A DNA stretch of 56,220 nucleotides. It comes from a virus. Of the stretch, positions 1 to 56,220 are shown piece by piece (the first letter of the stretch is position 1; each line of letters begins with the position of its first letter). The DNA lies in the UHGV virus genome UHGV-0008794. One strand, written 5' to 3'. Below the pieces are notes generated by a model. It was not told where the DNA came from. It saw only the letters and a program-made list of their open reading frames with translations, and searched no databases. The position numbers were made by a program, and so were the translations under genes.

Positions 1-74
1 ATGGAGATTTCCTACGTCCCCATTTCATACCAAGGACACCGTAGTGCATTAAATAGTCTGGATATTGGTACATG
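1..74 (-). CDS. MYQYPDYL-family small protein, 5' partial (only N-terminus in window; ATG at 72-74, gene runs off window start)
   Basis: Revcomp of 1-74 translates MYQYPDYLMHYGVLGMKWGRRKSP; nt 15-74 identical to 446-505 and 3483-3542; strong RBS GGAAGGAGGAATC just upstream (75-90). Confidence 0.6.
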
Positions 75-166
75 ATTCCTCCTTCCTATTTAATCTATTT
101 ACTTTTTCGATTTAGGAATTTGATCCAATCGAGATTGTATAATGCTAACTCGCTACGGAGTGTTGT

Positions 167-505
167 TTATAATAATTCAGGACCAGGGTTCTTTTTCTTA
201 TAACTTTTAATAAATTTATCAACATCTTTTGAAGACTTAAAGTTTTGTTTATCCAATTCTGACAATAAAACTTTACCGTAATTAGCTAGAGCCAATTGTG
301 ATTTTCCTTTTCTTATAGCAACACTATCATTAGCCATTTTGCCATAAGAAACGTTCTCTTTTCCAAACGTCTCGAATTTATTAATGTCTCTAGAATACTG
401 GCGCTTAACCTTGGCAACTTTCTTAGCAGCTCGGCGTTCACGTCTACGTCCCCATTTCATACCAAGGACACCGTAGTGCATTAAATAGTCTGGATATTGG
501 TACAT
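167..505 (-). CDS. MYQYPDYL-family small basic protein (112 aa)
   Basis: ORF track; conserved N-terminus MYQYPDYLMHYGVLGMKWGRRR; K/R-rich remainder; upstream CTGAAAATTCAG(AG)7TCAAATC leader instead of canonical SD. Confidence 0.7.
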   Translation of the reverse strand: MYQYPDYLMHYGVLGMKWGRRRERRAAKKVAKVKRQYSRDINKFETFGKENVSYGKMANDSVAIRKGKSQLALANYGKVLLSELDKQNFKSSKDVDKFIKSYKKKNPGPELL

Positions 506-547
506 GATTTGACTCTCTCTCTCTCTGAATTTTCAGGAGAGATTATC

Positions 548-763
548 CTAAACTCTCCAATTATCAGGAAGAATATCAGTTAACTTTAAATCTTTTGCTC
601 GTTTCTTTATCCATTTCTTTACAGCTGGCTTATTAACACCTCTACCATAAGAAGAAATGGCGTTTTTTAAATCAGATTTATTTCGTATAGGATAACCGCC
701 ATCAGACATAGCTTTTCCTTGCTTTGCCAACTTTTCTCGTTCTTCAGAAGAAAACTTAGTCAT
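548..763 (-). CDS. hypothetical small basic protein (71 aa)
   Basis: ORF track; compact spacing to TerL stop; RBS GGAGATAAG upstream. Confidence 0.5.
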   Translation of the reverse strand: MTKFSSEEREKLAKQGKAMSDGGYPIRNKSDLKNAISSYGRGVNKPAVKKWIKKRAKDLKLTDILPDNWRV

Positions 764-773
764 AGCTTATCTC

Positions 774-2519
774 CTATTCAAATGAATCTTTATTAAGTTT
801 ATATGCAATGTAAGCATCCATCATTGCTGCAACCGAGTCGATTTTATCGTCTCTACGCTGTTTTGCAAGCTTTTTGTTACCATTAGTATCTTCAATAGTA
901 ATACAATTACCCATGCAAAATTCCATCAATTCTTCATCAAATAAAAGAAGACGATTCTCAGCCAATTTCTTCAATTCACCTAAAGGAACCGATTCTGTTT
1001 TAGCTCCCTGAATAACTTTTTCTATTCCAAAAGGACCGTTCTCAGTTTGCCATCTCTGAACAAAATCTTTAGCATTATAAGGATCATACCCAAAAGCACA
1101 AACATCATATTCTTTTTCATTTATGAATTGATCGAGATCATCATAGACTTCATTCATATCTAAAGTTACACAATCAAGGACTATCAAAGACCCTTCATTC
1201 ATAAAATCTTCATATTTCAAACGAGTAGCAATAGAAAGTTTATTCATTGTATCAGATGAAATATAGCAACGGGTTTTAACGCCATACCGTTCTTTTGATA
1301 AAGGAAATAAAAAAGTAAAAGCACAGAAGTCATCGCCTTGCGATAAGTCGGCTCCCATAGCACATGGTAATTGCCAAAAATCACGATGACGATGAACTTT
1401 AGTTTCTTCGTAAGTAAAGAAGAATGTAAAACCTTCCATTGGAAGACCAAAACGCTTAGCAAGAATATCGTTACGAGCAGAAGGAACCTTCTCAGCACGT
1501 TCAACATCCAATTGATATGTTTCATAGGTAACGGTTTTACCAATATTTGGAGCAGCCTTCATCCACATTGATGGGTCGGCTACTTCTTGAACACTATCAA
1601 GTTTATAATACCAAATGGAAACATGCGGATTCTCGTATTCGCCTTTTAGAATATCCATAAGTTCCATTTTAATACTGTCGCCAACACCATTACGAACGGT
1701 TCCTTCCGAACTCGTAGCCACAATAAGCCAATCATCTAGTTTAGAAGCGCCTTGTTCTGTTGCACCCACAACATCTTCACGAGTGTTTCCGGATAGCCAT
1801 TCATCGATAGTCGTATACTTAGGTCGACTACCCTGGATCTTATCAATAGACATTGGTCGAGATTCCAAAAGGGAATTCGTAAGAAAGTTTTCAATTCCCT
1901 TTTTTGTTGAAGACAACTTAACTCTATCCGCTTTACTTCCCGTAGTATTCTGAAGAGAACCTTCTGTTAAGAACTTAAATACTGGGCCAAGAGATCTAGC
2001 AATAGCAGTTCTTATTGGTGCCAATACCTCATCTGCTTGAGCAAGCGTTGGTGCCATTGTCATCTGAGTAGTTGTTTCGGTGTCGACTACAAGTCCGTAA
2101 GCTTGAATCGACGATGCATACAAAGACTTGGCACTACCGCGAGAGACGATCAAATATTGTTTATTAATAAGTCGTTTTTTCTTACGTTTAAGAACGTAAC
2201 GACCACCATGACCATCTTCAAAAGGTTCATAAACAGAACGCTCAACGAAATAATACCAACCAAATATCTGTTCGGCCCACAACTTAAATGTATCAAGCAG
2301 ATGAAGAGATGAACCATCGGTTAATGTTAGTTCGTTTTCACAAAACTTAATATAACCTTCAACGGCTTTATCATCGTAATAGTAACGAGGATCTAGAATA
2401 AGATTGTCTATACGATTCATTTCCATTGACACTTCTCGGCATACCGGAATCTCCCCAGCTATAACAGCATCTCGGAATTGCCCGTAATAGATAGGAGTTG
2501 CAGTGTTTGAAAGTGTCAT
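774..2519 (-). CDS. terL: terminase large subunit
   Basis: 584-aa ORF; N-terminal ATPase with Walker-A-like VSRGSAKS; C-terminal acidic nuclease-like region; size typical. Start moved to ATG (M4) with AGGTGA RBS; track M1 is GTG. Confidence 0.75.
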   Translation of the reverse strand: MTLSNTATPIYYGQFRDAVIAGEIPVCREVSMEMNRIDNLILDPRYYYDDKAVEGYIKFCENELTLTDGSSLHLLDTFKLWAEQIFGWYYFVERSVYEPFEDGHGGRYVLKRKKKRLINKQYLIVSRGSAKSLYASSIQAYGLVVDTETTTQMTMAPTLAQADEVLAPIRTAIARSLGPVFKFLTEGSLQNTTGSKADRVKLSSTKKGIENFLTNSLLESRPMSIDKIQGSRPKYTTIDEWLSGNTREDVVGATEQGASKLDDWLIVATSSEGTVRNGVGDSIKMELMDILKGEYENPHVSIWYYKLDSVQEVADPSMWMKAAPNIGKTVTYETYQLDVERAEKVPSARNDILAKRFGLPMEGFTFFFTYEETKVHRHRDFWQLPCAMGADLSQGDDFCAFTFLFPLSKERYGVKTRCYISSDTMNKLSIATRLKYEDFMNEGSLIVLDCVTLDMNEVYDDLDQFINEKEYDVCAFGYDPYNAKDFVQRWQTENGPFGIEKVIQGAKTESVPLGELKKLAENRLLLFDEELMEFCMGNCITIEDTNGNKKLAKQRRDDKIDSVAAMMDAYIAYKLNKDSFE

Positions 2520-2582
2520 GGATTTCACCTACTTCATTATATTTTTTCTCAACTTTTTAATTCCGATTTTACACTACTATTT

Positions 2583-2622
2583 GTCAAGATAGGATTCGAA
2601 CCTATACTCCTTAAGGATTATA
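2583..2622 (-). pseudogene. tRNA-Leu-like 3' fragment (variable arm + T-arm + partial acceptor, no 5' half)
   Basis: minus-sense TCCTTAAGGAGTATAGGTTCGAATCCTATCTTGAC closely mirrors variable-arm/T-arm of the intact tRNA-Leu at 4526-4609; no matching 5' acceptor/D/anticodon arms. Confidence 0.35.
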
Positions 2623-2624
2623 CA

Positions 2625-2996
2625 TTAGATAAACCCTTTGGTTGCAAGAAATACAGCTCCAGCAGTACCAATAGCGCCGCCTGCTACTGTTGCAATAGAT
2701 CCGCGTTTTGACACTTCTTTATTCAATGCGTTTGCATATTTAGCAGTCAATAGTCGGCCATCAGATTTAGCCTTAGATATTACCTGATGATTTTTATTTG
2801 TGTCATGTTTAGCTCCTCCAGCTTTAACATCTTTTCGCCATTGAAGAGCTTCTTCATCAGAAATTCTAGATTCGCTTTTATTAAGACGTTTTGACATTTG
2901 CTTTTTAGACCGACCAATAAGTATCTGTCTACGTCTCTGTCCCCACTTCATGCCTTTAATGCCATGGTGAGCAAGATAATCTGGATATTGGTACAT
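2625..2996 (-). CDS. MYQYPDYL-family paralog with C-terminal glycine-rich TM segment (123 aa)
   Basis: N-terminus MYQYPDYLAHHGIKGMKWGQRRR; C-terminus VAGGAIGTAGAVFLATKGFI hydrophobic; (CT)5 leader upstream. Confidence 0.65.
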   Translation of the reverse strand: MYQYPDYLAHHGIKGMKWGQRRRQILIGRSKKQMSKRLNKSESRISDEEALQWRKDVKAGGAKHDTNKNHQVISKAKSDGRLLTAKYANALNKEVSKRGSIATVAGGAIGTAGAVFLATKGFI

Positions 2997-3020
2997 GATT
3001 TGACTCTCTCTCTGAATGTG

Positions 3021-3542
3021 TTATGCATTAGATAAAAGTTCACCAACGGTAAGACCGGATTTGGTTTTCTTTTTGGCGTATTTACCAAGAATATCGTCTA
3101 CGGATTTTTGCCCAGTATTAACGTAATTATCCCAAGCCTTTCTTTCAGAAATCTCCGACTTTCCACTCGGTATATTTGAAAGGTAATGATCCTCTAAACC
3201 TTCTTGCCATTTTCTATACGACTTACTTCCCTTTTCAAAAGGATTACTTTTATCACGGTCAGCTTGCTTTTTTGCTTTAGCCATACGTCGGTCAAAATCT
3301 TTTTCTGATTTATCAAAAGCTTTAGACCATTTATCACGAGATGATTTTACATTACTCTCATGCCTCGTATATTCGGACGTACCTCGAACAGCAGAATACG
3401 TATCACTAACTTGTTTACTGCGATTGTAAGCTTTATTAGCTACTTTTTTAATATGCTTTGCCGATTTTTTTTGAGCCCTGCGTTGTCCCCATTTCATACC
3501 AAGGACACCGTAGTGCATTAAATAGTCTGGATATTGGTACAT
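3021..3542 (-). CDS. MYQYPDYL-family paralog (173 aa from internal ATG)
   Basis: Track ORF starts earlier (MSVEGGIM..) but GGAAGGAGGAATC RBS directly precedes the MYQYPDYL ATG; first 57 nt identical to other copies. Confidence 0.65.
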   Translation of the reverse strand: MYQYPDYLMHYGVLGMKWGQRRAQKKSAKHIKKVANKAYNRSKQVSDTYSAVRGTSEYTRHESNVKSSRDKWSKAFDKSEKDFDRRMAKAKKQADRDKSNPFEKGSKSYRKWQEGLEDHYLSNIPSGKSEISERKAWDNYVNTGQKSVDDILGKYAKKKTKSGLTVGELLSNA

Positions 3543-3961
3543 GATTCCTCCTTCCACGGACAAGTATCATGCGGTTTACGAACAATAGGATCTGATGGGA
3601 GGAGACTCTGATTACCATAATGAATAGCTTCGTGTGTTTTGTGAGAAACACAAATTACGTTATCCATTGAAAAGATTAACGGATCACGATCTTCGATTTG
3701 TTCGGATGTTATAGGATTAATATGATGGATGATTATTCGCCCAACAATATTATAACCTTCAAGTCCCATATCAAAACCTTGATCACGAATGATTACAAGA
3801 TTGCGAAACGAACGCCATTCTTGCGACCAATACAAAGCTTGGTTAAGATATCGATCAAATCCAAACGTTTCGCTTCCAACACATCCATTCAATTTCAAAT
3901 ACTTAAATCGATCTGTATAGTTCTGGATTTTCATCAACTCAGAATAACTCTTCAATGTCAT
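3518..3961 (-). CDS. HNH homing-type endonuclease
   Basis: HNH signature GLEGYNIVGRIIIHHINPITSEQ...NVICVSHKTHEAIH (His-Asn-His with CxxH); start trimmed to internal ATG (M44) to avoid 150-nt overlap with upstream ORF. Confidence 0.7.
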   Translation of the reverse strand: MTLKSYSELMKIQNYTDRFKYLKLNGCVGSETFGFDRYLNQALYWSQEWRSFRNLVIIRDQGFDMGLEGYNIVGRIIIHHINPITSEQIEDRDPLIFSMDNVICVSHKTHEAIHYGNQSLLPSDPIVRKPHDTCPWKEESCTNIQTI

Positions 3962-4379
3962 TGTCGTCACTTCCACGATAACCACGAAATGCTTTAAGAG
4001 CATCTTCATAAAGTTTAAGGTTATCTTTCTCAGATTCGATCTTCGCGCTCTTTGCTTGAAGAAGTTCGTTTTCACTTTTAAGTTTTTCATTCTCCAATTG
4101 AGTTCGCGTCGAACCGAGTTTAAGATAATGAACTAAAACCGATGGACTTGCAGTGCCATCTAAAATTTGTTTTTCGGCAAGATCGATGGCTGCTGATATA
4201 AGTTGATTCTCTCTTGCTTCAACTGTCAAAGCTGGAGCTCGACGCTTCTTTTTAGCAGTTGCCACCGCTTTTCGCCTCTCTTTCTTGAAATTGTCGCATA
4301 CTTCTATAAAAGAACTTCCGAGCAGAAGACCGCTTTTAATGGGTTTCTTGAAAGGAGAAAAGGAGAACTGGGTCACCAC
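3939..4379 (-). CDS. putative small terminase subunit / DNA-binding packaging protein (basic N-terminal HTH-like region + C-terminal coiled coil)
   Basis: 146 aa; KKKRRAPALTVEARENQLISAAIDLAEK helix-turn-helix-like; leucine-heptad C-terminus; position next to HNH and tRNAs near terL. Confidence 0.3.
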   Translation of the reverse strand: MVTQFSFSPFKKPIKSGLLLGSSFIEVCDNFKKERRKAVATAKKKRRAPALTVEARENQLISAAIDLAEKQILDGTASPSVLVHYLKLGSTRTQLENEKLKSENELLQAKSAKIESEKDNLKLYEDALKAFRGYRGSDDNDIEELF

Positions 4380-4448
4380 TACCAGTTTTTGTTTTTAACT
4401 CGGAAGTTCTTTTATAGAAGTATGAAGGTGTAAACTCCAAAAATATGA

Positions 4449-4524
4449 TTGGTGCGGGGTGACGGATTCGAACCGACAACCAAGAGATTATGAGTCACCT
4501 GCTCCACCCTTGAGCTAACCCCGC
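4449..4524 (-). tRNA. tRNA-Met (anticodon CAT), CCA encoded
   Basis: minus-sense GCGGGGTTAGCTCAAGGGTGGAGCAGGTGACTCATAATCTCTTGGTTGTCGGTTCGAATCCGTCACCCCGCACCA; cloverleaf with anticodon loop CTCATAA. Confidence 0.8.
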
Positions 4525-4525
4525 A

Positions 4526-4609
4526 TTGGTACCTCCGATGGGATTCGAACCCATACTCCTTAAGGAAACGGATTTTAAGTCCGTCGTGTCTGCCGTTCCA
4601 CCACGGAGG
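4526..4609 (-). tRNA. tRNA-Leu (anticodon TAA), long variable arm, CCA encoded
   Basis: minus-sense GCCTCCGTGGTGGAACGG...GGACTTAAAATCCG...TTCCTTAAGGAGTATGGGTTCGAATCCCATCGGAGGTACCA; anticodon loop CTTAAAA. Confidence 0.8.
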
Positions 4610-4631
4610 CGATTATAGGAAGAATCGGTGT

Positions 4632-4994
4632 TTACTTTTGTCGCAACGAATACTTTCTAGTTGAAACGTCGTAAACTACAACATATTTTTCTTGTGCTTT
4701 CTTTATATACGAATTGGTAGTCTTTGCATAATGATTGGCGTATTTTTGAAGTTGTTTTGCATTATCTTGAGCATGTTTGATTTGAGCGTACTTTTGACCA
4801 TACGCAATAGGCCCAGCCTCTCGAGCAGAAGCATCACGTTTTTTTGCTTCTATTTTCCAGGCATTGGCCTTTTGTTGATACCGGTCTGCTTTCTTAGCCT
4901 TACGATTTAATCGTGAAGTTATAACCTTTTTACGTACACCCCATTTCATGCCTGGGATACCGTAGTGCATTAAGTGGTCTGGATATTGATACAT
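4632..4994 (-). CDS. MYQYPDYL-family paralog (120 aa)
   Basis: N-terminus MYQYPDHLMHYGIPGMKWGVRKK (diverged at a few nt); (CT)7 leader upstream. Confidence 0.65.
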   Translation of the reverse strand: MYQYPDHLMHYGIPGMKWGVRKKVITSRLNRKAKKADRYQQKANAWKIEAKKRDASAREAGPIAYGQKYAQIKHAQDNAKQLQKYANHYAKTTNSYIKKAQEKYVVVYDVSTRKYSLRQK

Positions 4995-5152
4995 GATTTG
5001 ACTCTCTCTCTCTCTGAATTTTCAGAGGAAAACCCTATCTCTAAATTCAAAATTCCATTTTGACCCCCGGAGAATTTTTGAAGACCCGCGCGATGAAGGG
5101 AGGGGGTATTTTTTGCGAAACCACCTCTCCCCCCACCTTTGAATAAGATATA

Positions 5153-5386
5153 TTATTCATCAGTAACTTTTTTATAGAAACCATCTGGATTCATTTGAAT
5201 GATTTCATCAATTGCATCTTCGACAGCTTGGTCTTGGGCTAAGTTGCCTAAGTCATTTGAAGTTATCGCAATCCTTGCTAAGTAACCTGATGTACAGTAG
5301 CCTTTTGATTCATCATAATTATACCATTCATCAAACTCTGTAATAGGATTGAAAGGATTATCGACAGTTGTTAGCATCACAGTCAT
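5153..5386 (-). CDS. small acidic hypothetical protein (77 aa), last gene of replication/RNAP operon
   Basis: ORF track; D/E-rich; tightly follows the RNAP-like gene. Confidence 0.5.
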   Translation of the reverse strand: MTVMLTTVDNPFNPITEFDEWYNYDESKGYCTSGYLARIAITSNDLGNLAQDQAVEDAIDEIIQMNPDGFYKKVTDE

Positions 5387-5398
5387 GTCTCATCCTTT

Positions 5399-8098
5399 CT
5401 ATACTGTAAGTGCTTTCTGAATAGTAGATGTTGAGACGCCAAGACTATCAGCTATCTCAGCAAGGGTATAACCATTAGCCTCAAGAGCTTTAGCTTTCGA
5501 TACTTTGCCTGGGCTCATGCCTTTAAACTCTCTAGGCATAGCTAACTGTTTAAGAGTATCTAGATCCGAGTTGTTGATGATCTGCTTAAGTTTGTTAGAA
5601 GAGATAGCACCAGCTTGAATAGCTTCCCATTCAGAAGACGTTATCTGTATCTGTTGTTTACCAGCCCCCGTTTTAGCACGAGCCTTAATAAGAGCTCTGG
5701 ATTTAAGCTTTTTAATATCATCACTATCTAGATTAGGATTTGCATCTCGTACAGCTTTAACTTCGGCATTGGCTAATAGCTGGGCCTTTCTTTCTAAAGG
5801 TCTATTCTTTAATGCTGTGTTAAGCTTAGCATCCAAAGAAGAAACCTCTTTGTTATACTTCTTCTTAGCCTCAGGAGAATACGGAATTGGCTTGGTATTA
5901 CGAGACTGGATACGGGCTTGATTTGCTAGTGATTTTAATTTATTAGCATGTTCAGCATATACACTTTCAATCATAGTTCCAGAAGACAAAGAATATGCAT
6001 CACTTGTGTCCGCCATCTTTGTAGTCTTCTGTAAACGAAGAACTTCTTTCCCTGATTTATTCGTGTATGTTTCGCCAGTCTCTCGAAATATCTTTTCACC
6101 ACGGTTATAACGCGTCAATTCTTCAGGAGTCATATTCTTAGTGCTTGTAATTTCTTTTCTTACAGGCACTCGTTTATCACCTGAAGCTCGAGAAATAAGA
6201 GTTGAAGCTCCTGCATTTTCTCGACCTTGATATTTCTTCTTCAAAGCGCGAATATTATTATCAATCTCCGATTGTTTATAATTTAAATTATGCTTCTCGG
6301 CATCAATAACAACCATTGAATGACGAACTGCTGCCGCAATTTCATTCGGATCCGCACCTCGAATAGTCATATCAGTAATTAGATTTGAAACATCGCCCAT
6401 TTGACGTTGTTTATTAAATCCAGAACCTTTATCGCCAGTACGAATCATTCCAGGATATGCTGGATATGAAACCTTAGGATCAAAATCTTTCAAACCTTTC
6501 AATGGATCTGACGTTCGAATATTCGCACCACTCATTGGAATAACAAGAACTGTATCACCATCAAAGTCCGCACCAGACAAACGCTCAGCAACTTTAGGAT
6601 TAATACCGACAGCATCTTTAGCATTATGAATAAGACTATTAGCCGTTTTATGCTTATTATTCACTGTAAGTTCAGGAATCTCAAATGTTCCTCCATGAGG
6701 ATATCGAACCAAAGCTACTCGTTCACCATTACGAAATGAAGGAGCATAAATCTCGGTGTCTTTCATATCAGGGAATGGTAAAATAACTTTGGATGCCTGA
6801 CGAGGAAGACCGGCAGCTTTTAGATGAACAGCAGCTGAATCGCAACCATCAGCAAATTTTTCAAGAAGCTGTTGTTTGATAATGGGATTCTCTAATTTTA
6901 TAATCTCATTATATTCTTCAGCTTTAAGATCATAAGCCAATTTCAATTGCTTTTTTGCAAGCATGGGAGACTGTTTAGATAACATCTGAGAAGATAAGCT
7001 TTTTCGCCAAACGTTCCAATCGCCTTCTTCGTTAACGATATTTAAAGCCGATTGCTGTTTTTTACCATTCTTGTCGATGTAATATCGCTGAGCCATGACT
7101 AAGCGATCTTCACCCTTAATGGTTGCGCCAAAAGGATTATCAGAATCTTTCTTCATAGGTTTTAAAACACTATGGTCTTTTTCTCCGAGCATCGGAGTTC
7201 CTTTAGATTTGTTAGTGTTAAAGACAATGTCAACGCCTTCGGGCATGTTATCGCTATACATAGCCATACCCTTAATATAATGAGTGCCATCAACAGCAAT
7301 TCGAACTTGAGCATAACGAGCGTTACCTAAGGAAATATCATCAACACCTCGACGAAGCTCAATAACGCCATCTTTATCGATGCCACCATCCTCTTTGTAG
7401 TTAATTTTAACTCGCTTAGAGGATATACTTACTGGAGCCTTTAAAGAATCATATGAAGTTCCTTTATCGCTCGAATGATATCCAGGAAATTCAATTTTGT
7501 CTCGATTCTTAGAAACTTCAGAATATGTAGTACCTGGTTTAGCAAGAACCATGATCGATGTTTTTTTACCAGTGCCCATCTGTTCGGTCTGAATATAATG
7601 TCGAGTATATCCTTCTTCTTCCAATTTACGAATTGAATTATCCAGAACGTTACGACTTACACCCATTTGATTCTCAACGCCACCGCCAACATCAATATAA
7701 CCTTTCTTGTCAACAGCTTTTTTAAGCACATCGGCAGTCATGGTTGTCTTGTTTGCGCGATCTGTAGCTTGAGGTTTCAAATAATTACGAACAGTAGATT
7801 CATTAGTTCCCATTTTTTCAGCAATAGCGACATTAGAATATCCTTTTGCTTTTAACTTTTGAGCTTCTGAAACTCTAGCTGCATATACTTCATTTCGAGC
7901 ATTAGAATATTGAGAACGATATTGTTTAACGGTTAGACCGCATGCGTCAGCAACTTCTTTCTCGCTAAGTCCGCTTTTCTTTAATTCATTAGCATAATTA
8001 TAAAAGTCCGAATCGCGCTGATATGGATCATCACCGCTTCCCCACGGATATCGACCGGAATGGCGCTTAGTGCCATAATGATATAGTTCATCAAACAT
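5399..8098 (-). CDS. putative single-chain two-barrel (multisubunit-type, YonO-like) DNA-dependent RNA polymerase with HTH modules
   Basis: 899 aa; VRYPHGGTFEIPEL...SGADFDGDTVLVIPMSG matches the universal beta-prime active-site segment (RQPTLHRLGIQAFEP...NADFDGDQMAVHVPLS); several sigma-region-4-like HTH stretches at N- and C-termini; start ATG overlaps upstream stop (TAATG). Confidence 0.5.
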   Translation of the reverse strand: MFDELYHYGTKRHSGRYPWGSGDDPYQRDSDFYNYANELKKSGLSEKEVADACGLTVKQYRSQYSNARNEVYAARVSEAQKLKAKGYSNVAIAEKMGTNESTVRNYLKPQATDRANKTTMTADVLKKAVDKKGYIDVGGGVENQMGVSRNVLDNSIRKLEEEGYTRHYIQTEQMGTGKKTSIMVLAKPGTTYSEVSKNRDKIEFPGYHSSDKGTSYDSLKAPVSISSKRVKINYKEDGGIDKDGVIELRRGVDDISLGNARYAQVRIAVDGTHYIKGMAMYSDNMPEGVDIVFNTNKSKGTPMLGEKDHSVLKPMKKDSDNPFGATIKGEDRLVMAQRYYIDKNGKKQQSALNIVNEEGDWNVWRKSLSSQMLSKQSPMLAKKQLKLAYDLKAEEYNEIIKLENPIIKQQLLEKFADGCDSAAVHLKAAGLPRQASKVILPFPDMKDTEIYAPSFRNGERVALVRYPHGGTFEIPELTVNNKHKTANSLIHNAKDAVGINPKVAERLSGADFDGDTVLVIPMSGANIRTSDPLKGLKDFDPKVSYPAYPGMIRTGDKGSGFNKQRQMGDVSNLITDMTIRGADPNEIAAAVRHSMVVIDAEKHNLNYKQSEIDNNIRALKKKYQGRENAGASTLISRASGDKRVPVRKEITSTKNMTPEELTRYNRGEKIFRETGETYTNKSGKEVLRLQKTTKMADTSDAYSLSSGTMIESVYAEHANKLKSLANQARIQSRNTKPIPYSPEAKKKYNKEVSSLDAKLNTALKNRPLERKAQLLANAEVKAVRDANPNLDSDDIKKLKSRALIKARAKTGAGKQQIQITSSEWEAIQAGAISSNKLKQIINNSDLDTLKQLAMPREFKGMSPGKVSKAKALEANGYTLAEIADSLGVSTSTIQKALTV

Positions 8099-8655
8099 TA
8101 CGCTTCCTCCGCTCTCAACTCGTTAATGCATTTATCAAAAGTGATAATCTTGTCCATAAGATGGAAAATATCATTTGGATCTGGAACTTCAATCACAACA
8201 TTGCCTGACTGATATATTCGCAATTCAGCTTCGATTTCATTTGGTTTGACATCGTACTCAAGACAAAAGTATGCCATATAAATTTCCAACTGAACCATGG
8301 ATACTTCACTAACACCAGTTTTCAAATCATGAATTCGAAGTTTGTTGTTTTTGAAAGATATGGCATCAGCAGTTCCAAATGCATTATTGGAATAATATAA
8401 AACTTTCTCGGGCTCCATTTTAAAGCCAATTGCATCGTTGACATAAGAATTCAAAGTCTGTCCAGTATCTTCGAGTTTAATCCCCAAAGAAATAAGTGAT
8501 GCAGCCAATTCATGAAGTTGAGTTCCACGCATTGCAGCCATATTATTAGAATATACACGAATCAATTTGTCTTCATCATAGTTTACCCAAGCATGATTAC
8601 TAGCACTAAGAAACGAATGTTGACCGCTAAGATTTGAATGATTGTTCCAACGCAT
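8098..8655 (-). CDS. putative nuclease (possible PD-(D/E)XK fold)
   Basis: 185 aa; D...IHDLKTG...E.Y motif arrangement; located in nuclease/helicase/polymerase cluster; weak. Confidence 0.3.
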   Translation of the reverse strand: MRWNNHSNLSGQHSFLSASNHAWVNYDEDKLIRVYSNNMAAMRGTQLHELAASLISLGIKLEDTGQTLNSYVNDAIGFKMEPEKVLYYSNNAFGTADAISFKNNKLRIHDLKTGVSEVSMVQLEIYMAYFCLEYDVKPNEIEAELRIYQSGNVVIEVPDPNDIFHLMDKIITFDKCINELRAEEA

Positions 8656-8920
8656 CTAAAACTTCCTCCTTGTTTTCTGGAAATATAAATGCCGAGAACG
8701 ACATTTGATTCATTAGGTCAACATAGTAATCTTGATTTGGTTGATGAGAGGCATTGCCAGATCTTTTACACTCCAACGTTGCCCATCGATCGTTCCACAA
8801 AATAAGAAGATCGGGTATACCTTGATAATCTCCAGGATCAAGTTTTAAAACCATACATCCTGGAAATATATATTGCAACTCTTTCTTCAACTTTGTTTGA
8901 AAAGCACTTTCCTTAGCCAT
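8627..8920 (-). CDS. VRR-NUC domain nuclease
   Basis: 97 aa; GIPDLLILWNDRWATLECKRSG matches VRR-NUC G-PD...E-K core. Confidence 0.65.
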   Translation of the reverse strand: MAKESAFQTKLKKELQYIFPGCMVLKLDPGDYQGIPDLLILWNDRWATLECKRSGNASHQPNQDYYVDLMNQMSFSAFIFPENKEEVLDALEQSFKS

Positions 8921-8993
8921 AAAAACACCTTTTAAATAAAAAGACGAAGAGTAGAAGAACCTTAAATCAAGGTCTTATTCTACTCCTCTTCTA

Positions 8994-10262
8994 TTATAGC
9001 ACATGATTTTTCTGCGAATCAAGATTCTCTATAAAAATGGACTCATTGAAGTTTTTCTTAGATTGAATCGCTCTGAATATACTTGCGTCAATCGATGAGT
9101 TAGATCTCAGTCGATAATAATACAGATCGGAATATGGAGTATTGATCCTATCAATACGACCAGCAGCCTGTTCCATAATTTTGTATGAGTAATTCAATGA
9201 GTAAAATACAATCACATTGGTTTCCACACAATTCCAACCTTCAGCGCCGGCTGTATACTGAACCAAATATACCCATCGATCGCCATCTAAAATAGCCTCA
9301 TGCTTATGCCCATTCCACTCGGACCAAGGAATTTGATTGTTCTCTAATAGTTCTCTCAAGATTTCCAACTCATAATCGAAATTGTAGAATACGATTACCT
9401 TAGAATTCAAATTGAGAATACTAAGCAGTTCTGCAGTTCTAGAAATATCTGAATTAACAATTTTTCTAAAAACAAGACATGCTTCTCCAGCATTACGAAT
9501 TGGTCTTCCTTCAAATACGTGCCATTTATCTTTTGAAGCTTGCTTATAAAGCTCCTTGTCATAATCAACTAGTATATCATTAAAATGTCTAATAGCTTTC
9601 TTTTGATATTCCATAGTAACAACAATTTGCTTTCGATATTCTTCTAATCGATGACAATTAATGTAACGTTCAATTTTAGGATATTTGGAAAATCGACTAA
9701 AGACAGCATGTTCTCTAAGAAATTCAGTTTTATTTTTATAGAACCCATTCGCTAAGAACACCGGAATATAATCAGACCAAGTATCACCTGGCGTAGCAGA
9801 AAGCAGTATCCAATGATTGCTTTTAGAAATCTTGAGAAACGACTTAACCCATTTACCAGAACCGACTAAACGCTGTTCGTCAAATATAAAGAACGAATCT
9901 TTAACATTAACATATTTTGCGATATTATTCCAACTATCGATAACCAATTTTGTTCCCCAATAACTATCAGTCTTAGATAATAAAAATGGAAGACATTCTT
10001 GGTCCCACTCGCAAGTATTTCGTTTACGAGCAGTTGTAATAATATACAAATCTTTTGGTTTAGTCATTGGTAAAAGTTCGCCATCTTGAATTTTGCCTCC
10101 GCATTCATGACAAAAATAATAGGCGATGGAAGTTCTGGACTTGCCAGATCCGACCCCACCACATAAGATGGAGCCAGACCTTAGCTCGTCCATTGCTTTA
10201 CTCTGATGCGGATATAAACTAATATTCATCCGAGATATCAGCATACTTGTCGGCAAATTCAT
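8994..10262 (-). CDS. SF2 (DEAD/SNF2-like) helicase
   Basis: Walker A GGVGSGKS, DEQR Walker B (FIFDEQRL), motif III LLSATPG; start uncertain (track 10271 is TTG; ATGs at 10262 and 10229). Confidence 0.65.
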   Translation of the reverse strand: MNLPTSMLISRMNISLYPHQSKAMDELRSGSILCGGVGSGKSRTSIAYYFCHECGGKIQDGELLPMTKPKDLYIITTARKRNTCEWDQECLPFLLSKTDSYWGTKLVIDSWNNIAKYVNVKDSFFIFDEQRLVGSGKWVKSFLKISKSNHWILLSATPGDTWSDYIPVFLANGFYKNKTEFLREHAVFSRFSKYPKIERYINCHRLEEYRKQIVVTMEYQKKAIRHFNDILVDYDKELYKQASKDKWHVFEGRPIRNAGEACLVFRKIVNSDISRTAELLSILNLNSKVIVFYNFDYELEILRELLENNQIPWSEWNGHKHEAILDGDRWVYLVQYTAGAEGWNCVETNVIVFYSLNYSYKIMEQAAGRIDRINTPYSDLYYYRLRSNSSIDASIFRAIQSKKNFNESIFIENLDSQKNHVL

Positions 10263-10680
10263 CTTCGACAAGCGTCACATACATATTCTTTACGTAAGCC
10301 TTAACGCCAACCTTACCATTCACTTCCCAATTATAAGGGCGAATAATAAGATCAATATTCTCAATTTCAGCATAATCAAGAATATCAATAGTATCGCTAT
10401 TCAAACGATTCTTATGATGGCCAGTAATCGTAAAGATATTGGGTTCGATATTATCAAAACTTACTGCAACCTGAATATAAGGAGTCGCCTCATCACCTTC
10501 CTCACGAGGACGAAGGAATTTAACATTCCAACCCTCATCAATCATTTGATCTGCCAAATCCTGATCTAGTCGAACACAGAAATTACGCTTACCCGCAGCA
10601 TTGAACTTACTAGCTTCACCACGGAAATTACGGAACATGATATGAGCATTCTCAATTGCAATATTACCATTAACAGTCAT
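10219..10680 (-). CDS. putative ssDNA-binding protein (DUF2815-like)
   Basis: 153 aa; overall pattern and position between helicase and polymerase resembles phage DUF2815 SSB-like proteins; acidic C-terminal tail DEFADKYADISDEY typical of SSB tails. Confidence 0.35.
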   Translation of the reverse strand: MTVNGNIAIENAHIMFRNFRGEASKFNAAGKRNFCVRLDQDLADQMIDEGWNVKFLRPREEGDEATPYIQVAVSFDNIEPNIFTITGHHKNRLNSDTIDILDYAEIENIDLIIRPYNWEVNGKVGVKAYVKNMYVTLVEDEFADKYADISDEY

Positions 10681-13600
10681 TACTTTGCCTCTTTCTCAAA
10701 TATACCTTTTACCAACTCGCAATCTTTGTGCCAAACACATTGGGCACATTGATCGAGATTCAAATCTTTAACATCCGGTTGCGAACACCACGGTAGAATA
10801 TGACTTTCGTCTACATCGCTACTAGAAATATCGCTGAAGATCTCAAAGTCACCATAGCTCGAAATGTTTTTCTTAGCTTCATCAACAAAATTCACAAAAT
10901 ATGATTCATCGATGTCTTCAAGCTTGTTACAATTCTTAACGGTCTCGGATTCAAGCCAACGATATCCTTTAGTCCCAGTAGCAGAATGATACTTTCCATC
11001 TTTCTCACGCACCAATACTCCGCCGCCGCAACCAGACTTAATCGGACAGAAAGAACCAACCTTACCAATGAATGAATATGCATGACCTTTAGCAATCATA
11101 TTCTTTAAATTGTCATCAGAAATATCGCTGAATTCTGGATCAAGCCGCTTCGATTTCTTTTCTTGATCAGAATCGAGCTTTGCGTTAAATATACGATTGG
11201 TCAATTCTTTCTCTTCAGCAGAAACATCAGGAAGAGATTCATTCATATCCAAATACAAAGCGCTCGTCACAGATTTAGTTGTACAAAGATCTTCGAATCG
11301 AATAGGATCTTTAGAAAATAATGTCTTAAAGACATATGGTTCTTGAAACTGTGCACCAGTAGCTGTCCAACTTGTAGTTACTTTCTCACCAGTCGGCAAC
11401 TTAAATTCATGTTCGCCATCATTGTATCGAGCAATATAAACCGCATCGTTAACAATACACATTCGATCATATGTCGCTTCATGTTCGAAATTATAACCGT
11501 ACTTCTTGCCAAACTCCATGACGAAATCTTTCATTTCTTCCGTTACATTGGCAAGTTTGATAGAATCGGTCTTGATATGAACAACAGTCCAACCCTTATC
11601 CATACAAGCATTCTTCAAATCAATCATAAACAAAGCTCCACGCTTTGCCACGATATTATCAACATTACGAGGATCCCTAAACGGATTCTCGAACTTAGCA
11701 GAAGTCAATCCATAAATAGAATTGACAACTGTCTTCAAAGCATTTGATAAATCTTTGTTGGTAAAATCAGCGGTTCCGTCTTTAAGCTTTTCTACGAACG
11801 GAACCAACTTACCATCCAGAAGATCATCAAGCTCGTTATAATCTTTGTGCTTGATCAAAATACGCGACTTCTTAATATCACTAAATCGCTTCGTGTATTT
11901 ATCTCCAAACAAATTTAACTGCTCAATGCTCGTAGGATGCATGGATGCAATGTCGAACAACCCAACATTCCAATACATTCCAGGTTGAGCATAAACATAT
12001 CCGCCTTCACCGGTTTCCTCACCACGATAATAGCTCTTACCATGATCGAAAGTATATCCCGGAAACATCTCAGACAGATCAGTATATACAAACTGAGATT
12101 GAGGATGACGATCATTACCAAATATAATTCGAGCAGAATGCTGATTGGTTGTATCGTTAACACTCAGACCAGAAAGTTCTGCAAGAATTTGACGAGCAGT
12201 CCAGTCACCAGAAAGATGATTGAATACGGCTTCAGTAGAAATAACATCGTTATCACAATACTCTGCAACTTCTACCCATCGATCTTCCGGAACCGGTTGA
12301 TCCCAAGGAAGACCAAGCTCTTGATGATGAAGACCAAGCTCAATTTCCCACTTCTTCAAACTCTTCTTATTTACGGCTGATGCAAAATCATAAACATCGG
12401 TATAGGAAATATTGTAAGCTTCACCAAAGAATGCATTGCGACTGCCACTGACAATCTTTTGACTCAGATTATACAGCTCAATGTTACTGTAACCCAAATA
12501 TCGAGCATACAAAATGTGATTATCGTAACGACGACAATTAAAGCCAACAAGCTTCGCATTCATCAATTGCTCAACTTCTTCAGGAGTTGGATTAATCATA
12601 CGAACACATTGGGTATTGTCTCCTTGATATTTCCAATTGATCAAGAACAAATTAGGAAATACCTCAACATCGAAAAACACCAAACGATCGTCATTGTAAT
12701 CATTAACAAAATCACTTGGTGTCTCCGACTTAAAATGCATCTTGGCTACAAGCTTCAAACAATAATCAGCTTGGTGAGAGCTATTGTTTGCGAACACCAT
12801 GATCTTCGGACGCATATCTGTGACATCGTATGGAAGTCCAGATTCATATGCTTCCTCAAGAATCTTGTAAATAAAATCAACACTCGGTTTTGTACCTGGA
12901 TGATATTCCTTGTTAAGATTCTTCTCAATCAGAGTTCGCAATGCTCGTTCGGACTTCACGCTACTGAAGTTGAGCATCTTTTCTCCTTTCAAAGGCAACC
13001 CACTATTAATATGAGCCACAGGAACATCATTACAATAAGACAGCCTACGCCTTAATGAACTATTCCCGTTAAATACTTTAATCTCGATTCCTTCAGAATA
13101 TACACAACTCAATTTAGCGACATCACCATCGTAAATATAATGAAGATGAACTCCAGCACCGCCTTTGCTAAATTCACCATAGGTTGTTGGCCACTTTGAA
13201 GCAGCTTCCAAATTTAACTTAGCCGACTTCTCTCCATTCTCCCCTTTAATATCAAAGTCAATCACAATATGATTCAAAGGCGGTTTTACATAATGAACAC
13301 GAGTCGTTTGAATATCTTTCAGCGTAGTTTTAACGCTATCCCATTTACAAGAAGGAGTTTCTTTCTTTGTTGCATATTGAGCCAAACAATCTGCTAATTC
13401 GATATCCAACAACGATTCAGTCTTATCGAATATTAATCCGCATTTTTCTTCTTTGGTATCATTCGGTTCAGTTTTAATAGCTCCAGGAACCACATTAGAG
13501 AATTTCTCTCTTAAAAATCCACCATAATAATTTCGAACCTGTTTGCTATCATCACCAATTCGAATAATTGTATCGAATGTACGAAAATAATTCTTTAGCT

Positions 13601-14804
13601 CTTCACGGAATCGATATTTCGGCATTTTGTATTCAACTTGTGCTTCGTCACAATATGTTTTATACAAATCATATGCTTGCTTCAATGTTACACCATCTTG
13701 TTTATCAAAGATCAAATACGAATCTTCAATAAAATTGAAGAACACATCAGTCTTGAACATCATGTCTACGGGACGATAGGAATTATAGTAATTCTTACCC
13801 ATTTCCTTATAAACATCAAGACAATGTTGTGCAATAGCACCAAGCTCGAATGGAATCTTATCCATCAGATATTGATATCGGGAAGCTTCGATTTTCTTAC
13901 CGCTCGGACGAACATCAATCAAACGTCGAATAATACCAGACTTAGCGTCGGTAATCTTAACCGGACGATTCGTAGCCATGAAAAGAAAACAATTCAACTT
14001 AGAAGTATAACTCGCCTTATACTTTTCATTCATTATCATCTCTTCGTGAGAAATAATTGAATTAAGTTTCGTATTATCTTCAATTCGACTCAGATCACCA
14101 TCATGCTGAAGTGCAACCAAAGGATTCGATTTAAATGCTTCAGTAGAAAACGTATTATTGCTAGAAGCAAGAGCCTTGGCTTCGAATGCCGTATAATATC
14201 CTTCGAACAACATTTGAATGATGTTCAATATGGTGGACTTACCAGCACCGGCTTCGCCATACAGCACAATGAATTTCTGAATATCTCTACTGTCGCCAGA
14301 AACAACAGCTCCTATTCCCCATTCGAGCTTTGCTCTTTCCTCTGGTTCATAAAGAGTTCCAATTATCTCATCGAAAGAGCTATAATCTCCTGCTTCCAAA
14401 GGATATGACAACTTGTGTGAGGCGTAATCGTCTTTCTTAACTTCCGTATTAGAAAATATAAGCTTGCTATCCAATTGCTTATAATTATCCGGAAGATCTT
14501 TAACCCAACGGCAATAAGATTTCCAAGATCCAGAACCATAAGATGAAGCCCAAGCAATCTGAATATCTGAACTAGAAAACAAATCGACACATTTGTCATA
14601 CTCATCTTGAAGATCTTTATCGATAAGTTGACGAACAAAATATTCATCCTTAGACCAAAGTCCAGTATTCGGATCATACACTGCATAGAACGATTTGCCA
14701 CGAACCATAAAATCGCTGAAGCCGCCAACCTTAAAATCCGGGTATATCTCAAGAGTCTTACCCTTATCCTTCATTCGACGTCGAATTGTGTAAAAATCCA
14801 TCAA
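10680..14804 (-). CDS. fused replicase: P4/D5-type SF3 helicase NTPase + primase-polymerase (AEP)-like domain + family B DNA polymerase with 3'-5' exonuclease
   Basis: 1374 aa; Walker A GEAGAGKS with P4-primase C-terminal pattern; VIDFDIK...GGAGVHLHYIYDGD AEP-like; Exo I FFDVEVF, Exo II YCDNDV; PolB motif A FDIASMHPTS, motif B KTVVNSIYG, motif C HIKTDS. Confidence 0.75.
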   Translation of the reverse strand: MMDFYTIRRRMKDKGKTLEIYPDFKVGGFSDFMVRGKSFYAVYDPNTGLWSKDEYFVRQLIDKDLQDEYDKCVDLFSSSDIQIAWASSYGSGSWKSYCRWVKDLPDNYKQLDSKLIFSNTEVKKDDYASHKLSYPLEAGDYSSFDEIIGTLYEPEERAKLEWGIGAVVSGDSRDIQKFIVLYGEAGAGKSTILNIIQMLFEGYYTAFEAKALASSNNTFSTEAFKSNPLVALQHDGDLSRIEDNTKLNSIISHEEMIMNEKYKASYTSKLNCFLFMATNRPVKITDAKSGIIRRLIDVRPSGKKIEASRYQYLMDKIPFELGAIAQHCLDVYKEMGKNYYNSYRPVDMMFKTDVFFNFIEDSYLIFDKQDGVTLKQAYDLYKTYCDEAQVEYKMPKYRFREELKNYFRTFDTIIRIGDDSKQVRNYYGGFLREKFSNVVPGAIKTEPNDTKEEKCGLIFDKTESLLDIELADCLAQYATKKETPSCKWDSVKTTLKDIQTTRVHYVKPPLNHIVIDFDIKGENGEKSAKLNLEAASKWPTTYGEFSKGGAGVHLHYIYDGDVAKLSCVYSEGIEIKVFNGNSSLRRRLSYCNDVPVAHINSGLPLKGEKMLNFSSVKSERALRTLIEKNLNKEYHPGTKPSVDFIYKILEEAYESGLPYDVTDMRPKIMVFANNSSHQADYCLKLVAKMHFKSETPSDFVNDYNDDRLVFFDVEVFPNLFLINWKYQGDNTQCVRMINPTPEEVEQLMNAKLVGFNCRRYDNHILYARYLGYSNIELYNLSQKIVSGSRNAFFGEAYNISYTDVYDFASAVNKKSLKKWEIELGLHHQELGLPWDQPVPEDRWVEVAEYCDNDVISTEAVFNHLSGDWTARQILAELSGLSVNDTTNQHSARIIFGNDRHPQSQFVYTDLSEMFPGYTFDHGKSYYRGEETGEGGYVYAQPGMYWNVGLFDIASMHPTSIEQLNLFGDKYTKRFSDIKKSRILIKHKDYNELDDLLDGKLVPFVEKLKDGTADFTNKDLSNALKTVVNSIYGLTSAKFENPFRDPRNVDNIVAKRGALFMIDLKNACMDKGWTVVHIKTDSIKLANVTEEMKDFVMEFGKKYGYNFEHEATYDRMCIVNDAVYIARYNDGEHEFKLPTGEKVTTSWTATGAQFQEPYVFKTLFSKDPIRFEDLCTTKSVTSALYLDMNESLPDVSAEEKELTNRIFNAKLDSDQEKKSKRLDPEFSDISDDNLKNMIAKGHAYSFIGKVGSFCPIKSGCGGGVLVREKDGKYHSATGTKGYRWLESETVKNCNKLEDIDESYFVNFVDEAKKNISSYGDFEIFSDISSSDVDESHILPWCSQPDVKDLNLDQCAQCVWHKDCELVKGIFEKEAK

Positions 14805-14835
14805 AAACCTCCTTTCAAGCCTAAAAATGATAAAT

Positions 14836-14875
14836 TCACAAAATCTCCATAAAATCTACACAAAATCTCCACAAA
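14836..14875. repeat. three tandem ~12-bp direct repeats (minus-sense GGAGATTTTGTG / TAGATTTTATG / GAGATTTTGTG) about 30 bp upstream of replicase RBS
   Basis: seen directly in 14837-14872. Confidence 0.6.
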
Positions 14876-14894
14876 TACCCCGTTTTTAACGTTT

Positions 14895-15164
14895 GTGACA
14901 CTTTTCAAGGATTTGGCCTAAAAACTTTTATATATATACTATTTTACACTTTTTAAACTATTTTTTATAATAAAGTGTAACAAATATAACATTCCTATTC
15001 TCATCAGGTCTTTTGCCAAATCCGTTTTGTACAAATAACAATCACAAGTTACACTAAAGTGTCCTCTTCAACGCCGTATTTAGACATCATGTAGTCCATC
15101 ATTTGATACCAAATTTCAATTTGTGACACTTTCTGTGACACTTTTAAATTCAAAGTGTAACAAG
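14895..15164. promoter_or_regulatory. iteron-like array: at least 7 copies of TGTGACACTTT / AAAGTGTAACA (both orientations), including the palindrome ACACTAAAGTGT, in the AT-rich non-coding region upstream of the replication operon
   Basis: copies at ~14895, 14944, 14972, 15047, 15122, 15133, 15152; last three overlap the 3' end of ORF 15049-15663. Confidence 0.55.
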
Positions 15165-15663
15165 AATTTGGAGGAAATAGGCATCCAAATCCATCTTTAT
15201 CGTAATTTCGACTTAGAAATTTCTCTAAAACTTTCTCAATTTGGTATCGATTTTTAGGATCGCAGAACGAGTAATCATCAATATCGGCGATCTCAAGATT
15301 TTCAAGCATCTCCCAAAACCAAGTTACAGCCCGATTTCCCTTGCTAGGATTCCACATAACCTCCTCATCAATTCGTATAGACAAGGCGATAAGCATCTCT
15401 AAAACACTACAAGGTTTGTCGTAAATAACACTGTAATCGGAATATAAACTTTGATTCTCGAAGTCACTACGAAGGTGCTTTCCGTCTTCCGCTCGATTGA
15501 TATCATTATCGATAACCCAATAGAAATCGGTTTCGAAAAGCACCCTCATCAGTTCAATAAAACTGTCTTGCGGATCGTTTGCATGAACAATATCACAAAG
15601 CCAGCTAAAATAATCTTCAAGAATATCGTCCGGAGAAGCTTCGTGTCTATACGTCTTCCCCAT
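15049..15663 (-). CDS. hypothetical acidic protein (204 aa)
   Basis: ORF track; good RBS; C-terminal ~40 codons overlap iteron copies so true 3' end is uncertain. Confidence 0.45.
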   Translation of the reverse strand: MGKTYRHEASPDDILEDYFSWLCDIVHANDPQDSFIELMRVLFETDFYWVIDNDINRAEDGKHLRSDFENQSLYSDYSVIYDKPCSVLEMLIALSIRIDEEVMWNPSKGNRAVTWFWEMLENLEIADIDDYSFCDPKNRYQIEKVLEKFLSRNYDKDGFGCLFPPNSCYTLNLKVSQKVSQIEIWYQMMDYMMSKYGVEEDTLV

Positions 15664-15680
15664 AAAAATCCTTACTAAAG

Positions 15681-16499
15681 TTAACTAATATGAATTACCG
15701 GTTCGTCGTTATGATCTTCAGCTACAATATTCTGAGAAGATCCTGCATACGAAGCTGGTACTCGACAAATTTCATAATCACAGCCATTACGATCGTTACG
15801 AATCATAACAATATCCGGTTCGTCTTCATCGATCACTCCAAAGAACTTTTTGTAATCATTACCTACAAGTTCTTCTGGATTGTAAATCGGATCTTCTCGA
15901 TCATCTGTAAGAACATCATTACCTTCGAAATATGTCAGAGTAATCTTTTCATACCACTGCTGAGTGTTATGAAATTCTGCTGTATCGATAGGATAAGGAA
16001 GTTTTTGATCTTCTCGAGCTTTACGAAGAGCTTCTAGTTTTTCTTCGTTATCAAATTCCTCATTCAAATCCTCTTCGTTATCAAACTCTTCGGTGTGTGG
16101 ATTATAATATCCCTCTTCTTCTGGATGTTCTCGTTCGGCCATATGCTCGTCAAAGGCATCATCTTTAACCGCTTGGCTTACGGCATTCAATTCACTCCGA
16201 AGATCGCAATATTCGGTATTAACAGCTGATTTTCCATCATAAAATGATGTATAATCTACGAATTTATCATAGGAATTAGCCGCTTTATCGTAAGCTTCTT
16301 CGCTTTTTTTCTCTTCTTTAATCGCATTATCCATAAACTCATTAGCCGCACGAATACGCTGACGAGCAACTTCTCGATATTCATTAATTTCTTTTTGTGT
16401 TTCACGTGCAAATTTACTGCGTAGTCCAAAATATGTTCCAACTCCACCAGTAATTGCACCTGCCACAAAACCAATTGCAACTTTTACAACGGTATTCAT
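15681..16499 (-). CDS. hypothetical membrane-anchored acidic protein (N-terminal TM, 272 aa)
   Basis: N-terminal VAIGFVAGAITGGVGTYFG TM; AAAGGAGTTTGTTATG leader. Confidence 0.5.
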   Translation of the reverse strand: MNTVVKVAIGFVAGAITGGVGTYFGLRSKFARETQKEINEYREVARQRIRAANEFMDNAIKEEKKSEEAYDKAANSYDKFVDYTSFYDGKSAVNTEYCDLRSELNAVSQAVKDDAFDEHMAEREHPEEEGYYNPHTEEFDNEEDLNEEFDNEEKLEALRKAREDQKLPYPIDTAEFHNTQQWYEKITLTYFEGNDVLTDDREDPIYNPEELVGNDYKKFFGVIDEDEPDIVMIRNDRNGCDYEICRVPASYAGSSQNIVAEDHNDEPVIHIS

Positions 16500-16592
16500 A
16501 ACAAACTCCTAAAAGTACGTATACAGAGACGGGTAGTCAAGAATGTCCTGCTCGAATACCCCAGAACCAACGGAATTAAGACCGTCTCGCCT

Positions 16593-17537
16593 TCAGATCA
16601 GATCATAAATAACGCCATCAACGTTGAAATCAAGAAGAATGGATGGCTCATAACCATTTACGAAGTCACGTTTGTTAACATCGTTAATTTGGAAGATATT
16701 GAAATCAACATAGCCATCTCCATCTTCGCCAATATTACCATCATTCCAAATCCAACCAACAACGGCACCTGCTGCGGAACGCTTAAAGCCGAGATTATCG
16801 TAAACTTCGTTCAGGAAAAGATGACCACGAGAACGAAGCATATCGTTCAGCATATTCTGAGCAGTCTCCAGAAAGTATTTGTTCTGCTCAGGGCTCTTAG
16901 ACCAATTGGGATTTGCCTCGTCGAAGAATCGAGCGTACTGACTTACTTGAATACCGGGAATAACTTCAGTCTTAGTCTTTACGGTCTTAGTTTTACCATT
17001 TTCGGTCTTGATCTTTTCAGATTTGGTCTCAATCTCGGTTCCATAATAAAAATGACGATCTTGATCTTCGCCAAGCTCCGTGCGAACTCGATCTCGATAG
17101 TTGTTAAACGTCTCTTCACAAAGCTTATATGCTGCTACGAGAGCTACATTACGCTTCTTCATGATCCCATGTGCGCCGAAGAAGCAAGAAATACCCAGAA
17201 CGGTCAGAGTTACGCCTGGAGCATATTCCTTCACAAGCTTCTTACCGCAATTAATCTTATTGATGAGAATATCCTTCTTGTAATCTTCTTCAGAATATTC
17301 TACACCTTCTTCGAGTTCCACGTCACCATTGTGAACAGACTCGATCTTCTCCTTGTTTTCCTTATTTTCGTCTAGAATCTCATCAACCTTAAGTGTGGCT
17401 TTAGCCGTAGCTACCGTACCAGCGACAATAGCTACCGTACCAGCGGCCATCAAGATTTCAGGACTATATTTCTTAGCGATCAGTAGTGCTCGACTACCAT
17501 TCTTAATAGCAATATCTTTAATTGCTCCAATGTTCAT
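16593..17537 (-). CDS. membrane protein, paralog family A (full length, 314 aa)
   Basis: N-terminal TM pair and AHGIMKKRNVALVAAYKLCEETFNNY segment homologous to 20173-20988 product; C-terminal domain (VSQYARFFDEANPNWSKSP...GWIWNDG...LLDFNVDGVI) duplicated as ORF 29017-29346. Confidence 0.55.
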   Translation of the reverse strand: MNIGAIKDIAIKNGSRALLIAKKYSPEILMAAGTVAIVAGTVATAKATLKVDEILDENKENKEKIESVHNGDVELEEGVEYSEEDYKKDILINKINCGKKLVKEYAPGVTLTVLGISCFFGAHGIMKKRNVALVAAYKLCEETFNNYRDRVRTELGEDQDRHFYYGTEIETKSEKIKTENGKTKTVKTKTEVIPGIQVSQYARFFDEANPNWSKSPEQNKYFLETAQNMLNDMLRSRGHLFLNEVYDNLGFKRSAAGAVVGWIWNDGNIGEDGDGYVDFNIFQINDVNKRDFVNGYEPSILLDFNVDGVIYDLI

Positions 17538-17567
17538 GTGAACTCCTTCTGTTAATTGTGAAAAATA

Positions 17568-17605
17568 TAAGAAAGGAGGATCATGCTTTTATACACAATC
17601 CTCCT
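17568..17605 (-). terminator. rho-independent terminator (8-bp stem AGGAGGAT/ATCCTCCT, then TTCTTATATTTTT on minus strand)
   Basis: seen directly downstream of 17646-17852 stop. Confidence 0.5.
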
Positions 17606-17645
17606 AATCTTTAAATGGATTTTTACTACAGCGTTTTTAATTGAC

Positions 17646-17852
17646 TTATACGTTTGTCAATGGATTAATCTCAATTTCCTTGATCCAACCAATAATGTCT
17701 TTACCAGCGTTAGCGTATCCATTGGTGTAGCCAACGTCGTAAATGTTCTTCAAACATACGACACCAGCCAAGCCAATACTCGTTACGATGATTTCGACTT
17801 TATGATCGTCAACGAACTTGATAGATCCTTTGATTTTCTCTTTCAACGACAT
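17646..17852 (-). CDS. hypothetical small protein (68 aa)
   Basis: ORF track; AAAGGAGTTTGTTATG leader; preceded by conserved promoter motif. Confidence 0.5.
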   Translation of the reverse strand: MSLKEKIKGSIKFVDDHKVEIIVTSIGLAGVVCLKNIYDVGYTNGYANAGKDIIGWIKEIEINPLTNV

Positions 17853-17882
17853 AACAAACTCCTTTCATAAAGTTTCCACTCT

Positions 17883-17906
17883 ATTATAGGATATGTTATT
17901 TCTGCG
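17883..17906 (-). promoter_or_regulatory. conserved early-type promoter motif copy 1 (CGCAGA-N12-TATAAT, minus sense)
   Basis: minus-sense TTTCGCAGAAATAACATATCCTATAATAGAG about 30 nt upstream of ATG 17852. Confidence 0.5.
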
Positions 17907-18093
17907 AAAGTTGTGGAAGTTTCTCTTTACCGATCAAAATATCATAGAGATATTGAGCATCTTCATCTTGAAATGCATTAATTACTTCCGGAACAGGCTT
18001 AGTCGGATCTTGCACGCCAATGCAAATAAGATTGACCTGTCCATTAAATTTTCGATCGGTACCAATTACAAAACTATCGGGTTTATCAGACAT
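17896..18093 (-). CDS. hypothetical small protein (65 aa)
   Basis: ORF track; a further 48-52-aa minus-strand ORF (about 18081-18236, MGIQMSINIKDQRDW...) lies upstream and was not in the track. Confidence 0.4.
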   Translation of the reverse strand: MSDKPDSFVIGTDRKFNGQVNLICIGVQDPTKPVPEVINAFQDEDAQYLYDILIGKEKLPQLSQK

Positions 18094-18414
18094 TAATCTT
18101 ACCTTTCCTACGAAGGTTTAAAAATAGAGCTGTCACCTGCTTGTCAGACATGCGATCGACCTTGTCTTTCCAAGCGTCTCCAGGATATGCTTGTTTGCAC
18201 CAATCTCGTTGATCTTTTATATTAATACTCATTTGGATTCCCATTCTTTAAAAGCTTTGCGATAAGATTAATAGAAAAAACACAATGAATTCTTTAAGGC
18301 AAACTATGGAAAAAATAGCAGTTAAGATGTATAGAATAGTCAAAACTGCTATAATTCCTAACAGTAAATATGCAACAATGTTTTTCATTCCCAAGGAGGC
18401 CTCGTTGTTTCGTC

Positions 18415-19074
18415 TCAATCAATCTCATAAGCTTTGGGAAGATTTAGCACATATCCATCTCGACAACGACTAACCGATGCCATTGACAAGTTTGTCCAAC
18501 CGTATTTATTATCCGTATAATCGCTATCGATACCAACCAATGCATAAAGATCAGCAACCGATGCTGCTCCATATTCATCAATAATGTCCAGTAGACGATC
18601 AATTACAAGTTCTGCTTCAGAACGAGTATCAAGAATAATATCATCGTTATACAATCGACGAGAAGTTGAGCGTCGAGATTCTCCACGACGATCTCGACCA
18701 CGTTCCTCCTCCCTTCGACTATAACTCGAATAATTTACATAAGAGCGACCGCGATCTCGAGACATTGAACGACCACGACGTTCTCCGAATAGTAGCATTT
18801 CAATGCCGCCTGTAACCATATCACTAAGAGTATTTTTTGCAGCTGGGACCAAAACATCGTAAAGGATATAATCCACTACTGTTGCCTTGTCGCTTTCTTC
18901 TCCAATAAATGCTTCTGAGAATTTTTTACCAACACCCTTCTTGCGTTTTGTCGCATTCGTAGCGGTTACTTGCTGAATATCTTTCTTTTTTTCTTCCTCG
19001 TCATGTTTCCGTTCTTTTTCTTTGTGGGAATTAGACGGAAATGATTCAGAAGTTGGAATTTCTACTTTGGCCAT
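18415..19074 (-). CDS. hypothetical protein with Arg/Ser-rich low-complexity core (219 aa)
   Basis: RRGRSMSRDRGRSYVNYSSYSRREEERGRDRRGESRRSTSRR segment; basic N-terminus. Confidence 0.5.
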   Translation of the reverse strand: MAKVEIPTSESFPSNSHKEKERKHDEEEKKKDIQQVTATNATKRKKGVGKKFSEAFIGEESDKATVVDYILYDVLVPAAKNTLSDMVTGGIEMLLFGERRGRSMSRDRGRSYVNYSSYSRREEERGRDRRGESRRSTSRRLYNDDIILDTRSEAELVIDRLLDIIDEYGAASVADLYALVGIDSDYTDNKYGWTNLSMASVSRCRDGYVLNLPKAYEID

Positions 19075-19099
19075 TTGATAAAAAAACCTTTCTTATAAG

Positions 19100-19135
19100 A
19101 AAAAATAAGAGGGTATGGAAATCCTCTTATTTTAG
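19100..19135 (-). terminator. rho-independent terminator after 19159-19425 (stem AAGAGG/CCTCTT, then ATTTTTTCTT on minus strand)
   Basis: seen directly. Confidence 0.45.
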
Positions 19136-19158
19136 AGATTACTCGTTATAGTTTTTCT

Positions 19159-19425
19159 TTACTTTTCGACCTCTCCGCAAATCATACTAACCTGCTTACT
19201 AGCTTCTCTGCCGCAAGCATCGCCAACAATCGCTCCTACTAGTCCTGTACCAACAATATACGCACCTTTAATAAAGGCATTCGCATTCGCTGGAGCAAAG
19301 ACTCCTAGAACGGTTCCAGTCATGATACTTCCGCAAATATTGCCCGTAATTTCAACAGCATTTTTCACAGCATTAACGTCGATTGCAAACATAACAAACT
19401 CCTTTTCGCAAGTTTTCTCCGTCAT
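19159..19425 (-). CDS. small glycine-zipper membrane protein (88 aa), trio member 3
   Basis: GTGLVGAIVGDACGREA and ITGNICGSIMTGTVLGVFAPANA GxxxG repeats; own promoter motif upstream. Confidence 0.55.
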   Translation of the reverse strand: MTEKTCEKEFVMFAIDVNAVKNAVEITGNICGSIMTGTVLGVFAPANANAFIKGAYIVGTGLVGAIVGDACGREASKQVSMICGEVEK

Positions 19426-19447
19426 TATAGCGTATGAAATTCTTGCG
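19424..19447 (-). promoter_or_regulatory. conserved promoter motif copy 2 (CGCAAG-N12-TATAAT)
   Basis: minus-sense GTCGCAAGAATTTCATACGCTATAATGACGGAG. Confidence 0.5.
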
Positions 19448-19712
19448 ACACATAAGATTCTTTTTCTTCTGGGAGTATATCGTTGATCGTCTTCAGTACA
19501 TTTTTGGTATCGTCGATAATATAATTTGCGACTTTATCGCCAATATAAGCACCAATAGCTCCAGTTCCAATCGCAACGGCAATTCGTTCAACAAGACCCA
19601 TGTTGGTCGGAAGAGCGGCACCAATGACTTTACAAACTACTAAACCAATACAACCGCTACTAATAAGACCCGCGCCATTAGCAATCGTTTCAACGTTTTC
19701 GATCTTCTTCAT
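19425..19712 (-). CDS. small glycine-zipper membrane protein (95 aa from internal ATG), trio member 2
   Basis: IGTGAIGAYIGD, CIGLVVCKVIGAAL; start moved to MKKIENV ATG with GGGAGTTTGTT leader (track start is upstream leader read-through). Confidence 0.55.
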   Translation of the reverse strand: MKKIENVETIANGAGLISSGCIGLVVCKVIGAALPTNMGLVERIAVAIGTGAIGAYIGDKVANYIIDDTKNVLKTINDILPEEKESYVSQEFHTL

Positions 19713-19781
19713 AACAAACTCCCTAAAAATAAAGAAGGAGAACTCTTTTCGAATTCTCCTTCTCTTTGACATGAATATAAC

Positions 19782-20021
19782 TTAGATTGCAGTTTCCACA
19801 ACTTCGGGAACAACATCCTTCGCGACGTCCGTAGCAGCCTTTGCAGCTTCAACGACCGTTCCTCCATGACCGTTCAGAATAAGGTAGGCTGCGCCGGCGC
19901 CCAATGCGACGCCACCGATAACCATACCAGCGTTCTTAGCGATCTTGAAGGCTTTGCTCGATTTAGCAGCTTCCAGCTTAACTTCGACAGCCTCTTTGAC
20001 GTTCTTCTTCTCTTCGTTCAT
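19782..20021 (-). CDS. small glycine-zipper membrane protein (79 aa), trio member 1
   Basis: MVIGGVALGAGAAYLILNGHGG; own promoter motif upstream. Confidence 0.55.
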   Translation of the reverse strand: MNEEKKNVKEAVEVKLEAAKSSKAFKIAKNAGMVIGGVALGAGAAYLILNGHGGTVVEAAKAATDVAKDVVPEVVETAI

Positions 20022-20052
20022 GGTATTCTCCTTTCAACATTATTACCATGTC

Positions 20053-20075
20053 ATTATAGCGCATGAAAAAATTGC
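20053..20075 (-). promoter_or_regulatory. conserved promoter motif copy 3 (CGCAAT-N12-TATAAT)
   Basis: minus-sense ATTCGCAATTTTTTCATGCGCTATAATGACATGG. Confidence 0.5.
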
Positions 20076-20172
20076 GAATTATTTAATTCCTCGCAATCGA
20101 TCGAAAATATACACAACTAAACCAATAGATGTGATTAAGAAAAAACTTTAACTAATAAATCTTCTAGCAAAT

Positions 20173-20988
20173 TTATCTCCTATAATCTACTTGAGGTTCT
20201 GTGTTATAAACAACTTTCAAACAAGGTTCTCCATTTCCTGCTTTATGGCCGCCTCGAACTGAAATATCCAAAAGTTGATCACCGTTCCAACCTGCAAACT
20301 CGCCGAGATCAATTTCTGGAAGTCCAAGATACATATACCATTCATTTACGTCTAGATAGTAATCATCATTCAATCGATGGTTAAAATCGTTCATAGCAGA
20401 AAATATATGGTTCTCATTAGATCTAAAATATCGACCAGAAAGTTCATCATAACAAAGATATACTCCATACCCAAGACCCATAGAAAGATCCATTTCACTT
20501 TGAGCTTCTTGCTCTGCTTCTTTTAGAACTTCTTTATTTTGGTCATCTCCAACAATTTCTGCAATCTTCTCTTGATATTTATCGAGAGTCTTTTCCGCAA
20601 GAGTACAAGCTCCAGCCAAAGCAAGATTTCGTCCGTGAGAGATTCGATAAGCGCCAATAATACATGCAGTTGACAAAACAATCATTCCGATAGTTGGAAC
20701 ATAACATTTCCAACTAGCTTCGATAATTTCTTTAGTTGTTAGAATAGAAAGATTGTCGCTTAAAGTTCTATTTTCGCTTTTTGGATCGACTTCTTCTGCT
20801 TTTTTATCAAGAAGCTCAATGGCTTTCGGAGTGGCCTTGATGCCAAATATAACGGCTGTTCCATAACCAACGATACCAAAACCTGTTAAAAACGCTGGAG
20901 AATTCTCACCAACAAATCTACCAACGTTCGTAACGCCTTCTTTGATAATGTTTGCGTTAATCTTCAAGATTCTCTCCAATCTTATCAT
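20173..20988 (-). CDS. membrane protein, paralog family A (about 270 aa)
   Basis: TM helices plus AYRISHGRNLALAGACTLAEKTLDKYQEKI homologous to 16593-17537; start uncertain (ATG at 20988 lacks SD; TTG with GGAGAG RBS just downstream). Confidence 0.5.
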   Translation of the reverse strand: MIRLERILKINANIIKEGVTNVGRFVGENSPAFLTGFGIVGYGTAVIFGIKATPKAIELLDKKAEEVDPKSENRTLSDNLSILTTKEIIEASWKCYVPTIGMIVLSTACIIGAYRISHGRNLALAGACTLAEKTLDKYQEKIAEIVGDDQNKEVLKEAEQEAQSEMDLSMGLGYGVYLCYDELSGRYFRSNENHIFSAMNDFNHRLNDDYYLDVNEWYMYLGLPEIDLGEFAGWNGDQLLDISVRGGHKAGNGEPCLKVVYNTEPQVDYRR

Positions 20989-21394
20989 TTTCAATAAGCT
21001 TCTCCAAATATGCAATCGCATAACCTATATGCATAAGCTCTATGTCACTTCCGAGTTGAATTCGAGTTATTTCGACTTCGGCAGCATACAGACATTCGTT
21101 ATTTTTAATGTAATTGGTACGACCAAGTTTAATCCAACTTGTAAGTTTTTCATCGTCAAAATATGAAGCTACCCTTTTGAGATACCAAATGGCTTTCTCG
21201 ATATCTTGCTTGAAATTACCTTTATCTTGACAACGTTCAACATACTTGAATGCGTTGAGCAAACAAAAATGCCTAACAAATGAAACACCGAATGCAGCTT
21301 CCATTTTTTCAATACATTCAAGTTGGCCTGGTTTACAATAGTGACTAGGATGATTAACCGGATCATCCTCGATTTTCTTACAAGTTTCTGTCAT
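20957..21394 (-). CDS. DUF3310-like phage protein (conserved VNHPSHY motif)
   Basis: 145 aa; DDPVNHPSHYCKPG hallmark; start moved past ATGAAAGGAG leader to MTETCKK. Confidence 0.5.
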   Translation of the reverse strand: MTETCKKIEDDPVNHPSHYCKPGQLECIEKMEAAFGVSFVRHFCLLNAFKYVERCQDKGNFKQDIEKAIWYLKRVASYFDDEKLTSWIKLGRTNYIKNNECLYAAEVEITRIQLGSDIELMHIGYAIAYLEKLIENDKIGENLED

Positions 21395-21423
21395 AGCGAT
21401 TTCTCCTTTCAAGAAATTTGGTG

Positions 21424-21460
21424 AAAAATAAAAGAGGCTGCGATTAACAACCTCTTTTAA
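21424..21460 (-). terminator. rho-independent terminator after 21465-21677 (AAAAGAGG/CCTCTTTT stem, then ATTTTT)
   Basis: seen directly. Confidence 0.5.
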
Positions 21461-21464
21461 TAAA

Positions 21465-21677
21465 CTAGTTTCGATAAACTAATTTAGTCAGATCTACAAT
21501 TTCACTCACAAGTTCGTCGATTTCTTGATTTTGTTCGGAGATCTTTTTTGCAAGTCTGCGATACACAAATATTCCTGCTATAATAGCAATAGCAGCAATA
21601 AACATCGCAGCACTTGAACAAAAGTTCTGCCAAGCAATTTCGTTCATAACAACATTGTAAAGCTGATCAATAGACAT
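21465..21677 (-). CDS. small single-TM protein (70 aa)
   Basis: AAMFIAAIAIIAGIFVY TM; AAAGGAGTTTGTTATG leader; promoter copy 4 upstream. Confidence 0.5.
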   Translation of the reverse strand: MSIDQLYNVVMNEIAWQNFCSSAAMFIAAIAIIAGIFVYRRLAKKISEQNQEIDELVSEIVDLTKLVYRN

Positions 21678-21704
21678 AACAAACTCCTTTAACGATTTCT
21701 ACTT

Positions 21705-21729
21705 CGTTATAGGGTGTGAAATATCTGCG
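21705..21729 (-). promoter_or_regulatory. conserved promoter motif copy 4 (CGCAGA-N12-TATAAC variant); overlaps 3' end of an untracked 58-aa Cys-rich ORF (about 21699-21875)
   Basis: minus-sense GGTCGCAGATATTTCACACCCTATAACGAAG. Confidence 0.4.
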
Positions 21730-21874
21730 ACCTCAATATAATGCTCATCGTCAAACTTCTTAAAATTTACAGCATGACGAATATCAAGCGTATGACTGCA
21801 CTCGGGATTTGGAATGATATTACATCCATCGCAAGCTTTACGATCGCATAAATATGCGACTTTAATGTTATTCA

Positions 21875-22060
21875 TTATGCTTCTCGCTTTCGACGAACAT
21901 CTTTCAAATATAGTTCGTAATGCTGAAGACTCGATTCCTTTTTAGTTCGCCCCTGTTCAATATTAATAATTGTTTGTCGATCGACACGCATGTCCTCAGC
22001 GCATTTTCCGATCGTTAGTCCGAGTTCGATTCGCATTTTTCTTAGATTTCGAGCTAGCAC
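21875..22060 (-). CDS. XRE-family (Cro/CI-type) HTH transcriptional regulator
   Basis: 61 aa; RIELGLTIGKCAEDMRVDRQTIINIEQG canonical HTH_XRE pattern. Confidence 0.65.
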   Translation of the reverse strand: MLARNLRKMRIELGLTIGKCAEDMRVDRQTIINIEQGRTKKESSLQHYELYLKDVRRKREA

Positions 22061-22211
22061 TTTTTCCTTCTTCCCAAAAATATGGTTTGTGAGAGTCGTA
22101 ATTCGTAGGTTCTTCTAAGCAATCCCAACAAGGATCCTGATCTTCAGATAAATCGGAATATTTGCACGTCGGGCAATACTGATCAAAATATACTTCTTTT
22201 GGTTCAGCCAT
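21996..22211 (-). CDS. small zinc-ribbon-like protein (CPTC...CWDC), 71 aa
   Basis: start set at MAEPKEV ATG with GGAAGGAGG RBS; 3' end overlaps start of XRE gene so extent uncertain. Confidence 0.4.
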   Translation of the reverse strand: MAEPKEVYFDQYCPTCKYSDLSEDQDPCWDCLEEPTNYDSHKPYFWEEGKSASSKSKKNANRTRTNDRKMR

Positions 22212-22264
22212 TAAAACCTCCTTCCATCTCGATAATGTATTTAATATGTTCTGAATTTTATTTC

Positions 22265-22480
22265 TCATGATGGAGTACGATCTTGTCCGTAATAGAAATA
22301 TGTACCAGAAACCCTTGCTCCACATTCGGAACAATATCCATTATGATCGTCTACAGGATAACCACAGGCATTGCAGACATAACCGTAGGAGCCGTCTTTT
22401 CTCAATTTTTCATGTTTTCCAACTTCTGGCGGAACATCTACCCACGGATATCGACAGGAATGCTTCATTTCGTTACTCAT
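22265..22480 (-). CDS. small zinc-ribbon protein (CNACGYP...CSECGA), 71 aa
   Basis: start set at MSNEMKH ATG with AGGAGAAGAAAAATA leader. Confidence 0.45.
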   Translation of the reverse strand: MSNEMKHSCRYPWVDVPPEVGKHEKLRKDGSYGYVCNACGYPVDDHNGYCSECGARVSGTYFYYGQDRTPS

Positions 22481-22597
22481 TATTTTTCTTCTCCTAATGC
22501 GTCCGTAGATACTTAACAAAGATCCAAATAAGCCATAAACCTCCGGTAATAAAGATCATAAAAATATCAAATAATGCATGGAGACATCCGTAATTCT

Positions 22598-22936
22598 TCA
22601 TTTGAAATCCTCTTCATTTTCGGCTTCGACAAATTTACATACATCCATCTTTTCACAAGTTACAGTCCAATCCACACGTTTAGACTTGCAATCATAAAAG
22701 TCATTACTTGATAGCTTCAAATCTCCGTTATTGCATTTATAGCAGCATTCGGATAATTTAACTGTCAACATCGTTCCAAACCTCTGTAACATATCTTCTG
22801 ATAATTCGTAAGTTATCCATCGTTGTCCACAAGATAAGCATGCTCGTCGACGTTTTATTCCATCATGAGAAACGCCCTCATTACGGGAATCTAAAACTTT
22901 AAAATTATGACTCCCGCATCTTGGACAGACCATCAT
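22598..22936 (-). CDS. protein with NrdR-like N-terminal zinc ribbon (no ATP-cone) and Cys-rich C-terminus
   Basis: MMVCPRCGSHNFKVLDSR...RRRACLSCGQRWITYE parallels NrdR N-terminus (C-P-x-C-G...V-x-DSR...RRR-x-C-x-SCG-x-R-F-TYE). Confidence 0.45.
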   Translation of the reverse strand: MMVCPRCGSHNFKVLDSRNEGVSHDGIKRRRACLSCGQRWITYELSEDMLQRFGTMLTVKLSECCYKCNNGDLKLSSNDFYDCKSKRVDWTVTCEKMDVCKFVEAENEEDFK

Positions 22937-22938
22937 TA

Positions 22939-23466
22939 TTAAATATCCCCTTTGACACGATGTTGAGAACGATCGCTATCGAATCCGTCTGGATACCTCT
23001 TAGCAAGTTTATCAATATTCATCTGCATAACGTCAGACATACTTACGCCAAGAGCCTCGCAACCCATCGCCACATACCACAAAATATCGCCGAGTTCTTT
23101 TGCCAAATGCGTAACATCCAATTCGTGACCCTGATACAAATGCTTCTTGATTAGATCAGAATATTCTCCGGATTCACCGGCAAGTCCGAGAGCCGAGTTC
23201 ACCATAAGCTCTGTCCGACTCAAATTTTTAGGTGCAGTCCTCATTGCTAGTTTTTGGTAATCATATCCATCCATTTTAACATCCTCTGTATTCAAATCCC
23301 AATTGCCACGAACTCCATCCATACTGGAATATGCAATGCAATAATAAGTGTTTCTATTTCCCCAATATACCCAGAAATAAGGGCTTTCGTATTCTATTTC
23401 GATATCGTAAACAGTCCCATTACGTAGACCCTTATATCCACTAGCACCAATAAAACGAGATTTCAT
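22939..23466 (-). CDS. MazG-like nucleoside triphosphate pyrophosphohydrolase (C-terminal domain)
   Basis: 175 aa; ALGLAGESGEYSDLIKKH...ELGDILWYVAMGCEALGVSMSDVMQMNIDKLAKR typical MazG/NTP-PPase helices. Confidence 0.6.
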   Translation of the reverse strand: MKSRFIGASGYKGLRNGTVYDIEIEYESPYFWVYWGNRNTYYCIAYSSMDGVRGNWDLNTEDVKMDGYDYQKLAMRTAPKNLSRTELMVNSALGLAGESGEYSDLIKKHLYQGHELDVTHLAKELGDILWYVAMGCEALGVSMSDVMQMNIDKLAKRYPDGFDSDRSQHRVKGDI

Positions 23467-23754
23467 ATTTACTCCTCTAGTCTCTTAATGGGCAATAAGC
23501 CATACCAATGCGAATATTGAAATCGTTAAAATTACAGTGCAAAATATATCAAGCATCTTTCTCCTTAAACTGCAGTACTAGTTGAAATATATTTCTTGGT
23601 AATCCTTATCTATTGTTGGTGTTTTTTAGCGCCTCTAACTCATTTTCAAGTTTTTCTATTCGACTATTCATATCGTGAAGAATATCGACAACTCGCATAA
23701 CTTGTTTGGCAAGGTCGTTAATGCTTTCGATTAAAAATACTTCTTTCTCGAGTG

Positions 23755-24003
23755 TCATAGTCTATCCTTATTCTTAAAATATAGAAACGATTTCGGATTT
23801 TGCCGTGGCAATACGCTTTCGCTAACATCTCCGTTGGATCCGCAAATGAGAGTAACTACAATGCTTAGTTCAGGCACAATGAATTTCCATTTATTCGGAG
23901 TGGCGGAATCTACAAACCAGTTCACTGTTTCTTCGTACTGTCCATAATGCTCGTCAAAATATCTTTGAAGATGTCTTTTGTAATAACCATCATTTCTTGT
24001 CAT
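23755..24003 (-). CDS. hypothetical protein (82 aa from internal ATG)
   Basis: track start is TTG; ATG MTRNDGYY with AGGAAAG upstream; an untracked ~49-aa coiled-coil ORF lies at about 23610-23757. Confidence 0.4.
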   Translation of the reverse strand: MTRNDGYYKRHLQRYFDEHYGQYEETVNWFVDSATPNKWKFIVPELSIVVTLICGSNGDVSESVLPRQNPKSFLYFKNKDRL

Positions 24004-24020
24004 AACATTATGTCTTTCCT

Positions 24021-24599
24021 TTACCAATTGGTATAAATATCAGTCACGCCGTTAGCGCAACCAGAGTCATAAACCTTACCAGTACCAAACGAAGTTTCAA
24101 TTGTAGAACCTTGAGGTTTATCACTAGCCGCCACAACGACAAAACCATCCTTGTCGCGATATACTCCGTCCGACCCAGCTGTCCAAGTCGCAGTATCTTT
24201 GTGATACAAGGTATTACTACTATACCAAGTTTCCTTGCGGCCTTCGTGGTAATTGACACCGCCAGATTTAGTCAGACCAGAACCGTTAGAATATCCAGAA
24301 TAATCCTGCTGTATGGACTCGTAATATTGCTGCTCATAAACAGGCTCCTCGTAATATACAACTTCTTCGATGATTTCTTCTTCAACGGGGTCGGATTCTG
24401 TCGCATTTGCATTATCAACATTGGATTCTTCCGGAATATCATTGACCTCGACTTCAAATTCCACAATCTCGATTTGCTCCGTAACGGTCTTATTCGTTTC
24501 TTGAATATATTTGCCAGCTGCTCCGCCAATTGTCAAACCAACAAGCAACGACAAAATGGATGTCGTAACAATTTTACAAATATCCTTTTTATTATTCAC
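24021..24599 (-). CDS. membrane-anchored 3D-domain (YuiC/MltA-like lytic transglycosylase-type) protein
   Basis: N-terminal TM, acidic linker, C-terminus TAGSDGVYRDKDGFVVVAASDKPQGSTIETSFGTGKVYDSGCANGVTDIY matches 3D-domain three-Asp pattern ending IDIY. Confidence 0.55.
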   Translation of the reverse strand: MNNKKDICKIVTTSILSLLVGLTIGGAAGKYIQETNKTVTEQIEIVEFEVEVNDIPEESNVDNANATESDPVEEEIIEEVVYYEEPVYEQQYYESIQQDYSGYSNGSGLTKSGGVNYHEGRKETWYSSNTLYHKDTATWTAGSDGVYRDKDGFVVVAASDKPQGSTIETSFGTGKVYDSGCANGVTDIYTNW

Positions 24600-24666
24600 A
24601 ACCGCTTCCTTTCAAGAAAAAATAGGAGCCTAAGATTTCTCTTAGGCTCCAACTTTAGAATTATTT

Positions 24667-24927
24667 CTAGTCGCTATAAAAAATTCCGCCTTCGAAGTTT
24701 TCAAGTTCCGATATACGTTTCTCTGCTTGTTCGATATCACGATTGCAGTTATCGATAATTCGCTGATAAAGTTTCTGTTTTGTAGCATAACGTTCGTCGC
24801 CTTCTTCAAGACGATTAAGACTTTTAATATGCTTCTTAATAGAAAACTTATTGCGCTCGATTTCGAATCGATAAGATCGAATAACCATATTGATTTCTTC
24901 GTCGGTCAAATAAAACTGTGAATGCAT
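24667..24927 (-). CDS. hypothetical coiled-coil protein (86 aa)
   Basis: start moved past ATGAAAGGAGAAATT leader; promoter copy 5 upstream. Confidence 0.5.
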   Translation of the reverse strand: MHSQFYLTDEEINMVIRSYRFEIERNKFSIKKHIKSLNRLEEGDERYATKQKLYQRIIDNCNRDIEQAEKRISELENFEGGIFYSD

Positions 24928-24955
24928 AATTTCTCCTTTCATAGATTTTCACTCT

Positions 24956-24979
24956 ATTATAAGATGTGTTTTTTCTGCG
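24956..24979 (-). promoter_or_regulatory. conserved promoter motif copy 5 (CGCAGA-N12-TATAAT)
   Basis: minus-sense TCTCGCAGAAAAAACACATCTTATAATAGAGTG. Confidence 0.5.
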
Positions 24980-25003
24980 AGAAAAGGAGATGTAAATATA
25001 GCG

Positions 25004-25165
25004 CTACCAAACGCTGGCGCTAGCAGACTCGACTACGAAATGAAAAAAGTCTCCGGTGAATATCCACCAAAGAAGTTCAGCTCCGCCAAACATCAAAATA
25101 AGTGTCCACAAAACAATTTCAATAATAAAGAATAGAGCCATAACAGTAGCAAAGAATTTAGTCAT
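25004..25165 (-). CDS. small two-TM peptide (about 53 aa)
   Basis: MTKFFATVMALFFIIEIVLWTLILMFGG; start chosen to limit overlap with 25158-25364 ORF (68 aa, basic, also possibly real). Confidence 0.35.
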   Translation of the reverse strand: MTKFFATVMALFFIIEIVLWTLILMFGGAELLWWIFTGDFFHFVVESASASVW

Positions 25166-25326
25166 TTGATTCTCCATTTCTTCTCTTTGATTCGGGTTGA
25201 ATACCGGACAAGATAAGCTCACGGGTCTGTCGTTGGTATCGGTTAATATATGGATAAGGTCTGTTCAGCAACTTTGAAAATGTTAGCTTTGGTTTTCCAT
25301 CTTTTCTTGGTATTAAGTAAATGTAA

Positions 25327-25569
25327 TTATAGCAATGGCTTGACCGGTTCATAAGTTTCCTCATCTTGCATTAGCACCGGTTCGTTTGGAGCCCCACAAA
25401 CCGGACAGAAATTTGGATCTCGGCGTTGAGCCTTTCCATAGTCATAAATAAAAGTATCATGGCAATGATTACAAAGATACCAATTAGTATCGACTCCATA
25501 CCAATCGCTATCCGTATTGCTACGATCGGCTAGATATTCGATTCCAGGAAGTTCTTTATATTTAGTCAT
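25327..25569 (-). CDS. small zinc-ribbon protein (CNHCHD...CPVCG), 80 aa
   Basis: ORF track; ATG overlaps upstream stop. Confidence 0.5.
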   Translation of the reverse strand: MTKYKELPGIEYLADRSNTDSDWYGVDTNWYLCNHCHDTFIYDYGKAQRRDPNFCPVCGAPNEPVLMQDEETYEPVKPLL

Positions 25570-26231
25570 TATTCTTCTCCAGTAATAAGTTTGGAATAAG
25601 GAAGTCCCTCAATCCAATCACAGAATACATGCCATTCGTTCAACTTGTGATTTTTGCGTGACTTATACATGTTTGCAAGAACCTCATAGTTCAGCATGAC
25701 TGTGCGCTTCTGATTATATGAACTAGGGAGAAGCTGGATCATCTGCCACCAATACTTCTTATCCTTGGTCTCAAGATATAGTTTACGGTTTTGATTAAGA
25801 ACATCAACAATTCCATTTAACAAAGTCGTAGGATTAACCAACCCTGTAAAAGTTTCGCATAAAATATGTTCATGGCTAAAATCATCAATAGTAAACTCTT
25901 TAGCTTGAATCTTATGCATAGTGCTGCAAGAATTCGCGACAGTGCCGACCTTATAGGTATCGAATTCCTTCCACCAATATAACGGAGCAGTAATGTCGCA
26001 CGACACAGTAATCATACGCATATACTTACGATGATCAGTGCCAGCATTACGTAGACGCTCCATCAAATCAAGATCATTCGGTCCAATCTGTGCTTTGGCA
26101 CGTGGTTTTTCACCTTTTTGCTGAGTCAAGATAAAATACGAATCACTCTTAGCCCATGAGTTAAGCGGATTGCGCATTCCTCGAATAGCAGCTTCCCAAC
26201 CGTAGGTTTCGGTATTCTCAATTTTAATCAT
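25569..26231 (-). CDS. divergent ThyX-like (flavin-dependent thymidylate synthase family) protein
   Basis: 220 aa; C-terminal LLPSSYNQKRTVMLNYEVLANMYKSR...EWHVFCDWIEGLP fits ThyX LP-x-x-Y-x-T...N-x-R-x-L...R..EW pattern; central HR-x8-S partly matches RHR-x7-S motif but QRY absent. Confidence 0.4.
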   Translation of the reverse strand: MIKIENTETYGWEAAIRGMRNPLNSWAKSDSYFILTQQKGEKPRAKAQIGPNDLDLMERLRNAGTDHRKYMRMITVSCDITAPLYWWKEFDTYKVGTVANSCSTMHKIQAKEFTIDDFSHEHILCETFTGLVNPTTLLNGIVDVLNQNRKLYLETKDKKYWWQMIQLLPSSYNQKRTVMLNYEVLANMYKSRKNHKLNEWHVFCDWIEGLPYSKLITGEE

Positions 26232-26392
26232 TCTTCTTCTCCTTTGGCAAATAGTGTTCGAGACATTCTTTACATAACGTCTTATGGATAAATCTATCCA
26301 TTACCCATATAGATGCTTTACGATATGCTTCCATCCAAATATATCGTTTACAGTCAAAACATTGATGCGGAAAAATCGCGAATCGATTAGTT

Positions 26393-26689
26393 TTAAATTT
26401 CATCGCTTAATTTCTCATTCTCTGAATCCATCATTTCTTCAAGTTCGTCAGTTGTTATGTGCCATGCGTTTATACTTTCACGAATATGATTGATTGCCTT
26501 TTGTCTCATTAGGCGTACTTCATCCAAAGTAGAAACATAATTTACTCGGTTTACATAATCTTTATTGTTACCTAGCTCTTCGAAATATGTGCATCCATAT
26601 GGGCACTCTTGACTTAATGGATACTTATTGAGAATTGTCCGTTCATTCATCCAAGCACGACAAACATCGCCATGAATACAAACAGCCAT
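26393..26689 (-). CDS. hypothetical Cys-rich protein (98 aa)
   Basis: start moved past ATGGGAGGAAAAATA leader to MAVCIHG; an untracked 59-aa Cys-rich ORF (about 26224-26403) precedes ThyX-like gene. Confidence 0.45.
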   Translation of the reverse strand: MAVCIHGDVCRAWMNERTILNKYPLSQECPYGCTYFEELGNNKDYVNRVNYVSTLDEVRLMRQKAINHIRESINAWHITTDELEEMMDSENEKLSDEI

Positions 26690-26943
26690 TATTTTTCCTC
26701 CCATTTTAAATAAGGATAACGATTTCTTAATTCTGACGTTTTGGCTTCTAAACCTTCGCTAATCGTAAAATCCGGATGAGATCGCATCCAAGCCATTGCT
26801 TCGGTCCAGCCGTCGCTGAATCCTCGAGCCGATTCTTTAACTAATTCATCATAAACGGCATTACGTACAGACATATCTGCTTCGTTAAATTCTGATCTAT
26901 AAACATCTGCAACTCTTTTACTAGCTTGAGAATATCGATTCAT
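26689..26943 (-). CDS. hypothetical protein (84 aa)
   Basis: start set at MNRYSQ ATG with GGAGGGG RBS. Confidence 0.4.
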   Translation of the reverse strand: MNRYSQASKRVADVYRSEFNEADMSVRNAVYDELVKESARGFSDGWTEAMAWMRSHPDFTISEGLEAKTSELRNRYPYLKWEEK

Positions 26944-27145
26944 CGCCCCTCCATTTTTCGATTGCTTCATCCTTTGCTTTTGTGTTTCTATCGGCATCTA
27001 TTTTTGAAAAATCCAAGTTGAAATAATCTAAAACCCATAAAGTAGCTAACGTCCAGCCTTTGTCAAAACCTAACTCGAAATAATTCACATTATTCCCCTT
27101 AATGATCGCATAGTCATAATTACTGCTCGCTTCATCGCGCAACAA
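26921..27145 (-). CDS. hypothetical protein (74 aa)
   Basis: ORF track. Confidence 0.4.
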   Translation of the reverse strand: MLRDEASSNYDYAIIKGNNVNYFELGFDKGWTLATLWVLDYFNLDFSKIDADRNTKAKDEAIEKWRGDESIFSS

Positions 27146-27156
27146 ATAAAACCGGA

Positions 27157-27444
27157 TTAAAAGCGTTTTCTATTCTTTTGGAACGGCAGACACGACGGAC
27201 TTAAAATATGTTTATCGTTTACAAGCCTGCCGCATCGAGAACAATACTGGGCATCGAACTTCGCCCCCTTGCGCATATTTCGATAGCCATGTAAATATGC
27301 TTTGCAGAAAGGACATCTGATTTGATGAGCTGCTTTCCAACAGTCAATAGCATCTTTTAACAGATAACAAATACAAATTAGGATAATACCAATGACAACA
27401 AAAATAGTTATTACGCCTATGGATTCCAAGTAATTTAAATTCAT
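27157..27444 (-). CDS. membrane protein with C-terminal zinc ribbon (95 aa)
   Basis: N-terminal TM ITIFVVIGIILICICYLL; CPFCKA...CSRCG. Confidence 0.5.
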   Translation of the reverse strand: MNLNYLESIGVITIFVVIGIILICICYLLKDAIDCWKAAHQIRCPFCKAYLHGYRNMRKGAKFDAQYCSRCGRLVNDKHILSPSCLPFQKNRKRF

Positions 27445-27523
27445 TTCTCTGAATTCACCAATCCTAAGTCATTACAAACAAGCATAGCGTTTATCCTTTC
27501 AAAAAACACAGACTATTCGTGTA

Positions 27524-27751
27524 CTAACTCTCTTCCAAGTATCCATCGACAACCGTAAAATATAGCTCCGGTCCTTGCGCTGTTACGTACAGATTCGATG
27601 CCCCATGAAATGGTTTAAGCCAAACATCTCCAAATGCATCTGAACAATACTCAGAATATTTATTACGTATCCATGTTGATCCTTTAACGGTAATCCAAGA
27701 TGTTCCGGGCTCGAATGTTACCCGCATCTTTACTTTTTCTTTTGTTTTCAT
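27524..27751 (-). CDS. hypothetical protein (75 aa)
   Basis: ORF track. Confidence 0.4.
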   Translation of the reverse strand: MKTKEKVKMRVTFEPGTSWITVKGSTWIRNKYSEYCSDAFGDVWLKPFHGASNLYVTAQGPELYFTVVDGYLEES

Positions 27752-27769
27752 TTCGGTCCTTTCCGATTT

Positions 27770-27976
27770 TTAGTAGTCCATTTCGTCCAGATCATCATCG
27801 CTGAGGACTCGATAAAAATACCCACCAAGCGCAAGGTCGTATTCGCTTTCGCCATATAACCTCTCTTTGAATTCCAGATAGTCGTCTCGAAACTTTACAG
27901 CTTCCTCGCGATTATCAAATTCTTTAACGATGAACGGAATGTTGTTGTCCTCGCATTCGCAAACGTACCATTTCAT
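27770..27976 (-). CDS. hypothetical acidic protein (68 aa from internal ATG)
   Basis: start set at MKWYVCECEDNN ATG preceded by GAAAGGCGAAATC. Confidence 0.4.
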   Translation of the reverse strand: MKWYVCECEDNNIPFIVKEFDNREEAVKFRDDYLEFKERLYGESEYDLALGGYFYRVLSDDDLDEMDY

Positions 27977-28004
27977 GATTTCGCCTTTCGTCAAATACAC
28001 GTTT

Positions 28005-28193
28005 TTAGAGCTCAGCTTCCAACTCTTTATTAAGTTTTTCAATGCGCTTTGTCTGATCGTCTATCGTATCAATGATATTGTCGAATTCTTTCTCCCATAA
28101 TTTACTGTCTTTGTGATTCTTAATGGCCAAAACTGCAGTCAAGACAGAGGCTCCGATCAATCCACCAACGGTTAGAATATCAGTGGTTTTCAT
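28005..28193 (-). CDS. small TM + coiled-coil protein (62 aa)
   Basis: start set at MKTTDILTVGG with AGGAGTTTATA leader. Confidence 0.45.
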   Translation of the reverse strand: MKTTDILTVGGLIGASVLTAVLAIKNHKDSKLWEKEFDNIIDTIDDQTKRIEKLNKELEAEL

Positions 28194-28286
28194 TATAAAC
28201 TCCTTTCTGTTGGTTTTCACTCCATAAAAGGAGCTGTAAAATATGCGAAACAAAAGAGAAATCTTTTAATCTGATTTAGAATCAGA

Positions 28287-28718
28287 CTATTTGTGCTCAT
28301 CGTAATACGACTCAACGTATTTATGAATCTCGTTGTAATAGTTACCCTGGTTACCAAGAGCTTTCTTCGTGATAGCCATAGCTAGACCCTTCTCAGGATC
28401 GAACTTATCCTCGTAAGACTTGACCACAGTCTTAGTTCCATCTTTCCAGAACACAATAGTTGCGGGGTCGTTAAAAATAACTTTCTTGATTCTAGGCATC
28501 ACACAAGTATAGTTACGAGAGCCACCGGTAATCGTAGAAGCGACACCATACATATTGTTTAGCAGCTCTTTACAGTGCTTAGCGAGACTAGTATAAGAAT
28601 CGTCAGCGGCTAGCGTACATTCCAGTTCAATCTTAGACTTTCCATAAAAATCGATATGCTGTTTCGCATTGTTAACATTCCACGTATAACCACCATAAAT
28701 AATTTGTTCAGAATTCAT
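28287..28718 (-). CDS. hypothetical protein (143 aa)
   Basis: start moved past ATGAAAGGAATAGAA leader to MNSEQII. Confidence 0.5.
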   Translation of the reverse strand: MNSEQIIYGGYTWNVNNAKQHIDFYGKSKIELECTLAADDSYTSLAKHCKELLNNMYGVASTITGGSRNYTCVMPRIKKVIFNDPATIVFWKDGTKTVVKSYEDKFDPEKGLAMAITKKALGNQGNYYNEIHKYVESYYDEHK

Positions 28719-28771
28719 TTCTATTCCTTTCAAAATTCGGTACTGAATGTAAAGCTGTACTTACAGATCTT

Positions 28772-28960
28772 TCAATTATTATTTAGGAACTTTTCCAAGT
28801 CTTCTATACTCTTTATATTCTCTGAATTTTCCTCAGATATTTTTATGCGGATCAATGTTGTATCATAAGCCATGTTTATCCTTAAATTAATTAGGTATTT
28901 ATACTTAAAAAGCACAAACCCCTGCTTAAATAGCGTCTCAGCGCCTCGCTGATCAGGCAT
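28772..28960 (-). CDS. hypothetical small protein (62 aa)
   Basis: ORF track. Confidence 0.35.
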   Translation of the reverse strand: MPDQRGAETLFKQGFVLFKYKYLINLRINMAYDTTLIRIKISEENSENIKSIEDLEKFLNNN

Positions 28961-29016
28961 TATGTAATAATACTTTTACACTATAAAAACAAGAATTTAT
29001 GCTAAAATGGTCATTT

Positions 29017-29346
29017 TTAAATAACGCCATCAACGTTGAAATCAAGAAGAATGGATTGTTTATGATCATTTATAAAATCGATATTGAAAATAATATAGCC
29101 GGCGCCATCATTCCAAATCCAACCAACAATATCACCTTCTTTAGAATTCTCGAAACCGAGATAATCGTAAACTTCATTCAAGAACAACTGACCACGAGAA
29201 CGAAGAATATCATTAACCATATTTTGAACAATCTCCAGAAAGTATTTGTTCTGCTTAGGACTCTTGGACCAATTAGGATTTGTCTCGTCAAAGAGTCGAG
29301 CGTACTGACTTACTTGGTTATTAGAAATGATTTCAATTTTATTCAT
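29017..29346 (-). CDS. stand-alone copy of paralog-family-A C-terminal domain (109 aa)
   Basis: protein about 75% identical to C-terminus of 16593-17537 product; nucleotide blocks such as ATAACGCCATCAACGTTGAAATCAAGAAGAATGGAT shared between 16604-16641 and 29023-29060. Confidence 0.55.
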   Translation of the reverse strand: MNKIEIISNNQVSQYARLFDETNPNWSKSPKQNKYFLEIVQNMVNDILRSRGQLFLNEVYDYLGFENSKEGDIVGWIWNDGAGYIIFNIDFINDHKQSILLDFNVDGVI

Positions 29347-29358
29347 GGTATTTCTCCT

Positions 29359-29619
29359 TTAAAGATTGTAATCCAATTCGTTGATCGTTGGTTCCGCGAT
29401 AATTGGATCCATTGACAGACTTTTATAGTTTAGATCCCATACGCGATCGTGCATATTTGGAAAACGTTCATCTATCGATGTTATCATAACCATTGAGCCA
29501 TTTTTTAAATTGTTTTCCGTGCGCAAAACGCGAACTTTAAATCCTTTAAAATTGTGACACATGCCGTTGCAGTATAGAATATCGCCCTCGTTCAGATTGT
29601 TAAATTGCTTTCGATTCAT
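29359..29619 (-). CDS. hypothetical protein (86 aa)
   Basis: ORF track. Confidence 0.45.
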   Translation of the reverse strand: MNRKQFNNLNEGDILYCNGMCHNFKGFKVRVLRTENNLKNGSMVMITSIDERFPNMHDRVWDLNYKSLSMDPIIAEPTINELDYNL

Positions 29620-29929
29620 CTAAATCCCTTTCAATAAGAGCTTGCAATTCAGATACGGACGTTTTACCCAAACCCCTAAATCGCATAATGTCTTCTGGTT
29701 CCGACACGTCTAGTTCTTTCAGAACTTCTTCCAATGAACTATTTGCAAATTCTTGTTCTTTTTTGTCATGATACAAAGCGACTCGTTCGCCAAAACGAAA
29801 AACCTCGCAGCTATTGGTTATTGATAAATATTCTTCAAAGTTCTTAGGTGTTTGAAAAAATGCAACATTCAAATATTTATACAACCTATGGCTTATGTAC
29901 TTTTTCTCCTTCAACTCTTTCATCAACAT
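29600..29929 (-). CDS. hypothetical protein (109 aa from internal ATG)
   Basis: track start translates the conserved leader TTTTTCACCAAATTTCTTGAAAGGAGAAA (identical leader at 21401-21428); true start MLMKELKEK. Confidence 0.45.
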   Translation of the reverse strand: MLMKELKEKKYISHRLYKYLNVAFFQTPKNFEEYLSITNSCEVFRFGERVALYHDKKEQEFANSSLEEVLKELDVSEPEDIMRFRGLGKTSVSELQALIERDLDESKAI

Positions 29930-30066
29930 GGTTCTTTCTCCTTTCAAGAAATTTGGTGAAAAAATTAACACGACAAAAGTATAGCAGGACTCAGATCCTG
30001 CAGCTTCGTCCGTAGACGACGTTGTTCCGTTTTCAACTATATACTTTCCCCGCGTTAAAAAAGAAG

Positions 30067-30157
30067 AATGGCTAATGTGTACGTCCGGTTTGACTCTTAA
30101 TCTTCATCGCGTACTGTTACCATCGCCAGGGACTAATGCCCTACATTAGCTTCCTAC
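30067..30157 (-). ncRNA. candidate small non-coding RNA B (promoter copy 6 -> ~90 nt -> T-run), relatively GC-rich, internal hairpin CTAATG-TAGGG-CATTAG
   Basis: no ORF, bracketed by conserved promoter and TTTTTT; inference. Confidence 0.3.
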
Positions 30158-30163
30158 CTCTTC

Positions 30164-30187
30164 ATTATAAGACGTGAAAAAATTGCG
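30164..30187 (-). promoter_or_regulatory. conserved promoter motif copy 6 (CGCAAT-N12-TATAAT)
   Basis: minus-sense CCTCGCAATTTTTTCACGTCTTATAATGAAGAG; 30-nt core identical to copy 7. Confidence 0.5.
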
Positions 30188-30191
30188 AGGT

Positions 30192-30307
30192 AAAAAAAGA
30201 GGAATATTTGGATGGACTCGAACCATCTCTGAGCTACCTCATTCTTTTCATCTGAATTTAATCAGCTCGTGTGCAGCCAGTATTCTTCCTGAGCAATCTT
30301 TCCTCTT
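30192..30307 (-). ncRNA. candidate small non-coding RNA A (promoter copy 7 -> ~110 nt -> U7), closed by 8-bp stem AAGAGGAA/TTCCTCTT and containing tRNA-like D-loop (TAGCTCAGA) fused to a T-arm (GATGGTTCGAGTCCATC)
   Basis: no ORF; tRNA-like sub-elements but no anticodon arm; inference. Confidence 0.35.
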
Positions 30308-30308
30308 C

Positions 30309-30332
30309 ATTATAAGACGTGAAAAAATTGCG
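30309..30332 (-). promoter_or_regulatory. conserved promoter motif copy 7 (CGCAAT-N12-TATAAT)
   Basis: minus-sense TTTCGCAATTTTTTCACGTCTTATAATGAAGAGG. Confidence 0.5.
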
Positions 30333-30403
30333 AAAAAAATATACGCCATGTAATTTATACACAGCGTATATCTCAAATGTCATAAACCTGATGAAATTTC
30401 TAC

Positions 30404-30691
30404 TTAGATTTTCACTTTAGTAATGAGTTGGAATGCTTTGGAAGTGATGACTCCGATCCTCTCATAGTTTAAAATCAACAATGCCAAACCTACGTTGCTC
30501 ATAACTCCAATCGTCGCGTCTTTTGAAACCTTATCTTCCTTCGATTTGGCTTCTTCAAGCACTTTCAGATTTTCAGTCATGATTTTATAGTGTTCGGATA
30601 TTGGATCCTCCAAACTAATGTGCATAGTCAAAGAATCAATCAATTCCTCAATCTGTTCCTTATTCGATTTCTTTTTGGTGAAGATATTCAT
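30404..30691 (-). CDS. hypothetical protein (95 aa)
   Basis: ORF track; AAAGGAGTTTGTTATG leader; promoter copy 8 upstream. Confidence 0.5.
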   Translation of the reverse strand: MNIFTKKKSNKEQIEELIDSLTMHISLEDPISEHYKIMTENLKVLEEAKSKEDKVSKDATIGVMSNVGLALLILNYERIGVITSKAFQLITKVKI

Positions 30692-30720
30692 AACAAACTC
30701 CTTTCAAGAATATGACCTTC

Positions 30721-30743
30721 ATTATAGCGCGTGTTATTCTTGC
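30721..30743 (-). promoter_or_regulatory. conserved promoter motif copy 8 (CGCAAG-N12-TATAAT)
   Basis: minus-sense ATCGCAAGAATAACACGCGCTATAATGAAGGTC. Confidence 0.5.
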
Positions 30744-31063
30744 GATTGTTTATTATTCACAGTTACCATGAAGGACTTCTTCTTGGCTAGATCTGCCCAA
30801 TCGGAATTTACTTCAAGAGCATACTGCTTGTCTTCCTCAGCATTTGGATCGACATTCAGTATTGCGTCGCCAGAATAATTCGACGTGCTGATCTTCAAAC
30901 ATGCACCAAGAAATACAGTAACGGCGCCGATCGTTCCGACAACCTGTTCGACAAAAGGAAAACCCCACAAAACAGCAAGGGCTGCATACAGAGTAGCTGC
31001 GGCAGGAAGGAAGATCTGAACAAGCCACTTGAGAGCATCATATACTTTATCGTTCAAAACCAT
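30734..31063 (-). CDS. holin-like small membrane protein (2 TM, about 109 aa)
   Basis: LVQIFLPAAATLYAALAVLWGFPF and VVGTIGAVTVFLGACL TM helices, charged C-terminus; track start is GTG overlapping upstream gene; ATG with AAGGA RBS chosen. Confidence 0.45.
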   Translation of the reverse strand: MVLNDKVYDALKWLVQIFLPAAATLYAALAVLWGFPFVEQVVGTIGAVTVFLGACLKISTSNYSGDAILNVDPNAEEDKQYALEVNSDWADLAKKKSFMVTVNNKQSQE

Positions 31064-31079
31064 AAATATCAAATCCTTA

Positions 31080-31421
31080 CTATCTATGTAATGGAAGTTT
31101 TCGAACTTCACTCATCATTTTTTTAGCTGAACCATTGCCTCCGCAATTTTCATATGGAATAAACAAATAATCATTAATGTTTTCGTATTCATCACGAGTA
31201 ATATAACCACGTTCGATATATTGCATCCCAAGCCACATTATACGATCATGTGCCAATCCAACTAATAAATTGCGTTCGGCTTTTCTATCTTGTTCATGTT
31301 TAGTAGCTAATGCTATTTTCGCATCTAAACGTTTCCCAATATATGCCCACAGACCAGAGGCACCAAGTAACGCAGATGCAAGAGCGATAGCGGCGTTTAA
31401 AAGCATAGCATCATCAATCAC
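31080..31421 (-). CDS. membrane-anchored hypothetical protein (N-terminal TM, 113 aa)
   Basis: AIALASALLGASGLWAYIG TM. Confidence 0.45.
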   Translation of the reverse strand: MIDDAMLLNAAIALASALLGASGLWAYIGKRLDAKIALATKHEQDRKAERNLLVGLAHDRIMWLGMQYIERGYITRDEYENINDYLFIPYENCGGNGSAKKMMSEVRKLPLHR

Positions 31422-31435
31422 TTTTCAAGGCCCTC

Positions 31436-31825
31436 TTATCTGAAAATACTATCTAATTTATATGGAACAAATATCCAAGCATTTCGCCCAAGTATGCTAT
31501 ATGCAGATTTAAATATAGCATAACCATATTTAGCTATAAAATTACAAATCCATTCTTCTGCATCGATCCAATATTCTGGATACACATATTCGTGGATATC
31601 TTTAATAAGATCATAGCTAAATATAAAGCAATGCCCGAGCTCGTGGAGTAATACTTCTAGTTTGTATTCATTAGATAATCCTTCAGAAATATAAACTGTA
31701 CGTGTTTTTGGATCTGTCGTAGCTACTGTCAAACTACCAGATCTATCCACAAGCTCGGGACTATACGGTTTAACGTATTCTACATGCCATTGGATATTAT
31801 TAATGTAAAATACGTTCGTAGACAT
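31436..31825 (-). CDS. putative zinc metallopeptidase (HExxH; ImmA/IrrE-like size)
   Basis: 129 aa; LLHELGHCFIF HExxH motif. Confidence 0.4.
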   Translation of the reverse strand: MSTNVFYINNIQWHVEYVKPYSPELVDRSGSLTVATTDPKTRTVYISEGLSNEYKLEVLLHELGHCFIFSYDLIKDIHEYVYPEYWIDAEEWICNFIAKYGYAIFKSAYSILGRNAWIFVPYKLDSIFR

Positions 31826-31827
31826 GA

Positions 31828-32382
31828 CTATGCCATATCGTTAAGAAGCCTTGTCATGTCTTCTTTCATGCGCTGACGCAATTCGGGATCCGCTTCTCCC
31901 CAAATTTCACGCATAGAAGAAATCATAGAGTCGACATGCTCTTTCGCATGCTTGTTCATTTCTTCTTTATCCATCATGGAATTAGTCTCAGTATAATGTC
32001 GTTTTGCGTTCTTATACTCATTGTAAGAACGCCCATAGCGATCATCATAATTCTTTACTTTCTTATCGACATCATCCATGAATCGATTATACCGAGCACG
32101 TTTATGGTCCGGCATCAAATATTCCCAATCCTGTTCTTCGTCATATTCTCGATCCATTGGAATATAGCCACGTCGTCCCTCGTAACCATGCATTGCTTCC
32201 GTTACCGATTTATAATAGCAGGCTTCGTACATGTTACGTTCATACTCGGCAATATCCTTAATCATATCTACTACTTCACCTAATTCGTGAGTATCTACGC
32301 AATCTGCGTTATGATTAAGTTGTTCTTTGACTTGCGATATAAGAGAATTCTTAATCTCATGCATATCTTTACATTTTTCCAT
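31828..32382 (-). CDS. hypothetical acidic/aromatic-rich protein (184 aa)
   Basis: ORF track; ATG overlaps upstream stop. Confidence 0.45.
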   Translation of the reverse strand: MEKCKDMHEIKNSLISQVKEQLNHNADCVDTHELGEVVDMIKDIAEYERNMYEACYYKSVTEAMHGYEGRRGYIPMDREYDEEQDWEYLMPDHKRARYNRFMDDVDKKVKNYDDRYGRSYNEYKNAKRHYTETNSMMDKEEMNKHAKEHVDSMISSMREIWGEADPELRQRMKEDMTRLLNDMA

Positions 32383-32392
32383 GATTTACTCC

Positions 32393-32800
32393 TTACGCGA
32401 TTCGCTTGATAAAGAGCGTCGGATTAGCCGAAACCGTAATAGCGGTGGTTCCAGTATTGGTAATAGTCACTCGATCATAATCGCAACAATTATTACGCAC
32501 CGGGATAACCATGCTGACATTGCCAACAGCATTCGCTGCAGCAGGAGTATAAATCATAGTGGACTCGGTAATATTATCTCCACCAAGTTGAATGTTCAAT
32601 TGAACAGGAGTGGCTGCTGTTGCTCCTGTAACATTAGCATTGAAATTTACTTGATAAATAGCATTCTTAGCACAAAGTTTGATTGAACCAGTATTCTTAC
32701 GATGATATTCAGCGCAACCAGTTTTCAAAAGCGTTGTGTCAAAGGTAATGGACTGCCCAACATCAACGGATTGTGCAGTAGTATTTGATAGTTGTATCAT
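32393..32800 (-). CDS. beta-rich T/N/A-rich hypothetical protein (135 aa from internal ATG), possible jelly-roll (C1q/TNF-like) fold
   Basis: start set at MIQLSNTT ATG with GGAGGTATATT RBS; composition only for fold guess. Confidence 0.35.
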   Translation of the reverse strand: MIQLSNTTAQSVDVGQSITFDTTLLKTGCAEYHRKNTGSIKLCAKNAIYQVNFNANVTGATAATPVQLNIQLGGDNITESTMIYTPAAANAVGNVSMVIPVRNNCCDYDRVTITNTGTTAITVSANPTLFIKRIA

Positions 32801-32877
32801 AATATACCTCCTAAGAAAAAAGAAGAGGGATACCGGAGTCCAATCAACAGTATCCCTCCTCAAGAAATATAAACTAA

Positions 32878-33597
32878 TTAAGCAATTGCACCATTATTGC
32901 AATAGCAGCCATAGCCATAATTAGCATACGGATTCGGAACCGTGAATGCAGGAACAGCTGCCGGACGGAGCTGGTTAATCAAATATGCATTCTGAGCACA
33001 CTGAGAAGCAGCCAAGTCTTTCTGCTGAAGTTCAGTGCGTAACTGAGTAATCTGTTCGTTCTTATCTTCCATGCGCATAGCTACGAGCTCATCATGGAGT
33101 TGACGATAGTTCGCATTTGCATTATCAGTAATATCACGAGTGGCGTTACCAATAGCAGTCGTAATTGCACAGGTATCAGTAGCCATTGCGTACTTGATAT
33201 CTGCCTGACCCTGACGATTCTCGCAGCAGCAATTAGCCAGCTGGGTCGCCAAAGCGTTCGTATTCTGCATGCCAGCAACGGTATCAGCCTGGATAGCATT
33301 CCCAAGCGTATTCACGCCAGTCAGAAGAGACGTGTTCATCGCATAGAAACCATCGCAGATACCGCTATTGATTCCGTTAAGTTTGTTCAAGATGCTTTGC
33401 GTATCGAAACCATTTTGAAGATCGGTAGTAGTTGCAGCTGCCGCGCCTTGACGACCGCCCCAACCATTTCCGCCCCAGCCGAAGAGCGCAAACAAGATGA
33501 TGATAACCCACCAACCATTTCCGCCACCCCAACCATCGTTGTTATTATCAGTAACAGCAGCGATATCAGCAAGACTCGGAGTATTAGAAGCGAACAT
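32878..33597 (-). CDS. Gly/Trp/Asn-rich low-complexity membrane protein (239 aa)
   Basis: GWGGGNGWWVIIILFALFGWGGNGWGGRQG; CCC and CYC clusters. Confidence 0.45.
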   Translation of the reverse strand: MFASNTPSLADIAAVTDNNNDGWGGGNGWWVIIILFALFGWGGNGWGGRQGAAAATTTDLQNGFDTQSILNKLNGINSGICDGFYAMNTSLLTGVNTLGNAIQADTVAGMQNTNALATQLANCCCENRQGQADIKYAMATDTCAITTAIGNATRDITDNANANYRQLHDELVAMRMEDKNEQITQLRTELQQKDLAASQCAQNAYLINQLRPAAVPAFTVPNPYANYGYGCYCNNGAIA

Positions 33598-33623
33598 AAT
33601 ATCCTCCTTAGAACAATAAATTT

Positions 33624-33833
33624 TTATATATGAAAGAACTTGCGTGCTTCCTGTAGAGCTTGTTCTTTTGTGACACCGTATGTTTTGCAGAGATTCTCAG
33701 CCATCTGTTGACCTTTTGCAGAATCCCCGGATTGAATGACATCCATCAAACCTTTAGCTTGAGGATTATTCATGACTTGAGGATTACGTTGAAGCATATT
33801 CATAGCGAATTGCATAGGATTAACATTAGGCAT
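33624..33833 (-). CDS. hypothetical small protein (69 aa from internal ATG)
   Basis: ORF track, start at MPNVNPMQ. Confidence 0.4.
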   Translation of the reverse strand: MPNVNPMQFAMNMLQRNPQVMNNPQAKGLMDVIQSGDSAKGQQMAENLCKTYGVTKEQALQEARKFFHI

Positions 33834-34341
33834 TGTTCTCACCTTCTTGCTTAGGTGCACTCTGTTTGTTGTACGGTTTCCTAGAACTATTGTAATGTCC
33901 CTGATTCTTTACAGCTTTAAGAAGTTCATCCATACGCTTGTCAAAATGCGTCGCGAAATCAGAAGACTCAGTTACTTCTTCCGAAGCTGTAACAACCTCA
34001 GGGACAAAACGAAGAGTTTTGATAGTTCCATCAGAATTCCATTGCTTTGCGATAATAGTTGAATAATCGCTCAATGGAAATAAGCTTATCGAACCATCCA
34101 TTGCCACTTCCTGTGGAGTAATTTCTTGCTCGTTCTGAACAACCCTACCTGCAAGATTCACAATTTGTTGTGTGGACATTGGCTGAATAGGACGAGTCTG
34201 AGAATACTGAGGAACGGATGGAAGTTGCACCGGTGCATTTTGATTATACATCGATTGCTGCGGTAAATAGGTGGGATAAGCCGGAGAATATGGATTATAA
34301 CTCTGATTGGCTCCATTAGGTAACATGGCAAACTCCTTCAT
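33826..34341 (-). CDS. Gln/Pro/Tyr-rich low-complexity protein (171 aa)
   Basis: NPYSPAYPTYLPQQSMYNQNAPVQLPSVPQYSQ. Confidence 0.45.
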   Translation of the reverse strand: MKEFAMLPNGANQSYNPYSPAYPTYLPQQSMYNQNAPVQLPSVPQYSQTRPIQPMSTQQIVNLAGRVVQNEQEITPQEVAMDGSISLFPLSDYSTIIAKQWNSDGTIKTLRFVPEVVTASEEVTESSDFATHFDKRMDELLKAVKNQGHYNSSRKPYNKQSAPKQEGENNA

Positions 34342-34363
34342 TTTAAAAATATAAAATTAGCTA

Positions 34364-35446
34364 TTACAACTCGCCAACGTAAGCTTCGACTCGATAAATC
34401 GGCGACCCATCACCGGCAAAGGTATCAGAAGAACCACCAGTATCGATGTCGTCTTTCATCCAAGACAAATAATTCGGATAGCTATTTTGAGTCATTACCC
34501 TATACCAGATTCGCTTGTCTTCGTTCGGGAAATATGAGAACATGTAAAGCTTTGTGATAGGCGATCCGTCACCAACAGCTCCGTTTTCAAGGTCGTTAAT
34601 GTTGGACGGGTTCGTAAGAGAAGGCAGATCATTAGCGCTAACGACAAGATCAAAACCGTCGCCCCATGCAGACAAATATGTCATCGGGGCATCGATTCCA
34701 GCATTGTCATTATTATCCATCACTTGATCGAGTACTACGCCGTTGGAAATAGCCTGCATATGAATATGAAATTCTTTTGTGGCAGGTGCTGGAGATGGAA
34801 CTGGTTCTGGAGTAATTGGTTCTGGATTTACAGTCGAATCGCCGGATGCATTAGCGTAAGCGTTCCAACCAGCGGCATCAATATAAAACACAGAGCAATC
34901 GAGATTTTCATCATAGCCGTACACTCGACCATCCGAGCAGAACTGCCAGCCGACAAGAGTTCCGTCGATTTCTGGACAGTCCCAACCAGCTGCCTGATCG
35001 AAACTAGGAGAGAAAACATCAGGATAAGACGCAACCCAACGACCACAATTATATTCAACGCCACCTTGATTGAATCGCCAAGGATTTGCGTAAATAATGG
35101 GCCATACGCCAGTTACATCATGAACTCGCCTTACGAATTGATTTACCCATCCTACCGTCTGACTTCCTTCCCAATCAAGAACCGGGATACCATCATTGAA
35201 ATAGTTACGAGTATTCTCGATGAAGACATCGGCTTCGGTGATAGGGTTGCTGTTTCCAGCGAAATGATAGAAGCCTCGAAGAAGGCCTTTGGCTTTAGCG
35301 GCTTGATAAAATCCATCGCAATACGGATCGACGTAACCCACGTCCTCTGTAGCTTTGCAGATAACAGCATCAATTCCTGAAAGCGAGGAAATATCCAATC
35401 CGCCTTGCCAGTTTGAAATGTCAATAACTTTCAGCATTTTTCTCAC
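34364..35446 (-). CDS. endolysin: GH25 muramidase + Pro-rich linker + C-terminal binding domain
   Basis: N-terminus MLKVIDISNWQGGLDIS...GFYHF (classic GH25 DISxWQ start); PEPITPEPVPSPAP linker; RBS AAAGGAGGTGAGAAAA. Confidence 0.8.
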   Translation of the reverse strand: MRKMLKVIDISNWQGGLDISSLSGIDAVICKATEDVGYVDPYCDGFYQAAKAKGLLRGFYHFAGNSNPITEADVFIENTRNYFNDGIPVLDWEGSQTVGWVNQFVRRVHDVTGVWPIIYANPWRFNQGGVEYNCGRWVASYPDVFSPSFDQAAGWDCPEIDGTLVGWQFCSDGRVYGYDENLDCSVFYIDAAGWNAYANASGDSTVNPEPITPEPVPSPAPATKEFHIHMQAISNGVVLDQVMDNNDNAGIDAPMTYLSAWGDGFDLVVSANDLPSLTNPSNINDLENGAVGDGSPITKLYMFSYFPNEDKRIWYRVMTQNSYPNYLSWMKDDIDTGGSSDTFAGDGSPIYRVEAYVGEL

Positions 35447-35457
35447 CTCCTTTGCTA

Positions 35458-35568
35458 TTATTCGGATTCTGATTCAATCATCTCACGAACCTTGTCGCGC
35501 CATAGTTCAGGCACTTCGTCGATTCGATTGATATCGCCCTTAATACGTTTGTACCAGAATTTAACCAT
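35458..35568 (-). CDS. untracked 36-aa ORF (MVKFWYKRIKGDINRIDEVPELWRDKVREMIESESE) between tail-associated gene and endolysin
   Basis: ATG overlaps upstream stop (AATGGTTAA) with AAGGAG RBS 7 nt upstream; not hydrophobic. Confidence 0.3.
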   Translation of the reverse strand: MVKFWYKRIKGDINRIDEVPELWRDKVREMIESESE

Positions 35569-35899
35569 TGGAAACTCCTTCTAAAGTCATATTGCTAACA
35601 ATCTCTGAAAGCTCGGCAATTGCGTCAGAAATATCAGATATGGATACAGAACTCTCAGAAGCAACAGATGACAGATCCGCTAAAGCATCTGGAATATCAG
35701 GTAATAATTCTTCTGCTTCTTGCTTTGCTTTCTGTTTTTGCATTAGCTCAAGTTCGTATTCTGTATGTTTTCGACAATGCATAATAACATCGTCTATATT
35801 ATTTAAAGAATCTTCGACATACTCGCTCCGCCAGATGGTCCAATCTGGTTCGACGCCTTTTCCAAGAATAGTATTTTTTTCATCAACAAATATAACCAT
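35561..35899 (-). CDS. hypothetical tail-associated acidic protein (112 aa)
   Basis: ORF track; ATG overlaps RBP stop. Confidence 0.45.
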   Translation of the reverse strand: MVIFVDEKNTILGKGVEPDWTIWRSEYVEDSLNNIDDVIMHCRKHTEYELELMQKQKAKQEAEELLPDIPDALADLSSVASESSVSISDISDAIAELSEIVSNMTLEGVSNG

Positions 35900-37458
35900 T
35901 AGAACCCCAGCACTCCAAATAATACAACATAATCTAATCCGTTATTATTATTATACTGATACCCAACGAGTTTTGTATCAGTAATATAAATATTTTTATA
36001 ACCATCGGAGATCAAAGATCCTCTACCAACGCTACAACATACAGACTTTCCAGATGTTCCAACATTACTAGTTATATGATTTTTTGGAACAAACACATAA
36101 GTACAATCGCCGTGCAATGGTTGGCCATTGGAATAACCGCACCAGCATAATATAATCCCATGTTTCTGAGCTGATACTTTTTCTGACAATTCACATGATT
36201 GATTCGCAGCCATGTATAATGCTGAATTTGAAGTCATACCCCAAAGAACTTTGGTGGTTACTTTTTCTGTTATTCTGTCAATCGAATATTTATATAAACT
36301 CTGACCATTAAGAAAAAGGTGTCCGCCAGACTTAAAATAAGCCATTGAATTAAAAGTAGCGTTTCCGCTGAATGTTGCAGTATTTCCGAAGGCAACAGCA
36401 CTGTTAATATCAGTTTTATCAAATCCAATCGTCAAAGAATTAGCACTATCGGATGATGCGGCTCCAAGACCCATGGATTTTCCTTTATTACCGATATCGA
36501 AAGTATGGAATGAAGTTCCAACAAATCCAGATTTAGTAGCTGTCAAGCCAACGTTGTCGGTAAGCGTAGCGGTAAAGGAGTAAGTACTGTTAAGTTCAAA
36601 ATCTCCCGATCCGATTAATCGTGCGAATGTTCCTTTATAGCCAGTCAAAGTGTAGCTTTTAGAACTGCCTGTGGTGTTACTCGGAGACCAGCTAACGAGC
36701 ATCGTCTTACCAACATTGGAAGTTACTACAGCAGTATCAACTTTCCACTCAATAACGGCTTTAATGTAAGTTCCTTCTGAGCTTAATGTGCCATTTGATG
36801 TGCAACGAGAAAACGTAGCAGAAATTATGGTCGGAGCTACAGCCGCCAGTTTCCATACGGCATACAGAGTAACGGATGCATCATTAGTATACGATGCTCC
36901 AGCTTTGTAAGTAGCACTAGTAGCAGAAGAACTAGTTGCCCAGCCTAGAAACGTATAATTAGCTCGTTTAGGAGTTTGCGAAGACAATGTAAGAGCTTGT
37001 CCGCGCCATTTTGTTTGACTAGATGGCGCGTTTGATCCGCCGTTAGCGTTATAGGAAACGGTATAACTCGCTAGCTTCGGAATAGTTAGATACCAAGTAT
37101 ATGACCCAGCACCGGTTGTTACGAAGCCATTTCCCGAATAAGTGCCGGTAGAAGAATTCCAAGCCAAACTTAAAGCAATATTGTAGTCGCTTGTCTTACG
37201 TGAATAGGTTCTCGATGAAAACGTATCAATCAGTCGAATACCACTACCACTACCAAAGCTATTATCATTCCATCGGCCCCAAGAACCATCCGGTTCAGAT
37301 ATTCCTTTATCAAATGCTCCGGAATAATTGTCAGTATTTTGAGCATCGTATCGATAAATGAGAGGCGTGATAGTCACTGAAGTATTTCCGGTTGACGATT
37401 GCCAATCAACACCTAATTGAAAAGCGCTTCCATATAGTTCATACCAACTAATTGCCAT
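35899..37458 (-). CDS. tail fiber / receptor-binding protein
   Basis: about 519 aa, S/T/N/G-rich beta-type composition, directly after Tal. Confidence 0.5.
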   Translation of the reverse strand: MAISWYELYGSAFQLGVDWQSSTGNTSVTITPLIYRYDAQNTDNYSGAFDKGISEPDGSWGRWNDNSFGSGSGIRLIDTFSSRTYSRKTSDYNIALSLAWNSSTGTYSGNGFVTTGAGSYTWYLTIPKLASYTVSYNANGGSNAPSSQTKWRGQALTLSSQTPKRANYTFLGWATSSSATSATYKAGASYTNDASVTLYAVWKLAAVAPTIISATFSRCTSNGTLSSEGTYIKAVIEWKVDTAVVTSNVGKTMLVSWSPSNTTGSSKSYTLTGYKGTFARLIGSGDFELNSTYSFTATLTDNVGLTATKSGFVGTSFHTFDIGNKGKSMGLGAASSDSANSLTIGFDKTDINSAVAFGNTATFSGNATFNSMAYFKSGGHLFLNGQSLYKYSIDRITEKVTTKVLWGMTSNSALYMAANQSCELSEKVSAQKHGIILCWCGYSNGQPLHGDCTYVFVPKNHITSNVGTSGKSVCCSVGRGSLISDGYKNIYITDTKLVGYQYNNNNGLDYVVLFGVLGF

Positions 37459-37475
37459 TTGTATTACCAATCCTT

Positions 37476-40400
37476 TTATGCATCATGACCATGATATTCG
37501 ATTAAGAAATGGTCACTGGAAGTGACTTTTATAACCCATGGTTCTATGTTTATGGAGTTTATCTTAGCGCTATCGATCTTAGCATTAGATATAGACATAG
37601 CGTTGTTAGATATGCTAGCAACTTTGTTAGCACCATCCATAAAAGCTAACTCGTTGTTTGTCAATCGAGTCTTAAGATTTGATTCTGTTGTTCCGAGCTC
37701 CAAATACGGATTCGTTCCATCAGTACCTTCCGTGATCCAAGAACTAGTAACACTAGTCTTAGCATCTATTCGATCAGACAAGGTTTTAAAATTAGTAGTA
37801 ATACTATTTGAATTCTGAATAATTGTTGATTCTAGAATATTCATACGAGCAGAACTAGCATAACTGTTATTTGCGTCTTCTGTTTTTACATATTTTTCGC
37901 TGACGCTAGACTGTATTGAATCAGAACTGATTTTTATTTGAGAATCGGTATACGATTCCAAACTACCAACAGCATCACCTAGTTCTTTCTTAGTGGCTCT
38001 TAAAGCAATGTCTTTTGAATTTTGTTCGATGGAGGTTTCGGCAGAAGTTACTCGATTCTTTAAAGCGGCAACATCTTCTTGCGCTTTATTAGCATTTGCA
38101 GATGCTGTATCGGCTACAGCTTTTGCCTTTATAGCATTATCTTTAGCCGTATCGGCTGCTGTTTTAGCATCGGCAGCTGCAGTCTTTGCTTTCTCGACAT
38201 CTTCTTTCGCAGCGGTTAGTTGCTCATCCGTAGCGTTAGCTTGGTTTTGCAGTTTTTCAAGATTTGCTTCTGCTGTAGCTAAATTATTAGCAGCTTCATC
38301 GGCTTTGCTTTGAGCTGTAGCGGCATTTTCTTTTGCCAAATTAGCAGCGTTTTTAGCATCATCAGCAGCTTTCTTAGCATTATCAGCTGAGGTTTGAGCA
38401 GCTTCAGCACTCACTCTTACCGTTTCAAGAGAGCTAACCGTTGAACTTACTTGATCCGACAATATCTTTACTTCAGATTTAGTGGAATACGTCTGCTCTA
38501 TGTAATTTGATAACGTTGTTACGGCACTATCATCCGTATACTTGCTAGCCTTAACCCAGTCAGTGTCCGCATAGGACTGCGAAGAGGTCTTGGCGGTTTG
38601 GCAACGCATAATATCTCCAGTAGAACCTTGGGTCCACAAGTCGCCAATATCATACGGAGGAGTAGGAGTGGTAACAAAAACGCGTTTCTTACTATTCGCC
38701 GTGGTTTGAGCGGCGGCAGCATCTTTAAGAGCTTTGGTTACGTCAACATCGGTAATACGACTCCATGAGTAACTTCCATTTTGAAGTTGGTAACGCCAGC
38801 AGTAACCCGAGACCGTATTGTAATACAAGTCACCAAGATGAACTTTCTTCAAAGTGTCCGTAGTCCAATTTACAGTAGGTTCGTTCTCATCCGTCGGATC
38901 AACCTCGTAGAACCACGTTTCAATAGCTCCGTCGATTTGCCCTTGGAGATTATCGACATCGGCATTGAACTTACTAATGGCATTCGTAAGATCGGTAGCG
39001 TTCTTATTCGTCGCTTCAGTAGTAGTCTGAAGTTCTTTCTTAGTGGCATAATCTTGTGACACCGTATGAATAACGCCAGCAGCAGATTCGCTAATTTCAT
39101 TACGAAGAGTATTAGTAGTCTCAGACAATTCCGTCTTACGAGTATAGTCAGCTTCCATGGTATTTTTAATCGTGGTAATCTGACCAGACAAATCGTCTCG
39201 TAAATCCGTAGCGTCTTGCTTAATATTGCTAATCTCAGTATTAATATTTCCAACCTGAGACTGAACTTTACCAATTTCAGTATTAGCGGTAGAAGCATCA
39301 GCCTTAGCTTGCTCCGCGGCTTTATTTGCAGCATCAGCAGCATCTTTTGCGGCTTTAGCATTGGCGATTGCCGTAGCCGTATCTCCGCTAATCGTCTTGA
39401 TCGTATTCTCTACAATCGTGATTTTAGCGGTATTATCGTCGACTTTCTGAGAAGCGTCCGCAGCTTTATCCGCAGCATCCTTAGCACTACCAATAGCAGC
39501 AGCCGCATCTTCTTGCGCTTTCTTCGCAGCTTCGTTTGCTTTAGTGATATCTTCTGCTGCTTGATCTACCTTCGTAGATGCATCGTCAGCTTTCTTTTTA
39601 GCCTCATCTATATTCTTAGCATTTTCTTTAGTTACTTTATCCAAAGCAGCCACGGAATCTAGACTCGAATTGATACCAGCATTAAGAGATTTTAAATAAC
39701 TCGACTGCTGACCAGTTAGCGTATCATAAGCAGCACCAAGTTGATATTCGGTGTTACCTGGATCTTGAAGATCTAATGTTATTGAATTAACCATTAAATA
39801 TTCATCGACATTGTGAAGTTTACTACGTACGCGAGCTGCTTGACCTATCTGTAAGTGCTCGTATCCATTCTCCATATACAAAGCTAAGTCTACGGCTTTC
39901 ACGGTAATAGTCAAAGATGGAGACAATAAAGTATTTAAAGTTTTAACGGCATATCGTAAAAGACCATCGTATGTTGTTATGTCTGTATTAGAGATGTAGT
40001 ATTCTTTATAACCGTATTTAGCAACCGCATCTATATCATAAACAACATCTTTTTTCTTAACAACAGTTGCAGAATAAGGAGTTCCTCCATCAGTGGCACC
40101 TTCAAGAGTAATTGGACTTGATGAATTTTCAGGAGTATACCCAGTAGCAATAACAGCTGTGTATTGTTCATCAGTGGATATTGTTTTTGTGAAGTCAGTA
40201 ATATTAACACCAAAATCTATAATCTGAGTGTTCGCCTCATGAGCATCTGCATATAAGTCCAAAATATTCATATCGCCATCAAATCTAACGAACAGATATC
40301 CGCCTATGGAATTAAGTAATTTATCCTCTAATTCAGAAGCGGTCGTAGGTCGTTGACTTGAAGCTCTATAAATATAGTTGTTTGTATCAAGAATATTTCC

Positions 40401-40832
40401 TTGATTAACGCCAACTGTAAATCTCTTTTTAGAATCCATGCAATGAGAATTATGTTGTGAAATAAGCCATTGAAAATATCCGTCAACTGAAGATGGCGCC
40501 GTAAGCGGTGCTTCGCCTTCTATAGTAGAATATGGACGAACTATCGTATCCTTTAAATAATCAAGAATTCCTGTGCAGCTAATGGATTTATTGCCATAAA
40601 TGTCTGTGTCTATTTCGCTAATTTCTCCAGCAAACAGTTTTATCTTATCGAAATATAACTCTACTAGATCTACATGTTCTTCGACTTTATTATATAAACT
40701 ATGCTTTGTTGAAATAGTAAAATCGAAATATGACGCAGTATTAATAGACATAGAAAGTTGAGCATCGGTTATAGTATCGTTAGTATAAGGATCAAACAAA
40801 ATCTGCTTACCGTATAAAAGTTTATAACCCAT
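37476..40832 (-). CDS. tail tip protein Tal (N-terminal prophage-tail domain + long coiled coil + C-terminal domain)
   Basis: 1118 aa; N-terminal ~380 aa typical of Gram-positive siphophage Tal; aa ~400-700 Ala/Lys/Asp-rich heptads (AKKAQEDAAAAIGSAKDAADKAADAS...). Confidence 0.6.
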   Translation of the reverse strand: MGYKLLYGKQILFDPYTNDTITDAQLSMSINTASYFDFTISTKHSLYNKVEEHVDLVELYFDKIKLFAGEISEIDTDIYGNKSISCTGILDYLKDTIVRPYSTIEGEAPLTAPSSVDGYFQWLISQHNSHCMDSKKRFTVGVNQGNILDTNNYIYRASSQRPTTASELEDKLLNSIGGYLFVRFDGDMNILDLYADAHEANTQIIDFGVNITDFTKTISTDEQYTAVIATGYTPENSSSPITLEGATDGGTPYSATVVKKKDVVYDIDAVAKYGYKEYYISNTDITTYDGLLRYAVKTLNTLLSPSLTITVKAVDLALYMENGYEHLQIGQAARVRSKLHNVDEYLMVNSITLDLQDPGNTEYQLGAAYDTLTGQQSSYLKSLNAGINSSLDSVAALDKVTKENAKNIDEAKKKADDASTKVDQAAEDITKANEAAKKAQEDAAAAIGSAKDAADKAADASQKVDDNTAKITIVENTIKTISGDTATAIANAKAAKDAADAANKAAEQAKADASTANTEIGKVQSQVGNINTEISNIKQDATDLRDDLSGQITTIKNTMEADYTRKTELSETTNTLRNEISESAAGVIHTVSQDYATKKELQTTTEATNKNATDLTNAISKFNADVDNLQGQIDGAIETWFYEVDPTDENEPTVNWTTDTLKKVHLGDLYYNTVSGYCWRYQLQNGSYSWSRITDVDVTKALKDAAAAQTTANSKKRVFVTTPTPPYDIGDLWTQGSTGDIMRCQTAKTSSQSYADTDWVKASKYTDDSAVTTLSNYIEQTYSTKSEVKILSDQVSSTVSSLETVRVSAEAAQTSADNAKKAADDAKNAANLAKENAATAQSKADEAANNLATAEANLEKLQNQANATDEQLTAAKEDVEKAKTAAADAKTAADTAKDNAIKAKAVADTASANANKAQEDVAALKNRVTSAETSIEQNSKDIALRATKKELGDAVGSLESYTDSQIKISSDSIQSSVSEKYVKTEDANNSYASSARMNILESTIIQNSNSITTNFKTLSDRIDAKTSVTSSWITEGTDGTNPYLELGTTESNLKTRLTNNELAFMDGANKVASISNNAMSISNAKIDSAKINSINIEPWVIKVTSSDHFLIEYHGHDA

Positions 40833-40846
40833 ACTCTTAAACCTTT

Positions 40847-41332
40847 CTATTTATACCAACCAGTGGCGTATAAGCCGAAACGAGGGTTTGTATATGTATG
40901 CGGGCCATTGGCATCAACGACTGAGAAAATTGGAGGTTGGGTAAGCAAATCTTTTTCATTTGAGGCTCGATGGATATGGACCATTCCGCCATATGGATTT
41001 GTGTTTTCTTCATAGCGAAACAAAATAGTGACGAATGGCGCGCTAGAAAATGTAAACGGATACGCCGGGAAAGCCCAACCTCCGCATATATACATGTATT
41101 CGTTCCATTTTCTACTTTCTAGGGACGAAAACGTTTTTGCATCAATTCCGCATTCGGCTCGACCGGAATTCCATTTTCGATACCACCATTCTCCGGATTT
41201 GCCTTGTGCAATGACATAGTCCATGCCAAGCGCATCCAATTTCTTAAAATTATCAGAGAAATCCGCAACCGGATCAACGAGATCGGAACCAGTGGTAAGT
41301 GTTAAGCCAAGATTTTTAGTAGTCTCTGCCAT
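40847..41332 (-). CDS. hypothetical tail protein (161 aa)
   Basis: start set at MAETTKN with GGGAGGA RBS; stop of Dit immediately upstream. Confidence 0.45.
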   Translation of the reverse strand: MAETTKNLGLTLTTGSDLVDPVADFSDNFKKLDALGMDYVIAQGKSGEWWYRKWNSGRAECGIDAKTFSSLESRKWNEYMYICGGWAFPAYPFTFSSAPFVTILFRYEENTNPYGGMVHIHRASNEKDLLTQPPIFSVVDANGPHTYTNPRFGLYATGWYK

Positions 41333-42216
41333 TATAAATCCTCCCAATTATAAGATAGATATACGACCGTTTCAGGAAGATTGTTTCTTCCAAAATTAAG
41401 TTGGTCCCACGTTTTACTCTTCAAATCATCCCATCTTTTTCCATATAACTCAGACCACGATTGCGGTGCATCTTCTACTTGATCAGCTAATCTATGAATA
41501 TCATTCCATCGTTTAGTTTTAAGATCGTTCCAAGTTAGTTTTTTATTTTTAAGATCGGCCCATCGAACTAACCATAACTTATAAGAATTCAAATAAATAT
41601 CGTTAATTCCTTCTGTAAAAAGAATATCGTTAAGTTTATACGTTCCTGCTGGAATCAATGTCTCATTATCTTTCCATGTTATCCAACATGGCTCGCTACA
41701 TTCGATTATCGGATGAACCGGTCGTCTTCCACTTTGCAGTTGAAATAAACGTCCACCCGTGGCATTAAGACGATATGTCATCTTTTCCTTGATTTTATAA
41801 GGATTAGCATCGATTGTGATCTTGATATCGCCAAGAATTCCACTGGAATATGCGCTATGATTATAAGCACTAACGCTGAAACGTCCGTGGTAGGTATAGC
41901 CAGGATCCATAGTCATGGTATAGTCAAACGATTTACCATGAAGAAAATTAGATATCTTTGTCTTTACCCACTCAAAGTTTTTAACATCAATAAGCGCAAA
42001 TTCAAATTCTTGATGGCGATTGTTATAAACCACATCTCCGGTAAAAGATTCTGTAAGATCTATAACGCCGTTTCCACCAGGTATATCAACCGTATAAGTT
42101 TTAGGTTCAGGCGGATCTAGCGTATACCCATCCAGAAGAACCATCTGATAGGTTATCGAAAGATCCACGCCATTAACAATAAGCCTATTATCAGGTAAAT
42201 CTGGATAGGTACTCAC
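41332..42216 (-). CDS. distal tail protein (Dit)-like, C-terminal Trp repeats
   Basis: 294 aa; position directly after TMP; C-terminus has 5 repeats of W-x-DL-K-x-K-x-W (WADLKNKKLTWNDLKTKRWNDIHRL...WSELYGKRWDDLKSKTWDQL). Confidence 0.5.
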   Translation of the reverse strand: MSTYPDLPDNRLIVNGVDLSITYQMVLLDGYTLDPPEPKTYTVDIPGGNGVIDLTESFTGDVVYNNRHQEFEFALIDVKNFEWVKTKISNFLHGKSFDYTMTMDPGYTYHGRFSVSAYNHSAYSSGILGDIKITIDANPYKIKEKMTYRLNATGGRLFQLQSGRRPVHPIIECSEPCWITWKDNETLIPAGTYKLNDILFTEGINDIYLNSYKLWLVRWADLKNKKLTWNDLKTKRWNDIHRLADQVEDAPQSWSELYGKRWDDLKSKTWDQLNFGRNNLPETVVYLSYNWEDL

Positions 42217-45200
42217 TATAATCTTCCTCTCTTAGATAATGTTCCAAGCTCTCGATTCATCGGTTTTGCAATCGATGCCGCAAGCTTCTTACCATCGACA
42301 TACATAGCATTCTCCATATTAGACAAAGTATCGTTATAAGTGCTAATATCAGAACGAAGATTCTTAAGCGATTCAAGAACGTCATTATTACTTTTAACAG
42401 TAGCAGCTCGTTCCTGTTCAAAACTCTTTTGCATTGCTTGAACAGGACTAATGACCTGTGCGTTAGCAATACGTGCATTGTAAGTAAAAGTTTTACTTGC
42501 ATTAAATCCGCTCAACGTTCGAAGATTAGATGCATCGACAACTGGAGTAATGACTGGAGAATATGAATTCGCATTAATCTCCAAACTAGACATGCTATTC
42601 TTTAAGCCAGTTAGAGCTTCATTACCAACAAGCTCGCCAGATTTACGTACTTTGTGCAACAGGTCTTCCATACCATTAATAAGACCTTGATCGTAATAAC
42701 GACCCATCTTAGCAGTAGCTTTAGATGGAGAAGCTTCGTCAAGAGCCTCATGAGTAGCAGCCAATGCTTCCGTAGCAACGTTAATAGCAGCAGATATTAC
42801 TCCAGATCTTCCGTCTTGAATTCCATTTTGAAGTCCGATCATCATGTTGAGACCAGCTTGATAGAACGCTTCATTATTTGTACTAATCGAATTCGATAAG
42901 TCTGCTGCAAGATTCTGGACCACGGTAATAACGTTCTGACGGCCAGTATCAATAGCGTCTTTCAAAGCATTCAGAAGATTATCGCCAGCCTGTCTGAACG
43001 AGTCTTGACCGCTATTAATGGCGTCCTGACCGCTAGTAACAATATCGTTACAAACGTTCGTCATGGTTCCCGAAACTTCTCCAGATTTATCGTTAAATGC
43101 GCCGCTAAGAGCATCCATGGTCGAATTTCCCATATTGCGAGCCGAGTCGGTCATTGAACCGGTAGCATTGTCGATACTCGTATGCAATAAATTTAGAGCA
43201 TCGGTCAAACCAGGAACTGTGTTATTAATTCCCGAGGCTAAATCCGAAAGTCCTTGAGCAACCTGAACAGATGCTTCGGATAAAGCTTGATTAAAGTTCG
43301 GAAGTCCCATGTCGCCGATATCATTAATGGTTGTAGCAAAATTCTTAATACCTTCGGTATCAATGCCAGCGGCATCATTAACAAGTTCTACAACTTTCAT
43401 GCATGCAGAAGAAGCGGCTTCAACTTGATCGGTTTCAATACCATTAACAGCATCAGCATAAGATTTTAGTCCTTCACCAAGATTACTGCCAGCTGCAGCA
43501 AAACCGGTATAATCTTTACCGCCACTAATAATAGAATCTAATCCTCCCGAATTGCCGAGAAGATCAAACGCCTCTATCAAATTACGAAGAGGGGAAATGG
43601 TGTTTTCAACAATTTCTGGATCAACGCCATTAACGGAATCAAAATAGCTTTTAAAACCTTCGCCAAAGCTCTTCATAGCGCTAGAAACAGAACCATAGTC
43701 TTTACCGCCGGATATAATAGAATCAAGTCCGCCAGAATTCCCAAGACTATTAAATGCTTCCATCAAACCAGTTAAAGCGGGCAAACTATCTTGTACGGCA
43801 TCGAATAGAACATCCTTAATATTATCGCTATAATTAGCTAATCCCGTGCCAAGTTTACCCATGTTATTTGCAAAGTTATCGAGATCTTTAGAGCCCGTAA
43901 AGAACTGAGCAGCACCACCAGTATCGGTTAATCCAGATTGTACTTCACAGATAGCCTTCAATGCTTCGATCGCTGGGTTAATGTTACTAAAAGTAAGATT
44001 TGCAATTTGGCCATCGAAATTAGATAATCCTTCTCCAAGTTTACCTAAATTATCAGCAAAGTTTCCAAGATCCTTAGAACCAATAATTTGCTGTAAGAAT
44101 CCGCCTTCTTCTGGAATTCCTTGTGCCAATTCAGTAAGGGTTTTAGCGGCATTTGCAGCATTGCTCACAGAATCCGGGTCGACATCCTTAATAGCTTCGG
44201 CAAATTGAGCGACACCTTCTCCAAGAGCCTTAAGTTTACTACCAAACGAAGCTGGATCTTGCACACCCATGATAGTCTGCAAGACTCCTCCTTCCTTAGG
44301 AAGGTTGGTAGTAAATTCGGCTAAAGTTTTTGCAGCGTTAGCGGCTCCCGTAACAGCTTCAGTATTAATATCTTTTGCGATATTTCCAAACTCCAATAAA
44401 TATGGAGCAAACTCAGCCATCTTTTGACCAAAACCGACAATGTCAACATGGCCCATAATACCCTGAAGAAGGCCACCATCTTTAGGCAAATTATTAGCAA
44501 ATTCAGCTAAAGTTTTTGCAGCATTTGCAGCGCCATTAACAGCATCAGCATCAATATCTTTGACCATTGTGCTAAATACCAAGAAATATGGAGCAAACTC
44601 AGCAAGTTGCTTACCAAAGTCAGCTAATGTGGCCTTTCCGGTAAACCAGCTCGTTATAGCATCGAGCAATTCTGCGCCACTGATTGCTAACAATGCCACA
44701 GCAAGATTAGACATAGCTGAACCAATATTTGGATCCAGACCCTTCATGGAATCAAAGAACGGTTGAGCGTTATTTGCGAAATCCGATAAGCTACTACCAA
44801 CTGAGGGGAGAGCGTTAGCTATAGAACTCAAAGCTCCACCAACAACGCCACCAACAATTCCGCCAAAGAACGAGCCAAGAGCCTCGCCAATAGATTGTAA
44901 GAATTCTTTACCTTCATTAACAATCCATTTTGCTCCGGGAATCTGAGCTAATCCACCCATAGCAACAACAATGGCAGATATGCCGCCAATAATCATCGCC
45001 ATGGTAGCAACGCCCTTTGCTGCTTCAACCAATGGAACCATTCCAAGAACGGCTATAGCAGAGCTTGCAGCCAATAATGTACCAGATAAAGCGGTAGCTA
45101 CTTGCAATGCCGCATTTGGATCAAGCGAAGCTAACTGATGAAGAACTGCGCCAATACCAGCAATTACTGACATCATAACTGCTAATTTGGCAACGGTCTT

Positions 45201-48200
45201 CAAAGAGAATGACGGTAAAGTATTCATCGCTTCAGTAAGCATGTAAAGAACTGCGATGACTGCCGATAATCCAACAGCTCCAGAAAGCACTTGATTTGTA
45301 TCCATTCCACCAAGCATTTTGATAGGATACATGATAGCTGTTAAACCAACACCAAGAACAATGAGTGACGCTCCAAGTTGTGCTAAACCAGCTGCGGTCT
45401 TACCCATAGTTTTAACATGCGCTGTCAATTTATCGCAAGCAATGTAAAGAATAGCTAAAGCAGCAGAAAGACCAATAAGTCCCTGAACAAGACTTGCAGT
45501 ATTCATGTCACCAAGCATCTTAATCGGTCCAGCCAACATCGATATGGCTAAAGCAAATCCCATAAATGCTAAAGAAGCTTTACCCATGGTTTTAGCGTTA
45601 ACGTTCTTGGATACGCCTTTCATAGCTTTAACTAGGATAAACAAACTTCCACCAATAGCGACTAAAGATTTAGCAATCTCCTCAATTGACATTGAACCCA
45701 TCTGAACCAAAGCAGAAGCAAGAATTTTCATTGCTATAGATAAAGCAACCATTGCGGCGGCAGATTCAACAACTTGCTCCTTTGGCAAAAAACCAACAGC
45801 CTTAAGCATAATTACCAAACCGCCGCCAATACCGACCAAACCTTTTGCGATGTCACTAACAGACATAGTCGACATAACAGTAATAGCTTCGGTAAATTTA
45901 TTCAATGCGTCAGTAATAGCCCACATACCACCTGAGACTTCCAAGAAAGTCTGAGTCAATCCAGCTTTATTAAGAATCTTCATGGTAACAATAAGAATGC
46001 CGAAAAATCCAAGCATTGATGCTAGGCCTTTTATAATTGTACCCCATTCAATTTCTTGATAGGTTTTAAAAGTATCGGCCATGTTTCCAAGAACTTGCGA
46101 AAATGTAACAAAAACAGCAGCCATAGCGGCAATTTTAGTAATCTCGAGGTTGGCAAAACCCTTTGAAATGATTTTAATAGCGGCGACAATACCTGCTGCG
46201 GCAATTGAAGCATTTAATACTGAATCGAAATTAACATCATTAAATTCTCGCATCGCACTTGCAAGTATCTTTAATGAAACCGCAAACGATATAAGAATAA
46301 CACATGTTTTAACCATTCCGCTATCAATCTTACTAAGAATTTTAGTAGAAATAACAAGCATGCCACAAGCAGCGGCAATGGCCGTAATACCAACTGCAAT
46401 ATCGCTAAAATCCAAATCAGAAAATGAATGAATTGCAGAAGAAAGAAGTTTAATAGCCAAAGAAAACGCAATCAATGACGCACAGGTTTTAATAATATCA
46501 TTACTTTGACCAATGGTTTTAGTTGCAATTACTAATAAAGCAACTGAAGCTGCTACGCCACCAAGACCTTTTGCTAGATCACCCAAAGACATAGAGCCCA
46601 TAACTTCAATAGAACTTGCAAGAATACGAATAGAAGCTGCAAACAGTAACATAGATAATGCGACATTACGAAGCTGTTTTGCTAATTCGCCCATATTCTT
46701 AATTTCTTCAGAACCCTTAGCGAATTTTCGTATAAAAACAAGAATGCCTGCAGCTGTGGCAGCTAATATAGCTAATACGCCACTCAACGCACCAAGACTT
46801 GCAACTATTTGGTCTGCTGGAATACTAGAAATGGCTTTAAGTGATAGAGCAAGAACGCCCAATGCAATAGCGATTTTTAAAACAATATTTGCTTGAATCG
46901 ATTGAGCAAAAGCCTTGATTGAATCTTTTGCAGAATTTAAAACTCCAGCAAATGCGTCGATAGAGCCACCGATTTTGTCAAAGATTTCCGATATCTTACT
47001 AAATATATTAGTAGCTTCTTTTATTTTATCATCACTTTGCTTTAAGAAAGTAGAAATACGATACATAATGACACTGAATAAAGTGTCCTGCACCATCGAA
47101 TTAACTTCGTGAACAGGTATGGTTTCTAATAAAGTTGTTATAACCTGTCCAACAGCTGTAATAGCAGCACTTAAAGCTTCAGGAATAACATCGATTAAAT
47201 GAAGAAATATCTCAGTTAAACCTTGAGCAGCCGTACCTGCTCCTCCAGTTAAGTTCGCAATACCTTGAGTAACTTTTCCCACTTCATTAGTTAAAGCACC
47301 AAGAAGTGTAGTGATTAGAGTAGCAACACCACTGATGACATTGCCAACAACACTGAATCCGCCACTAAGAACGTTTAAAGCGACATCAAACAATGAAGAG
47401 AAATTAATAGCTTGAGATAATTGAGTAGCTAACTGCTTAACTGCTTCATAAATGGACTTTAACCCGTTTACGGCATCGCGGAATCCTTTTGTTTCCGTAA
47501 CCTGATTAACAAATTGGTCTAAACGCCAAAGCAAACCAATTAATCCATTATCTAATAAATGAGTGTTATCAATTAAGCCTTTGAAATCCTTGCCTACAGT
47601 AACAACGATTTCTCCAGCCTTCTTCAATACTTTAGCTACATCTGAAACTATTATACGAAGATGATCGGCGTCCTCTTCACTAAGAACAAGACCCGCCGTG
47701 AAGTCTTTAAGTTTATTAGTAAGATCCAGCAATTGTTCAGCAGTAGTGGCTGGAAACACATCTCGAATTCCAGCGCTAACAGAATTAACAATTTTCATTA
47801 ACGCGTTAAAAGAATTCCATAACGAATCAATCAATGCCTGACGACCGCCCATGTCCGCCCATGATTGAACCATCTCATTACGAGCATTTGCCGAATCGTT
47901 AATCATTTTTGACAAAACGTCGGAAACTTCTGTCCAAAGAGCTTTAGCCTCTTCGAAATCGCCGATAATTGTACGCCAAGTTTGAGTCCAACCGGAACCA
48001 AGAGCTTCTTTTAATGTATCGATAAGCTGAGAAAACGTTTTAACCTTAGTAGCAGCTTCTCCAGCTGTTTTAGCCATATCTGCAATGTTTTTAGCCTCTT
48101 CTTCGGTATAACCTTGATCGATGAGAGACTTCATCACATTTTCATAATCCTCTGCCGTTTCAACATTCAAAGAGAACTGTTTAAGTGTTTCTGTTAACAC

Positions 48201-48998
48201 TTCAGTAGTTAACCAACCCTCTTGTAAAGATTCTCGGAAGGAGCCTTTTGCTTCAATAGCTGCTTTGGCACCAGTCTGTAAATGCTCGGAAGTTCGAATA
48301 AGAGCGTCCTGGAATACCTGACCACCCATACCAGCGTTAACGACCGAATTCCAGTCCATAAGCTTGACGGTGCCAGAAGCAATAGCTTGAGAAAGCTGAT
48401 ACATAGCCGTAGACGCTTGCTGAGACGTCGAACCGGAGACGGCCGCAAGGTTTGCAATACCCTGAATACTATCTACCGACGTTTGTAGTCCAACGCCAGC
48501 AGCCGTAAATGTACCGATATTACGAGTCATCTCTGTAAAGTTATAAATCGTTTTATCGGCATACGTATTCAAAGTATCCAATGCGGCATTAACTTGATCA
48601 ATGTTCGTGCCTTCTTTTTGAGTGTTGGCAAGAATCGTTTGAACAGCGTTGATCTGAGTTTCATACTCAGCAAAACCATCTAATATGGGTTTAATGGTTA
48701 GTGCTTTAGTGATTTGTGTACCAGCATTAATAGCGGCGTTTGTAATGTTCTGAATAACGGTCATTCCAACAATGCCTAGAGTATCAAAGCGCTGTTTCAC
48801 ACTTTCTACTCCAGAAGCAATGCCTGCCAAACTAAAAGAATTTACCTGTTTTTGTAAATTCTTCATATTATCGGCAGCGCCTTTAAAATTAAGACCGCTT
48901 TTTAATTTTTCAATTGAAGAAAGGGAAGTTTTAACGCCCTTTTCAAATTGAGCATTATCGAATCGTAAATGAACCACTCGTTCGTCAACACTACTCAT
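42216..48998 (-). CDS. tail tape measure protein (about 2260 aa)
   Basis: size; long Ala/Gly/Ile-rich TM-like stretches (aa ~700-1300); at least six ~45-aa tandem repeats (GGxLQxIxGxKDxxxFxxxLGxLGEGLxxF...); start moved past ATGGAAGGAGGTAAC leader. Confidence 0.85.
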   Translation of the reverse strand: MSSVDERVVHLRFDNAQFEKGVKTSLSSIEKLKSGLNFKGAADNMKNLQKQVNSFSLAGIASGVESVKQRFDTLGIVGMTVIQNITNAAINAGTQITKALTIKPILDGFAEYETQINAVQTILANTQKEGTNIDQVNAALDTLNTYADKTIYNFTEMTRNIGTFTAAGVGLQTSVDSIQGIANLAAVSGSTSQQASTAMYQLSQAIASGTVKLMDWNSVVNAGMGGQVFQDALIRTSEHLQTGAKAAIEAKGSFRESLQEGWLTTEVLTETLKQFSLNVETAEDYENVMKSLIDQGYTEEEAKNIADMAKTAGEAATKVKTFSQLIDTLKEALGSGWTQTWRTIIGDFEEAKALWTEVSDVLSKMINDSANARNEMVQSWADMGGRQALIDSLWNSFNALMKIVNSVSAGIRDVFPATTAEQLLDLTNKLKDFTAGLVLSEEDADHLRIIVSDVAKVLKKAGEIVVTVGKDFKGLIDNTHLLDNGLIGLLWRLDQFVNQVTETKGFRDAVNGLKSIYEAVKQLATQLSQAINFSSLFDVALNVLSGGFSVVGNVISGVATLITTLLGALTNEVGKVTQGIANLTGGAGTAAQGLTEIFLHLIDVIPEALSAAITAVGQVITTLLETIPVHEVNSMVQDTLFSVIMYRISTFLKQSDDKIKEATNIFSKISEIFDKIGGSIDAFAGVLNSAKDSIKAFAQSIQANIVLKIAIALGVLALSLKAISSIPADQIVASLGALSGVLAILAATAAGILVFIRKFAKGSEEIKNMGELAKQLRNVALSMLLFAASIRILASSIEVMGSMSLGDLAKGLGGVAASVALLVIATKTIGQSNDIIKTCASLIAFSLAIKLLSSAIHSFSDLDFSDIAVGITAIAAACGMLVISTKILSKIDSGMVKTCVILISFAVSLKILASAMREFNDVNFDSVLNASIAAAGIVAAIKIISKGFANLEITKIAAMAAVFVTFSQVLGNMADTFKTYQEIEWGTIIKGLASMLGFFGILIVTMKILNKAGLTQTFLEVSGGMWAITDALNKFTEAITVMSTMSVSDIAKGLVGIGGGLVIMLKAVGFLPKEQVVESAAAMVALSIAMKILASALVQMGSMSIEEIAKSLVAIGGSLFILVKAMKGVSKNVNAKTMGKASLAFMGFALAISMLAGPIKMLGDMNTASLVQGLIGLSAALAILYIACDKLTAHVKTMGKTAAGLAQLGASLIVLGVGLTAIMYPIKMLGGMDTNQVLSGAVGLSAVIAVLYMLTEAMNTLPSFSLKTVAKLAVMMSVIAGIGAVLHQLASLDPNAALQVATALSGTLLAASSAIAVLGMVPLVEAAKGVATMAMIIGGISAIVVAMGGLAQIPGAKWIVNEGKEFLQSIGEALGSFFGGIVGGVVGGALSSIANALPSVGSSLSDFANNAQPFFDSMKGLDPNIGSAMSNLAVALLAISGAELLDAITSWFTGKATLADFGKQLAEFAPYFLVFSTMVKDIDADAVNGAANAAKTLAEFANNLPKDGGLLQGIMGHVDIVGFGQKMAEFAPYLLEFGNIAKDINTEAVTGAANAAKTLAEFTTNLPKEGGVLQTIMGVQDPASFGSKLKALGEGVAQFAEAIKDVDPDSVSNAANAAKTLTELAQGIPEEGGFLQQIIGSKDLGNFADNLGKLGEGLSNFDGQIANLTFSNINPAIEALKAICEVQSGLTDTGGAAQFFTGSKDLDNFANNMGKLGTGLANYSDNIKDVLFDAVQDSLPALTGLMEAFNSLGNSGGLDSIISGGKDYGSVSSAMKSFGEGFKSYFDSVNGVDPEIVENTISPLRNLIEAFDLLGNSGGLDSIISGGKDYTGFAAAGSNLGEGLKSYADAVNGIETDQVEAASSACMKVVELVNDAAGIDTEGIKNFATTINDIGDMGLPNFNQALSEASVQVAQGLSDLASGINNTVPGLTDALNLLHTSIDNATGSMTDSARNMGNSTMDALSGAFNDKSGEVSGTMTNVCNDIVTSGQDAINSGQDSFRQAGDNLLNALKDAIDTGRQNVITVVQNLAADLSNSISTNNEAFYQAGLNMMIGLQNGIQDGRSGVISAAINVATEALAATHEALDEASPSKATAKMGRYYDQGLINGMEDLLHKVRKSGELVGNEALTGLKNSMSSLEINANSYSPVITPVVDASNLRTLSGFNASKTFTYNARIANAQVISPVQAMQKSFEQERAATVKSNNDVLESLKNLRSDISTYNDTLSNMENAMYVDGKKLAASIAKPMNRELGTLSKRGRL

Positions 48999-49372
48999 GC
49001 GGACGTTACCTCCTTCCATAAATCTTCGGTCATTTTATCAAATACCGGTCGAATGGCAGGATTAATATAATCTCGTCCTTCAACATACCCACCAGTTCTA
49101 GTTCCATGACCATATTGCAAAATAACCGCAATATTAACGCCTTTATTAATATTGGTATTAATCCAGTATAAATTAAGACTTGTTTGTCCTATATAAATTT
49201 CATAATCCCAAGAAGCAGCGGTCTTACCAGAGTCAACTGGTGTAGCATTAGCTAAAACTTGGGCGCCTATTTTACCATACTTGTTAAGAATCCTGATCCA
49301 TTTCTGTTGTCGATTAAAACTGAGAAATTTTTCAAGATTCTTAAAAGCACCAGTTTGAGTAATTTCTATCAT
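48995..49372 (-). CDS. hypothetical structural/assembly protein (125 aa)
   Basis: ORF track; ATGA overlap with TMP start. Confidence 0.4.
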   Translation of the reverse strand: MIEITQTGAFKNLEKFLSFNRQQKWIRILNKYGKIGAQVLANATPVDSGKTAASWDYEIYIGQTSLNLYWINTNINKGVNIAVILQYGHGTRTGGYVEGRDYINPAIRPVFDKMTEDLWKEVTSA

Positions 49373-49398
49373 CAGTTGACTCCATTTTGACCTACTGA

Positions 49399-49662
49399 CT
49401 ACAGCTTGATCTTTTCGATCTTAGCACGAGTCTCAAGACAAACCAAATACGAATGCATCAAATCGCCCTGATGTTGAAGAAGCTCGATAGGACAATCCGG
49501 TTCGAAATCAAGTTTACCAAGATAATACTTTTCAACCATCTTAGACAAGGATTCATAACGACGTCGAAGTTGCCAATATTCGGCGACAAAACGTTCTTTA
49601 TAATCTTCGCTAAGCATCATATCAACAGTATCTTTGATTTCAATCTTTTTACGAGTAGCCAT
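49399..49662 (-). CDS. hypothetical protein, possible tail assembly chaperone (87 aa)
   Basis: position upstream of TMP. Confidence 0.3.
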   Translation of the reverse strand: MATRKKIEIKDTVDMMLSEDYKERFVAEYWQLRRRYESLSKMVEKYYLGKLDFEPDCPIELLQHQGDLMHSYLVCLETRAKIEKIKL

Positions 49663-49665
49663 CAG

Positions 49666-50205
49666 TTAACCTTTCGTTTTCATCTTAGCTCTTCTTTCAG
49701 CATTTAATCGTCTTTGTTGAGCAAGAACCTCATCTTTAGACATCTTCTTAGGCGGACTACTCTTTTCAGAGACCACCCGAATCAATGTTAACAAACGATT
49801 TAAATGCCATTTCTCGCATTCAAACGGAATTCCCAAAGCTATCATATCATAATAAAGAATCTCAGCAGTTATGACAGCTCGATCATTATTTCCACCACGA
49901 TTATTAAACCAAGTAGCGGTCATTGGATCATTCATATAATCATTAATCGCCTTAACGGCTCGACTATCAAGATTATTAAATACTGAAGGTTTTACATTCT
50001 TCGTTATAGTCATACATCGATAATAATCCAAAAGTTGTTCATCCGTTTTATCTTTATCAGAAAGAAAAGGGATATGCCATTTACTTTCCCATTTAGCGAG
50101 AGAAAGAAGAGAATGCTCCATTGTTAAAACGCATCCTTTTTGAATGACGAATTCATTAGTACGTTCATCATAGAACTCAACGTCTGGAATTTTTACTTGA
50201 AGCAT
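49666..50205 (-). CDS. hypothetical tail-module protein (179 aa)
   Basis: ORF track. Confidence 0.4.
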   Translation of the reverse strand: MLQVKIPDVEFYDERTNEFVIQKGCVLTMEHSLLSLAKWESKWHIPFLSDKDKTDEQLLDYYRCMTITKNVKPSVFNNLDSRAVKAINDYMNDPMTATWFNNRGGNNDRAVITAEILYYDMIALGIPFECEKWHLNRLLTLIRVVSEKSSPPKKMSKDEVLAQQRRLNAERRAKMKTKG

Positions 50206-50219
50206 TCTCTGTCCAATAA

Positions 50220-50657
50220 CTAATTACTGAATTTAGCTTCGATAACGTTCGAATTCTCCGACACCATCGAAGACAACGACTTACGATTCTCATCAACATC
50301 GATCTTTTTGCAGACATTATTGATAAATTTCGCAGCTTCATCAGCATTCATCATAAATTCGACAAACATGTTCGAATATGCTTCAGAAGCAAGGAACTGA
50401 TCGGTATACTCTGGCTTCTTTTCAAAATGACGACCATCAACCGAACGCTTACCATAGCTCATACGAACAACGGTTTCAAACAACGGAAGAAGTTTCGTGG
50501 TTTCTTCAGTATCAATGATCTTCTGAATAACATTTGTCATACCACCCTCTTGACTGTATTCCATCTTAAGAATCTCAGCCTGAGTCATATGAAAATAGAA
50601 GTCTTCTGTACGTTCGGTACCGTTAAAATCAGTATAGGTAATGGTTTTCTTGTACAT
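50220..50657 (-). CDS. hypothetical tail-module protein, possible chaperone (145 aa)
   Basis: ORF track; acidic. Confidence 0.35.
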   Translation of the reverse strand: MYKKTITYTDFNGTERTEDFYFHMTQAEILKMEYSQEGGMTNVIQKIIDTEETTKLLPLFETVVRMSYGKRSVDGRHFEKKPEYTDQFLASEAYSNMFVEFMMNADEAAKFINNVCKKIDVDENRKSLSSMVSENSNVIEAKFSN

Positions 50658-50696
50658 AAGGTAAAACTCCTTTCAAAAATTTAATTCTATTTTGAC

Positions 50697-51413
50697 TTAC
50701 TTAGAGACAACCGACTTGGACTGACTGGACGCTTCTTGAGAAGCAACAACACCCATGAGAGCAATAACCTCAGCAGGCGTAGGAAGCTTAGCGTTAGCCG
50801 TTTCATCCTTGCCGTACAACATGTCCTCAAGCTCCTTCACCTTTTCGGGATCAGCGAATCGAGTGTCGATCACCAGAGTAGCCGTCGGCTTATAGCCAGC
50901 AACATTTATCGGAGTCGTCTTAACTTCCCAGCTAAAGGTAATAGCGTCCGGCGAATCATTAACAGTCGCATAAGACTTCTCGGAAGGAGAAGCGGTGCAG
51001 CCATAAACAATGTGAATCTTATAACCGTCGTCTGCAGTAGTTGCAGTATCATTACCAACATTGGTACGATACGAGAAGCCAAAGCCCTTACGCTCCTGCT
51101 GACCAGCAAATACGCCCTTTGCAACCTGGACAGAACCATCGCATTCGGCGAATTCATCGGGATAAGTATATGCTTCGATCGTGCATCCAAACGTCTCGGT
51201 CGAACGAAGAGTAGCATACTTTCCGTTATCTGCATACAAATCAGTAGCCTCAGCGCCCTCTGGGGATTCGGTAACAGCAGTAAGACCATTCCAAGCTACG
51301 CCTTTTGCATAAGCGCCCTGCGCATCCATCGGATAAAGAACACCTCGATCGGTGCCGTTTTCATAAAAACGCTTACCTACTGCATCCCATTCAATAGCTT
51401 TTTCTCCAGCCAT
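50697..51413 (-). CDS. major tail protein (siphovirus-type)
   Basis: about 238 aa; composition/size and position downstream of neck genes; GGAGTG RBS before MAGEKAIEW. Confidence 0.45.
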   Translation of the reverse strand: MAGEKAIEWDAVGKRFYENGTDRGVLYPMDAQGAYAKGVAWNGLTAVTESPEGAEATDLYADNGKYATLRSTETFGCTIEAYTYPDEFAECDGSVQVAKGVFAGQQERKGFGFSYRTNVGNDTATTADDGYKIHIVYGCTASPSEKSYATVNDSPDAITFSWEVKTTPINVAGYKPTATLVIDTRFADPEKVKELEDMLYGKDETANAKLPTPAEVIALMGVVASQEASSQSKSVVSK

Positions 51414-51424
51414 GAACATCACTC

Positions 51425-51733
51425 CTAAAAGTAAAGATTAAAAATATCATGATTCAAATTATCTGCTGTATAATGCCTATCGAAAGTACACATTGGCATA
51501 ATTGCCATTTTATCAACAATCTCACTATCTGGATCTTGGTCGATAATTGTTATTTGATACCGTTTTGTAAAACGATAAGCATTATTATCAGCAAAAGAAG
51601 TATCACCAGTGCTACGCTTATAAACGATACATGGATACTTCATCGTTATACTAGCAGGAGGTTGAAAATAGACATTATTCGATCCTAGAATTTTCTTCAG
51701 TCGTTCGTGAAGAATCAATCGCCTCTCGTCCAT
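51425..51733 (-). CDS. neck/head-tail joining protein (102 aa)
   Basis: track start is TTG; ATG with GGAGGTG RBS; 59-nt overlap with upstream gene. Confidence 0.4.
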   Translation of the reverse strand: MDERRLILHERLKKILGSNNVYFQPPASITMKYPCIVYKRSTGDTSFADNNAYRFTKRYQITIIDQDPDSEIVDKMAIMPMCTFDRHYTADNLNHDIFNLYF

Positions 51734-52040
51734 TATACACACCTCCAACAGTAATACGAAGACGGGGGTGCTCGACAGTAATATCTTTTACTTTCCAGCA
51801 AACCCCCATCCATTTAATGTATCGAATGGCAAAGACTTTTTGATAAGCGTAACTGTCAGCAACGATTGTGATGATATTGCTAATATTCACATTATCGTTA
51901 AGATTTTCAGAACCTTCATGCTGACGAGTATCGCGAATAACATCGCCTCGGTAATTATGTTCTTCGATAACTTCTTGAAAAACGCCCGGACGAATTTCTT
52001 TTGTTTCAGCGAAGCCTATTGGTCCATAAAACTTTGCCAT
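51675..52040 (-). CDS. head-tail connector/adaptor-like protein (121 aa)
   Basis: position right after capsid gene. Confidence 0.4.
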   Translation of the reverse strand: MAKFYGPIGFAETKEIRPGVFQEVIEEHNYRGDVIRDTRQHEGSENLNDNVNISNIITIVADSYAYQKVFAIRYIKWMGVCWKVKDITVEHPRLRITVGGVYNGREAIDSSRTTEENSRIE

Positions 52041-52144
52041 TTTGATCCATCCTAACTAGTCTTGATTTTTAGTATCTTGGCCAGTCTCGGATTCGGTTCT
52101 ACCCGACCCCTGTTCGTTATGATCAGGGTTGGAAGGGATCGGGG

Positions 52145-53998
52145 TTACGCTTTTGGGTAGGTCTCCAAGGCGATAGCAGAATAAGGAACCGTAAGAGCAC
52201 CAGAGCAACGAGTCTCGATAAGGTACTTCTGCTGATTGTAGTCGATATCGAAGTCGTCAAACATCGAAACCGCACCGCCCTTATCGGCACCAACATTGTA
52301 GTCCTTCAGGTTGACGATCAAACCCTCAAGAGTGAACGTCTTAGACTGCAAACCAGAAGCGTCCTTAGTATCGCCAGCACGAGTAGTACCCTCAAACACA
52401 GGAATGGTAACAATCTTCTCAACACGAAGCTTCTGAGCAAGCTTATCAACAGAATCGTACAGATCTCGACCAGTGGTATCCGTCAGAAGAAGCATGGAAG
52501 TAAGATTATCTTCGGTTGTGTAGAACGTAGGATTACCAGAACCCTTGTAATTCTTACGAGCACGAATAGCAGCCTTAATAAGAGCACGAGCCTTATCGTC
52601 CTCACTCATAGTGGACTTATCATACTCGATCTGAGTACGAATGGTGTAGAACGGGTCATCACCATAAATAGGACGAATATGATCGGTAGAGATCTTGTCC
52701 TCAGAACCAGCAACACGACCGTCACCGATCATGTAAGCACGAGCAAGTTCCTCGTCCAACATCATACGCATTTCGCCCTTAAGCCAAAGGATAACATCGA
52801 AATCGGTGATATCAACAATATCGTCTCGATCAAGCTTCTGCTTCTTATAAACAGTCTGAGGATCAGTGGTGCGCTTTAACAAGGGGAATACTTCTTCCTT
52901 CTTCTGCTTACCCTTGATATAACCCTTAGCACGAGCCTCATCCTCATCAATAGTAGCAAAGACGCTCTTGATACGAGAGAACGGAGTATGAGAAACGGCT
53001 TGCATAACACCAGAAACCCACGTCTTATCTCGACCAACAAAACCAGGAGCATTGGTCACCGACTTATAATCAGGGAAGAGATAATCAATATGCTCTACGC
53101 CGTAATTGGTGGAATGCTGAAGAAATGCGTCAGCTTCTTCCATAGCATCATGCTGCATGAACGCTTCCTTAAGCGAACCGTAACGCTTAGCATCGCGAAT
53201 AACTTCGCTAAAATCAAAATGCGCCAATGTATTCTCCTCAGTATCATCATAAAACACGTTATGCTTCATATCTTCATTGTCCTCTCCGGTCTGACCCTCA
53301 CTAGCCATACCAACCAATGCATAAAGAACATTCTTTTGCTCTTCAGTCATGCTGTCAATAACATCCTGAACGGTCTTTTCTTCTTCGTCAGCATGTTGCA
53401 ATTGCTTAGCCATCTGCTTCTCTTTCTCTTGCTTTTTATTATCTTCAGTTTCCTCATCATCGGACGATTCTTCTGTAGATTCCTTATTTTCTTCTTCGTC
53501 ATCAATAGACGAATCTTCTTTCTTCTTTTTATCCTCTTCCGAATGGAAAAGTTCCAAAGTAGAAAATTGCGACATGATAGCTTCTTCCTCATCATCATAA
53601 TCATGAACCAAAATAGTATCAATCTTGGCTCCAGGATTTGCTCCGGCAAGGACCAAACTTACTTCACGAATCGCTCCGTGAATAACATCTGCTCCATTTT
53701 GCTTTAGCTTGTTGGCATAAATAGAGAAAGAATTAACATCTCGATTTTTTACAGCAGCCTTTGCGTGTTGACCCTCTGGAGTATCATTACACTTAGCGTA
53801 ACCATAAACGCCATCTGAACGATTCTCAAGATCACAATGACCGAGAATATTCAATGGAGACATATGATCATGCTGATATACAAGAGGTACACGAGTTCCA
53901 TCGCAATCTTTAAAAGCGTCCTGTCGAATGATTCGACCATCGGAACATCTTACATTATTGCGTGTAACATAACCGCAAAAATCATAATCGTTATTCAT
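52145..53998 (-). CDS. fused prohead protease (HK97/U35-like) - acidic scaffold-like linker - HK97-fold major capsid protein
   Basis: 617 aa; N-terminal ADVIHGAIREVSLVLAGANPGAKI fits U35 protease E-x-S-h-V...PA motif; aa ~150-215 extremely D/E/K-rich; C-terminal ~350 aa with MCP-like pattern. Confidence 0.55.
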   Translation of the reverse strand: MNNDYDFCGYVTRNNVRCSDGRIIRQDAFKDCDGTRVPLVYQHDHMSPLNILGHCDLENRSDGVYGYAKCNDTPEGQHAKAAVKNRDVNSFSIYANKLKQNGADVIHGAIREVSLVLAGANPGAKIDTILVHDYDDEEEAIMSQFSTLELFHSEEDKKKKEDSSIDDEEENKESTEESSDDEETEDNKKQEKEKQMAKQLQHADEEEKTVQDVIDSMTEEQKNVLYALVGMASEGQTGEDNEDMKHNVFYDDTEENTLAHFDFSEVIRDAKRYGSLKEAFMQHDAMEEADAFLQHSTNYGVEHIDYLFPDYKSVTNAPGFVGRDKTWVSGVMQAVSHTPFSRIKSVFATIDEDEARAKGYIKGKQKKEEVFPLLKRTTDPQTVYKKQKLDRDDIVDITDFDVILWLKGEMRMMLDEELARAYMIGDGRVAGSEDKISTDHIRPIYGDDPFYTIRTQIEYDKSTMSEDDKARALIKAAIRARKNYKGSGNPTFYTTEDNLTSMLLLTDTTGRDLYDSVDKLAQKLRVEKIVTIPVFEGTTRAGDTKDASGLQSKTFTLEGLIVNLKDYNVGADKGGAVSMFDDFDIDYNQQKYLIETRCSGALTVPYSAIALETYPKA

Positions 53999-54194
53999 CC
54001 ACTACCTCCTTAATATAATCAGATAAAAATGTATCGTTATCGACTACACTTTGACTTCCATAAACATTAGTCATGATATAATCTCCTGGATACGCGATTA
54101 TTAAATTACCATCTCCAGTTTCTACTTCTATCTGCATATTTGTCTGATAGCCTTCGTAAACCGAATTTGTTAATTTATTACGATAGTATTCCAT
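53991..54194 (-). CDS. hypothetical small head-module protein (67 aa)
   Basis: ORF track; ATGAATAA overlap with capsid-fusion start. Confidence 0.4.
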   Translation of the reverse strand: MEYYRNKLTNSVYEGYQTNMQIEVETGDGNLIIAYPGDYIMTNVYGSQSVVDNDTFLSDYIKEVVDE

Positions 54195-54206
54195 TTTGAC
54201 TTTCCC

Positions 54207-55505
54207 CTAAGTATACTGATTTTGTCCATCGACTGGATAATCTTCGTATCCAGAAGAACCTTGATCATCTACCGAATAGTTAGTAGAATCTGAACCGTAG
54301 TCAGCATTTGGGTCGATAAGATTTCTATTTCTAAGTTCATCAGAAGATTCATCCTCTGAAGGTTTGAACCCAAGAGCGGTTCTAAACTCGTTAGGAGTAA
54401 GAATCTCATTACGACTTAATGTATCAGCCATTTGAGCAATTTGTCCGACTGTCATATACCTAAACGGATCTTGGAACGTCATAATAGTTTGACCTTGAGT
54501 TCGAGCCGTTTTAGTAAGAAACTTACGAATAAGTTCATCTTTAATTGCGTCGATAATTGGAGCAACAGTTCGTTGATAATAATTGTTCATCGTCTCAGCA
54601 TTTGCTGTTCCGTTAAGAATGGTTTCATCAATACACAACTGAGTATAAAGTTGCTTGGTTAAATCGTTGATCTGTGACATCAAATTGTTATCGATTGAAC
54701 GATTCAATTGAGTAACTTTCTCCGTGGCATCAATATATGCAATGCCATACTTAGAGTTCGTCAATTGTGCTTCGATACTTCGTTTCCTAGTATCTGCTCG
54801 CTTCTCTTGAGTTTCGTTCTTGATTATATATGGAAGCTGGACAATCATGTCAAGTTTACTAGAATTGTTTTTAGCATCAGCATCATCTAACAATCCAAGT
54901 TTATACACAAGTCGACTCATTGTTGAATTCTTCTCATTCATAACCGAATAGAATGGATTTTCAACAATAGCAACGAAAGATTTAGGAAGCGTTATTGTTT
55001 GAAACTGTCCTTTTTGATCATTGTAAAGTTTGACATCGACATGTTTTGGATACCAAGCTACAATTTTTCCAACACGCATTGATTCGATTCTTAACGAATT
55101 TGTTTCGTAAGGATCGTCATACGTATCGACAGGAACAATTGCTATGCAGCCTTCATCTAGAAGAGATAAAGCAATATCTAATTTAAAAGCAAAACCGCTT
55201 TGATCGATATTAGCTTCCACGTTTAAACAATCGTTTAATGTGGATTTGATGGTTTCTTTATATCGATCTTGATCGTCAACTCGAACATGTTTGAAATCTG
55301 TAGACGCTACGTCTAAAGCTATTCGAGTATAAATCGCTGAAATAATGGTTCTTTCTTTTCCAGTTATTATCTTTTTGCGATCTGGACGATATCCCCATGT
55401 TCCAGAGCCAATATCTAAAGAAACCGGATAATAATCCTTTTTCTCTTCATTTGAAACGAAGGCATTCCAAGCATGCTTAAGACGATTCGAAAATGTCTCA
55501 GCCAT
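54207..55505 (-). CDS. portal-like protein
   Basis: 432 aa, size/position upstream of protease-capsid gene; acidic C-terminal tail. Confidence 0.4.
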   Translation of the reverse strand: MAETFSNRLKHAWNAFVSNEEKKDYYPVSLDIGSGTWGYRPDRKKIITGKERTIISAIYTRIALDVASTDFKHVRVDDQDRYKETIKSTLNDCLNVEANIDQSGFAFKLDIALSLLDEGCIAIVPVDTYDDPYETNSLRIESMRVGKIVAWYPKHVDVKLYNDQKGQFQTITLPKSFVAIVENPFYSVMNEKNSTMSRLVYKLGLLDDADAKNNSSKLDMIVQLPYIIKNETQEKRADTRKRSIEAQLTNSKYGIAYIDATEKVTQLNRSIDNNLMSQINDLTKQLYTQLCIDETILNGTANAETMNNYYQRTVAPIIDAIKDELIRKFLTKTARTQGQTIMTFQDPFRYMTVGQIAQMADTLSRNEILTPNEFRTALGFKPSEDESSDELRNRNLIDPNADYGSDSTNYSVDDQGSSGYEDYPVDGQNQYT

Positions 55506-55509
55506 ATAA

Positions 55510-55896
55510 TTACCTTATTTCACTAAACGATTTTTGCGTAACTTCATATAAATCGCCATCCAATGTTTCTGCTTCTAAACAAAGACGCCATCCTAACTCG
55601 TCAATTTGTTTATTGATCGCATCAACAACAAAAGAATTAGACGGAGGATCAAATAAAAGTTGTACTTTAAGTTTTATAAAAGTTTGAACTGCAGTTAGAT
55701 TTGTTTCTGACTTTATATAATCAGACCAAAGTTCAGTTGGACCAGTAATGGAGAATCCCTCTTCTGGTCCTATTCCAAGTTGTGAAAGTGTAAATAATAC
55801 TGAATTAATATAGGCGACAATTTCGGTATCAAATGCGTCGCAATCATCTTCAATGTTAAGCATTACTTTAATCGTATTAAGTATGCTTTCACTCAT
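55510..55896 (-). CDS. hypothetical acidic protein (128 aa)
   Basis: ORF track. Confidence 0.4.
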   Translation of the reverse strand: MSESILNTIKVMLNIEDDCDAFDTEIVAYINSVLFTLSQLGIGPEEGFSITGPTELWSDYIKSETNLTAVQTFIKLKVQLLFDPPSNSFVVDAINKQIDELGWRLCLEAETLDGDLYEVTQKSFSEIR

Positions 55897-55918
55897 AGGA
55901 TCCTCCTTTCAAATAAAA

Positions 55919-56215
55919 TTACATTTTAATCTTACTGAGTAAAGCTTTTCCAGCTTTTGCATAATCGCTTTGTGAAATAGCATATAATCCACCAATAGTT
56001 CCAGCAATTGCTACTGTTTTTTTTGCTACTTCGTAACCACGATTTATTTGTGAAGTACTCAAGCGATTATATTCTTGTTCTAATCGCATTCGATTATTAA
56101 GTTTTTTTAACTCATCATTCGAAAGTTTCTTTGACGACTTTCGACGCATTTTTCTAGTTTCTTTATAATCAGAACTATAAGAATCCATACGTTTCTTTTT
56201 TATACTTTTAAACAC
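55919..56215 (-). CDS. hypothetical basic protein with C-terminal glycine-rich hydrophobic segment (98 aa)
   Basis: K/R-rich N-terminal half, VAIAGTIGGLYAI segment; loosely reminiscent of C-terminus of the 2625-2996 paralog. Confidence 0.4.
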   Translation of the reverse strand: MFKSIKKKRMDSYSSDYKETRKMRRKSSKKLSNDELKKLNNRMRLEQEYNRLSTSQINRGYEVAKKTVAIAGTIGGLYAISQSDYAKAGKALLSKIKM

Positions 56216-56220
56216 ACTAG

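Follow-up and report, generated by a model that had tools for sequence, protein, structure and literature searches.

Why should five genes of one phage genome, scattered around its packaging genes, open with nearly the same sequence and then share nothing else? We addressed this in the viral genome UHGV-0008794, analysed in full (56,220 nucleotides; hereafter the window).

A shared opening on unrelated basic proteins

An earlier note, made from the letters of the window, had described a five-member gene family, and all five open reading frames were indeed present on the minus strand, each opening with MYQYPD[YH]L.H[YH]G..GMKWG (hereafter the tag). The genes are as follows.

1..73, minus strand: 5' part of c73 (tag at nt 73..8), running on over the circular junction at 56220
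55919..56220, minus strand: 3' part of c73 (124 aa in total), with a Gly-rich hydrophobic segment and a second conserved motif, LSNDELKKLNNRMRLEQEY
167..505, minus strand: c505, 112 aa, pI 10.1 (tag at nt 505..440)
2625..2996, minus strand: c2996, 123 aa, pI 10.4, with a Gly/Ala-rich hydrophobic C-terminal segment
3021..3542, minus strand: c3542, 173 aa, pI 9.9, with a helical body
4632..4994, minus strand: c4994, 120 aa, pI 10.2, probably the first gene past the cos site

The first copy had been placed at <1-74 as a truncated frame; the gene is real, but its ATG lies at 73..71 and it is complete, since the window is a closed circle in which joining base 1 to base 56220 preserves the frame through to 55919. 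Its body is of a conserved "core" type that always adjoins the connector gene. Behind the tag, no similarity was detectable among the five bodies (best BLASTP E = 0.11) and all five proteins are basic (pI 9.9-10.4), both as claimed. A transmembrane-like end had been assigned to one member; c2996 does have such a segment, but c73 ends likewise. All five are single-module proteins in which, the tag aside, Pfam recognised no domain, and for three of the bodies a homologue was found in none of about 90 loci.

The tag corresponds to Pfam PF23847 (DUF7211), a 25-position profile with a gathering score of 27 bits. Among the four complete open reading frames scanned, c505 scored 40.9, c2996 43.2, c3542 43.8 and c4994 38.7 bits, and a local tag profile HMM picked up that of c73. 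The tag family itself is thus already catalogued as a Pfam DUF. DUF7211 has about 8,700 sequence clusters and no function assigned in Pfam, and the literature searched held no mention of DUF7211 or of the GMKWG string in this context. The tag spans about 22 residues (consensus [DE][DE][FY]L.H[YH]GV.GMKWG.[RK][RK]), is charged and rich in Gly and aromatic residues, and is predicted by AF2 to be disordered (pLDDT < 50) ahead of a confident, helical body. Among 240 tagged proteins, 99% have a net positive charge; about 17% have a TM-like segment, which would fit a membrane role too, and the other 83% have no hydrophobic segment. Elsewhere in the lineage, proteins of 400-1,469 aa with 3-5 tags, often internal, are common, so the tag is not invariably N-terminal.

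The peptide is selected and the copies evolve in concert

We measured identical runs from the ATG of 62 nt (c73/c505), 58 nt (c73/c3542) and 58 nt (c505/c3542), which upholds the reported identity of three copies and corrects its length from 57-60 to 58-62 nt. Of the first 60 nt, c4994 matches the other copies at 49-50 and c2996, whose tag is the most diverged at synonymous sites, at 40-43. The repeat reaches upstream of the ATG: AGAGAGAGAGTCAAATC-ATG occurs three times against 0.01 expected, and the remaining two copies have GGAAGGAGGAATC-ATG in common. Two further elements accompany the genes.

506..540, minus strand: shared 5'UTR cassette CTGAAAATTCAG-(AG)n-TCAAATC, upstream of c505, with copies at 2997-3013 and 4995-5029
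2588..2617, minus strand: tRNA-Leu-like 30-nt fragment, just downstream of c2996

The placement of the tRNA-Leu-like fragment mirrors that of tRNA-Leu behind c4994, and the fragment is a remnant of a segmental duplication.

Three origins had been proposed for the identity: recent cassette-like duplication, gene conversion, or a constraint on the nucleotide or RNA level. Paralogues within one genome have genome-specific synonymous variants in common (TAT/CTT in the window, TAC/CTC in the relative L006), which bears out recent duplication or gene conversion. Genomes hold 1-9 tag copies and the slots of the cassettes differ between close relatives; the orthologues of c3542 in L002 and L006, for instance, sit in another slot. 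Recombination between neighbouring tag genes is favoured because the opening sequence is common to them, and cassettes that are duplicated, slot-swapped and homogenised by gene conversion therefore come to share 58-62 identical nucleotides.

Were the nucleotide sequence itself the conserved unit, as a recombination site, regulatory RNA or translation-initiation element, with the peptide incidental, one could point to the three copies identical over 58-62 nt and to the shared 5'UTR cassettes that precede the ATG. However, the L002 copies and c2996 keep the peptide despite many synonymous differences, high-GC actinophages use other codons for the same peptide, and the exact 58-mer was not found in related loci or IMG/VR. 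RNA folding was no better than in shuffled sequence (z-scores -1.7 to +1.2), and tags inside long proteins cannot serve as initiation elements. This alternative is already largely refuted, and we give it almost no credence. Selection acts at the peptide level with concerted evolution, and the nucleotide identity is the product of recent duplication or gene conversion, not of RNA-level constraint.

The tag accompanies one head module

The tag genes lie among genes for packaging and head assembly.

774..2528, minus strand: terminase large subunit (TerL), with tag genes on both flanks
3518..3958, minus strand: HNH endonuclease (phrog_4321; start coordinate approximate)
3939..4271, minus strand: phrog_4259 protein in the small-terminase position (likely start a GTG near 4271)
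52145..53998, minus strand: S78 prohead protease, acidic scaffold repeat and major capsid protein, fused
54207..55505, minus strand: portal protein
55510..55896, minus strand: head-tail connector (Phage_connect_2)

Searching metagenomic phages for the tag had been suggested as a check, and the matches in IMG/VR and GTDB, like those in GenBank, accompany one head module (TerL, portal, S78 protease-scaffold-capsid fusion and connector) together with a YonO-like polymerase. The tag was found by tblastn in 244 GenBank phages and the polymerase in 250, with equal counts of tag-bearing and polymerase-bearing phages for nine host genera, and with 926 places in all. The 80 IMG/VR loci retrieved by the tag included the same TerL type in 73, the portal in 59, the S78-capsid fusion in 54 and the connector in 62. 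Among 77 GTDB loci, 67 had TerL, 63 the connector and 30 the polymerase, and those with none of the markers were all shorter than 3.5 kb. Tag genes lie without exception on the gene strand, amid the HNH/connector, TerL, portal and protease-capsid genes. The lineage comprises a supercluster of Lactococcus 1706-like phages, Rhodococcus Pepy6-like phages and actinophages, together with its gut Clostridia relatives; because all parts of the module co-occur in it, linkage cannot pinpoint the head component that binds the tag.

Relatives carry toxin-like enzymes and other domains on tagged proteins. These include an ADP-ribosyltransferase (PF03496, E = 5e-31) closest to CdtA, iota-Ia and C3, a glutamine-deamidase papain-fold toxin (PF15644; 3 of 10 and 1 of 8 proteins scanned), and GNAT, HTH and 2H phosphoesterase domains. 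Multi-tag proteins of relatives have a GNAT or deamidase domain now and then, while most of their modules are without a known domain.

The multi-tag chains give a hint of processing. In six protease-scaffold-capsid fusions, H[SA][DE] occurs at domain junctions 18 times against 2.8 expected; in the fusion protein of the window, the motifs there read LELFH-SEED (aa 152), LQH-ADEEE (aa 202) and TLAH-FDF (aa 260). The same motif is sixfold enriched (12% vs 2%) at positions -9 to -11 of internal tags, which is where N-terminal tags have their Met. Internal tags may be released by the prohead protease, but only 12% of them are preceded by the strict processing motif and 39% by a relaxed form.

Virion labels exist for phage 1706. 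In deposit EU081845, the depositors apply the label "structural protein" to orf7 (with two DUF7211 stretches) and to orf75 (the polymerase homologue), and likewise to orf62 and orf71, which have no tag; the label is repeated in the notes on ReqiPepy6. Predicted functions in EU081845 are worded "putative", unlike these labels, which we take to report an experimental result. So read, the labels would put two tagged proteins in virions, without implicating the tag as the cause.

The lineage polymerase has a variant tag

Next to the tag genes lies the polymerase.

5399..8098, minus strand: predicted YonO-like two-barrel RNA polymerase homologue, 899 aa, with a DFDGD motif and HTH domains at both ends
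8098..8033, minus strand: variant tag of the polymerase, residues 1-22, MFDELYHYGTKRHSGRYPWGSG, with a 4-residue insertion relative to the tag

The 899-aa protein matches phrog_4291 (E = 0, 895 residues), has the DxDGD metal-binding loop as DFDGD, and is a predicted member of the YonO/RdRP-like two-barrel polymerase family. It is 53% identical to proteins of the supercluster, for which an HHpred match to PF05183 and the motifs have been described (bioRxiv 10.1101/842583). Its N-terminus falls below the Pfam DUF7211 model and was missed by a simple tag HMM; the similarity to the tag is significant only in profile-profile comparison (hhalign probability 92.7%, P = 4e-7). The variant was present on 14 of 14 polymerases and on no other protein. 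Promoter-like elements of the early region end in TATAAT, so the host polymerase may be enough for early transcription, making an injected one less necessary.

A probable capsid-loading tag and its alternatives

We consider it probable, though well short of assured, that the tag is a capsid-incorporation tag for internal, ejected cargo, an analogue of the T4 capsid-targeting sequence apparently unrelated to it in sequence. The five genes would encode small, highly basic internal head proteins whose first ~22 residues act as a short linear peptide docking the bearer inside the assembling procapsid. Made late, alongside terminase, portal and capsid, the tagged proteins would be packed alongside the DNA and delivered to the next host upon infection. 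Their payload would be modular: in the window, small basic proteins alone, which plausibly associate with DNA or act on membranes; in relatives, toxin-like or host-modifying enzymes behind the same tag, and the lineage polymerase behind a variant. As in a capsid-targeting system, the five copies, set among terminase, connector and portal genes, combine a shared N-terminal peptide, unrelated basic bodies and head-gene neighbours. The capsid-targeting role first proposed from the window is backed indirectly, by head-module linkage, toxin-like cargo and the 1706 labels, with the refinement that the tag is not always N-terminal. From this evidence we infer that the tag itself mediates encapsidation and that its bearers are ejected. 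A wider proposal, which we put forward as plausible and hold less firmly, is that DUF7211 serves as a general capsid-loading and delivery peptide across a very large lineage of siphophages of Actinobacteria and Clostridia/Bacilli, that the YonO-like polymerase is injected along with a fast-shuffling set of basic proteins and toxin-type enzymes, and that multi-tag chains are protease-cut polyproteins. The prohead protease would cut these within phi-x-His|Ser/Ala-Asp/Glu motifs, giving every fragment an N-terminal tag again. If so, Gram-positive phages would have a new portable protein-delivery system and the first packaged two-barrel polymerase beyond crAss-like phages.

The closest competitor overlaps this reading, and the two are not mutually exclusive: the tagged proteins could be structural parts of the head interior or ejection apparatus and not passive cargo. 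The tag would then be an assembly or oligomerisation motif, through which paralogues jointly form a core, a plug of the portal, or a conduit across the membrane by which DNA enters Gram-positive cells. A lineage-wide c73-like body (tag, basic region, LSxDELxxxxxRLxLExxY, hydrophobic segment) always beside the connector gene fits such a part, as do the hydrophobic segments in 17% of tagged proteins, the place of the genes among those for head assembly, and the label of 1706 orf7. Yet a copy number of 1-9 and bodies that vary between close relatives, three of the window's five having no homologue in about 90 loci, are unusual for obligate structural parts, and enzymatic toxin payloads fit cargo better. 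We regard this alternative as unlikely.

Other readings place the bearers outside the virion. The tag might bind a cytoplasmic hub (host RNA polymerase, a chaperone/protease or terminase) and so recruit diverse phage proteins; its predicted disorder resembles hub-binding motifs, a phage polymerase has the variant, and conservation is extreme over hosts of two phyla. A hub in the host would need to have stayed conserved from Actinobacteria to Clostridia, however, and the tag follows the phage head module and not the host; the genes sit in the late packaging/head block and not in the early region, and in 1706 the structural label falls on a tagged protein and on the polymerase, all of which makes this quite improbable. 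A membrane-targeting or secretion signal, acting at or outside the producer's membrane in superinfection exclusion, lysis control or as toxins against neighbours, is more improbable still. Some members, toxin fusions included, do have a TM-like segment behind a basic linker, and several Qui paralogues are annotated "membrane protein". But 83% have no hydrophobic segment, the variant is found on a cytoplasmic DNA-dependent enzyme, internal repeated tags are incompatible with a signal peptide, and the Gly/aromatic-rich charged tag is unlike Sec, Tat and lipoprotein signals. Signal peptides of these three kinds have a positively charged N-terminal n-region, a hydrophobic h-region and then a cleavage site; the tag does not match them, having no hydrophobic core, and hydrophobic segments, where present, lie 40-190 residues downstream. 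The secretion tag offered earlier as an alternative to capsid targeting finds no support.

If the capsid-loading reading is true, the Pfam DUF and its roughly 8,700 sequence clusters would acquire a function, and the puzzling "hypothetical" or "membrane" proteins that lie as a block from terminase to portal in hundreds of sequenced actinophages, lactococcal and gut phages would be explained. Any tagged ORF would become a candidate injected effector, and with the ADP-ribosyltransferase, deamidase, acetyltransferase and phosphoesterase domains of relatives these would form a catalogue that can be searched for host-takeover and anti-defence functions, of which few are known in Gram-positive hosts. 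The lineage's signature polymerase would be a virion enzyme, and its early transcription would have to be rethought. The 25-residue loading peptide could also be put to practical use in loading phage particles with foreign proteins.

Comparison with known systems

By analogy with encapsulin cargo-loading peptides and HK97/P22 scaffold targeting, a short disordered peptide would suffice to dock cargo inside an HK97-fold shell. Encapsulin peptides are usually C-terminal and of other sequences, and encapsulin shells neither package DNA nor eject cargo.

Virion-packaged polymerases (N4 vRNAP and the crAss-like RdRP-like enzyme) and SPbeta YonO resemble the window in its predicted YonO/RdRP-like two-barrel homologue, and the 1706 polymerase is labelled a structural protein, as expected if packaged. 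The N4 vRNAP is T7-like and huge, and no packaging of YonO is known.

MuF polymorphic toxins of temperate phages (PMC5576092) and polyvalent proteins (PMC5512222) are predicted to be packaged and injected; the two papers mention neither the DUF7211 motif nor phage 1706. Polyvalent proteins (Iyer et al. 2017) combine at least two effector domains in a single polypeptide whose gene accompanies virion genes. Shared with them are a constant head-associated module joined to variable ART, GNAT and deamidase domains, late head genes, and long multi-module chains, possibly protease-processed. The carrier here is a ~25-residue peptide, whereas the MuF/SPP1 gp7 domain has ~300 aa. The N-terminal MuF (Phage_Mu_F / SPP1 gp7) domain was absent from about 40 tagged proteins scanned against Pfam; variable C-terminal toxin domains were found in relatives only (PF03496, PF15644, GNAT, 2H phosphoesterase).

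The T4 capsid-targeting sequence is a ~10-residue peptide that ends in a Leu/Ile-x-Glu cleavage site and bears no evident resemblance to HYGVxGMKWG. It is strictly N-terminal and removed by the gp21 protease, whereas DUF7211 is often internal and repeated; the T4 head has a scaffolding core, whereas the window phage, a siphovirus that infects Gram-positive bacteria, has its HK97-type capsid fused with an S78 protease. In T4, a short leading peptide is common to unrelated, mostly basic head-internal proteins (IPI-III, Alt) that enter the host along with the DNA, an ADP-ribosyltransferase is among the payloads, and a hypervariable internal-protein locus retains a constant targeting peptide (PMC3012670, PMC9026906, PMC5512222). 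The DUF7211 genes resemble these in a shared leading peptide, unrelated basic bodies, an ADP-ribosyltransferase payload in relatives and a variable locus.

Five tag genes and their genomic setting

The window is a siphovirus-type genome of ~56 kb with nearly all transcription on one strand, and the ORF listing places every gene in 1-8100 on the minus strand. Reading this region and listing its ORFs bore out the five-member gene family proposed in the earlier note: five ORFs (c73, c505, c2996, c3542 and c4994, named by start coordinate) open with MYQYPD[YH]L.H[YH]G..GMKWG.[RK][RK], hereafter the tag. The first copy, previously placed at <1-74, does carry the tag, but it starts at 73..71 and is not truncated, running instead across the circular junction to end at 55919 as a 124-aa protein. 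Since the window's contig closes into a circle and joining base 1 to base 56220 preserves the frame, c73 is complete.

Gene order of the region, in the direction of transcription (minus strand)
helicase, nuclease genes, 899-aa polymerase-like protein, 77-aa gene, c4994
tRNA-Leu, tRNA-Met, phrog_4259, HNH, c3542, c2996, TerL
71-aa gene, c505, c73, connector, portal
67-aa gene, S78 protease-scaffold-capsid fusion

The 77-aa gene downstream of the polymerase is followed by a 158-nt G/C-rich intergenic stretch (4995-5152). The linear genomes of phage 1706, ReqiPepy6 (3' cos overhang annotated) and Streptomyces phages end exactly at the equivalent point, and by this comparison the stretch is probably the cos site, in which case the packaged genome would have c4994 as its first gene. 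Between tRNA-Met and the phrog_4259 gene, which occupies the small-terminase position, lies a perfect 26-bp inverted repeat (4297-4322 / 4399-4424, 76-nt spacer) that may be regulatory or packaging-related. Elsewhere, ARAGORN found a tRNA-like gene at 29975-30047, its anticodon 'ac' reported as undetermined, and the early region holds direct repeats (16738-16977 vs 29105-29344, 240 nt, 82% identity; 16606-16667 vs 29018-29079, 62 nt, 87% identity), which indicate a duplicated gene segment.

Identity and distribution of the tag

The tag matches DUF7211 (PF23847), a 25-position Pfam family of unknown function; all four complete ORFs scanned scored 38.7-43.8 bits (cutoff 27). Among PHROGs, the same ORFs hit about a dozen without assigned function, plus one annotated 'virion structural protein'. 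Literature searches found no relevant mention of DUF7211 or of the GMKWG string, and no PDB chain with the tag or solved structure matching the tag or polymerase by sequence was found. The whole c505 protein gave zero tblastn matches to GenBank phages, where tag matches required a 30-residue tag query and a relaxed E-value; megablast with the first 12 kb returned only a weak match, to the human-gut 'Siphovirus contig89'. The tag matches 8,740 of 1.84 billion cluster representatives at E <= 0.001.

Numerous ORFs (31-78 aa) contain the tag, a short basic tail and little else (709-885 in the gut-phage contig L006; P0077-P0196). They may be cassette remnants from recombination between tags, or genuine mini-proteins. 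The matches listed by a word-indexed profile search of a large database were 31-78-aa ORFs only.

Shared 5' ends and selection on the peptide

Nucleotide alignment and direct counting from the ATG upheld the claim of three near-identical 5' ends, with identical runs of 62 nt (c73/c505), 58 nt (c73/c3542) and 58 nt (c505/c3542). The other two copies match less closely (49-50/60 opening nt for c4994, 40-43/60 for c2996), with differences mostly synonymous. As also claimed, the bodies diverge, showing no similarity beyond residue 24 (best BLASTP E = 0.11), and all five proteins are basic (pI 9.9-10.4). Upstream, c505, c2996 and c4994 have AGAGAGAGAGTCAAATC-ATG (3 matches vs 0.01 expected), and c73 and c3542 are preceded by GGAAGGAGGAATC-ATG. 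These 5'UTR classes combine differently with the tag classes among the copies, a mosaic pattern. Downstream of c2996, a 30-nt tRNA-Leu-like fragment mirrors the order c4994 then tRNA-Leu and is a trace of segmental duplication. A small hairpin, CUCUCCUGAAAAUUCAGAGAGAG, with a (CU)n/(AG)n pair lies just upstream of c505 and c4994 (506-540 and 4995-5029), where it partly sequesters a purine-rich stretch that is putatively ribosome-binding; the gut-phage contigs L006 and L002 have related copies, and overall folding is not significant.

We aligned 17 gene starts from the window, L002 (4 copies) and L006 (8 copies). The window's near-identical copies have TAT (Tyr7) and CTT (Leu14) in common, those of L006 have TAC and CTC, and the four L002 copies keep the peptide through many synonymous differences. 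The exact 58-mer was not found in other related loci or IMG/VR, and the same peptide is encoded by high-GC actinophages. Shared 5' regions folded no better than shuffled sequence (z -1.7 to +1.2), and Rfam returned only the two tRNAs. Because of these synonymous patterns, the absence of the 58-mer elsewhere, the conservation in high-GC actinophages and the null folding, selection is taken to act on the peptide and not on the nucleotide sequence. The nucleotide identity thus results from duplication or gene conversion that took place recently inside one genome, as the earlier note had proposed, with genome-specific synonymous variants that mark concerted evolution; the note's other suggestion, a constraint at the nucleotide or RNA level, finds no support in the same synonymous changes and folding scores.

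Linkage to one head module

The 30-residue query found the tag at 926 places in 244 GenBank phage records, and nine host-genus counts are the same for tag and polymerase.

Host-genus counts in GenBank phages, identical for tag and polymerase
Arthrobacter 95
Gordonia 55
Streptomyces 54
Lactococcus 13
Curtobacterium 7
Microbacterium 4
Rhodococcus 4
Faecalibacterium 2
Caudovirus 2

In these phages the best tag places fall in the left-arm head region, outside the polymerase gene. In Arthrobacter phage Qui one of the nine copies precedes TerL and the other eight lie between TerL and portal, and seven of the eight in ReqiPepy6 occupy the entire TerL-portal interval. For the motif search in metagenomic phages suggested earlier, the tag pattern matched >600 stretches in IMG/VR, and the 80 loci retrieved with it carried TerL of the same type (73/80, 59-84% identity), portal (59/80), protease-capsid fusion (54/80), connector (62/80) and HNH (62/80). 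The polymerase was present in 20/80, wherever the fetched upstream flank sufficed. In GTDB genomes, TerL accompanied 67/77 tag loci, connector 63/77, portal 55/77 and polymerase 30/77; four loci had no marker, all <3.5 kb, and some loci are prophages of cultured Clostridia (e.g., complete genome AP018533). Tag genes lie on the gene strand in every case, usually between HNH/connector and TerL or between TerL and portal, occasionally between portal and the protease-capsid gene.

One related locus, L083, was considered as an exception to the head-module linkage and rejected, its head genes falling outside the fetched flank; it has the window's 239-aa ORF (32878-33597) in common. Two tag genes of L083 (9992-11762) lie by the lysis/early boundary, outside the packaging block, one encoding a 320-aa protein without known domain. 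Not every genome, therefore, restricts the tag to the packaging block.

Bodies and payloads

Nearly all (99%) of 240 non-redundant tagged proteins at least 60 aa long carry a net positive charge (median +0.105 per residue). Three close relatives carry 5, 4 and 8 tag copies. The c3542 orthologue directly follows the polymerase in L002 and L006 and follows HNH in the window; among ~90 loci, no homologue exists for the bodies of c505, c2996 and c4994; and the c73-type body is widespread, in every case adjoining the connector gene. Because copy number and slots vary, three bodies lack homologues and the c73 type is constant, the family comprises one conserved core member and a set of mobile cassettes that evolve fast.

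Recognizable domains occur in longer relatives. One is an ADP-ribosyltransferase (PF03496, E = 5e-31) whose nearest matches are the catalytic domains of CdtA, iota-Ia, Vip2 and C3; it sits in the slot of the window's c3542/c2996. A papain-fold glutamine-deamidase toxin (PF15644) was found in 3/10 and 1/8 tagged proteins scanned. Further payloads include GNAT acetyltransferases, a C-terminal HTH domain, an MGMT-type DNA-binding domain and a 2H phosphoesterase/LigT-like domain (ReqiPepy6 gene 13; Gordonia Eddiemania 'RNA ligase'). By domain content, these longer proteins have a polymorphic-effector architecture, with a constant, putative delivery module and a variable payload. An AF2 model of c3542 with 17 homologues predicts a helical body (pLDDT 80-88 at residues 60-150) and a tag of pLDDT <50, consistent with a short linear motif ordered only on partner binding; Foldseek with this model returned generic helical matches only (best E = 0.64).

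Virion labels in phage 1706

The record of Lactococcus phage 1706 (EU081845) words predictions as 'putative ...' and labels a separate ORF set 'structural protein', the depositors' own labels. This set includes orf7, directly upstream of TerL with two DUF7211 stretches (Pfam E = 7e-11), and orf75, the 1,029-aa polymerase homologue; the ReqiPepy6 record echoes both ('similar to 1706_gp07, structural protein'; 'similar to 1706_gp75, structural protein'). We infer from these GenBank annotations that the labels are experimental virion identifications. Two small replication-region proteins of 1706, orf62 and orf71 (loci L015/L011), are also called 'structural protein' by the depositors and are without tag; either they have other routes into the virion or they co-purified with virions.

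The polymerase and its variant tag

DFDGD is present in the 899-aa protein, which hits phrog_4291 ('RNA-dependent RNA polymerase', E = 0) and shares ~53% identity along its whole length with proteins from 250 GenBank phages (Arthrobacter, Gordonia, Streptomyces, Lactococcus, Curtobacterium, Microbacterium, Rhodococcus, Faecalibacterium). This heterogeneous phage supercluster has been described with the protein, bearing YonO/RdRP-like motifs, as signature gene, in a preprint that makes no mention of the tag family (bioRxiv 10.1101/842583).

Polymerase N-termini of six distant phages read [DE]..L.H[YE]G[TVI].R.SGRYP[WY]GSG. They gave no score against Pfam or a simple tag HMM; profile-profile comparison with the tag gave a probability of 92.7% (P = 4e-7), aligning ddfLaHyGVkG----MKWG with d.l.HyG..R.SGRYPwGSG. 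Among the loci examined, the variant tag occurs on 14/14 polymerases and zero other ORFs. In Streptomyces phage HotFries (MH155869, L013), the tblastn match runs from 301 and the annotated polymerase-like gene starts at 397, downstream of the tag-like N-terminus; the start annotated in GenBank is probably placed too far downstream, excluding the motif.

A 25-mer, TCGCA[AG]-N-CA[CT][GA]..[CT]TATAAT, with fixed 14-nt spacing unlike that of a sigma-70 -35 element, has 8 matches in the window vs 0.54 expected, all within the early/middle gene region.

Sites of the 25-mer
8993-9017, minus strand
17883-17907, minus strand
19424-19448, minus strand
20053-20077, minus strand
24956-24980, minus strand
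30164-30188, minus strand
30309-30333, minus strand
30721-30745, minus strand

We regard the 25-mer as a candidate promoter specific to the phage, perhaps one used by the phage polymerase. TATAAT-type promoter-like elements in the early region may mean that the host polymerase handles early genes. A sigma-70 promoter and terminator scan of 1-9200 stayed at chance level.

A candidate processing site

Worldwide, the strongest matches are long proteins (400-1,469 aa), each with 3-5 tags. In a set of 330 distinct internal tags, His or Gln is over-represented at -10 to -12, the Met position of N-terminal tags. H[SDTGNM] occurs there in 39% of internal tags vs 8.6% of control windows, and the strict H[SA][DE] in 12% vs 2%. 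Six protease-scaffold-capsid fusions contain 18 H[SA][DE] (2.8 expected), all at linker domain junctions.

Junctions in the protease-scaffold-capsid fusions
After the protease domain: LELFH-SEED
Ahead of each scaffold repeat: LQH-ADEEE-KTVQDVIDSMTEEQKNVLYALVGMA
Ahead of the capsid domain, strict: 1706, L002, ReqiPepy6 (VITH-ADF, TLQH-SEL, ALSH-SEI)
Ahead of the capsid domain, relaxed only: window, L006, Qui (TLAH-FDF, TLSH-SQL)

This distribution suggests that the prohead protease may cut multi-tag chains inside the procapsid, each piece regaining an N-terminal tag. The fusion linker also holds an acidic module, H-ADxED-KTVQDV[IF]DSMxEEQKNV[LV]Y..[VI]G.A (window 52145-53998, related locus L001 18335-20767, L006 8656-10605), in one copy in the window, two in L006 and four in phage Qui; the module probably represents a scaffold (delta-like) repeat of varying number.

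Interpretation and comparison with known systems

In the best-supported reading, DUF7211 would be a tag by which internal, ejected proteins of this phage lineage are incorporated into the capsid, and the window's five genes a local, recently homogenised cassette set of that tag. The earlier note's capsid-targeting tag on injected proteins is thus retained, with the refinement that the tag is often internal. A role in assembly or in the ejection apparatus, which overlaps this explanation, is rather unlikely; a motif binding a cytoplasmic hub is less probable still. We give little credence to a membrane or secretion signal, to be set beside the TM-like, Ala/Gly-rich hydrophobic segment present in ~17% of the 240 tagged proteins, and next to none to a nucleotide-level element, for which the identical 5' ends would speak and against which the synonymous changes weigh. 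The weak points of the capsid-incorporation reading are its second-hand virion evidence, a processing motif that is only partly penetrant and the TATAAT-type early elements.

Already on record are the family, as a Pfam DUF, and the phage supercluster with its polymerase. We did not find in the accessible literature the multi-copy tag family, its strict association with a single head module and the polymerase, the toxin/enzyme payloads, the polymerase tag variant, the concerted evolution or the candidate processing site. The tag family is widespread, and its proposed role is testable and potentially useful. DUF7211 is not counted among the families of capsid-targeted proteins named below: it shows no evident relation to the T4 peptide and, unlike it, is often internal, and in contrast to MuF toxins the ~40 tagged proteins scanned against Pfam gave no MuF domain; in mode of action, however, it may be likened to the T4 capsid-targeting sequence with internal proteins and Alt (PMC3012670) and to MuF toxins and polyvalent proteins (PMC5576092, PMC5512222).

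Follow-up and report, generated by a model that had tools for sequence, protein, structure and literature searches.

Extended Shine-Dalgarno (SD) sequences of the Firmicutes, of the AGAAAGGAGG type and facing a 16S rRNA tail that ends in ...CCUCCUUUCU-3', are among the closest described counterparts of the dinucleotide tracts that precede three genes of the gut phage described here. Like these sites, the phage tracts consist of purines only, lie 5–9 nt 5' of the ATG and complement an all-pyrimidine tail; they share the slot of GGAGG-type sites in homologous leaders, and their predicted duplex energy is within the range of other genes of the phage. Unlike them, the tracts lack a GGAGG core, are predicted to pair only with the distal UCUUUC via G-U wobble, and form a perfect dinucleotide microsatellite with several equivalent registers.

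Bacterial contingency loci likewise hold a simple-sequence repeat (SSR) beside the start codon of a multi-copy recombining family, and here too the number of repeats differs among paralogs, relatives and near-identical strains. In contrast to those loci, the phage tract lies neither between the −35 and −10 elements nor in the reading frame, and its 3' edge is fixed, keeping the spacing constant; moreover, slippage is much rarer in tracts as short as (AG)5-7 than in the long repeats of classical contingency loci, and eight assemblies share an unchanged (AG)7. Sorensen et al. 2021 (Cell Rep 35:109214) reportedly found the polyG tracts of Campylobacter phages to be intragenic, where they shift receptor-binding genes between reading frames. 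These are also phage-encoded simple repeats linked to a variable gene set, and relatives of the present phage carry runs of G8–G10, although the tracts described here are located in the untranslated leader, at the position of the ribosome-binding site (RBS). Hypermutable polyG tracts of Campylobacter phages are the subject of work cited by PMC12823448. Finally, hairpins that sequester the SD, such as RNA thermometers and anti-SD/SD elements, resemble copies 1 and 3 of the leader in holding a CU-rich, anti-SD-like segment predicted to pair with the tract. However, unlike such elements, the phage leaders exhibit no Rfam family or covariation, sequestration would be only partial, and copy 2 lacks the hairpin.

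Repeat-bearing leaders of the DUF7211 paralogs

The window, the whole stretch of 56,220 nt that was analysed, is the complete genome of a gut phage and encodes five paralogs with the Pfam DUF7211 motif, all on the minus strand: paralog 1 (167–505, 112 aa), paralog 2 (2625–2996, 123 aa), paralog 3 (4632–4994, 120 aa), paralog 4 (3021–3542) and paralog 5 (ATG at 73, 124 aa), whose reading frame crosses the circular junction into the end of the window. Their starts share a repeated module of 87 nt comprising the leader and the first ~22 codons (reference copy at 450–536, minus strand; other copies at 18–104, 2941–3027, 3487–3573 and 4939–5025), and AATCATG is unchanged in all five. The three tract sites are copies of this one ~87-nt module (family D1), and are thus homologous, not the product of three separate origins.

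The original prediction of (CT)7, (CT)5 and (CT)7 on the plus strand, ahead of the ATGs at 505, 2996 and 4994, was confirmed, and each tract is separated from its ATG by the same 7-nt spacer, TCAAATC. On the minus strand, copy 1 holds (AG)7 at 513–526 and the spacer at 506–512 (GATTTGA on the plus strand, where the start codon reads CAT at 503–505). Copy 2 holds (AG)5 at 3004–3013, followed on the plus strand by GAATGTG, with the spacer at 2997–3003 and CAT at 2994–2996, while copy 3 holds (AG)7 at 5002–5015, with the spacer at 4995–5001 and CAT at 4992–4994. An inverted repeat, CTGAAAATTCAG (annotated as CTGAAAATTCAG / CTGAATTTTCAG in copy 1), is found at 525–536 and 5014–5025 of the minus strand, and in copy 1 the AG that closes it doubles as repeat unit 1. 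It consists of 5+5 arms around a 2-nt centre, and as RNA is predicted to form 4 bp with a 4-nt loop, lengthened by the flanks. The element had been described as absent from the (CT)5 copy, which is true of its left arm, whereas the right arm TTCAG is kept at 3012–3016 (minus strand).

Searches of the whole window detected CTGAAAATTCAG at these two sites only, and (CT) runs of at least five units exclusively in the three leaders. Matches to CTCTCTCTCT are confined to the same leaders, with 7 overlapping matches versus 0.11 expected and none of 100 shuffles reaching as many. The tract is untranslated because the TGA within CTGAA is an in-frame stop, and a translated repeat (an Arg-Glu run) is ruled out by an upstream in-frame TGA or TAA. 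Intergenic distances of 42, 24 and 159 nt separate copies 1, 2 and 3, respectively, from the upstream gene, the second being measured from the stop of paralog 4. The two remaining paralogs do carry the strong RBS ascribed to them, with the canonical leader GGAAGGAGGAATC on the minus strand at 3543–3555 (paralog 4; predicted duplex of −15.1 kcal/mol) and at 74–86 (paralog 5; −17.1 kcal/mol), but the start codon placed near 74 is at 73.

A literature search found no mention of DUF7211. The sole match in a megablast of positions 1–8200 against phage records was one of 180 nt and 75% identity to 'Siphovirus contig89', leaving the phage without an annotated close relative among them, and viral contigs contained no exact match to GAGAGTCAAATCATGTAYCA.

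Pairing and spacing of the purine tract

The tract is most likely the RBS of the three paralogs, odd-looking but probably an ordinary part of a copied leader. Among the suggestions of the original prediction, a GA-rich SD substitute has the strongest support, given the position, register and duplex energy of the tract and its homology to canonical SDs of relatives. We consider it reasonably probable that (AG)n serves as the RBS of a portable leader module that segmental duplication and recombination have copied from one DUF7211 paralog to another. This module would comprise a leader that originated at the 3' end of the terminase gene (TerL), the purine tract, the fixed 7-nt spacer, the ATG and ~22 conserved codons. 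In such a module, the tract would act as a degenerate, multi-register SD sequence, whose AGAGAG would form 6 bp, including one G-U, with UCUUUC at the 3' terminus of a 16S rRNA of the Firmicutes type, as far from the ATG as the GAAAGGAG that the phage normally uses.

What the analysis shows is the sequence and position of the tract, its homology, its pairing potential and its polymorphism between strains; that ribosomes bind it, and which 16S tail the host has, is inferred. Duplex energies were computed against GAUCACCUCCUUUCUA, a tail assumed to be of the Firmicutes type, a choice supported by the GAAAGGAG consensus of the phage itself. Against this assumed tail, the predicted duplexes reach −11.5 kcal/mol for (AG)7 and −9.7 kcal/mol for (AG)5, compared to a median of −10.2 kcal/mol for 67 other genes of the phage. 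Ranked against 3,000 random positions (background median −4.1), they belong to the top 1.7% and 3.7%, respectively, and complementarity to the assumed tail is thus above background. The figure of −11.5 counts interrupted pairing, and the contiguous core duplex of ~−6 kcal/mol is weaker than those of GGAGG-type sites. The AGAGAG:UCUUUC core can form at aligned spacings of 3, 5 and 7 in all three copies, and also of 9 and 11 when n = 7, within a genome where genes with strong SDs exhibit aligned spacings of 4–8 (mode 5). The SD windows of the 67 other genes contain AAAGG in 29 cases and GAAAGG in 19, indicating that the host of the phage makes use of the UUUC segment of the tail. As for the host, relatives in genome contigs were limited to four contigs from metagenome-assembled genomes, with unreliable binning and the labels Bacillales, Clostridiales and Pseudobutyrivibrio.

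Other signals were searched for at the same sites. No sigma-70-like promoter, including an antisense one with the repeat as its spacer, was found on either strand at 500–545, 2990–3030 or 4990–5035; no −35/−10 hexamers lie 16–18 nt apart around the repeat, and TTGACT at 509–514 (plus strand) has no −10 within a usable distance. Intrinsic terminators are likewise missing from these sites, where purines rather than a U-run follow the stem, and an Rfam scan returned only two tRNAs above threshold, with no RNA family at the tracts. The lack of an alternative signal (sigma-70, terminator, Rfam or translation) was counted in favour of the SD reading.

Origin of the leader and changes in repeat number

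In 74 distinct DUF7211 leaders of relatives, the slot 5–10 nt 5' of the ATG is occupied by GGAGG (15 leaders), runs of at least seven G (14), at least four AG units (12), or AGAGAGG. The position of the tract corresponds to GGAGG, GGGAGGGGG or AGAGAGG in relatives and to GGAAGGAGG in paralogs 4 and 5, and interrupted forms of the tract, such as GGGGAGGGG, include the canonical core. A purine tract is kept at SD distance in every lineage, while the flanks have diverged. The inverted repeat is homologous to CCTGAA-N3-TTCAGG of relatives, and the leader aligns to the 3' end of TerL (ATTCTTTTGAATAG-AGAGG-TAAC versus ATTCTCCTGAATAATTCAG-G9-TAAC). One contig holds TTTGAATAACCT(AG)5TCAAGTC after the TerL stop and TTTGAATAACCT(AG)4TCAAGTC at another site. 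The leader therefore looks like a copy of the 3' end of the terminase gene and its junction, spread by duplication and recombination, and the comparison would thus trace the birth of a leader from the end of a neighbouring gene and its later spread with the paralogs. Next to copy 2 there is a tRNA-Leu fragment, mirroring the tRNA-Leu that adjoins copy 3.

Replication slippage alters the number of repeats in the tract. In strain L137, copy 2 holds (AG)6 instead of (AG)5 in a stretch otherwise 99.91% identical over 3,372 nt, with a single mismatch in the other 3,370 nt outside the repeat. Relatives range from n = 3 to n = 8, or carry G8–G10 at the equivalent slot. On the other hand, (AG)7 is the same in eight independent assemblies from different samples, including one strain that is 94.6% identical, although consensus assemblies cannot reveal minority variants and the contigs read were a subset of those that encode these proteins. 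An SSR beside expression signals and repeat-number polymorphism between close strains are thus both present, and the proposed substrate for slipped-strand variation holds on an evolutionary scale, but the data disfavour a fast on/off switch. The length of the tract appears to drift slowly by slippage, without switch-like flipping. Since the 3' edge always lies 7 nt before the ATG, the number of repeats leaves the SD-start spacing unchanged; because, in addition, every copy retains at least AGAGAGAG at −15 to −8, the differences in length would be mostly tolerated variation rather than a switch.

Alternative roles of the tract and the palindrome

Translational control by pairing of a flank with the repeat is a prediction of folding models, and may operate in copies 1 and 3, where the predicted hairpin may partly occlude the tract. 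The CU-rich flanks involved, both on the minus strand, are AUCUCUC at 537–543, which in copy 1 would pair with roughly the first 7 nt of the repeat, and UUUUCCU at 5026–5032 in copy 3. A rheostat in which the flank binds the leading repeats, the count of AG units governs how far the SD is exposed, and slippage tunes the expression of the paralogs heritably and reversibly is, however, unlikely. The thermodynamic model predicts an effect of ~2 kcal/mol for each AG unit via hairpin occlusion, confined to copies 1 and 3, with unchanged SD-start spacing. In favour of a rheostat, the in silico cost of opening the SD window drops as n rises, being 10.0, 6.2, 3.5 and 2.3 kcal/mol for n = 6–9 in copy 1, and 9.6, 5.6, 4.8, 3.2 and 0.9 kcal/mol for n = 5–9 in copy 3, with n = 7 on the steep part of the curve, and this predicted cost is abolished by in silico mutation of the flank. 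Every copy bearing the inverted repeat is predicted to form the hairpin, and tracts with the inverted repeat are longer (n = 5.5–8) than those without it (n = 3–6 within the window's lineage and the AGAGAGG leaders); outside that lineage, the nearest poly-(AG) relative (L076) holds (AG)7 without it. SSRs are also strongly concentrated at DUF7211 starts (15 of the 20 runs of at least eight G in 1.38 Mb), which plain SD function does not explain and shared descent of one leader could, and the L137 polymorphism shows natural variation between strains that are 99.9% identical. Nevertheless, compensatory changes are found in none of the nine stem pairs, so that covariation support for an SD-sequestering hairpin is absent and the core stem is invariant. 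Fold z-scores, ranging overall from −2.1 to +0.9, do not reach significance in copy 3 or in relatives, and the sole polymorphic copy, copy 2, is the one without a hairpin. The shortness of the tracts and the constancy of (AG)7 also argue against it. In the poly-G leader of one relative (L001), the relation of accessibility to tract length is confounded by an upstream tRNA sequence that pairs with the G-run in the model. That a slippage-tunable rheostat is kept as (AG)n in one lineage and as poly-G in another, specifically on the recombining, multi-copy DUF7211 family near packaging genes, appears more doubtful still. If true, the DUF7211 genes would be phage contingency loci acting at translation initiation, which slippage would tune heritably and reversibly on a fast-recombining phage family of unknown function.

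The derivation of the leader from the end of TerL is also compatible with a tract and palindrome that are slippage-expanded leftovers of a duplicated junction, the genes being translated by coupling to the upstream gene or by weak SD-independent initiation. The short intergenic gaps of copies 1 and 2 and the SSR-free leaders at the same site in relatives (L115:55 and L127:1860) fit such a view, which is nonetheless very unlikely, given that copy 3 keeps its tract with no translated gene directly upstream, that the purine tract is retained despite diverging flanks, and that its pairing energy resembles that of real genes. Still less credible is a DNA-level signal, in which the palindrome CCTGAA-N2-3-TTCAGG and the purine tract would form a promoter or start region for a phage YonO-like RNA polymerase, or the operator of a dimeric regulator, heading the packaging and structural genes. 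In its favour, no promoter sequence is established for YonO (PMC5467207); the palindrome arms are invariant around a variable centre (AA, AT, CAA, TAA, TTA, TTG) across 16 leaders, the first copy of the palindrome lies a short way downstream of both the polymerase gene and a probable genome end, and sigma-70-type promoters are absent at these sites. However, copy 2 lacks the left arm, as do several relatives that retain the tract and the gene; this arm derives from the TerL stop codon, which it still overlaps in L111, and the second copy is mid-operon, 42 nt past the upstream gene. Furthermore, a spacing of 2 or 3 nt is awkward for a dimeric protein, and the 56 kb hold just two exact copies of the palindrome. 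The polymerase gene product had no match in a PDB sequence search, and its N-terminus no DUF7211 match in a Pfam scan.

Under the preferred reading of the tract as an RBS, a microsatellite predicted to pair with the distal UCUUUC provides a useful annotation example for phages of Firmicutes. Gene finders trained on GGAGG-type sites overlook the starts of these genes. Counting against that reading, the gene calls of the public collection begin copy 3 at an internal Met, giving a protein of 112 aa instead of 120 aa, so the tract goes unrecognised by standard RBS models.

Leaders of the DUF7211 paralogs

The window's credible genes are nearly all on the minus strand, and five small paralogs among them hold a 25-residue Pfam motif, DUF7211 (MYQYPDYLMHYGVLGMKWG.RR; 5/5), behind which the C-terminal parts are basic and mutually unrelated. 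The original prediction of a dinucleotide repeat and an inverted repeat before three of their starts is confirmed. Read from the minus strand, paralog 1 (ATG at 505) and paralog 3 (ATG at 4994) are preceded by CTGAAAATTCAG overlapping (AG)7 and then by TCAAATC-ATG, and paralog 2 (ATG at 2996) holds (AG)5 before the same TCAAATC-ATG, keeping only the right arm, TTCAG, of the inverted repeat. The leaders of paralogs 4 and 5 (minus strand; ATGs at 3542 and 73) read GGAAGGAGGAATC-ATG. Exact occurrences of CTGAAAATTCAG are found at 525–536 and 5014–5025, and the only three sites with (CT)≥5 in the 56,220 nt, where 0.11 would be expected, are those at the starts of paralogs 1–3. The AG repeat is untranslated, because the TGA within the left arm CTGAA is in frame. 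A single 87-nt module, spanning the leader plus ~22 initial codons, has been copied at all five sites.

Function of the purine tract

The (AG)n tract most likely serves as a Shine-Dalgarno (SD) substitute within a duplicated, terminase-derived leader, a reading that we hold to be probable. This GA-rich substitute, one of the roles originally proposed, is favored by the occupation of the SD slot in relatives, by duplex energies near the median of the other genes, and by a normal spacing. Among 74 distinct leaders of MYxYPDYL-type genes, the slot 5–10 nt before the ATG is filled by GGAGG-type sites (15/74), by AGAGAGG right after the terminase stop codon (many leaders), by (AG)4–8 in the window's own lineage (12/74), and by G7–G10 or interrupted forms (GGGGAGGGG, GGGGGGAGGG) in another lineage (14/74). 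Leaders of the latter are exemplified by TTCTTAACATTCTCCTGAATAATTCAG-G9-TAACCACAA-ATG, so that both CCTGAA-N3-TTCAGG and the purine tract are homologous to the window element. At the position of copy 3 (~4995–5030), two related contigs (L115:55 and L127:1860) carry a very different leader with neither the inverted repeat nor the AG repeat, reading either AGAAAGTGTGTGAAGCC-ATG, which includes a short GT repeat, or AGAGGATGTGAAGCC-ATG.

The SD form of the phage's other genes is GAAAGGAG(G), and the SD windows of 67 of them hold AAAGG (29/67), GAAAGG (19/67), and GGAGG (14/67), a usage that implies a Firmicutes-type host 16S tail (...CCUCCUUUCU). Against GAUCACCUCCUUUCUA, a tail deduced from the phage's own SD sites, the predicted duplex reaches −11.5 kcal/mol for the (AG)7 leaders and −9.7 kcal/mol for the (AG)5 leader (top 1.7% and 3.7% of 3,000 random positions, respectively), the median for the 67 other genes being −10.2 kcal/mol. 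The contiguous core AGAGAG:UCUUUC comprises 6 bp including one G-U (~−6 kcal/mol), and since the tract is a repeat, it could pair at several aligned spacings (3, 5, and 7, and for n = 7 also 9 and 11); the strong SD sites of this genome have spacings of 4–8, with a mode of 5. The three copies share AGAGAGAG at positions −15 to −8, which lines up in register with AGAAAGGA in the usual SD site. The 3' edge of the tract is fixed 7 nt from the ATG, and therefore a change in n affects the 5' side only, never the spacing between SD and start. In a public gene call for paralog 3 (L126:1917–2255, corresponding to window 4632–4970), the protein begins at the internal Met9 and has 112 aa ("DUF7211 weak"), versus 120 aa from the ATG at 4994; the (AG)7 leader apparently goes unrecognized by automated RBS models.

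A hairpin-based rheostat, in which slippage in n would tune the translation of copies 1 and 3, is a possible but doubtful alternative. As RNA, the inverted repeat (5 + 5 nt around a 2-nt center) is predicted to fold into 4 bp with a 4-nt loop. A CU-rich flank would lengthen this stem by pairing with the tract's first ~7 nt, giving ~−10 kcal/mol; the flank reads AUCUCUC in copy 1, UUUUCCU in copy 3, and UUCUCC in relatives with poly-G. In favor of such tuning, the predicted cost of opening the SD window drops with rising n in both copies: in a thermodynamic scan, it amounts to 10.0, 6.2, 3.5, and 2.3 kcal/mol at n = 6, 7, 8, and 9 in copy 1, and to 9.6, 5.6, 4.8, 3.2, and 0.9 kcal/mol at n = 5 to 9 in copy 3. 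This cost depends on the CU-rich flank, whose mutation in silico abolishes it, whereas mutating the left arm alone does not. However, among 16 leaders compensatory change was seen in 0/9 stem pairs, the core stem being invariant; fold z-scores are mostly non-significant, and copy 2 and several relatives do without the left arm.

That the element is a functionless remnant is unlikely, and that it is a DNA-level site, for instance a promoter for a phage polymerase, is more unlikely still. Searches at the three sites found neither a sigma-70-like promoter or terminator nor an Rfam family, and the promoter used by YonO-type polymerases is not established (PMC5467207).

Origin and variation of the leader

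The terminase gene's 3' end, together with the junction leading into the DUF7211 gene behind it, can be aligned to the leader: the terminase end (...CTTAATCGAGATTCTTTTGAATAG-AGAGG-TAAC) matches a leader of the form ...CTTAAC-ATTCTCCTGAATAATTCAG-G9-TAAC. The inverted repeat's left arm thus descends from the last codons and stop codon of the terminase. Contig ERZ1034897.77 holds TTTGAATAACCT(AG)5TCAAGTC at the junction after the terminase stop, and TTTGAATAACCT(AG)4TCAAGTC at a second, non-terminase site.

Leaders and gene bodies re-assort between copies. Copy 1 has its leader in common with copy 3, and its first 66–71 coding nt are 100% identical to those of copies 4 and 5. In relatives of 85% identity, bodies are placed behind different leaders, and in a 4.6-kb contig of a different sample the body of copy 3 follows the leader of copy 1. 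This contig (L082; ERZ27287004 k141_515782, 4630 nt; compared with window 450–5025) has a 141-nt overlap between its two ends, which makes it a circle in the assembly graph, and its copy-1 leader follows a 71-aa gene; the join suggests that another strain underwent a tandem duplication, excision of a circle, or gene conversion within the leader/N-terminal module that the copies share. The copies at 18–104, 450–536, and 3487–3573 (paralogs 5, 1, and 4) hold identical N-terminal codons despite differing leaders and C-terminal parts, which suggests gene conversion or a nucleotide-level constraint there; the 20-mer ATGTAYCAATATCCAGAYTA from this coding part is kept in phages with terminases only ~75% identical. 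A 30-nt tRNA-Leu fragment (2588–2617; 93% identical to 4537–4566) adjoins copy 2 as the intact tRNA-Leu adjoins copy 3, and looks like a relic of segmental duplication of the leader, DUF7211 gene, and tRNA. The fragment lies 7 nt past the paralog 2 stop, and the intact tRNA-Leu 21 nt past paralog 3.

The slipped-strand variation originally proposed holds over evolution, the evidence weighing against a rapid switch. Across the (AG) lineage n takes values of 3, 4, 5, 5.5, 7, and 8, poly-G length varies (G8, G9, G10) within groups of identical flanks, and contig L098 carries AGAGAGAGG in place of its orthologs' AGAGAGG. Over 3,372 nt, contig L137 from a Hadza gut matches the window at 99.91% identity, the sole differences being one substitution and (AG)6 instead of (AG)5 in copy 2. 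The substitution may truncate the ortholog of paralog 4 (L137:953–1363; window 3021–3542), for which the gene call gives 136 aa rather than 173 aa. The inverted-repeat leader, by contrast, keeps (AG)7 without change in eight independent assemblies, among them a strain of only 94.6% identity and two recombinants; in these consensus assemblies, which hide minority alleles, such constancy is not a fast-switching pattern. Slippage at the tract thus appears to occur, but slowly. Across related loci totaling 1.38 Mb, a DUF7211 start lies ≤15 nt downstream of 15/20 distinct G≥8 runs and 11/44 (AG)≥4 runs, a concentration much of which is explained by shared descent of one leader, selection for mutability being possible.

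Genomic surroundings

The window is a complete genome, since an ENA contig of 56,361 nt (56,220 + k = 141) matches it at 100% identity and joins its ends into a circle. No close annotated phage was found; terminases of 63–81% identity are encoded on 80 IMG/VR contigs, several human-gut contigs are ~85% DNA-identical to the window, and the only hint of a host comes from Firmicutes MAG bins. Near the paralogs, also on the minus strand, lie the large terminase (774–2519/2528), an HNH endonuclease, and tRNA-Met and tRNA-Leu (4450–4610), together with portal and protease genes. The minus strand at 5399–8098 encodes an 899-aa protein of the YonO-like two-barrel type, whose entire length matches PHROG 4291 ("RNA-dependent RNA polymerase"). 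It holds GADFDGD and HTH domains at both ends; a PDB sequence search gave no match. Its N-terminus (ELYHYGTKRHSGRYPWGSG) resembles the DUF7211 motif by eye, with no Pfam match to DUF7211; should this likeness be genuine, the motif might serve as a common tag, e.g., for capsid packaging.

Within 5040–5152, six contigs from six different samples (L130–L135) all stop at one base, ~5093 (...ACCCCCTCCCTTCAT / CGCGCGGGTC), 60 nt past the stop of a 77-aa gene, with the inverted repeat of copy 3 lying 68 nt downstream. This shared end is probably the physical terminus of the genome (cos site), in keeping with the nearby HNH and terminase genes; pieces similar to the G/C-rich element near it occur in distant relatives (L021, L029, L069, L071).

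At 29975–30047 (minus strand), ARAGORN calls a tRNA-like gene, leaving its two-base anticodon undetermined; the site is below the threshold of the Rfam tRNA model. The early region (16–31 kb) holds several repeated leaders or intergenic modules (e.g., 16475–16514 and 19688–19727), with TCACCAAATTTCTTGAAAGGAG upstream of two genes and GGAGTTTGTT-ATG upstream of at least six, as well as one 240-nt repeat and one 37-nt repeat present three times (e.g., 16738–16977/29105–29344 and 20041–20077/30152–30188/30297–30333).

Follow-up and report, generated by a model that had tools for sequence, protein, structure and literature searches.

To our knowledge, only a handful of single-chain two-barrel RNA polymerases have been characterized, namely QDE-1, YonO, gp66 of crAss-like phage and the enzymes of phage P23-45. 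Interest in such proteins comes from their use as minimal models of the universal transcription enzyme, of which they may be relics. QDE-1 itself is not known to have helix-turn-helix (HTH) or winged-helix modules, and the virion RNA polymerase (vRNAP) of phage N4 is T7-like, not two-barrel. YonO is a proven DNA-dependent RNA polymerase (RNAP) of the Bacillus prophage SPβ, a late-gene, non-virion enzyme, and the non-virion RNAP of P23-45 and P74-26 (gp64 and gp62, respectively) is, according to the P23-45 paper, the product of a pre-early gene that is transcribed by a separate virion enzyme. For the family of phage proteins collected as PHROG 4291, the identity of a two-barrel RNAP bearing HTHs at its ends had already been proposed (Ruprich-Robert and Thuriaux, 2010, PMC2919709; Koert et al., bioRxiv 10.1101/842583). 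The first of these studies placed the protein of Lactococcus phage 1706 and YonO in separate families, and the second reported that the RNAP is the sole transcription-type protein conserved throughout the phage group. A literature search did not find experimental work on this family.

Family membership and gene neighborhood

The locus described here lies in a metagenomic phage genome of 56,220 nt (UHGV-0008794, 38.6% GC; the whole stretch is referred to as the window), for which a megablast search of the phage collection found no close genome. The 899-aa ORF from which the original prediction started is present, though on the minus strand (Table 1), and an identical gene call is contained in public assemblies (P0001). 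Its ATG overlaps the stop codon of the exonuclease gene upstream, and a GGAGG sequence is located 7 nt before the ATG. The product matches phrog_4291 almost from end to end (E = 0, 1261 bits, aa 3-897 against positions 10-905 of the 909-position profile). A tblastn search over the phage collection, which did not reach SPβ, returned 250 phage records, all but one of them with 99-100% query coverage (249/250), and the family comprises at least 695 clusters at 50% identity (E ≤ 1e-30). PHROG 4291 includes orf75 of phage 1706, a “putative RNA polymerase” of Faecalibacterium phage FP_oengus and proteins of many actinophages; the window RNAP shows full-length homology to these proteins at 40-54% identity, is at most 54% identical to any cultured-phage protein, and has its domains in the same order, likewise with HTHs at both ends. 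The window and the genomes of the 1706 orf75 family also have in common an exonuclease gene upstream, a small conserved gene downstream, a location at the right genome end and a promoter motif. Since nothing else is different in kind from PHROG 4291, the window RNAP is simply another member, and the family is already known and less novel than the original prediction implied. Most GenBank records label the RNAP “helix-turn-helix DNA-binding domain protein,” and RefSeq uses “RNA-dependent RNA polymerase,” which is probably wrong.

Gene order confirmed the placement of the gene at the end of the replication operon, beside the packaging genes. The minus strand encodes, in order, a primase-polymerase (1374 aa), SSAP, helicase, endonuclease, exonuclease, RNAP, HNH and TerL; the neighboring nucleases are VRR-Nuc-like and RecB/Cas4-like, the latter being the exonuclease immediately upstream, and the RNAP gene is located at the right genome end, by a probable cos site. 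The phrog_4303 gene directly downstream has counterparts in phage 1706 (orf76), ReqiPoco6 (gp107), HotFries (gp57), FP_oengus and contig L025. This linkage persists even after relocation of the RNAP core to a head module, where the gene following a portal::RNAP fusion (see below) encodes a phrog_4303 homolog (43% identity, E 6e-19).

Table 1. Coordinates of the RNAP gene, its predicted domains and the associated elements in the window.
Feature	Position (nt)	Strand	Basis
Probable single-chain two-barrel RNA polymerase gene (PHROG 4291 / phage 1706 orf75 family)	5399..8098	-	phrog_4291, fold matches
N-terminal conserved peptide, aa 1-30, LYHYGTKRHSGRYPWGSG	8009..8098	-	predicted disordered segment
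Two N-terminal helix-turn-helix modules, aa ~32-66 and ~75-110	7769..8005	-	Pfam, phrog_664, model helices
Winged-helix-like domain, aa ~134-186	7541..7699	-	
First beta-barrel region, aa ~225-360, proposed beta-like DPBB	7019..7426	-	beta-rich segment, invariant residues
Second barrel, beta'-like DPBB, aa ~430-525	6524..6811	-	motifs, invariance, strands, beta'/Rpb1 matches
C-terminal helical and beta region, aa ~563-855	5534..6412	-	long helices, invariant residues
C-terminal helix-turn-helix, aa ~863-898	5405..5512	-	Pfam HTH_23 (E 5e-11), HTH_3 (9e-9)
77-aa partner gene, phrog_4303, directly downstream	5153..5386	-	phrog_4303 (E 1e-30)
Promoter-like TCGCA-N14-TATAAT, before endonuclease-exonuclease-RNAP operon	8987..9020	-	PWM 36.5
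Span of the other eight strong promoter-like sites	17877..30748	-	PWM scan
Promoter-like sites	30715-30748, 30303-30336, 30158-30191, 24950-24983	-	PWM scan
Promoter-like sites	21700-21733, 20047-20080, 19418-19451, 17877-17910	-	PWM scan

Predicted fold, active site and domain architecture

In a Foldseek search of the PDB, the AF2 model of the RNAP (pLDDT 80.4, pTM 0.61) matched QDE-1 (E 6e-10), RDR2 (1e-6), P74 gp62 (4e-6) and the vRNAP of crAss phage phi14:2 (8e-3), with beta'/Rpb1 chains ranking next; beta/Rpb2 chains were absent from the top structural-match lists. The matches in BFVD were other phage two-barrel RNAPs, and all significant structural neighbors were two-barrel polymerases. 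The alignments to the single-chain QDE-1, gp62 and RDR2 extend over 371-444 residues, which exceeds one barrel. Sequence searches of the PDB (with the single protein, a 41-sequence profile or a core-only profile) gave HTH matches or none, and no polymerase; homology therefore rests on the predicted fold. Likewise, Pfam and NCBIfam searches with the full protein gave HTH domains only, and the RNAP core reached 12.2 bits against Pfam RdRP (PF05183), below the gathering threshold of 23.8. Five relatives scored 17.4-23.2 bits against the same family; all five match profile segment 426-~530, and these sub-threshold matches begin at the DFDGD loop in every case (5/5).

Every motif quoted in the original prediction was found in the 899-aa product. 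The catalytic-loop segment SGADFDGDTVLVIPMSG corresponds to aa 508-524 (nt 6527-6577) and the upstream segment VRYPHGGTFEIPEL to aa 464-477 (nt 6668-6709), with a distance of 46 residues from R465 to D511. In 41 homologs, D511, D513, D515, R465, P467, H468, G470, F472, E473 and P475 are invariant; since these homologs are only 40-83% identical to the query, the motif match is more than chance. In the secondary structure of the model, aa 435-521 form a six-strand barrel (strands 435-441, 449-451, 460-464, 476-479, 496-499 and 516-521), and the DFDGD loop directly precedes its final strand. This second barrel carries R465-x-P467-H together with the catalytic D511-F-D513-G-D515 loop (nt 6554-6568), and it also matches beta'/Rpb1 chains and isolated DPBB. 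The invariant R465-Y-P467-H468 aligns to LRSPH of YonO in hhalign, and the Rpb1 residues R446 and P448, which are equivalent to R465 and P467, belong to the list of invariant two-barrel residues (PMC2919709).

The Mg-binding DFDGD loop and the R-x-P motif are thus intact, and very probably the protein is a two-barrel RNAP homolog and its active site is functional; judging from the model, its clade comprises the QDE-1-type RdRPs, YonO, the crAss gp66 virion RNAP and the P23-45/P74 phage RNAPs. The fold, the context of the DFDGD loop and the DNA-binding modules support the reading of a phage-encoded non-canonical RNAP, and none of the outcomes that the original prediction had named as refuting it was observed. 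The designation “YonO-like” is apt for the broad clade, since YonO and the window RNAP are both single-chain two-barrel enzymes encoded by phages and about 840-900 aa in length, and their RxPH and DxDGD motifs align at the same 46-residue spacing. The designation does not hold at the profile level, where a 10-sequence core profile compared with YonO by hhalign gave no significant match (probability 0.2%, E 0.36; 86 columns around RxPH...DxDGD only) and the nearest solved fold is QDE-1; by sequence criteria, the window RNAP is not a member of the YonO family. The eukaryotic cellular RdRPs QDE-1 and RDR2 (PF05183) are about 11-12% identical to the window RNAP, whose HTH and winged-helix modules correspond to nothing in the QDE-1 match; unlike these enzymes, it occurs in a dsDNA phage with candidate promoters. 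It is far smaller than gp66 of crAss-like phage phi14:2 (2180 aa) or N4 vRNAP, and its terminal HTH modules are extra in comparison with P23-45 gp64 and P74-26 gp62.

The built-in DNA-binding modules suggested by the original prediction are real and comprise two N-terminal HTHs, a winged helix (aa 134-186) and a C-terminal HTH. The three HTH-like stretches it listed are present at aa 44-63, 86-107 and 876-897. The first is located in the helix-turn-helix part of the model, within a match to phrog_664 “DNA binding protein” (aa 37-122). The second, which is sigma-70 region-4-like, is backed by Pfam Sigma70_r4_2 (aa 85-107, E 7.8e-12), and the third by HTH_23 and HTH_3 (aa 870-897). N-terminal Pfam matches also include GerE and HTH_28, HTH_38 and HTH_11 match the C-terminal module as well (aa 869-897), and the N-terminal helices in the model are H32-41, 46-52, 57-84, 89-96 and 100-106. 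Between these modules, the first barrel region carries GTHYIKG (K276), which we take to resemble GRHGNKG of beta, and FNTNK (K297); H273-like, K276, G277, D290, N294, T295, N296 and K297 are invariant in the 41 homologs. We propose from the model that this region is a beta-like DPBB with its lysines; in the two-barrel superfamily, the beta/Rpb2-type DPBB supplies two Lys and one Asp of the active site. The C-terminal region contains the helices 563-579, 584-603, 709-733, 749-786 and 792-810, with invariant residues including H593-S-M-V-x-I-D599, K602 and H603, and is probably the bridge-helix/clamp equivalent.

The N-terminal 30 residues have a pLDDT below 50, yet G9, S14, G15 and R16 are invariant in the 41-homolog alignment and H7, Y8, Y17, P18, G20, S21 and G22 are at least 90% conserved, which makes this peptide a candidate protein-protein or capsid-targeting signal. 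It weakly resembles the N-terminal motif of DUF7211; since the DUF7211 Pfam HMM did not match the RNAP N-terminus and the reverse HMM comparison gave E values of 0.01-1 only, the idea of a shared signal is a lead only.

A promoter-like element of conserved geometry

The motif CGCARW-N12-TATAAT, named in the original prediction as an early motif, is real (10 matches vs. 2.1 expected, on the minus strand only), and it was refined to a promoter-like element of fixed geometry, TCGCA-N14-TATAAT. A PWM scan of the window detected nine sites with scores of 36-41, all on the minus strand between 8987 and 30748, and none in the structural half; six of them are located 28-31 nt upstream of an RBS and start codon. 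The pattern YCRCA-N14-TATRRT is matched 8 times in the window (0.53 expected), 6 times in phage 1706 (0.76 expected) and 4 times in Streptomyces phage HotFries (0.07 expected). Further matches, on the plus strand only, occur in ReqiPoco6 and six IMG/VR relatives, and the strict pattern was unmatched in the 14.7 kb of FP_oengus examined. The motif recurs on the coding strand only, in genomes ranging from 33 to 61% GC, and is located ahead of small early genes not only in the window but also in 1706, HotFries and others.

At all sites in all genomes, the upstream element ends 14 nt before TATAAT, which is off the sigma-70 spacing (-35/-10 hexamers 16-19 nt apart); the bases at the canonical -35 position show no conservation, and only one of the nine sites (the 8993 site) scored as a sigma-70-type promoter. 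Because the motif is conserved across relatives with a spacing unfit for a sigma-70 -35/-10 pair, we lean slightly toward the RNAP itself reading these sites; host sigma-A may instead read the perfect TATAAT as a -10 element, aided by some factor at TCGCA. A distinct late-gene motif was sought by 9-mer counts, inspection of intergenic regions and a low-stringency search for CAY-N5-TATART, and none was found in or before the late region. The division of labor that the original prediction implied, with the host enzyme reading CGCARW-TATAAT early and the phage RNAP acting late, is probably backwards, given the occurrence of the motif across phyla, its non-sigma-70 geometry and the lack of a late motif.

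The promoter-like site of the RNAP operon is followed by a leader with a hairpin and a U-run (8921-8992; dG -22.7 kcal/mol, z -3.7, equaled by 0/200 shuffles), and the same promoter-then-hairpin/U-run layout is found in contig L013 and ReqiPoco6. A simple terminator scan of positions 1-10000 detected none on the gene strand and missed this hairpin, the loop of which is too long for the scan. Two promoter-driven non-coding units had no match in Rfam, and neither is significantly structured.

Virion delivery and alternative roles

Orf75 of phage 1706 was deposited as a “structural protein” by depositors who analyzed virion proteins, and ReqiPoco6 gp106 bears the same label by similarity. Two other replication-region proteins in the 1706 record are likewise labeled “structural protein,” and the label of orf75 could reflect a DNA-bound contaminant. 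A second link to the virion comes from two single Logan contigs, L019 and L020, of a different head-module lineage. In L019, the RNAP core forms the C-terminal part of a 1789-aa protein with an N-terminal Pfam Phage_portal domain (102.7 bits), and its gene has TerL on one side and the protease and capsid genes on the other; in L020, a homologous 1809-aa protein follows the portal within the same head module, its start coinciding with the portal stop codon. Neither variant has the N-terminal peptide or any of the terminal HTHs. The portal of the fusion shows no similarity to that of the window, and a search of IMG/VR found unfused cores only, with no portal-fused relatives. By comparison, P23-45 gp96 is TMP-fused, whereas the fusion in the window family is to the portal and confined to a side branch, and virion residence is something that we infer. 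The chances that the RNAP is virion-delivered appear evenly balanced, and with its gene behind one of the promoter-like sites, last in the replication block, the RNAP could also be a non-virion enzyme with middle expression.

The model that we favor, with a probability of roughly 55%, is that the window protein is a virion-delivered early/middle RNAP and not a YonO-style late enzyme. It would be DNA-dependent and would achieve promoter specificity without a sigma factor, via its own HTH modules; the nine TCGCA-N14-TATAAT sites would be its promoters, serving the small early genes and two non-coding RNAs as well as the replication genes, its own operon among them. A few copies would be packaged in the capsid late in infection and ejected alongside the DNA, and early transcription would then begin independently of the host enzyme, in the manner of N4 vRNAP, crAss gp66 and P23-45 gp96. 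The late structural genes, which share this strand and for which no separate promoter type was found, may be reached by read-through past the 8921-8992 leader and the joined cos ends, or by the host enzyme.

It is tempting, if doubtful, to speculate that these elements form a self-contained sigma-independent machine in a siphovirus capsid, made up of an RNAP of ~100 kDa with its own HTH and winged-helix modules, a 25-bp TCGCA-N14-TATAAT promoter that would be essentially unchanged across phages of Actinobacteria and Firmicutes, peptide-based loading, and the conserved 77-aa protein as a working partner. Loading into the capsid may occur via the conserved disordered N-terminal peptide (L-x-HYG...WG), which would be a relative of the DUF7211 motif in small virion proteins encoded by the same genome, and direct portal fusion may have replaced this peptide in some lineages. 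Such a machine would be without precedent as a promoter-specific two-barrel RNAP that carries sigma-like domains within itself, and its way into the capsid would be a new packaging route. If the promoter is recognized by the RNAP's own HTHs, the family would show how a two-barrel enzyme can acquire promoter specificity with no need of sigma or TFB-type factors, and a compact orthogonal expression system across Gram-positive phyla may be conceivable; virion delivery and portal fusion, if true, would provide a new example of enzyme packaging by a siphovirus. What is new here for a known family is the promoter-like geometry conserved across phages and the virion and portal links. The family is large, its members are about 900 aa long with an obvious candidate promoter, and the phages of Streptomyces, Arthrobacter, Gordonia and Lactococcus that carry them are easily grown.

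A non-virion late RNAP in the style of YonO is the most serious competitor, though an unlikely one. Host sigma-A would read TCGCA...TATAAT early, and the RNAP, expressed from the last operon, would then transcribe the packaging, head, tail and lysis genes. YonO, the sole characterized non-virion enzyme of the clade from a bacterial phage, does transcribe late genes, the TATAAT in the promoters is perfect, and expression of the RNAP operon could be delayed by the hairpin/U-run leader that precedes it. However, no second repeated motif was found in or before the late region, a 14-nt spacing from the -10 element is foreign to sigma-70-type factors, and the geometry is identical in phages of Streptomyces, Rhodococcus and Lactococcus and in the low-GC window phage; the labeling of 1706 orf75 as a virion protein, like the portal fusion or adjacency, also points elsewhere. 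It is improbable that the RNAP serves replication or recombination by QDE-1-like, promoter-free copying of ssDNA or RNA, with products such as primers, origin-firing R-loops or RNA for the helicase, SSAP and nucleases. QDE-1, which has both RdRP and ssDNA-templated activity, is the nearest solved structure, the sole catalytic family match is the sub-threshold Pfam RdRP, the gene is set among those for the helicase, SSAP and VRR-Nuc-like and RecB/Cas4-like nucleases, and the database name is “RNA-dependent RNA polymerase”; yet the phage already encodes its 1374-aa primase-polymerase, four DNA-binding modules of a sequence-specific type are hard to explain in a promoter-independent enzyme, and the conserved promoter, the relocation to the head module and the virion label would be left unexplained.

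Very improbable is a DNA-binding or structural protein in which the HTHs are the functional part (as a regulator, cos-binding protein or packaging accessory) and the barrel core is a catalytically irrelevant scaffold. The prevailing GenBank name, weak HTH matches to the small-terminase families Terminase_5, phrog_7067 and phrog_309, and the lack of an annotated small terminase nearby would suit such a role, but the catalytic triad and R-x-P are invariant among lineages only about 40% identical, the portal-linked variants retain the core and drop every terminal HTH, and the phrog_4259 gene (3939-4379) plausibly encodes the small terminase. The RNAP was also considered as the missing small terminase itself, on account of the weak Terminase_5 and phrog_309 matches, and was rejected in view of its conserved catalytic core, phrog_4259 being the better candidate.

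Family, fold and active site of the polymerase

The open reading frame at 5399-8098 is a real gene for a protein of 899 aa, lying on the minus strand like nearly all genes of the window, and public metagenomic contigs of ~56 kb carry a gene call for an identical protein (P0001). The ATG of this gene shares nucleotides with the stop codon of the exonuclease gene that precedes it, and GGAGG lies 7 nt 5′ of the ATG. The sequence features on which the original prediction was based were all located in the product: the catalytic-loop peptide, SGADFDGDTVLVIPMSG, at aa 508-524, the upstream R-x-P segment, VRYPHGGTFEIPEL, at aa 464-477, and three helix-turn-helix (HTH)-like stretches at aa 44-63, 86-107, and 876-897. 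In Pfam, the full-length protein matches HTH families only (Sigma70_r4_2 at 85-107, E 7.8e-12; HTH_23/HTH_3 at 870-897), and in PHROGs it is covered end to end by phrog_4291 (E=0), labeled “RNA-dependent RNA polymerase.” Full-length relatives with 40-54% identity (tblastn) occur in 250 records of phages infecting Arthrobacter, Gordonia, Streptomyces, Curtobacterium, Rhodococcus, Microbacterium, Lactococcus (1706, P092, P118), and Faecalibacterium (FP_oengus), mostly under the bare annotation “helix-turn-helix DNA-binding domain protein”; for the catalytic core by itself, at least 695 representatives were counted at E<=1e-30 (clusters at 50% identity).

In an alignment of 41 sequences with just 40-83% identity to the window polymerase, R465, P467, H468, G470, F472, E473, P475, D511, D513, and D515 are invariant; within the first beta-rich segment, K276/G277 and N294-K297 are likewise invariant. 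The AlphaFold2 model built from this alignment (pLDDT 80.4, pTM 0.61) begins with a disordered yet highly conserved peptide (aa 1-30), two HTHs, and a winged helix (134-186), continues with a proposed first barrel (~225-360), connector helices, and a second barrel bearing the catalytic loop (~430-525), and ends with a helical and beta region and a further HTH. Foldseek against the PDB matched QDE-1 (E 6e-10), maize and Arabidopsis RDR2, P74-26 gp62 (4e-6), the crAss phi14:2 virion polymerase (8e-3), and then beta′/Rpb1 chains, and the BFVD matches are other two-barrel enzymes from phages and giant viruses. The structural neighbors are thus exclusively two-barrel polymerases, which speaks against a non-barrel fold and against non-polymerase homologs. 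The sequence-level tie to polymerases is weak, though consistent: in each of the five family members examined, the best sub-threshold Pfam match of the core is RdRP (PF05183), invariably from the DFDGD loop onward, and PDB sequence searches found no polymerase. The RxPH and DxDGD motifs of YonO align with those of the window polymerase at the same 46-residue spacing in an hhalign comparison that is non-significant (E 0.36); of the proposed “YonO-like” assignment, the two-barrel class stands, and YonO-family membership by sequence does not.

The central proposal of a two-barrel polymerase belonging to the phage itself was correct, though not new, because the family has already been described. 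The phage 1706 protein was recognized as one of five YonO-like two-barrel families (Ruprich-Robert and Thuriaux, 2010; PMC2919709), and exactly this protein was identified as the signature gene of an Actinobacteria-Firmicutes phage supercluster, with HTHs at both ends, an HHpred match to RdRP, and a DxDGD loop (Koert et al., bioRxiv 10.1101/842583). Promoters, virion location, and fusions are absent from both papers, and a literature search found no experimental work on the phrog_4291/1706 orf75 family. The evidence supports the window polymerase, presumably a DNA-dependent enzyme, as a new member of a family known computationally. Because the comparative evidence makes this family directly testable, by supplying a promoter of defined sequence, modules that may act like sigma, a small partner protein, and the hypothesis of delivery in the virion, it is of moderate-to-high interest.

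Gene neighborhood

The predicted location at the end of the replication operon, adjoining the packaging genes, agrees with the gene order: primase-polymerase (10680-14804), SSAP, helicase, VRR-Nuc-like endonuclease, RecB/Cas4-type exonuclease, RNA polymerase, HNH, and TerL (774-2528), followed across the window ends by portal, protease-capsid fusion, and tail genes. The fusion resembles that described for Arthrobacter clusters AM/AU. The 77-aa protein encoded just downstream of the polymerase may be a cofactor or a packaging chaperone. The phrog_4259 protein is plausibly an unannotated small terminase subunit; its homologs HotFries gp1 and 1706 orf4 lie at the left genome end.

Coordinates of features in the window and in two Logan metagenomic contigs (L019, L020)
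Feature	Coordinates	Strand	Remarks
77-aa partner (phrog_4303, TTVDNPFNP...GY motif)	5153-5386	minus	invariably 3′ of the polymerase gene in relatives
tRNA-Met(CAT) and tRNA-Leu(TAA) genes	4450-4610	minus	between polymerase/cos region and HNH/terminase genes
phrog_4259 protein, 146 aa	3939-4379	minus	upstream of HNH
Head maturation protease fused to major capsid protein, 617 aa	52145-53998	minus	
Tape measure protein, 2267 aa	42216-49019	minus	
DUF7211-motif gene	4632-4994	minus	
DUF7211-motif gene	3021-3542	minus	
DUF7211-motif gene	2625-2996	minus	
DUF7211-motif gene	167-505	minus	
DUF7211-motif gene	starts near 73, continues 56215-55919		straddles window ends
P0476 gene, portal::polymerase fusion, 1789 aa	L019:1866-7235		between TerL-sized gene and protease and capsid genes
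P0452 gene, 1809 aa	L020:229-5658		begins on stop codon of portal gene, same head module

The intergenic stretch 4995-5152 is probably the cos region, because the physical genome end of relatives comes right after the polymerase gene and the small gene. Inverted repeats rich in G and C (GGTGGGGGGAGAGG...CCCCCTCCC, CGCGCGGGTC, CCGGGGGTC) lie within it, as does a half promoter, TTTCGCAAAAAATAC, lacking TATAAT.

Five small paralogs sharing a 25-residue N-terminal DUF7211 motif (MYQYPDYLMHYGvxGMKWGxRR) cluster around HNH and TerL. HotFries gp5 and 1706 orf7 also bear the motif, just 5′ of TerL; the 1706 protein was deposited as a virion “structural protein.” The polymerase N-terminus (LxHYG...WG) weakly resembles it (HMM E 0.01-1), and the Pfam DUF7211 model gave no match there. 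A near-identical 32-nt element, CTGAAAATTCAGAGAGAGAGAGAGTCAAATC, composed of a short palindrome and a GA run, lies directly 5′ of two of these genes, at 506-547 and ~4995-5030 on the minus strand.

Portal-linked relatives and the virion

In the original record of phage 1706, orf75 is labeled “structural protein”; the depositors reportedly identified virion proteins by SDS-PAGE and LC-MS/MS. ReqiPoco6 gp106 bears the same label, assigned by similarity. Among the best 150 cluster representatives, two are proteins of ~1800 aa (P0476 and P0452), each architecture being represented by one Logan contig, and the junctions of portal and polymerase come from SRR12949875 and SRR26502144. P0476 comprises a genuine Phage_portal domain (aa 76-389, 102.7 bits), then a ~600-aa linker, and a polymerase part that extends from the winged helix to just short of the C-terminal HTH. 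The core of P0452 is 78% identical to that of P0476, and the protein shares the linker, in which no known domain was found, and additionally has a phrog_8314 segment. Both cores are without terminal HTHs and lie inside the TerL-portal-protease-capsid module of high-GC metagenomic phages, whose portal is unrelated to that of the window. In both contigs the next gene starts with a homolog of the window 77-aa protein (43% identity, E 6e-19); therefore, the polymerase and its small partner moved together. Capsid-internal, ejected proteins are usually encoded right after, or fused to, the portal. The portal-adjacent or portal-fused position, the label in phage 1706, and the early location of the promoter sites fit a virion-delivered enzyme, as judged from gene arrangement and annotation, and the window polymerase would likewise reside in the virion.

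A conserved promoter-like motif and its likely reader

The proposed CGCARW-N12-TATAAT motif is significant (10 matches against 2.1 expected). A weight matrix derived from it recovered nine strong sites with the consensus T-CGCA-R-N-W5-CAY-N4-TATAAT-RAR (core, TCGCA-N14-TATAAT), all on the gene strand and within 8987-30748, the non-structural half. Of these, six lie 28-31 nt 5′ of a small gene's ribosome-binding site and start codon, two precede non-coding units of ~110 nt each, and one precedes the endonuclease-exonuclease-polymerase operon. The same architecture emerged without prompting from k-mer counts in phage 1706 and in Streptomyces phage HotFries (e.g., TCGCATGTTTTACATATACTATAGT, TCGCACGTTTTACATGCTTTATAGT), with CCACA or TCACA as the upstream element in 1706; YCRCA-N14-TATRRT has 8, 6, and 4 matches in the window, 1706, and HotFries against 0.53, 0.76, and 0.07 expected, counts that no shuffle reached. 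It also occurs in ReqiPoco6 and six IMG/VR relatives, in each case confined to the coding strand; the genomes compared, with GC contents of 33 to 61%, lack nucleotide similarity. The gap between the upstream element and the −10-like hexamer is 14 nt, and there is no conservation at the canonical −35 position. Sigma-70-type factors require 16-19 nt. The constancy of this promoter across phyla and its non-host geometry argue for a conserved reader encoded by the phages, and this polymerase is the sole conserved transcription-type protein in the ortholog map of Koert et al. (bioRxiv 10.1101/842583), so that it may well be the reader.

In the favored model, the polymerase would be packaged late and ejected together with the DNA, would bind TCGCA-N14-TATAAT via its own HTH and winged-helix modules, and would transcribe the early and replication genes rightward from the single coding strand. 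A YonO-style late enzyme, with the early promoters read by the host, would suit the −10-like hexamer and is unlikely in view of the promoter geometry; moreover, a distinct late-gene motif, for which the original prediction proposed a check, was searched for in the window and not found. A promoter-independent RNA synthase like QDE-1, serving replication or recombination, would accord with the structural match and the PHROGs label, and is distinctly improbable beside the HTH modules and the recurring promoter. That the protein merely binds DNA and carries a vestigial core would match its usual annotation and is highly improbable for a core with invariant catalytic aspartates.

With the virion-delivered polymerase as reader, the late genes would be expressed by read-through. 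A strong hairpin and U-run at 8921-8992 on the minus strand (dG −22.7 kcal/mol, z −3.7) directly follow the last promoter-like site and precede, in the 8921-9020 region, the endonuclease-exonuclease-polymerase operon; the layout of promoter, hairpin, and T-run is the same in a relative's contig (L013, 6743) and similar in ReqiPoco6 (L002:5036). This element may be an attenuator gating the polymerase operon and, once cos is joined, the late genes.

At 30050-30336 (minus strand) lies a tandem pair of units with identical promoter cores; downstream of each core come ~110 nt that are non-coding and end in a T-run. Neither unit gave an Rfam match or a significant fold. The first includes a tRNA-like T-arm, GGTTCGAGTCC, and an odd ARAGORN “tRNA-???” at 29975-30047 adjoins the pair.

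Follow-up and report, generated by a model that had tools for sequence, protein, structure and literature searches.

The capsid targeting sequence of phage T4, which is present on IPI-III and Alt, is strictly N-terminal and is cut off by the prohead protease. It is a short peptide carried by several unrelated proteins of one phage, among them small basic proteins as well as enzymes, and this cargo resides inside the head and is ejected together with the DNA. A short disordered peptide or a small domain likewise attaches diverse enzymes to the portal or to the inner side of a shell with HK97 fold, as in the cargo-loading peptides of encapsulins and the MuF-domain cargo of phages (polymorphic toxins). 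Virion RNA polymerases (RNAPs) have been described for phage N4 (gp50), the crAss-like phage phi14:2 (gp66) and Thermus phage P23-45, whose enzyme forms part of a fusion with the tape measure protein (PMC10770324; bioRxiv 10.1101/2020.03.07.982082). Such enzymes are carried in the particle and start early transcription at phage-specific promoters. Single-chain two-barrel RNAPs occur in P23-45 and in phi14:2, where gp66 is a giant cargo protein, whereas the fold of N4 gp50 is T7-like.

A comparable role is proposed here for an 899-aa protein encoded in the window, i.e. the whole 56,220-nt stretch of viral DNA (UHGV-0008794) that was analysed. Like gp66 and the P23-45 enzyme, the protein is predicted to be a single-chain two-barrel polymerase, but it would be delivered as a free 100-kDa protein with a 28-residue N-terminal tag (Table 1).

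Table 1 Features of the window discussed in the text, with coordinates relative to its first nucleotide
Feature	Coordinates	Strand	Basis or remark
Gene of the 899-aa two-barrel RNA-polymerase-like protein	5399..8098	minus	phrog_4291 full-length match, AF2, Foldseek
N-terminal tag, residues 1-28 (MFDELYHYGTKRHSGRYPWGSGDDPYQR)	8015..8098	minus	conservation, low pLDDT, profile link
Sigma-70 region 4-like N-terminal helix-turn-helix, residues about 32-132	7703..8005	minus	Pfam, AF2 helices
Catalytic metal-binding loop GADFDGD, residues 509-515	6554..6574	minus	sequence, alignment
C-terminal helix-turn-helix, residues about 855-898	5405..5536	minus	Pfam matches at 869-897
Promoter-like site (TCGCAGAAAAATCATGTGCTATAAT)	8993..9017	minus	before endonuclease-exonuclease-RNAP operon
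Eight more promoter-like sites	17883-17907, 19424-19448, 20053-20077, 21706-21730, 24956-24980, 30164-30188, 30309-30333, 30721-30745		
DUF7211 paralog p120 (MYQYPDHLMHYGIPGMKWGVRK...)	4632..4994	minus	Pfam PF23847 E 6.3e-10
DUF7211 paralog p173	3021..3542	minus	Pfam PF23847 E 1.1e-11
DUF7211 paralog p123, AHHG variant	2625..2996	minus	immediately upstream of large terminase gene
DUF7211 paralog p112	167..505	minus	between terminase and portal genes; Pfam PF23847 E 1.3e-10
Fifth DUF7211 gene, 5' end	1..73	minus	cut by window start
Large terminase gene	774..2528	minus	phrog_9 E 9e-105; DUF7211 genes on both sides
Portal gene	54207-55505	minus	phrog_12 portal
Fused prohead protease/major capsid gene	52145-53998	minus	phrog_3270 head maturation protease

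The polymerase gene is preceded by a GGAGGA ribosome-binding site, and its start codon overlaps with the stop codon of the exonuclease gene that lies upstream. The AF2 model of the protein is confident (pLDDT 89, pTM 0.80). The best PDB matches of the model in Foldseek were QDE-1 (E 2e-8), Thermus phage P74 gp62 (E 1e-6) and RDR2 (E 5e-6), with TM-scores of only about 0.3 across the whole chain. Sequence identity to the structural matches, namely the RNA-dependent RNA polymerases QDE-1 and RDR2 of cellular origin and the two-barrel phage enzymes P74 gp62 and YonO, which are not virion proteins, is only 10-14%. In the catalytic loop, G509, A510, D511, D513, G514 and D515 are invariant in 114 homologs, and the loop contains the DxDGD pattern of two-barrel RNAPs. 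The N-terminal helix-turn-helix (HTH) region matches Pfam Sigma70_r4_2 (E 7.8e-12), GerE and HTH_23, in line with modelled helices at residues 32-132, while the C-terminal HTH matches HTH_23 (E 5e-11), HTH_3 and HTH_38. The description of the protein as RNAP-like in the initial annotation is backed by the model, its structural matches and the invariant loop, and a single-chain two-barrel RNAP fold with HTH domains at both ends is supported by the prediction. The protein resembles QDE-1/RDR2, P74 gp62 and YonO in the DxDGD loop and the predicted single-chain two-barrel core, and differs from them by the N-terminal tag and by an HTH domain of sigma-r4-like type at either end.

When the PDB was searched by sequence with the polymerase family profile, only HTH matches and a weak match of the DFDGD loop to 8h2n were obtained, the latter being the equivalent loop of the P23-45 tape-measure RNAP. 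At E<1e-30, homologs of the polymerase fall into 942 clusters. When the region was compared with a collection of phage genomes by megablast, only a 180-nt stretch with 75% identity in the human-gut 'Siphovirus contig89' was obtained, so the collection does not contain this phage. An earlier proposal of RNAP activity came from Koert et al. (bioRxiv 10.1101/842583). In databases, the protein goes by the name 'RNA-dependent RNA polymerase', which is a homology transfer, and recent Streptomyces-phage papers repeat the label only.

According to the initial annotation, the polymerase carries at 5399-5500 a degenerate version of an N-terminal motif that it shares with small paralogous proteins. The open reading frame does start with MFDELYHYGTKRHSGRYPWGSG, five paralogs begin alike and the link is non-random, but neither the position nor the term 'degenerate' could be retained. 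The interval 5399-5500 is the 3' end of the gene and encodes the C-terminal HTH. Since the gene lies on the minus strand, the motif is encoded at 8098-8033. Across 114 diverse homologs with overall identities of 47-57%, its residues H7, G9, S14, G15 and R16 do not vary, and Y17, G20, S21, G22 and Q27 are at least 90% conserved. The tag constitutes a separate subtype. Conservation of the tag equals that of the catalytic DFDGD in the same homologs. The tag is present in essentially all of 150 representative polymerase homologs and follows the pattern acidic-x-hydrophobic-x-HYG-T-(variable loop)-SGRYPWGSG-x-x-PYQ. It tolerates insertions of 8-12 residues in the middle of the motif and extensions of 20-170 residues ahead of it. 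In 251 phage records, it was found in one copy per genome and on the polymerase only.

Residues 1-30 have a pLDDT of about 44, while the rest of the AF2 model is confident, and they are not packed against the enzyme. Judged from the model, the tag is a conserved, intrinsically disordered short linear motif, and such a low pLDDT in an otherwise confident model is the signature of a peptide that would fold on a partner. Two other identities of the motif were rejected. A type VII secretion signal (WxG/YxxxD) does not fit, as YxxxD is missing from the actinophage copies and the motif has WG instead of WxG. For repeats of the choline-binding or GW cell-wall type, there was no Pfam match, and they make no sense on a polymerase. 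A 23-nt repeat with 83% identity links the 5' end of the polymerase gene (8074-8096) to the downstream 77-aa gene (5314-5336) and was judged to be due to chance.

The five small paralogs begin with MYQYPDYL(M/A)H(Y/H)G..GMKWG.RR and match the Pfam family DUF7211 (PF23847) with E-values of 6e-10 to 1e-11 and 38.7-44.3 bits, at a gathering score of 27 bits. The gene of p120 is the first one past the putative cos region. The fifth gene likely continues at the other end of the window, where the open reading frame 55919-56215 gave matches to two motif-carrying families, phrog_32444 and phrog_7021, in their C-terminal parts. Each genome harbours 4-7 divergent copies. The motif heads or sits inside proteins of 100-560 aa with unrelated remainders, including fusions to LigT/2H-phosphoesterases. 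Internal positions were observed at about residue 350 of Fazel gp13 and twice in ORF7 of Lactococcus phage 1706. The 5' ends of the small-paralog genes are homogenised at the DNA level, indicating that exchange of 5' ends occurs in this genome. In the AF2 model of p123, tag residues 1-20 have a pLDDT of about 50. The same protein ends in a hydrophobic, membrane-like helix, an unusual feature for cargo of a capsid. A literature search on DUF7211 and the motif strings returned nothing relevant and no published function for DUF7211.

A profile-profile alignment of the N-termini, which the initial annotation had suggested as a check, gave a resemblance beyond chance. Alignment of the polymerase tag with the DUF7211 N-terminal profile in hhalign yielded a score of 27.1 (P 1.5e-6, probability 90%), compared to a mean of about 8, a standard deviation of about 2.4 and a maximum of 18.8 for 400 column shuffles. 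With a second, phylogenetically broader DUF7211 profile, the score was 28.3 (P 4.5e-7), compared to 7.7 ± 1.9 and a maximum of 13.8 for the shuffles. In searches with an HMM of the polymerase tag, DUF7211 proteins ranked directly below the true polymerases and were thus the best non-self matches, with E-values of only 0.009-0.1 and alignments confined to the first half, '..L.HYG[TV]'. The skeleton described in the initial annotation occurred at the N-terminus of another protein in 5 of 5000 shuffled proteomes. In the opposite direction, the Pfam DUF7211 model did not match the N-terminus of the window's polymerase (28 and 41 aa), even at E<=10, and matched the tag of the homolog P0141 weakly (13 bits, E 0.069). 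Based on the profile scores, the HMM ranking and the shuffle tests, the resemblance is real and non-random, but short.

Both motifs consist of the halves acidic-x-hydrophobic-x-HYG-[TVI] and G-x-x-(P)-W-G with a variable loop in between. As far as sequence comparison goes, the polymerase tag and the DUF7211 motif (..HYG-V-K-GMKWG-x-R-R) are sister subtypes. In common with Pfam DUF7211, the tag has '..L-x-HYG-[TVI]' as one half and W-G within the other, and it differs from DUF7211 by a loop insertion of 4-12 residues, by SGRYPWGSG..PYQ in place of GMKWG.RR and by its occurrence as a single copy. The two subtypes also have a fusion partner in common, since in P0141 and P0163 the polymerase-type tag follows directly on a fused copy of the same LigT domain. 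In P0141, the tag follows a LigT domain of 165 aa and is hence not terminal. Intermediate forms between the two subtypes were not seen and the HMMER cross-matches are marginal; convergence or a partial exchange of 5' ends may therefore account for the resemblance.

Among 50,697 phage records, the polymerase was found in 250, its tag in 251 and DUF7211 in 238 (885 places). Counts for polymerase, tag and DUF7211 are identical in seven genera, namely Arthrobacter (95), Gordonia (55), Streptomyces (54), Curtobacterium (7), Microbacterium (4), Rhodococcus (4) and Faecalibacterium (2). Both motifs are limited to one siphophage lineage of Actinobacteria and Firmicutes and are absent elsewhere in these records. 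Common descent of a single lineage could by itself give rise to such a co-occurrence. In all loci examined, DUF7211 genes lie on either side of the genes of the large terminase subunit (TerL) and the portal, and related contigs contain Peptidase_S78 and Phage_portal in the same context. A connector-like protein is encoded at 55510-55896. The polymerase gene is the second-last gene before the G + C-rich putative cos region.

The structural-protein labels of Lactococcus phage 1706 are reportedly based on SDS-PAGE plus LC-MS/MS. ORF75 of this phage is a full-length ortholog of the polymerase with 40% identity, in which the tag HYGTKRHSGRYPWGSGDD is identical. The depositors of the GenBank record EU081845 labelled ORF75 as 'structural protein' and its neighbours as 'unknown', while homology-based calls in the same record carry the word 'putative'. 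ORF7, which has two DUF7211 motifs, was also deposited as 'structural protein'. ORF62 and ORF71, further non-canonical 'structural proteins' of phage 1706, do not carry the motif. The record of ReqiPoco6 repeats the label in its note '1706_gp75 structural protein'. The earlier suggestion that the polymerase is co-packaged and injected thus gains indirect experimental backing from the deposition of ORF75 as structural, while the part assigned to the motif as packaging tag stays conjectural. In contrast to the known virion RNAPs, the annotation of phage 1706 is the single source for virion presence in this lineage.

Nine promoter-like sites were found in the window, all on the coding strand, compared to 0.15 expected. 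They share the conserved pattern TCGCA-N7-CA-N5-TATRRT, with the fuller consensus CTCGCAA-N2-TTTACA-N4-YTATART. Sites of this pattern with unchanged spacing are also present in Arthrobacter phage Gordon (10 sites, 0.21 expected), in Streptomyces phage Scap1 (4 sites, 0.02 expected) and in Lactococcus phage 1706. These cross-phage matches require R in the -10 box plus one or two mismatches, and the exact pattern of the window gave no matches in the other loci. The promoter heads the early region and is common to four members of the lineage (Streptomyces, Arthrobacter and Lactococcus phages and the gut Firmicute phage). A sigma-70 reading was rejected, as TCGCAA lies 13 nt and the TTTACA-like box 5-6 nt from TATAAT and the TGn of an extended -10 is missing. 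A conserved promoter that lacks sigma-70 geometry and heads the early region would fit a need for an early phage polymerase. The perfect TATAAT, in turn, means that the host polymerase may use these sites. The polymerase of this phage may read this promoter.

We propose, with about even confidence, that the motif serves as a tag for incorporation into the virion, that the polymerase which bears it is promoter-specific and injected, and that both subtypes dock onto one head component. The modular use of the motif on unrelated proteins, its predicted disorder, the location of tagged genes in the head-assembly module and the strict co-occurrence of the two subtypes are consistent with a role as incorporation signal. 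The docking component would be specific to the lineage and part of the assembling head, namely the portal or, in the case of the protease-capsid fusion, its inner face or scaffold portion; the portal and protease-capsid products are candidate receptors of the tag. Docked proteins would become virion cargo and exit with the DNA. The polymerase, as a single-chain two-barrel DNA-dependent RNAP with built-in sigma-region-4-like HTH domains, would then start transcription of early and replication genes at the consensus given above, and the last copy of the promoter would drive the operon of the polymerase itself. The analogy to the T4 capsid targeting sequence is functional, as the two peptides share no sequence similarity. 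The motif described here is sometimes internal and therefore is not a strict N-terminal signal like that of T4, and a separate scaffold core is absent because protease and capsid protein are fused. Likewise, encapsulin and MuF cargo provide an analogy only, as their motifs differ.

Other explanations have to be weighed against this proposal. As the initial annotation noted, the shared motif may be an element for protease recognition or nucleic-acid binding. The motif may instead dock to a hub outside the virion, either a host factor that is conserved among Gram-positive bacteria (RNA polymerase, chaperone or Clp-type protease) or a phage early protein, so that DUF7211 proteins and polymerase would be co-regulated, stabilised or degraded, with their presence in the 1706 virion having another cause. 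A disordered, invariant peptide that can be internal would suit such a hub, as would the membrane-like C-terminus of p123, and with hosts from two phyla a conserved host partner is conceivable. We nevertheless regard this explanation as unlikely, since the tagged genes are located in the head-assembly module and not with the early genes, both motif types occur on 1706 proteins annotated as structural, and absence of the motif from all other phages among the 50,697 records is unexpected for a general host hub. Alternatively, the N-terminus may take part in the work of the enzyme itself, be it in initiation or priming, as an autoinhibitory plug or by assisting the adjacent HTH in DNA binding, and its likeness to DUF7211 would go back to an old exchange of gene 5' ends with no shared function. 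The tag equals the catalytic loop in invariance, immediately precedes the sigma-r4-like HTH and is confined to the polymerase as a single copy, while the homogenised paralog 5' ends demonstrate such exchange in this genome. However, the tag is left unpacked in the AF2 model, tolerates insertions and front extensions and is preceded by the same LigT domain in both types, and the profile similarity reaches the WG half, which makes a role within the enzyme quite improbable.

Small terminase is not recognisable in this phage, a DUF7211 gene always lies immediately upstream of TerL, and the polymerase gene is close to the putative cos region. The motif might hence bind the packaging motor, with DUF7211 proteins as the missing small-terminase-like factors and the polymerase being brought to the terminase or DNA end, in line with weak matches of the HTH regions to the small-terminase families phrog_7067 and phrog_309 and to Pfam Terminase_5. 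These cross-matches are generic, however, the number of divergent paralogs per genome is unlike a small terminase, ORF7 of phage 1706 is annotated as a virion protein, and in the polymerase the catalytic loop is intact and the fold resembles that of QDE-1, so that we consider a motor-binding function highly improbable. Finally, unrelated glycine- and aromatic-rich N-termini could share HYG and WG by chance or convergence. This would be in line with the failure of the Pfam model on the polymerase tag, with HMMER cross E-values of only 0.009-6 and with a pattern that was picked after the sequences had been seen. In view of profile-profile scores far beyond the shuffles (z about 8-10), the rarity of the skeleton in shuffled proteomes and the common N-terminal position, lineage restriction and fusion partner of both motifs, such a coincidence appears very improbable.

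Extending the incorporation-tag proposal, we tentatively suggest, with some doubt, that both subtypes form a general cargo-loading code of this lineage, in which a disordered peptide of ~25 residues directs a self-sufficient RNAP, LigT/Acb1-type 2H-phosphoesterases and small basic proteins to a scaffold-less HK97-type head or its portal, from which they would be ejected along with the DNA. The injected RNAP would read a promoter of ~30 bp that is shared across host phyla. LigT/Acb1-type 2H-phosphoesterase cargo could destroy defence signals, and the LigT/Acb1-like fusions hint at the same delivery route for anti-defence enzymes. If the motif is such a signal, the cargo set of these phages would be definable from sequence alone, and the peptide could be transferred to foreign proteins in order to load them into capsids.

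Together with the promoter, the proposal makes the long-unannotated 'HTH protein/RNA-dependent RNA polymerase' testable as a promoter-specific injected transcriptase, which would provide a compact, host-independent pair of polymerase and promoter for high-GC and low-GC hosts. If the motif is indeed a packaging signal, it would explain how widespread siphophages of Gram-positive bacteria, a group comprising about 250 isolates and >900 metagenomic protein clusters, carry their polymerase into the cell.

The two-barrel RNA-polymerase-like protein of 899 aa (hereafter the polymerase) is encoded on the minus strand, so that the N-terminal motif, which the initial annotation had assigned to 5399-5500, lies at the opposite end of the gene. 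Positions 5399-5500 are its 3' end and encode a C-terminal helix-turn-helix (HTH_23, E 5e-11, residues 872-896). The start codon is well supported, since it is preceded by a GGAGGA ribosome-binding site and shares nucleotides with the stop codon of the exonuclease gene upstream, and since alignments of homologs begin at residue 2-5. In PHROGs, phrog_4291 is an end-to-end match. The AF2 model (114-sequence alignment) has a mean pLDDT of 89 and a pTM of 0.80, and its Foldseek matches in the PDB are QDE-1 (E 2e-8), Thermus phage P74 gp62 (a non-virion two-barrel RNAP, 1e-6) and then plant RDR2, with beta-prime subunits of cellular RNAPs as weak, lower-ranked matches. The earlier label 'RNAP-like' is in line with these results. 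HTH domains like sigma-70 region 4 were found at residues of about 32-132 and 855-898. RNAP activity was previously proposed for this family, which marks a supercluster of actinophages with Lactococcus and Faecalibacterium phages (Koert et al., bioRxiv 10.1101/842583); papers of 2024 and 2026 go no further than the transferred label 'RNA-dependent RNA polymerase'.

Features discussed in the text (positions in the window unless a locus of a related phage, L, is named)
Feature	Position	Strand	Remark
899-aa polymerase ORF	5399-8098	minus	translation begins MFDELYHYGTKRHSGRYPWGSGDDPYQR...
N-terminal motif of polymerase	8098-8015	minus	translation
DUF7211 paralogs	4632-4994, 3021-3542, 2625-2996 (p123), 167-505		motif MYQYPDYL(M/A)H(Y/H)G..GMKWG.RR
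Fifth DUF7211 copy, cut at window start	1-73		likely remainder at other window end, 55919-56215
87-nt 5'-end unit of DUF7211 genes	18-104, 450-536, 2941-3027, 3487-3573, 4939-5025
Promoter-like sites	8993-9017, 17883-17907, 19424-19448, 20053-20077, 21706-21730, 24956-24980, 30164-30188, 30309-30333, 30721-30745	minus
tRNA-Met and tRNA-Leu genes	4450-4524, 4527-4610		among packaging genes
30-nt copy of tRNA 3' arm	2588-2617		upstream of terminase gene
tRNA-like element	29975-30047		2-nt 'anticodon'
G+C-rich non-coding stretch	4995-5152		GGTGGGGGGAGAGGTGG...CCCCCTCCC...CCGGGGGTC
S78 protease-capsid fusion	52145-53998
1374-aa primase-polymerase	10680-14804
LigT/2H-phosphoesterase upstream of tag	L008 7513-9186, L009 6440-7993, L002 14111-15727
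Phage 1706 ORF62, ORF71	L003 45052-45330, L004 659-1012		small proteins of replication module

The motif is almost certainly real and conserved. A representative search yielded 942 clusters of polymerase homologs at E<1e-30, and of the best 150, practically all show the tag (residues 1-28). Among 114 homologs with 47-57% identity to the query, H7, G9, S14, G15 and R16 are invariant and conservation reaches at least 90% at Y17, G20, S21, G22 and Q27, on a par with the catalytic-loop residues G509, A510, D511, D513, G514 and D515; the description of the motif as degenerate does not hold. The HYG-SGRY loop accepts insertions of 8-12 residues, and the tag can follow N-terminal extensions of 20-170 residues. 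It occurs at 252 places in 251 of 50,697 phage records, in each case where the polymerase gene begins. Within the confident model, residues 1-30 have a pLDDT of about 44, and the DUF7211 tag of the small paralog p123 has about 50. Peptides that fold upon binding a partner typically combine such invariance with disorder.

The motif of the five small paralogs corresponds to Pfam PF23847 (DUF7211; E 6e-10 to 1e-11). This profile gave no match to the polymerase N-terminus even at E<=10, so the polymerase is not a DUF7211 member by this curated criterion. The skeleton shared by both, as seen in the initial annotation, was nevertheless recovered by profile-profile alignment: hhalign of 147 polymerase N-termini against 91 DUF7211 N-termini scored 27.1 (P 1.5e-6, probability 90%); 400 column shuffles averaged about 8 and reached 18.8 at most. 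A second DUF7211 profile, drawn from Streptomyces, Rhodococcus, Gordonia and Lactococcus phages and gut contigs, scored 28.3 (P 4.5e-7; shuffles 7.7 ± 1.9, maximum 13.8). An HMM of the polymerase tag ranked DUF7211 proteins next after true polymerases (E 0.009-0.1), with the '..L.HYG[TV]' half only. Both motifs consist of an acidic-x-hydrophobic-x-HYG-[TVI] half, a loop, which is 4 residues longer in the polymerase, and a G-x-x-(P)-W-G half. Chance resemblance would be the alternative; of 5000 shuffled proteomes, 5 contained a protein with the skeleton at its N-terminus. Judged from sequence, the likeness is real but short, and a relationship of the two motifs is probable.

The 5' ends and leaders of the DUF7211 genes resemble each other in DNA as well: an 87-nt unit is present five times, with 71-92% identity, a pattern suggestive of gene conversion or of a recent duplication that took in tag and leader. 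There are two alternative leaders, the (GA)n type CTGAAAATTCAGAGAGAGAGAGAGTCAAATC-ATG and GGAAGGAGGAATC-ATG, and each is common to some of the five genes. At residues of about 100-123, p123 carries a conserved hydrophobic C-terminal helix, SIATVAGGAIGTAGAVFLATKGFI. Such an end points to membrane anchoring and sits uneasily with a role as simple capsid cargo.

In proteins of 100-360 aa, DUF7211 stands at the N-terminus and the remainders are unrelated. Its position is internal, at residue about 350, in the roughly 540-aa proteins Fazel gp13 and Perkunas gp14 (Gordonia phages) and ReqiPoco6 gp015, whose N-terminus is a LigT/2H-phosphoesterase. In the polymerase homologs P0141 and P0163, a LigT domain of roughly 165 aa immediately precedes the polymerase-type tag, so that this domain lies upstream of both tag types. 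The P0141 domain (32 bits on 2_5_RNA_ligase2, weak matches to the anti-CBASS protein Acb1) and its counterpart in Fazel gp13 are homologous (E 9e-5). Among the phage records, the polymerase was found in 250, its tag in 251 and DUF7211 in 238 (885 places). The three counts are identical in seven genera (Arthrobacter 95, Gordonia 55, Streptomyces 54, Curtobacterium 7, Microbacterium 4, Rhodococcus 4, Faecalibacterium 2); the differences stem from fragmentary contigs and divergent Lactococcus copies. The unannotated record of Bifidobacterium phage BitterVaud1 has a weak polymerase-type tag match at the start of a 922-aa ORF and DUF7211 matches, one of them in the gene that immediately precedes a 581-aa ORF in terminase position. 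Genes for DUF7211 proteins border those of the large terminase and the portal in the window, Scap1, ReqiPoco6 (seven copies), Fazel, Perkunas and two metagenomic contigs. Like the predicted disorder, this gene position, the modular use, the LigT architecture in common and the co-occurrence speak for a tag function.

In the record of Lactococcus phage 1706 (EU081845), the depositors named ORF75 'structural protein' and its neighbours 'unknown'. ORF75 is orthologous to the polymerase over its full length (residues 3-893, 40% identity), and its tag matches that of the window exactly over HYGTKRHSGRYPWGSGDD. ORF7, directly upstream of the terminase gene, has two DUF7211 motifs and was likewise deposited as 'structural protein'. 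Homology-based names in this record carry 'putative', and the plain label is found on ORF6, 7, 11, 12, 17, 20, 21, 62, 71 and 75; the 2008 study of this phage reportedly used SDS-PAGE with LC-MS/MS. We therefore take the plain label as a probable sign of experimental detection. The ReqiPoco6 record repeats '1706_gp75 structural protein'. ORF62 and ORF71 bear the label yet have neither tag, pointing either to another route into the virion or to carriage along with the DNA. Association of the polymerase with the virion is likely in this lineage.

The pattern TCGCA-N7-CA-N5-TATAAT occurs 9 times in the window (0.15 expected), always on the coding strand between 30745 and 8993. A GAAAGGAG ribosome-binding site follows each copy by 20-35 nt, and the last copy precedes the endonuclease-exonuclease-polymerase operon. 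With the same spacing, Arthrobacter phage Gordon has 10 sites (0.21 expected) and Streptomyces phage Scap1 has 4 with at most one mismatch (0.02 expected), plus further TGTAGT/TATGAT variants. Within two mismatches of the pattern, phage 1706 has nine sites (13 matches, where 5.15 were expected), and inspection by eye gives about a dozen. With the -10-like box as anchor, the aligned sites are ctcgcaacttttacatgcatTATAGTgagacc (Scap1), ctcgcaagaattacacaccTTATAATgagaag (Gordon), ctcgcaattttttcacgtctTATAATgaagag (window) and tccacatgttttacatacacTATAGTagaaag (1706). In these four members of the lineage (window, L014, L001, L003; Streptomyces, Arthrobacter, Lactococcus and gut phages) the motif is TCGCA-N7-CA-N5-TATRRT with identical spacing, loosely recalling T7/SP6-type promoters (..ACACTATAG..). 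Sigma-70 geometry was rejected: distances of 13 nt and 5-6 nt separate the upstream boxes from the -10-like box, and TGn is absent. By the gene maps, the sites of every genome start where the tail and lysis genes end and the early region opens. The host polymerase may use these promoters; their retention in phages whose hosts span 35-72% G+C speaks for a reader encoded by the phage, and the polymerase is the only transcription-type protein on the lineage-conserved gene list (Koert et al., bioRxiv 10.1101/842583). The motif is probably the promoter of the phage polymerase. Two identical copies precede no ORF, and the odd tRNA-like element just downstream of them may therefore be a small RNA.

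The S78 prohead protease is fused to the major capsid protein, without a separate scaffold gene; this fusion and the primase-polymerase are hallmarks of the 1706/actinophage supercluster. The G+C-rich stretch between the first DUF7211 gene and the 77-aa gene after the polymerase is likely the cos site with the genome ends, as in 1706-like phages with 3' overhangs. The window ends appear to split one DUF7211 gene, indicating a nearly complete, circularly permuted genome. An identical polymerase is present on contigs of up to 56,361 bp.

That the tag is a packaging signal is a tentative reading, somewhat on the doubtful side. The internal motif copies and the membrane-like helix of p123 count against it, as do the failure of PF23847 on the polymerase tag and the lack of intermediates between the two subtypes; co-occurrence could mirror mere shared descent. 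Less likely rivals are docking of the motif to a non-virion hub, docking to the terminase and chance resemblance. The polymerase N-terminus could also have an enzymatic role, in keeping with conservation at the level of the catalytic loop; the predicted disorder is rather that of a binding peptide.

Virion RNAPs and capsid-targeting peptides are already known, the family has been flagged as putative RNAP and its 1706 member as structural protein. In the searchable literature, we did not find the invariant N-terminal peptide and its link to DUF7211, the LigT fusion common to both tag types or the cross-phylum promoter of the lineage.

Under the packaging reading, which we favour, the tag would be a virion-incorporation signal recognised by a lineage-specific head component, possibly the portal or the fused S78 protease/capsid protein standing in for a scaffold. 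The LigT fusions suggest that a signal-degrading or RNA-repair enzyme may be delivered as virion cargo. If the earliest genes need the polymerase, it must arrive with the DNA; borne by its tag, it would be packaged and injected and would then read the conserved promoter, a chain of events that we consider evenly balanced as a whole.
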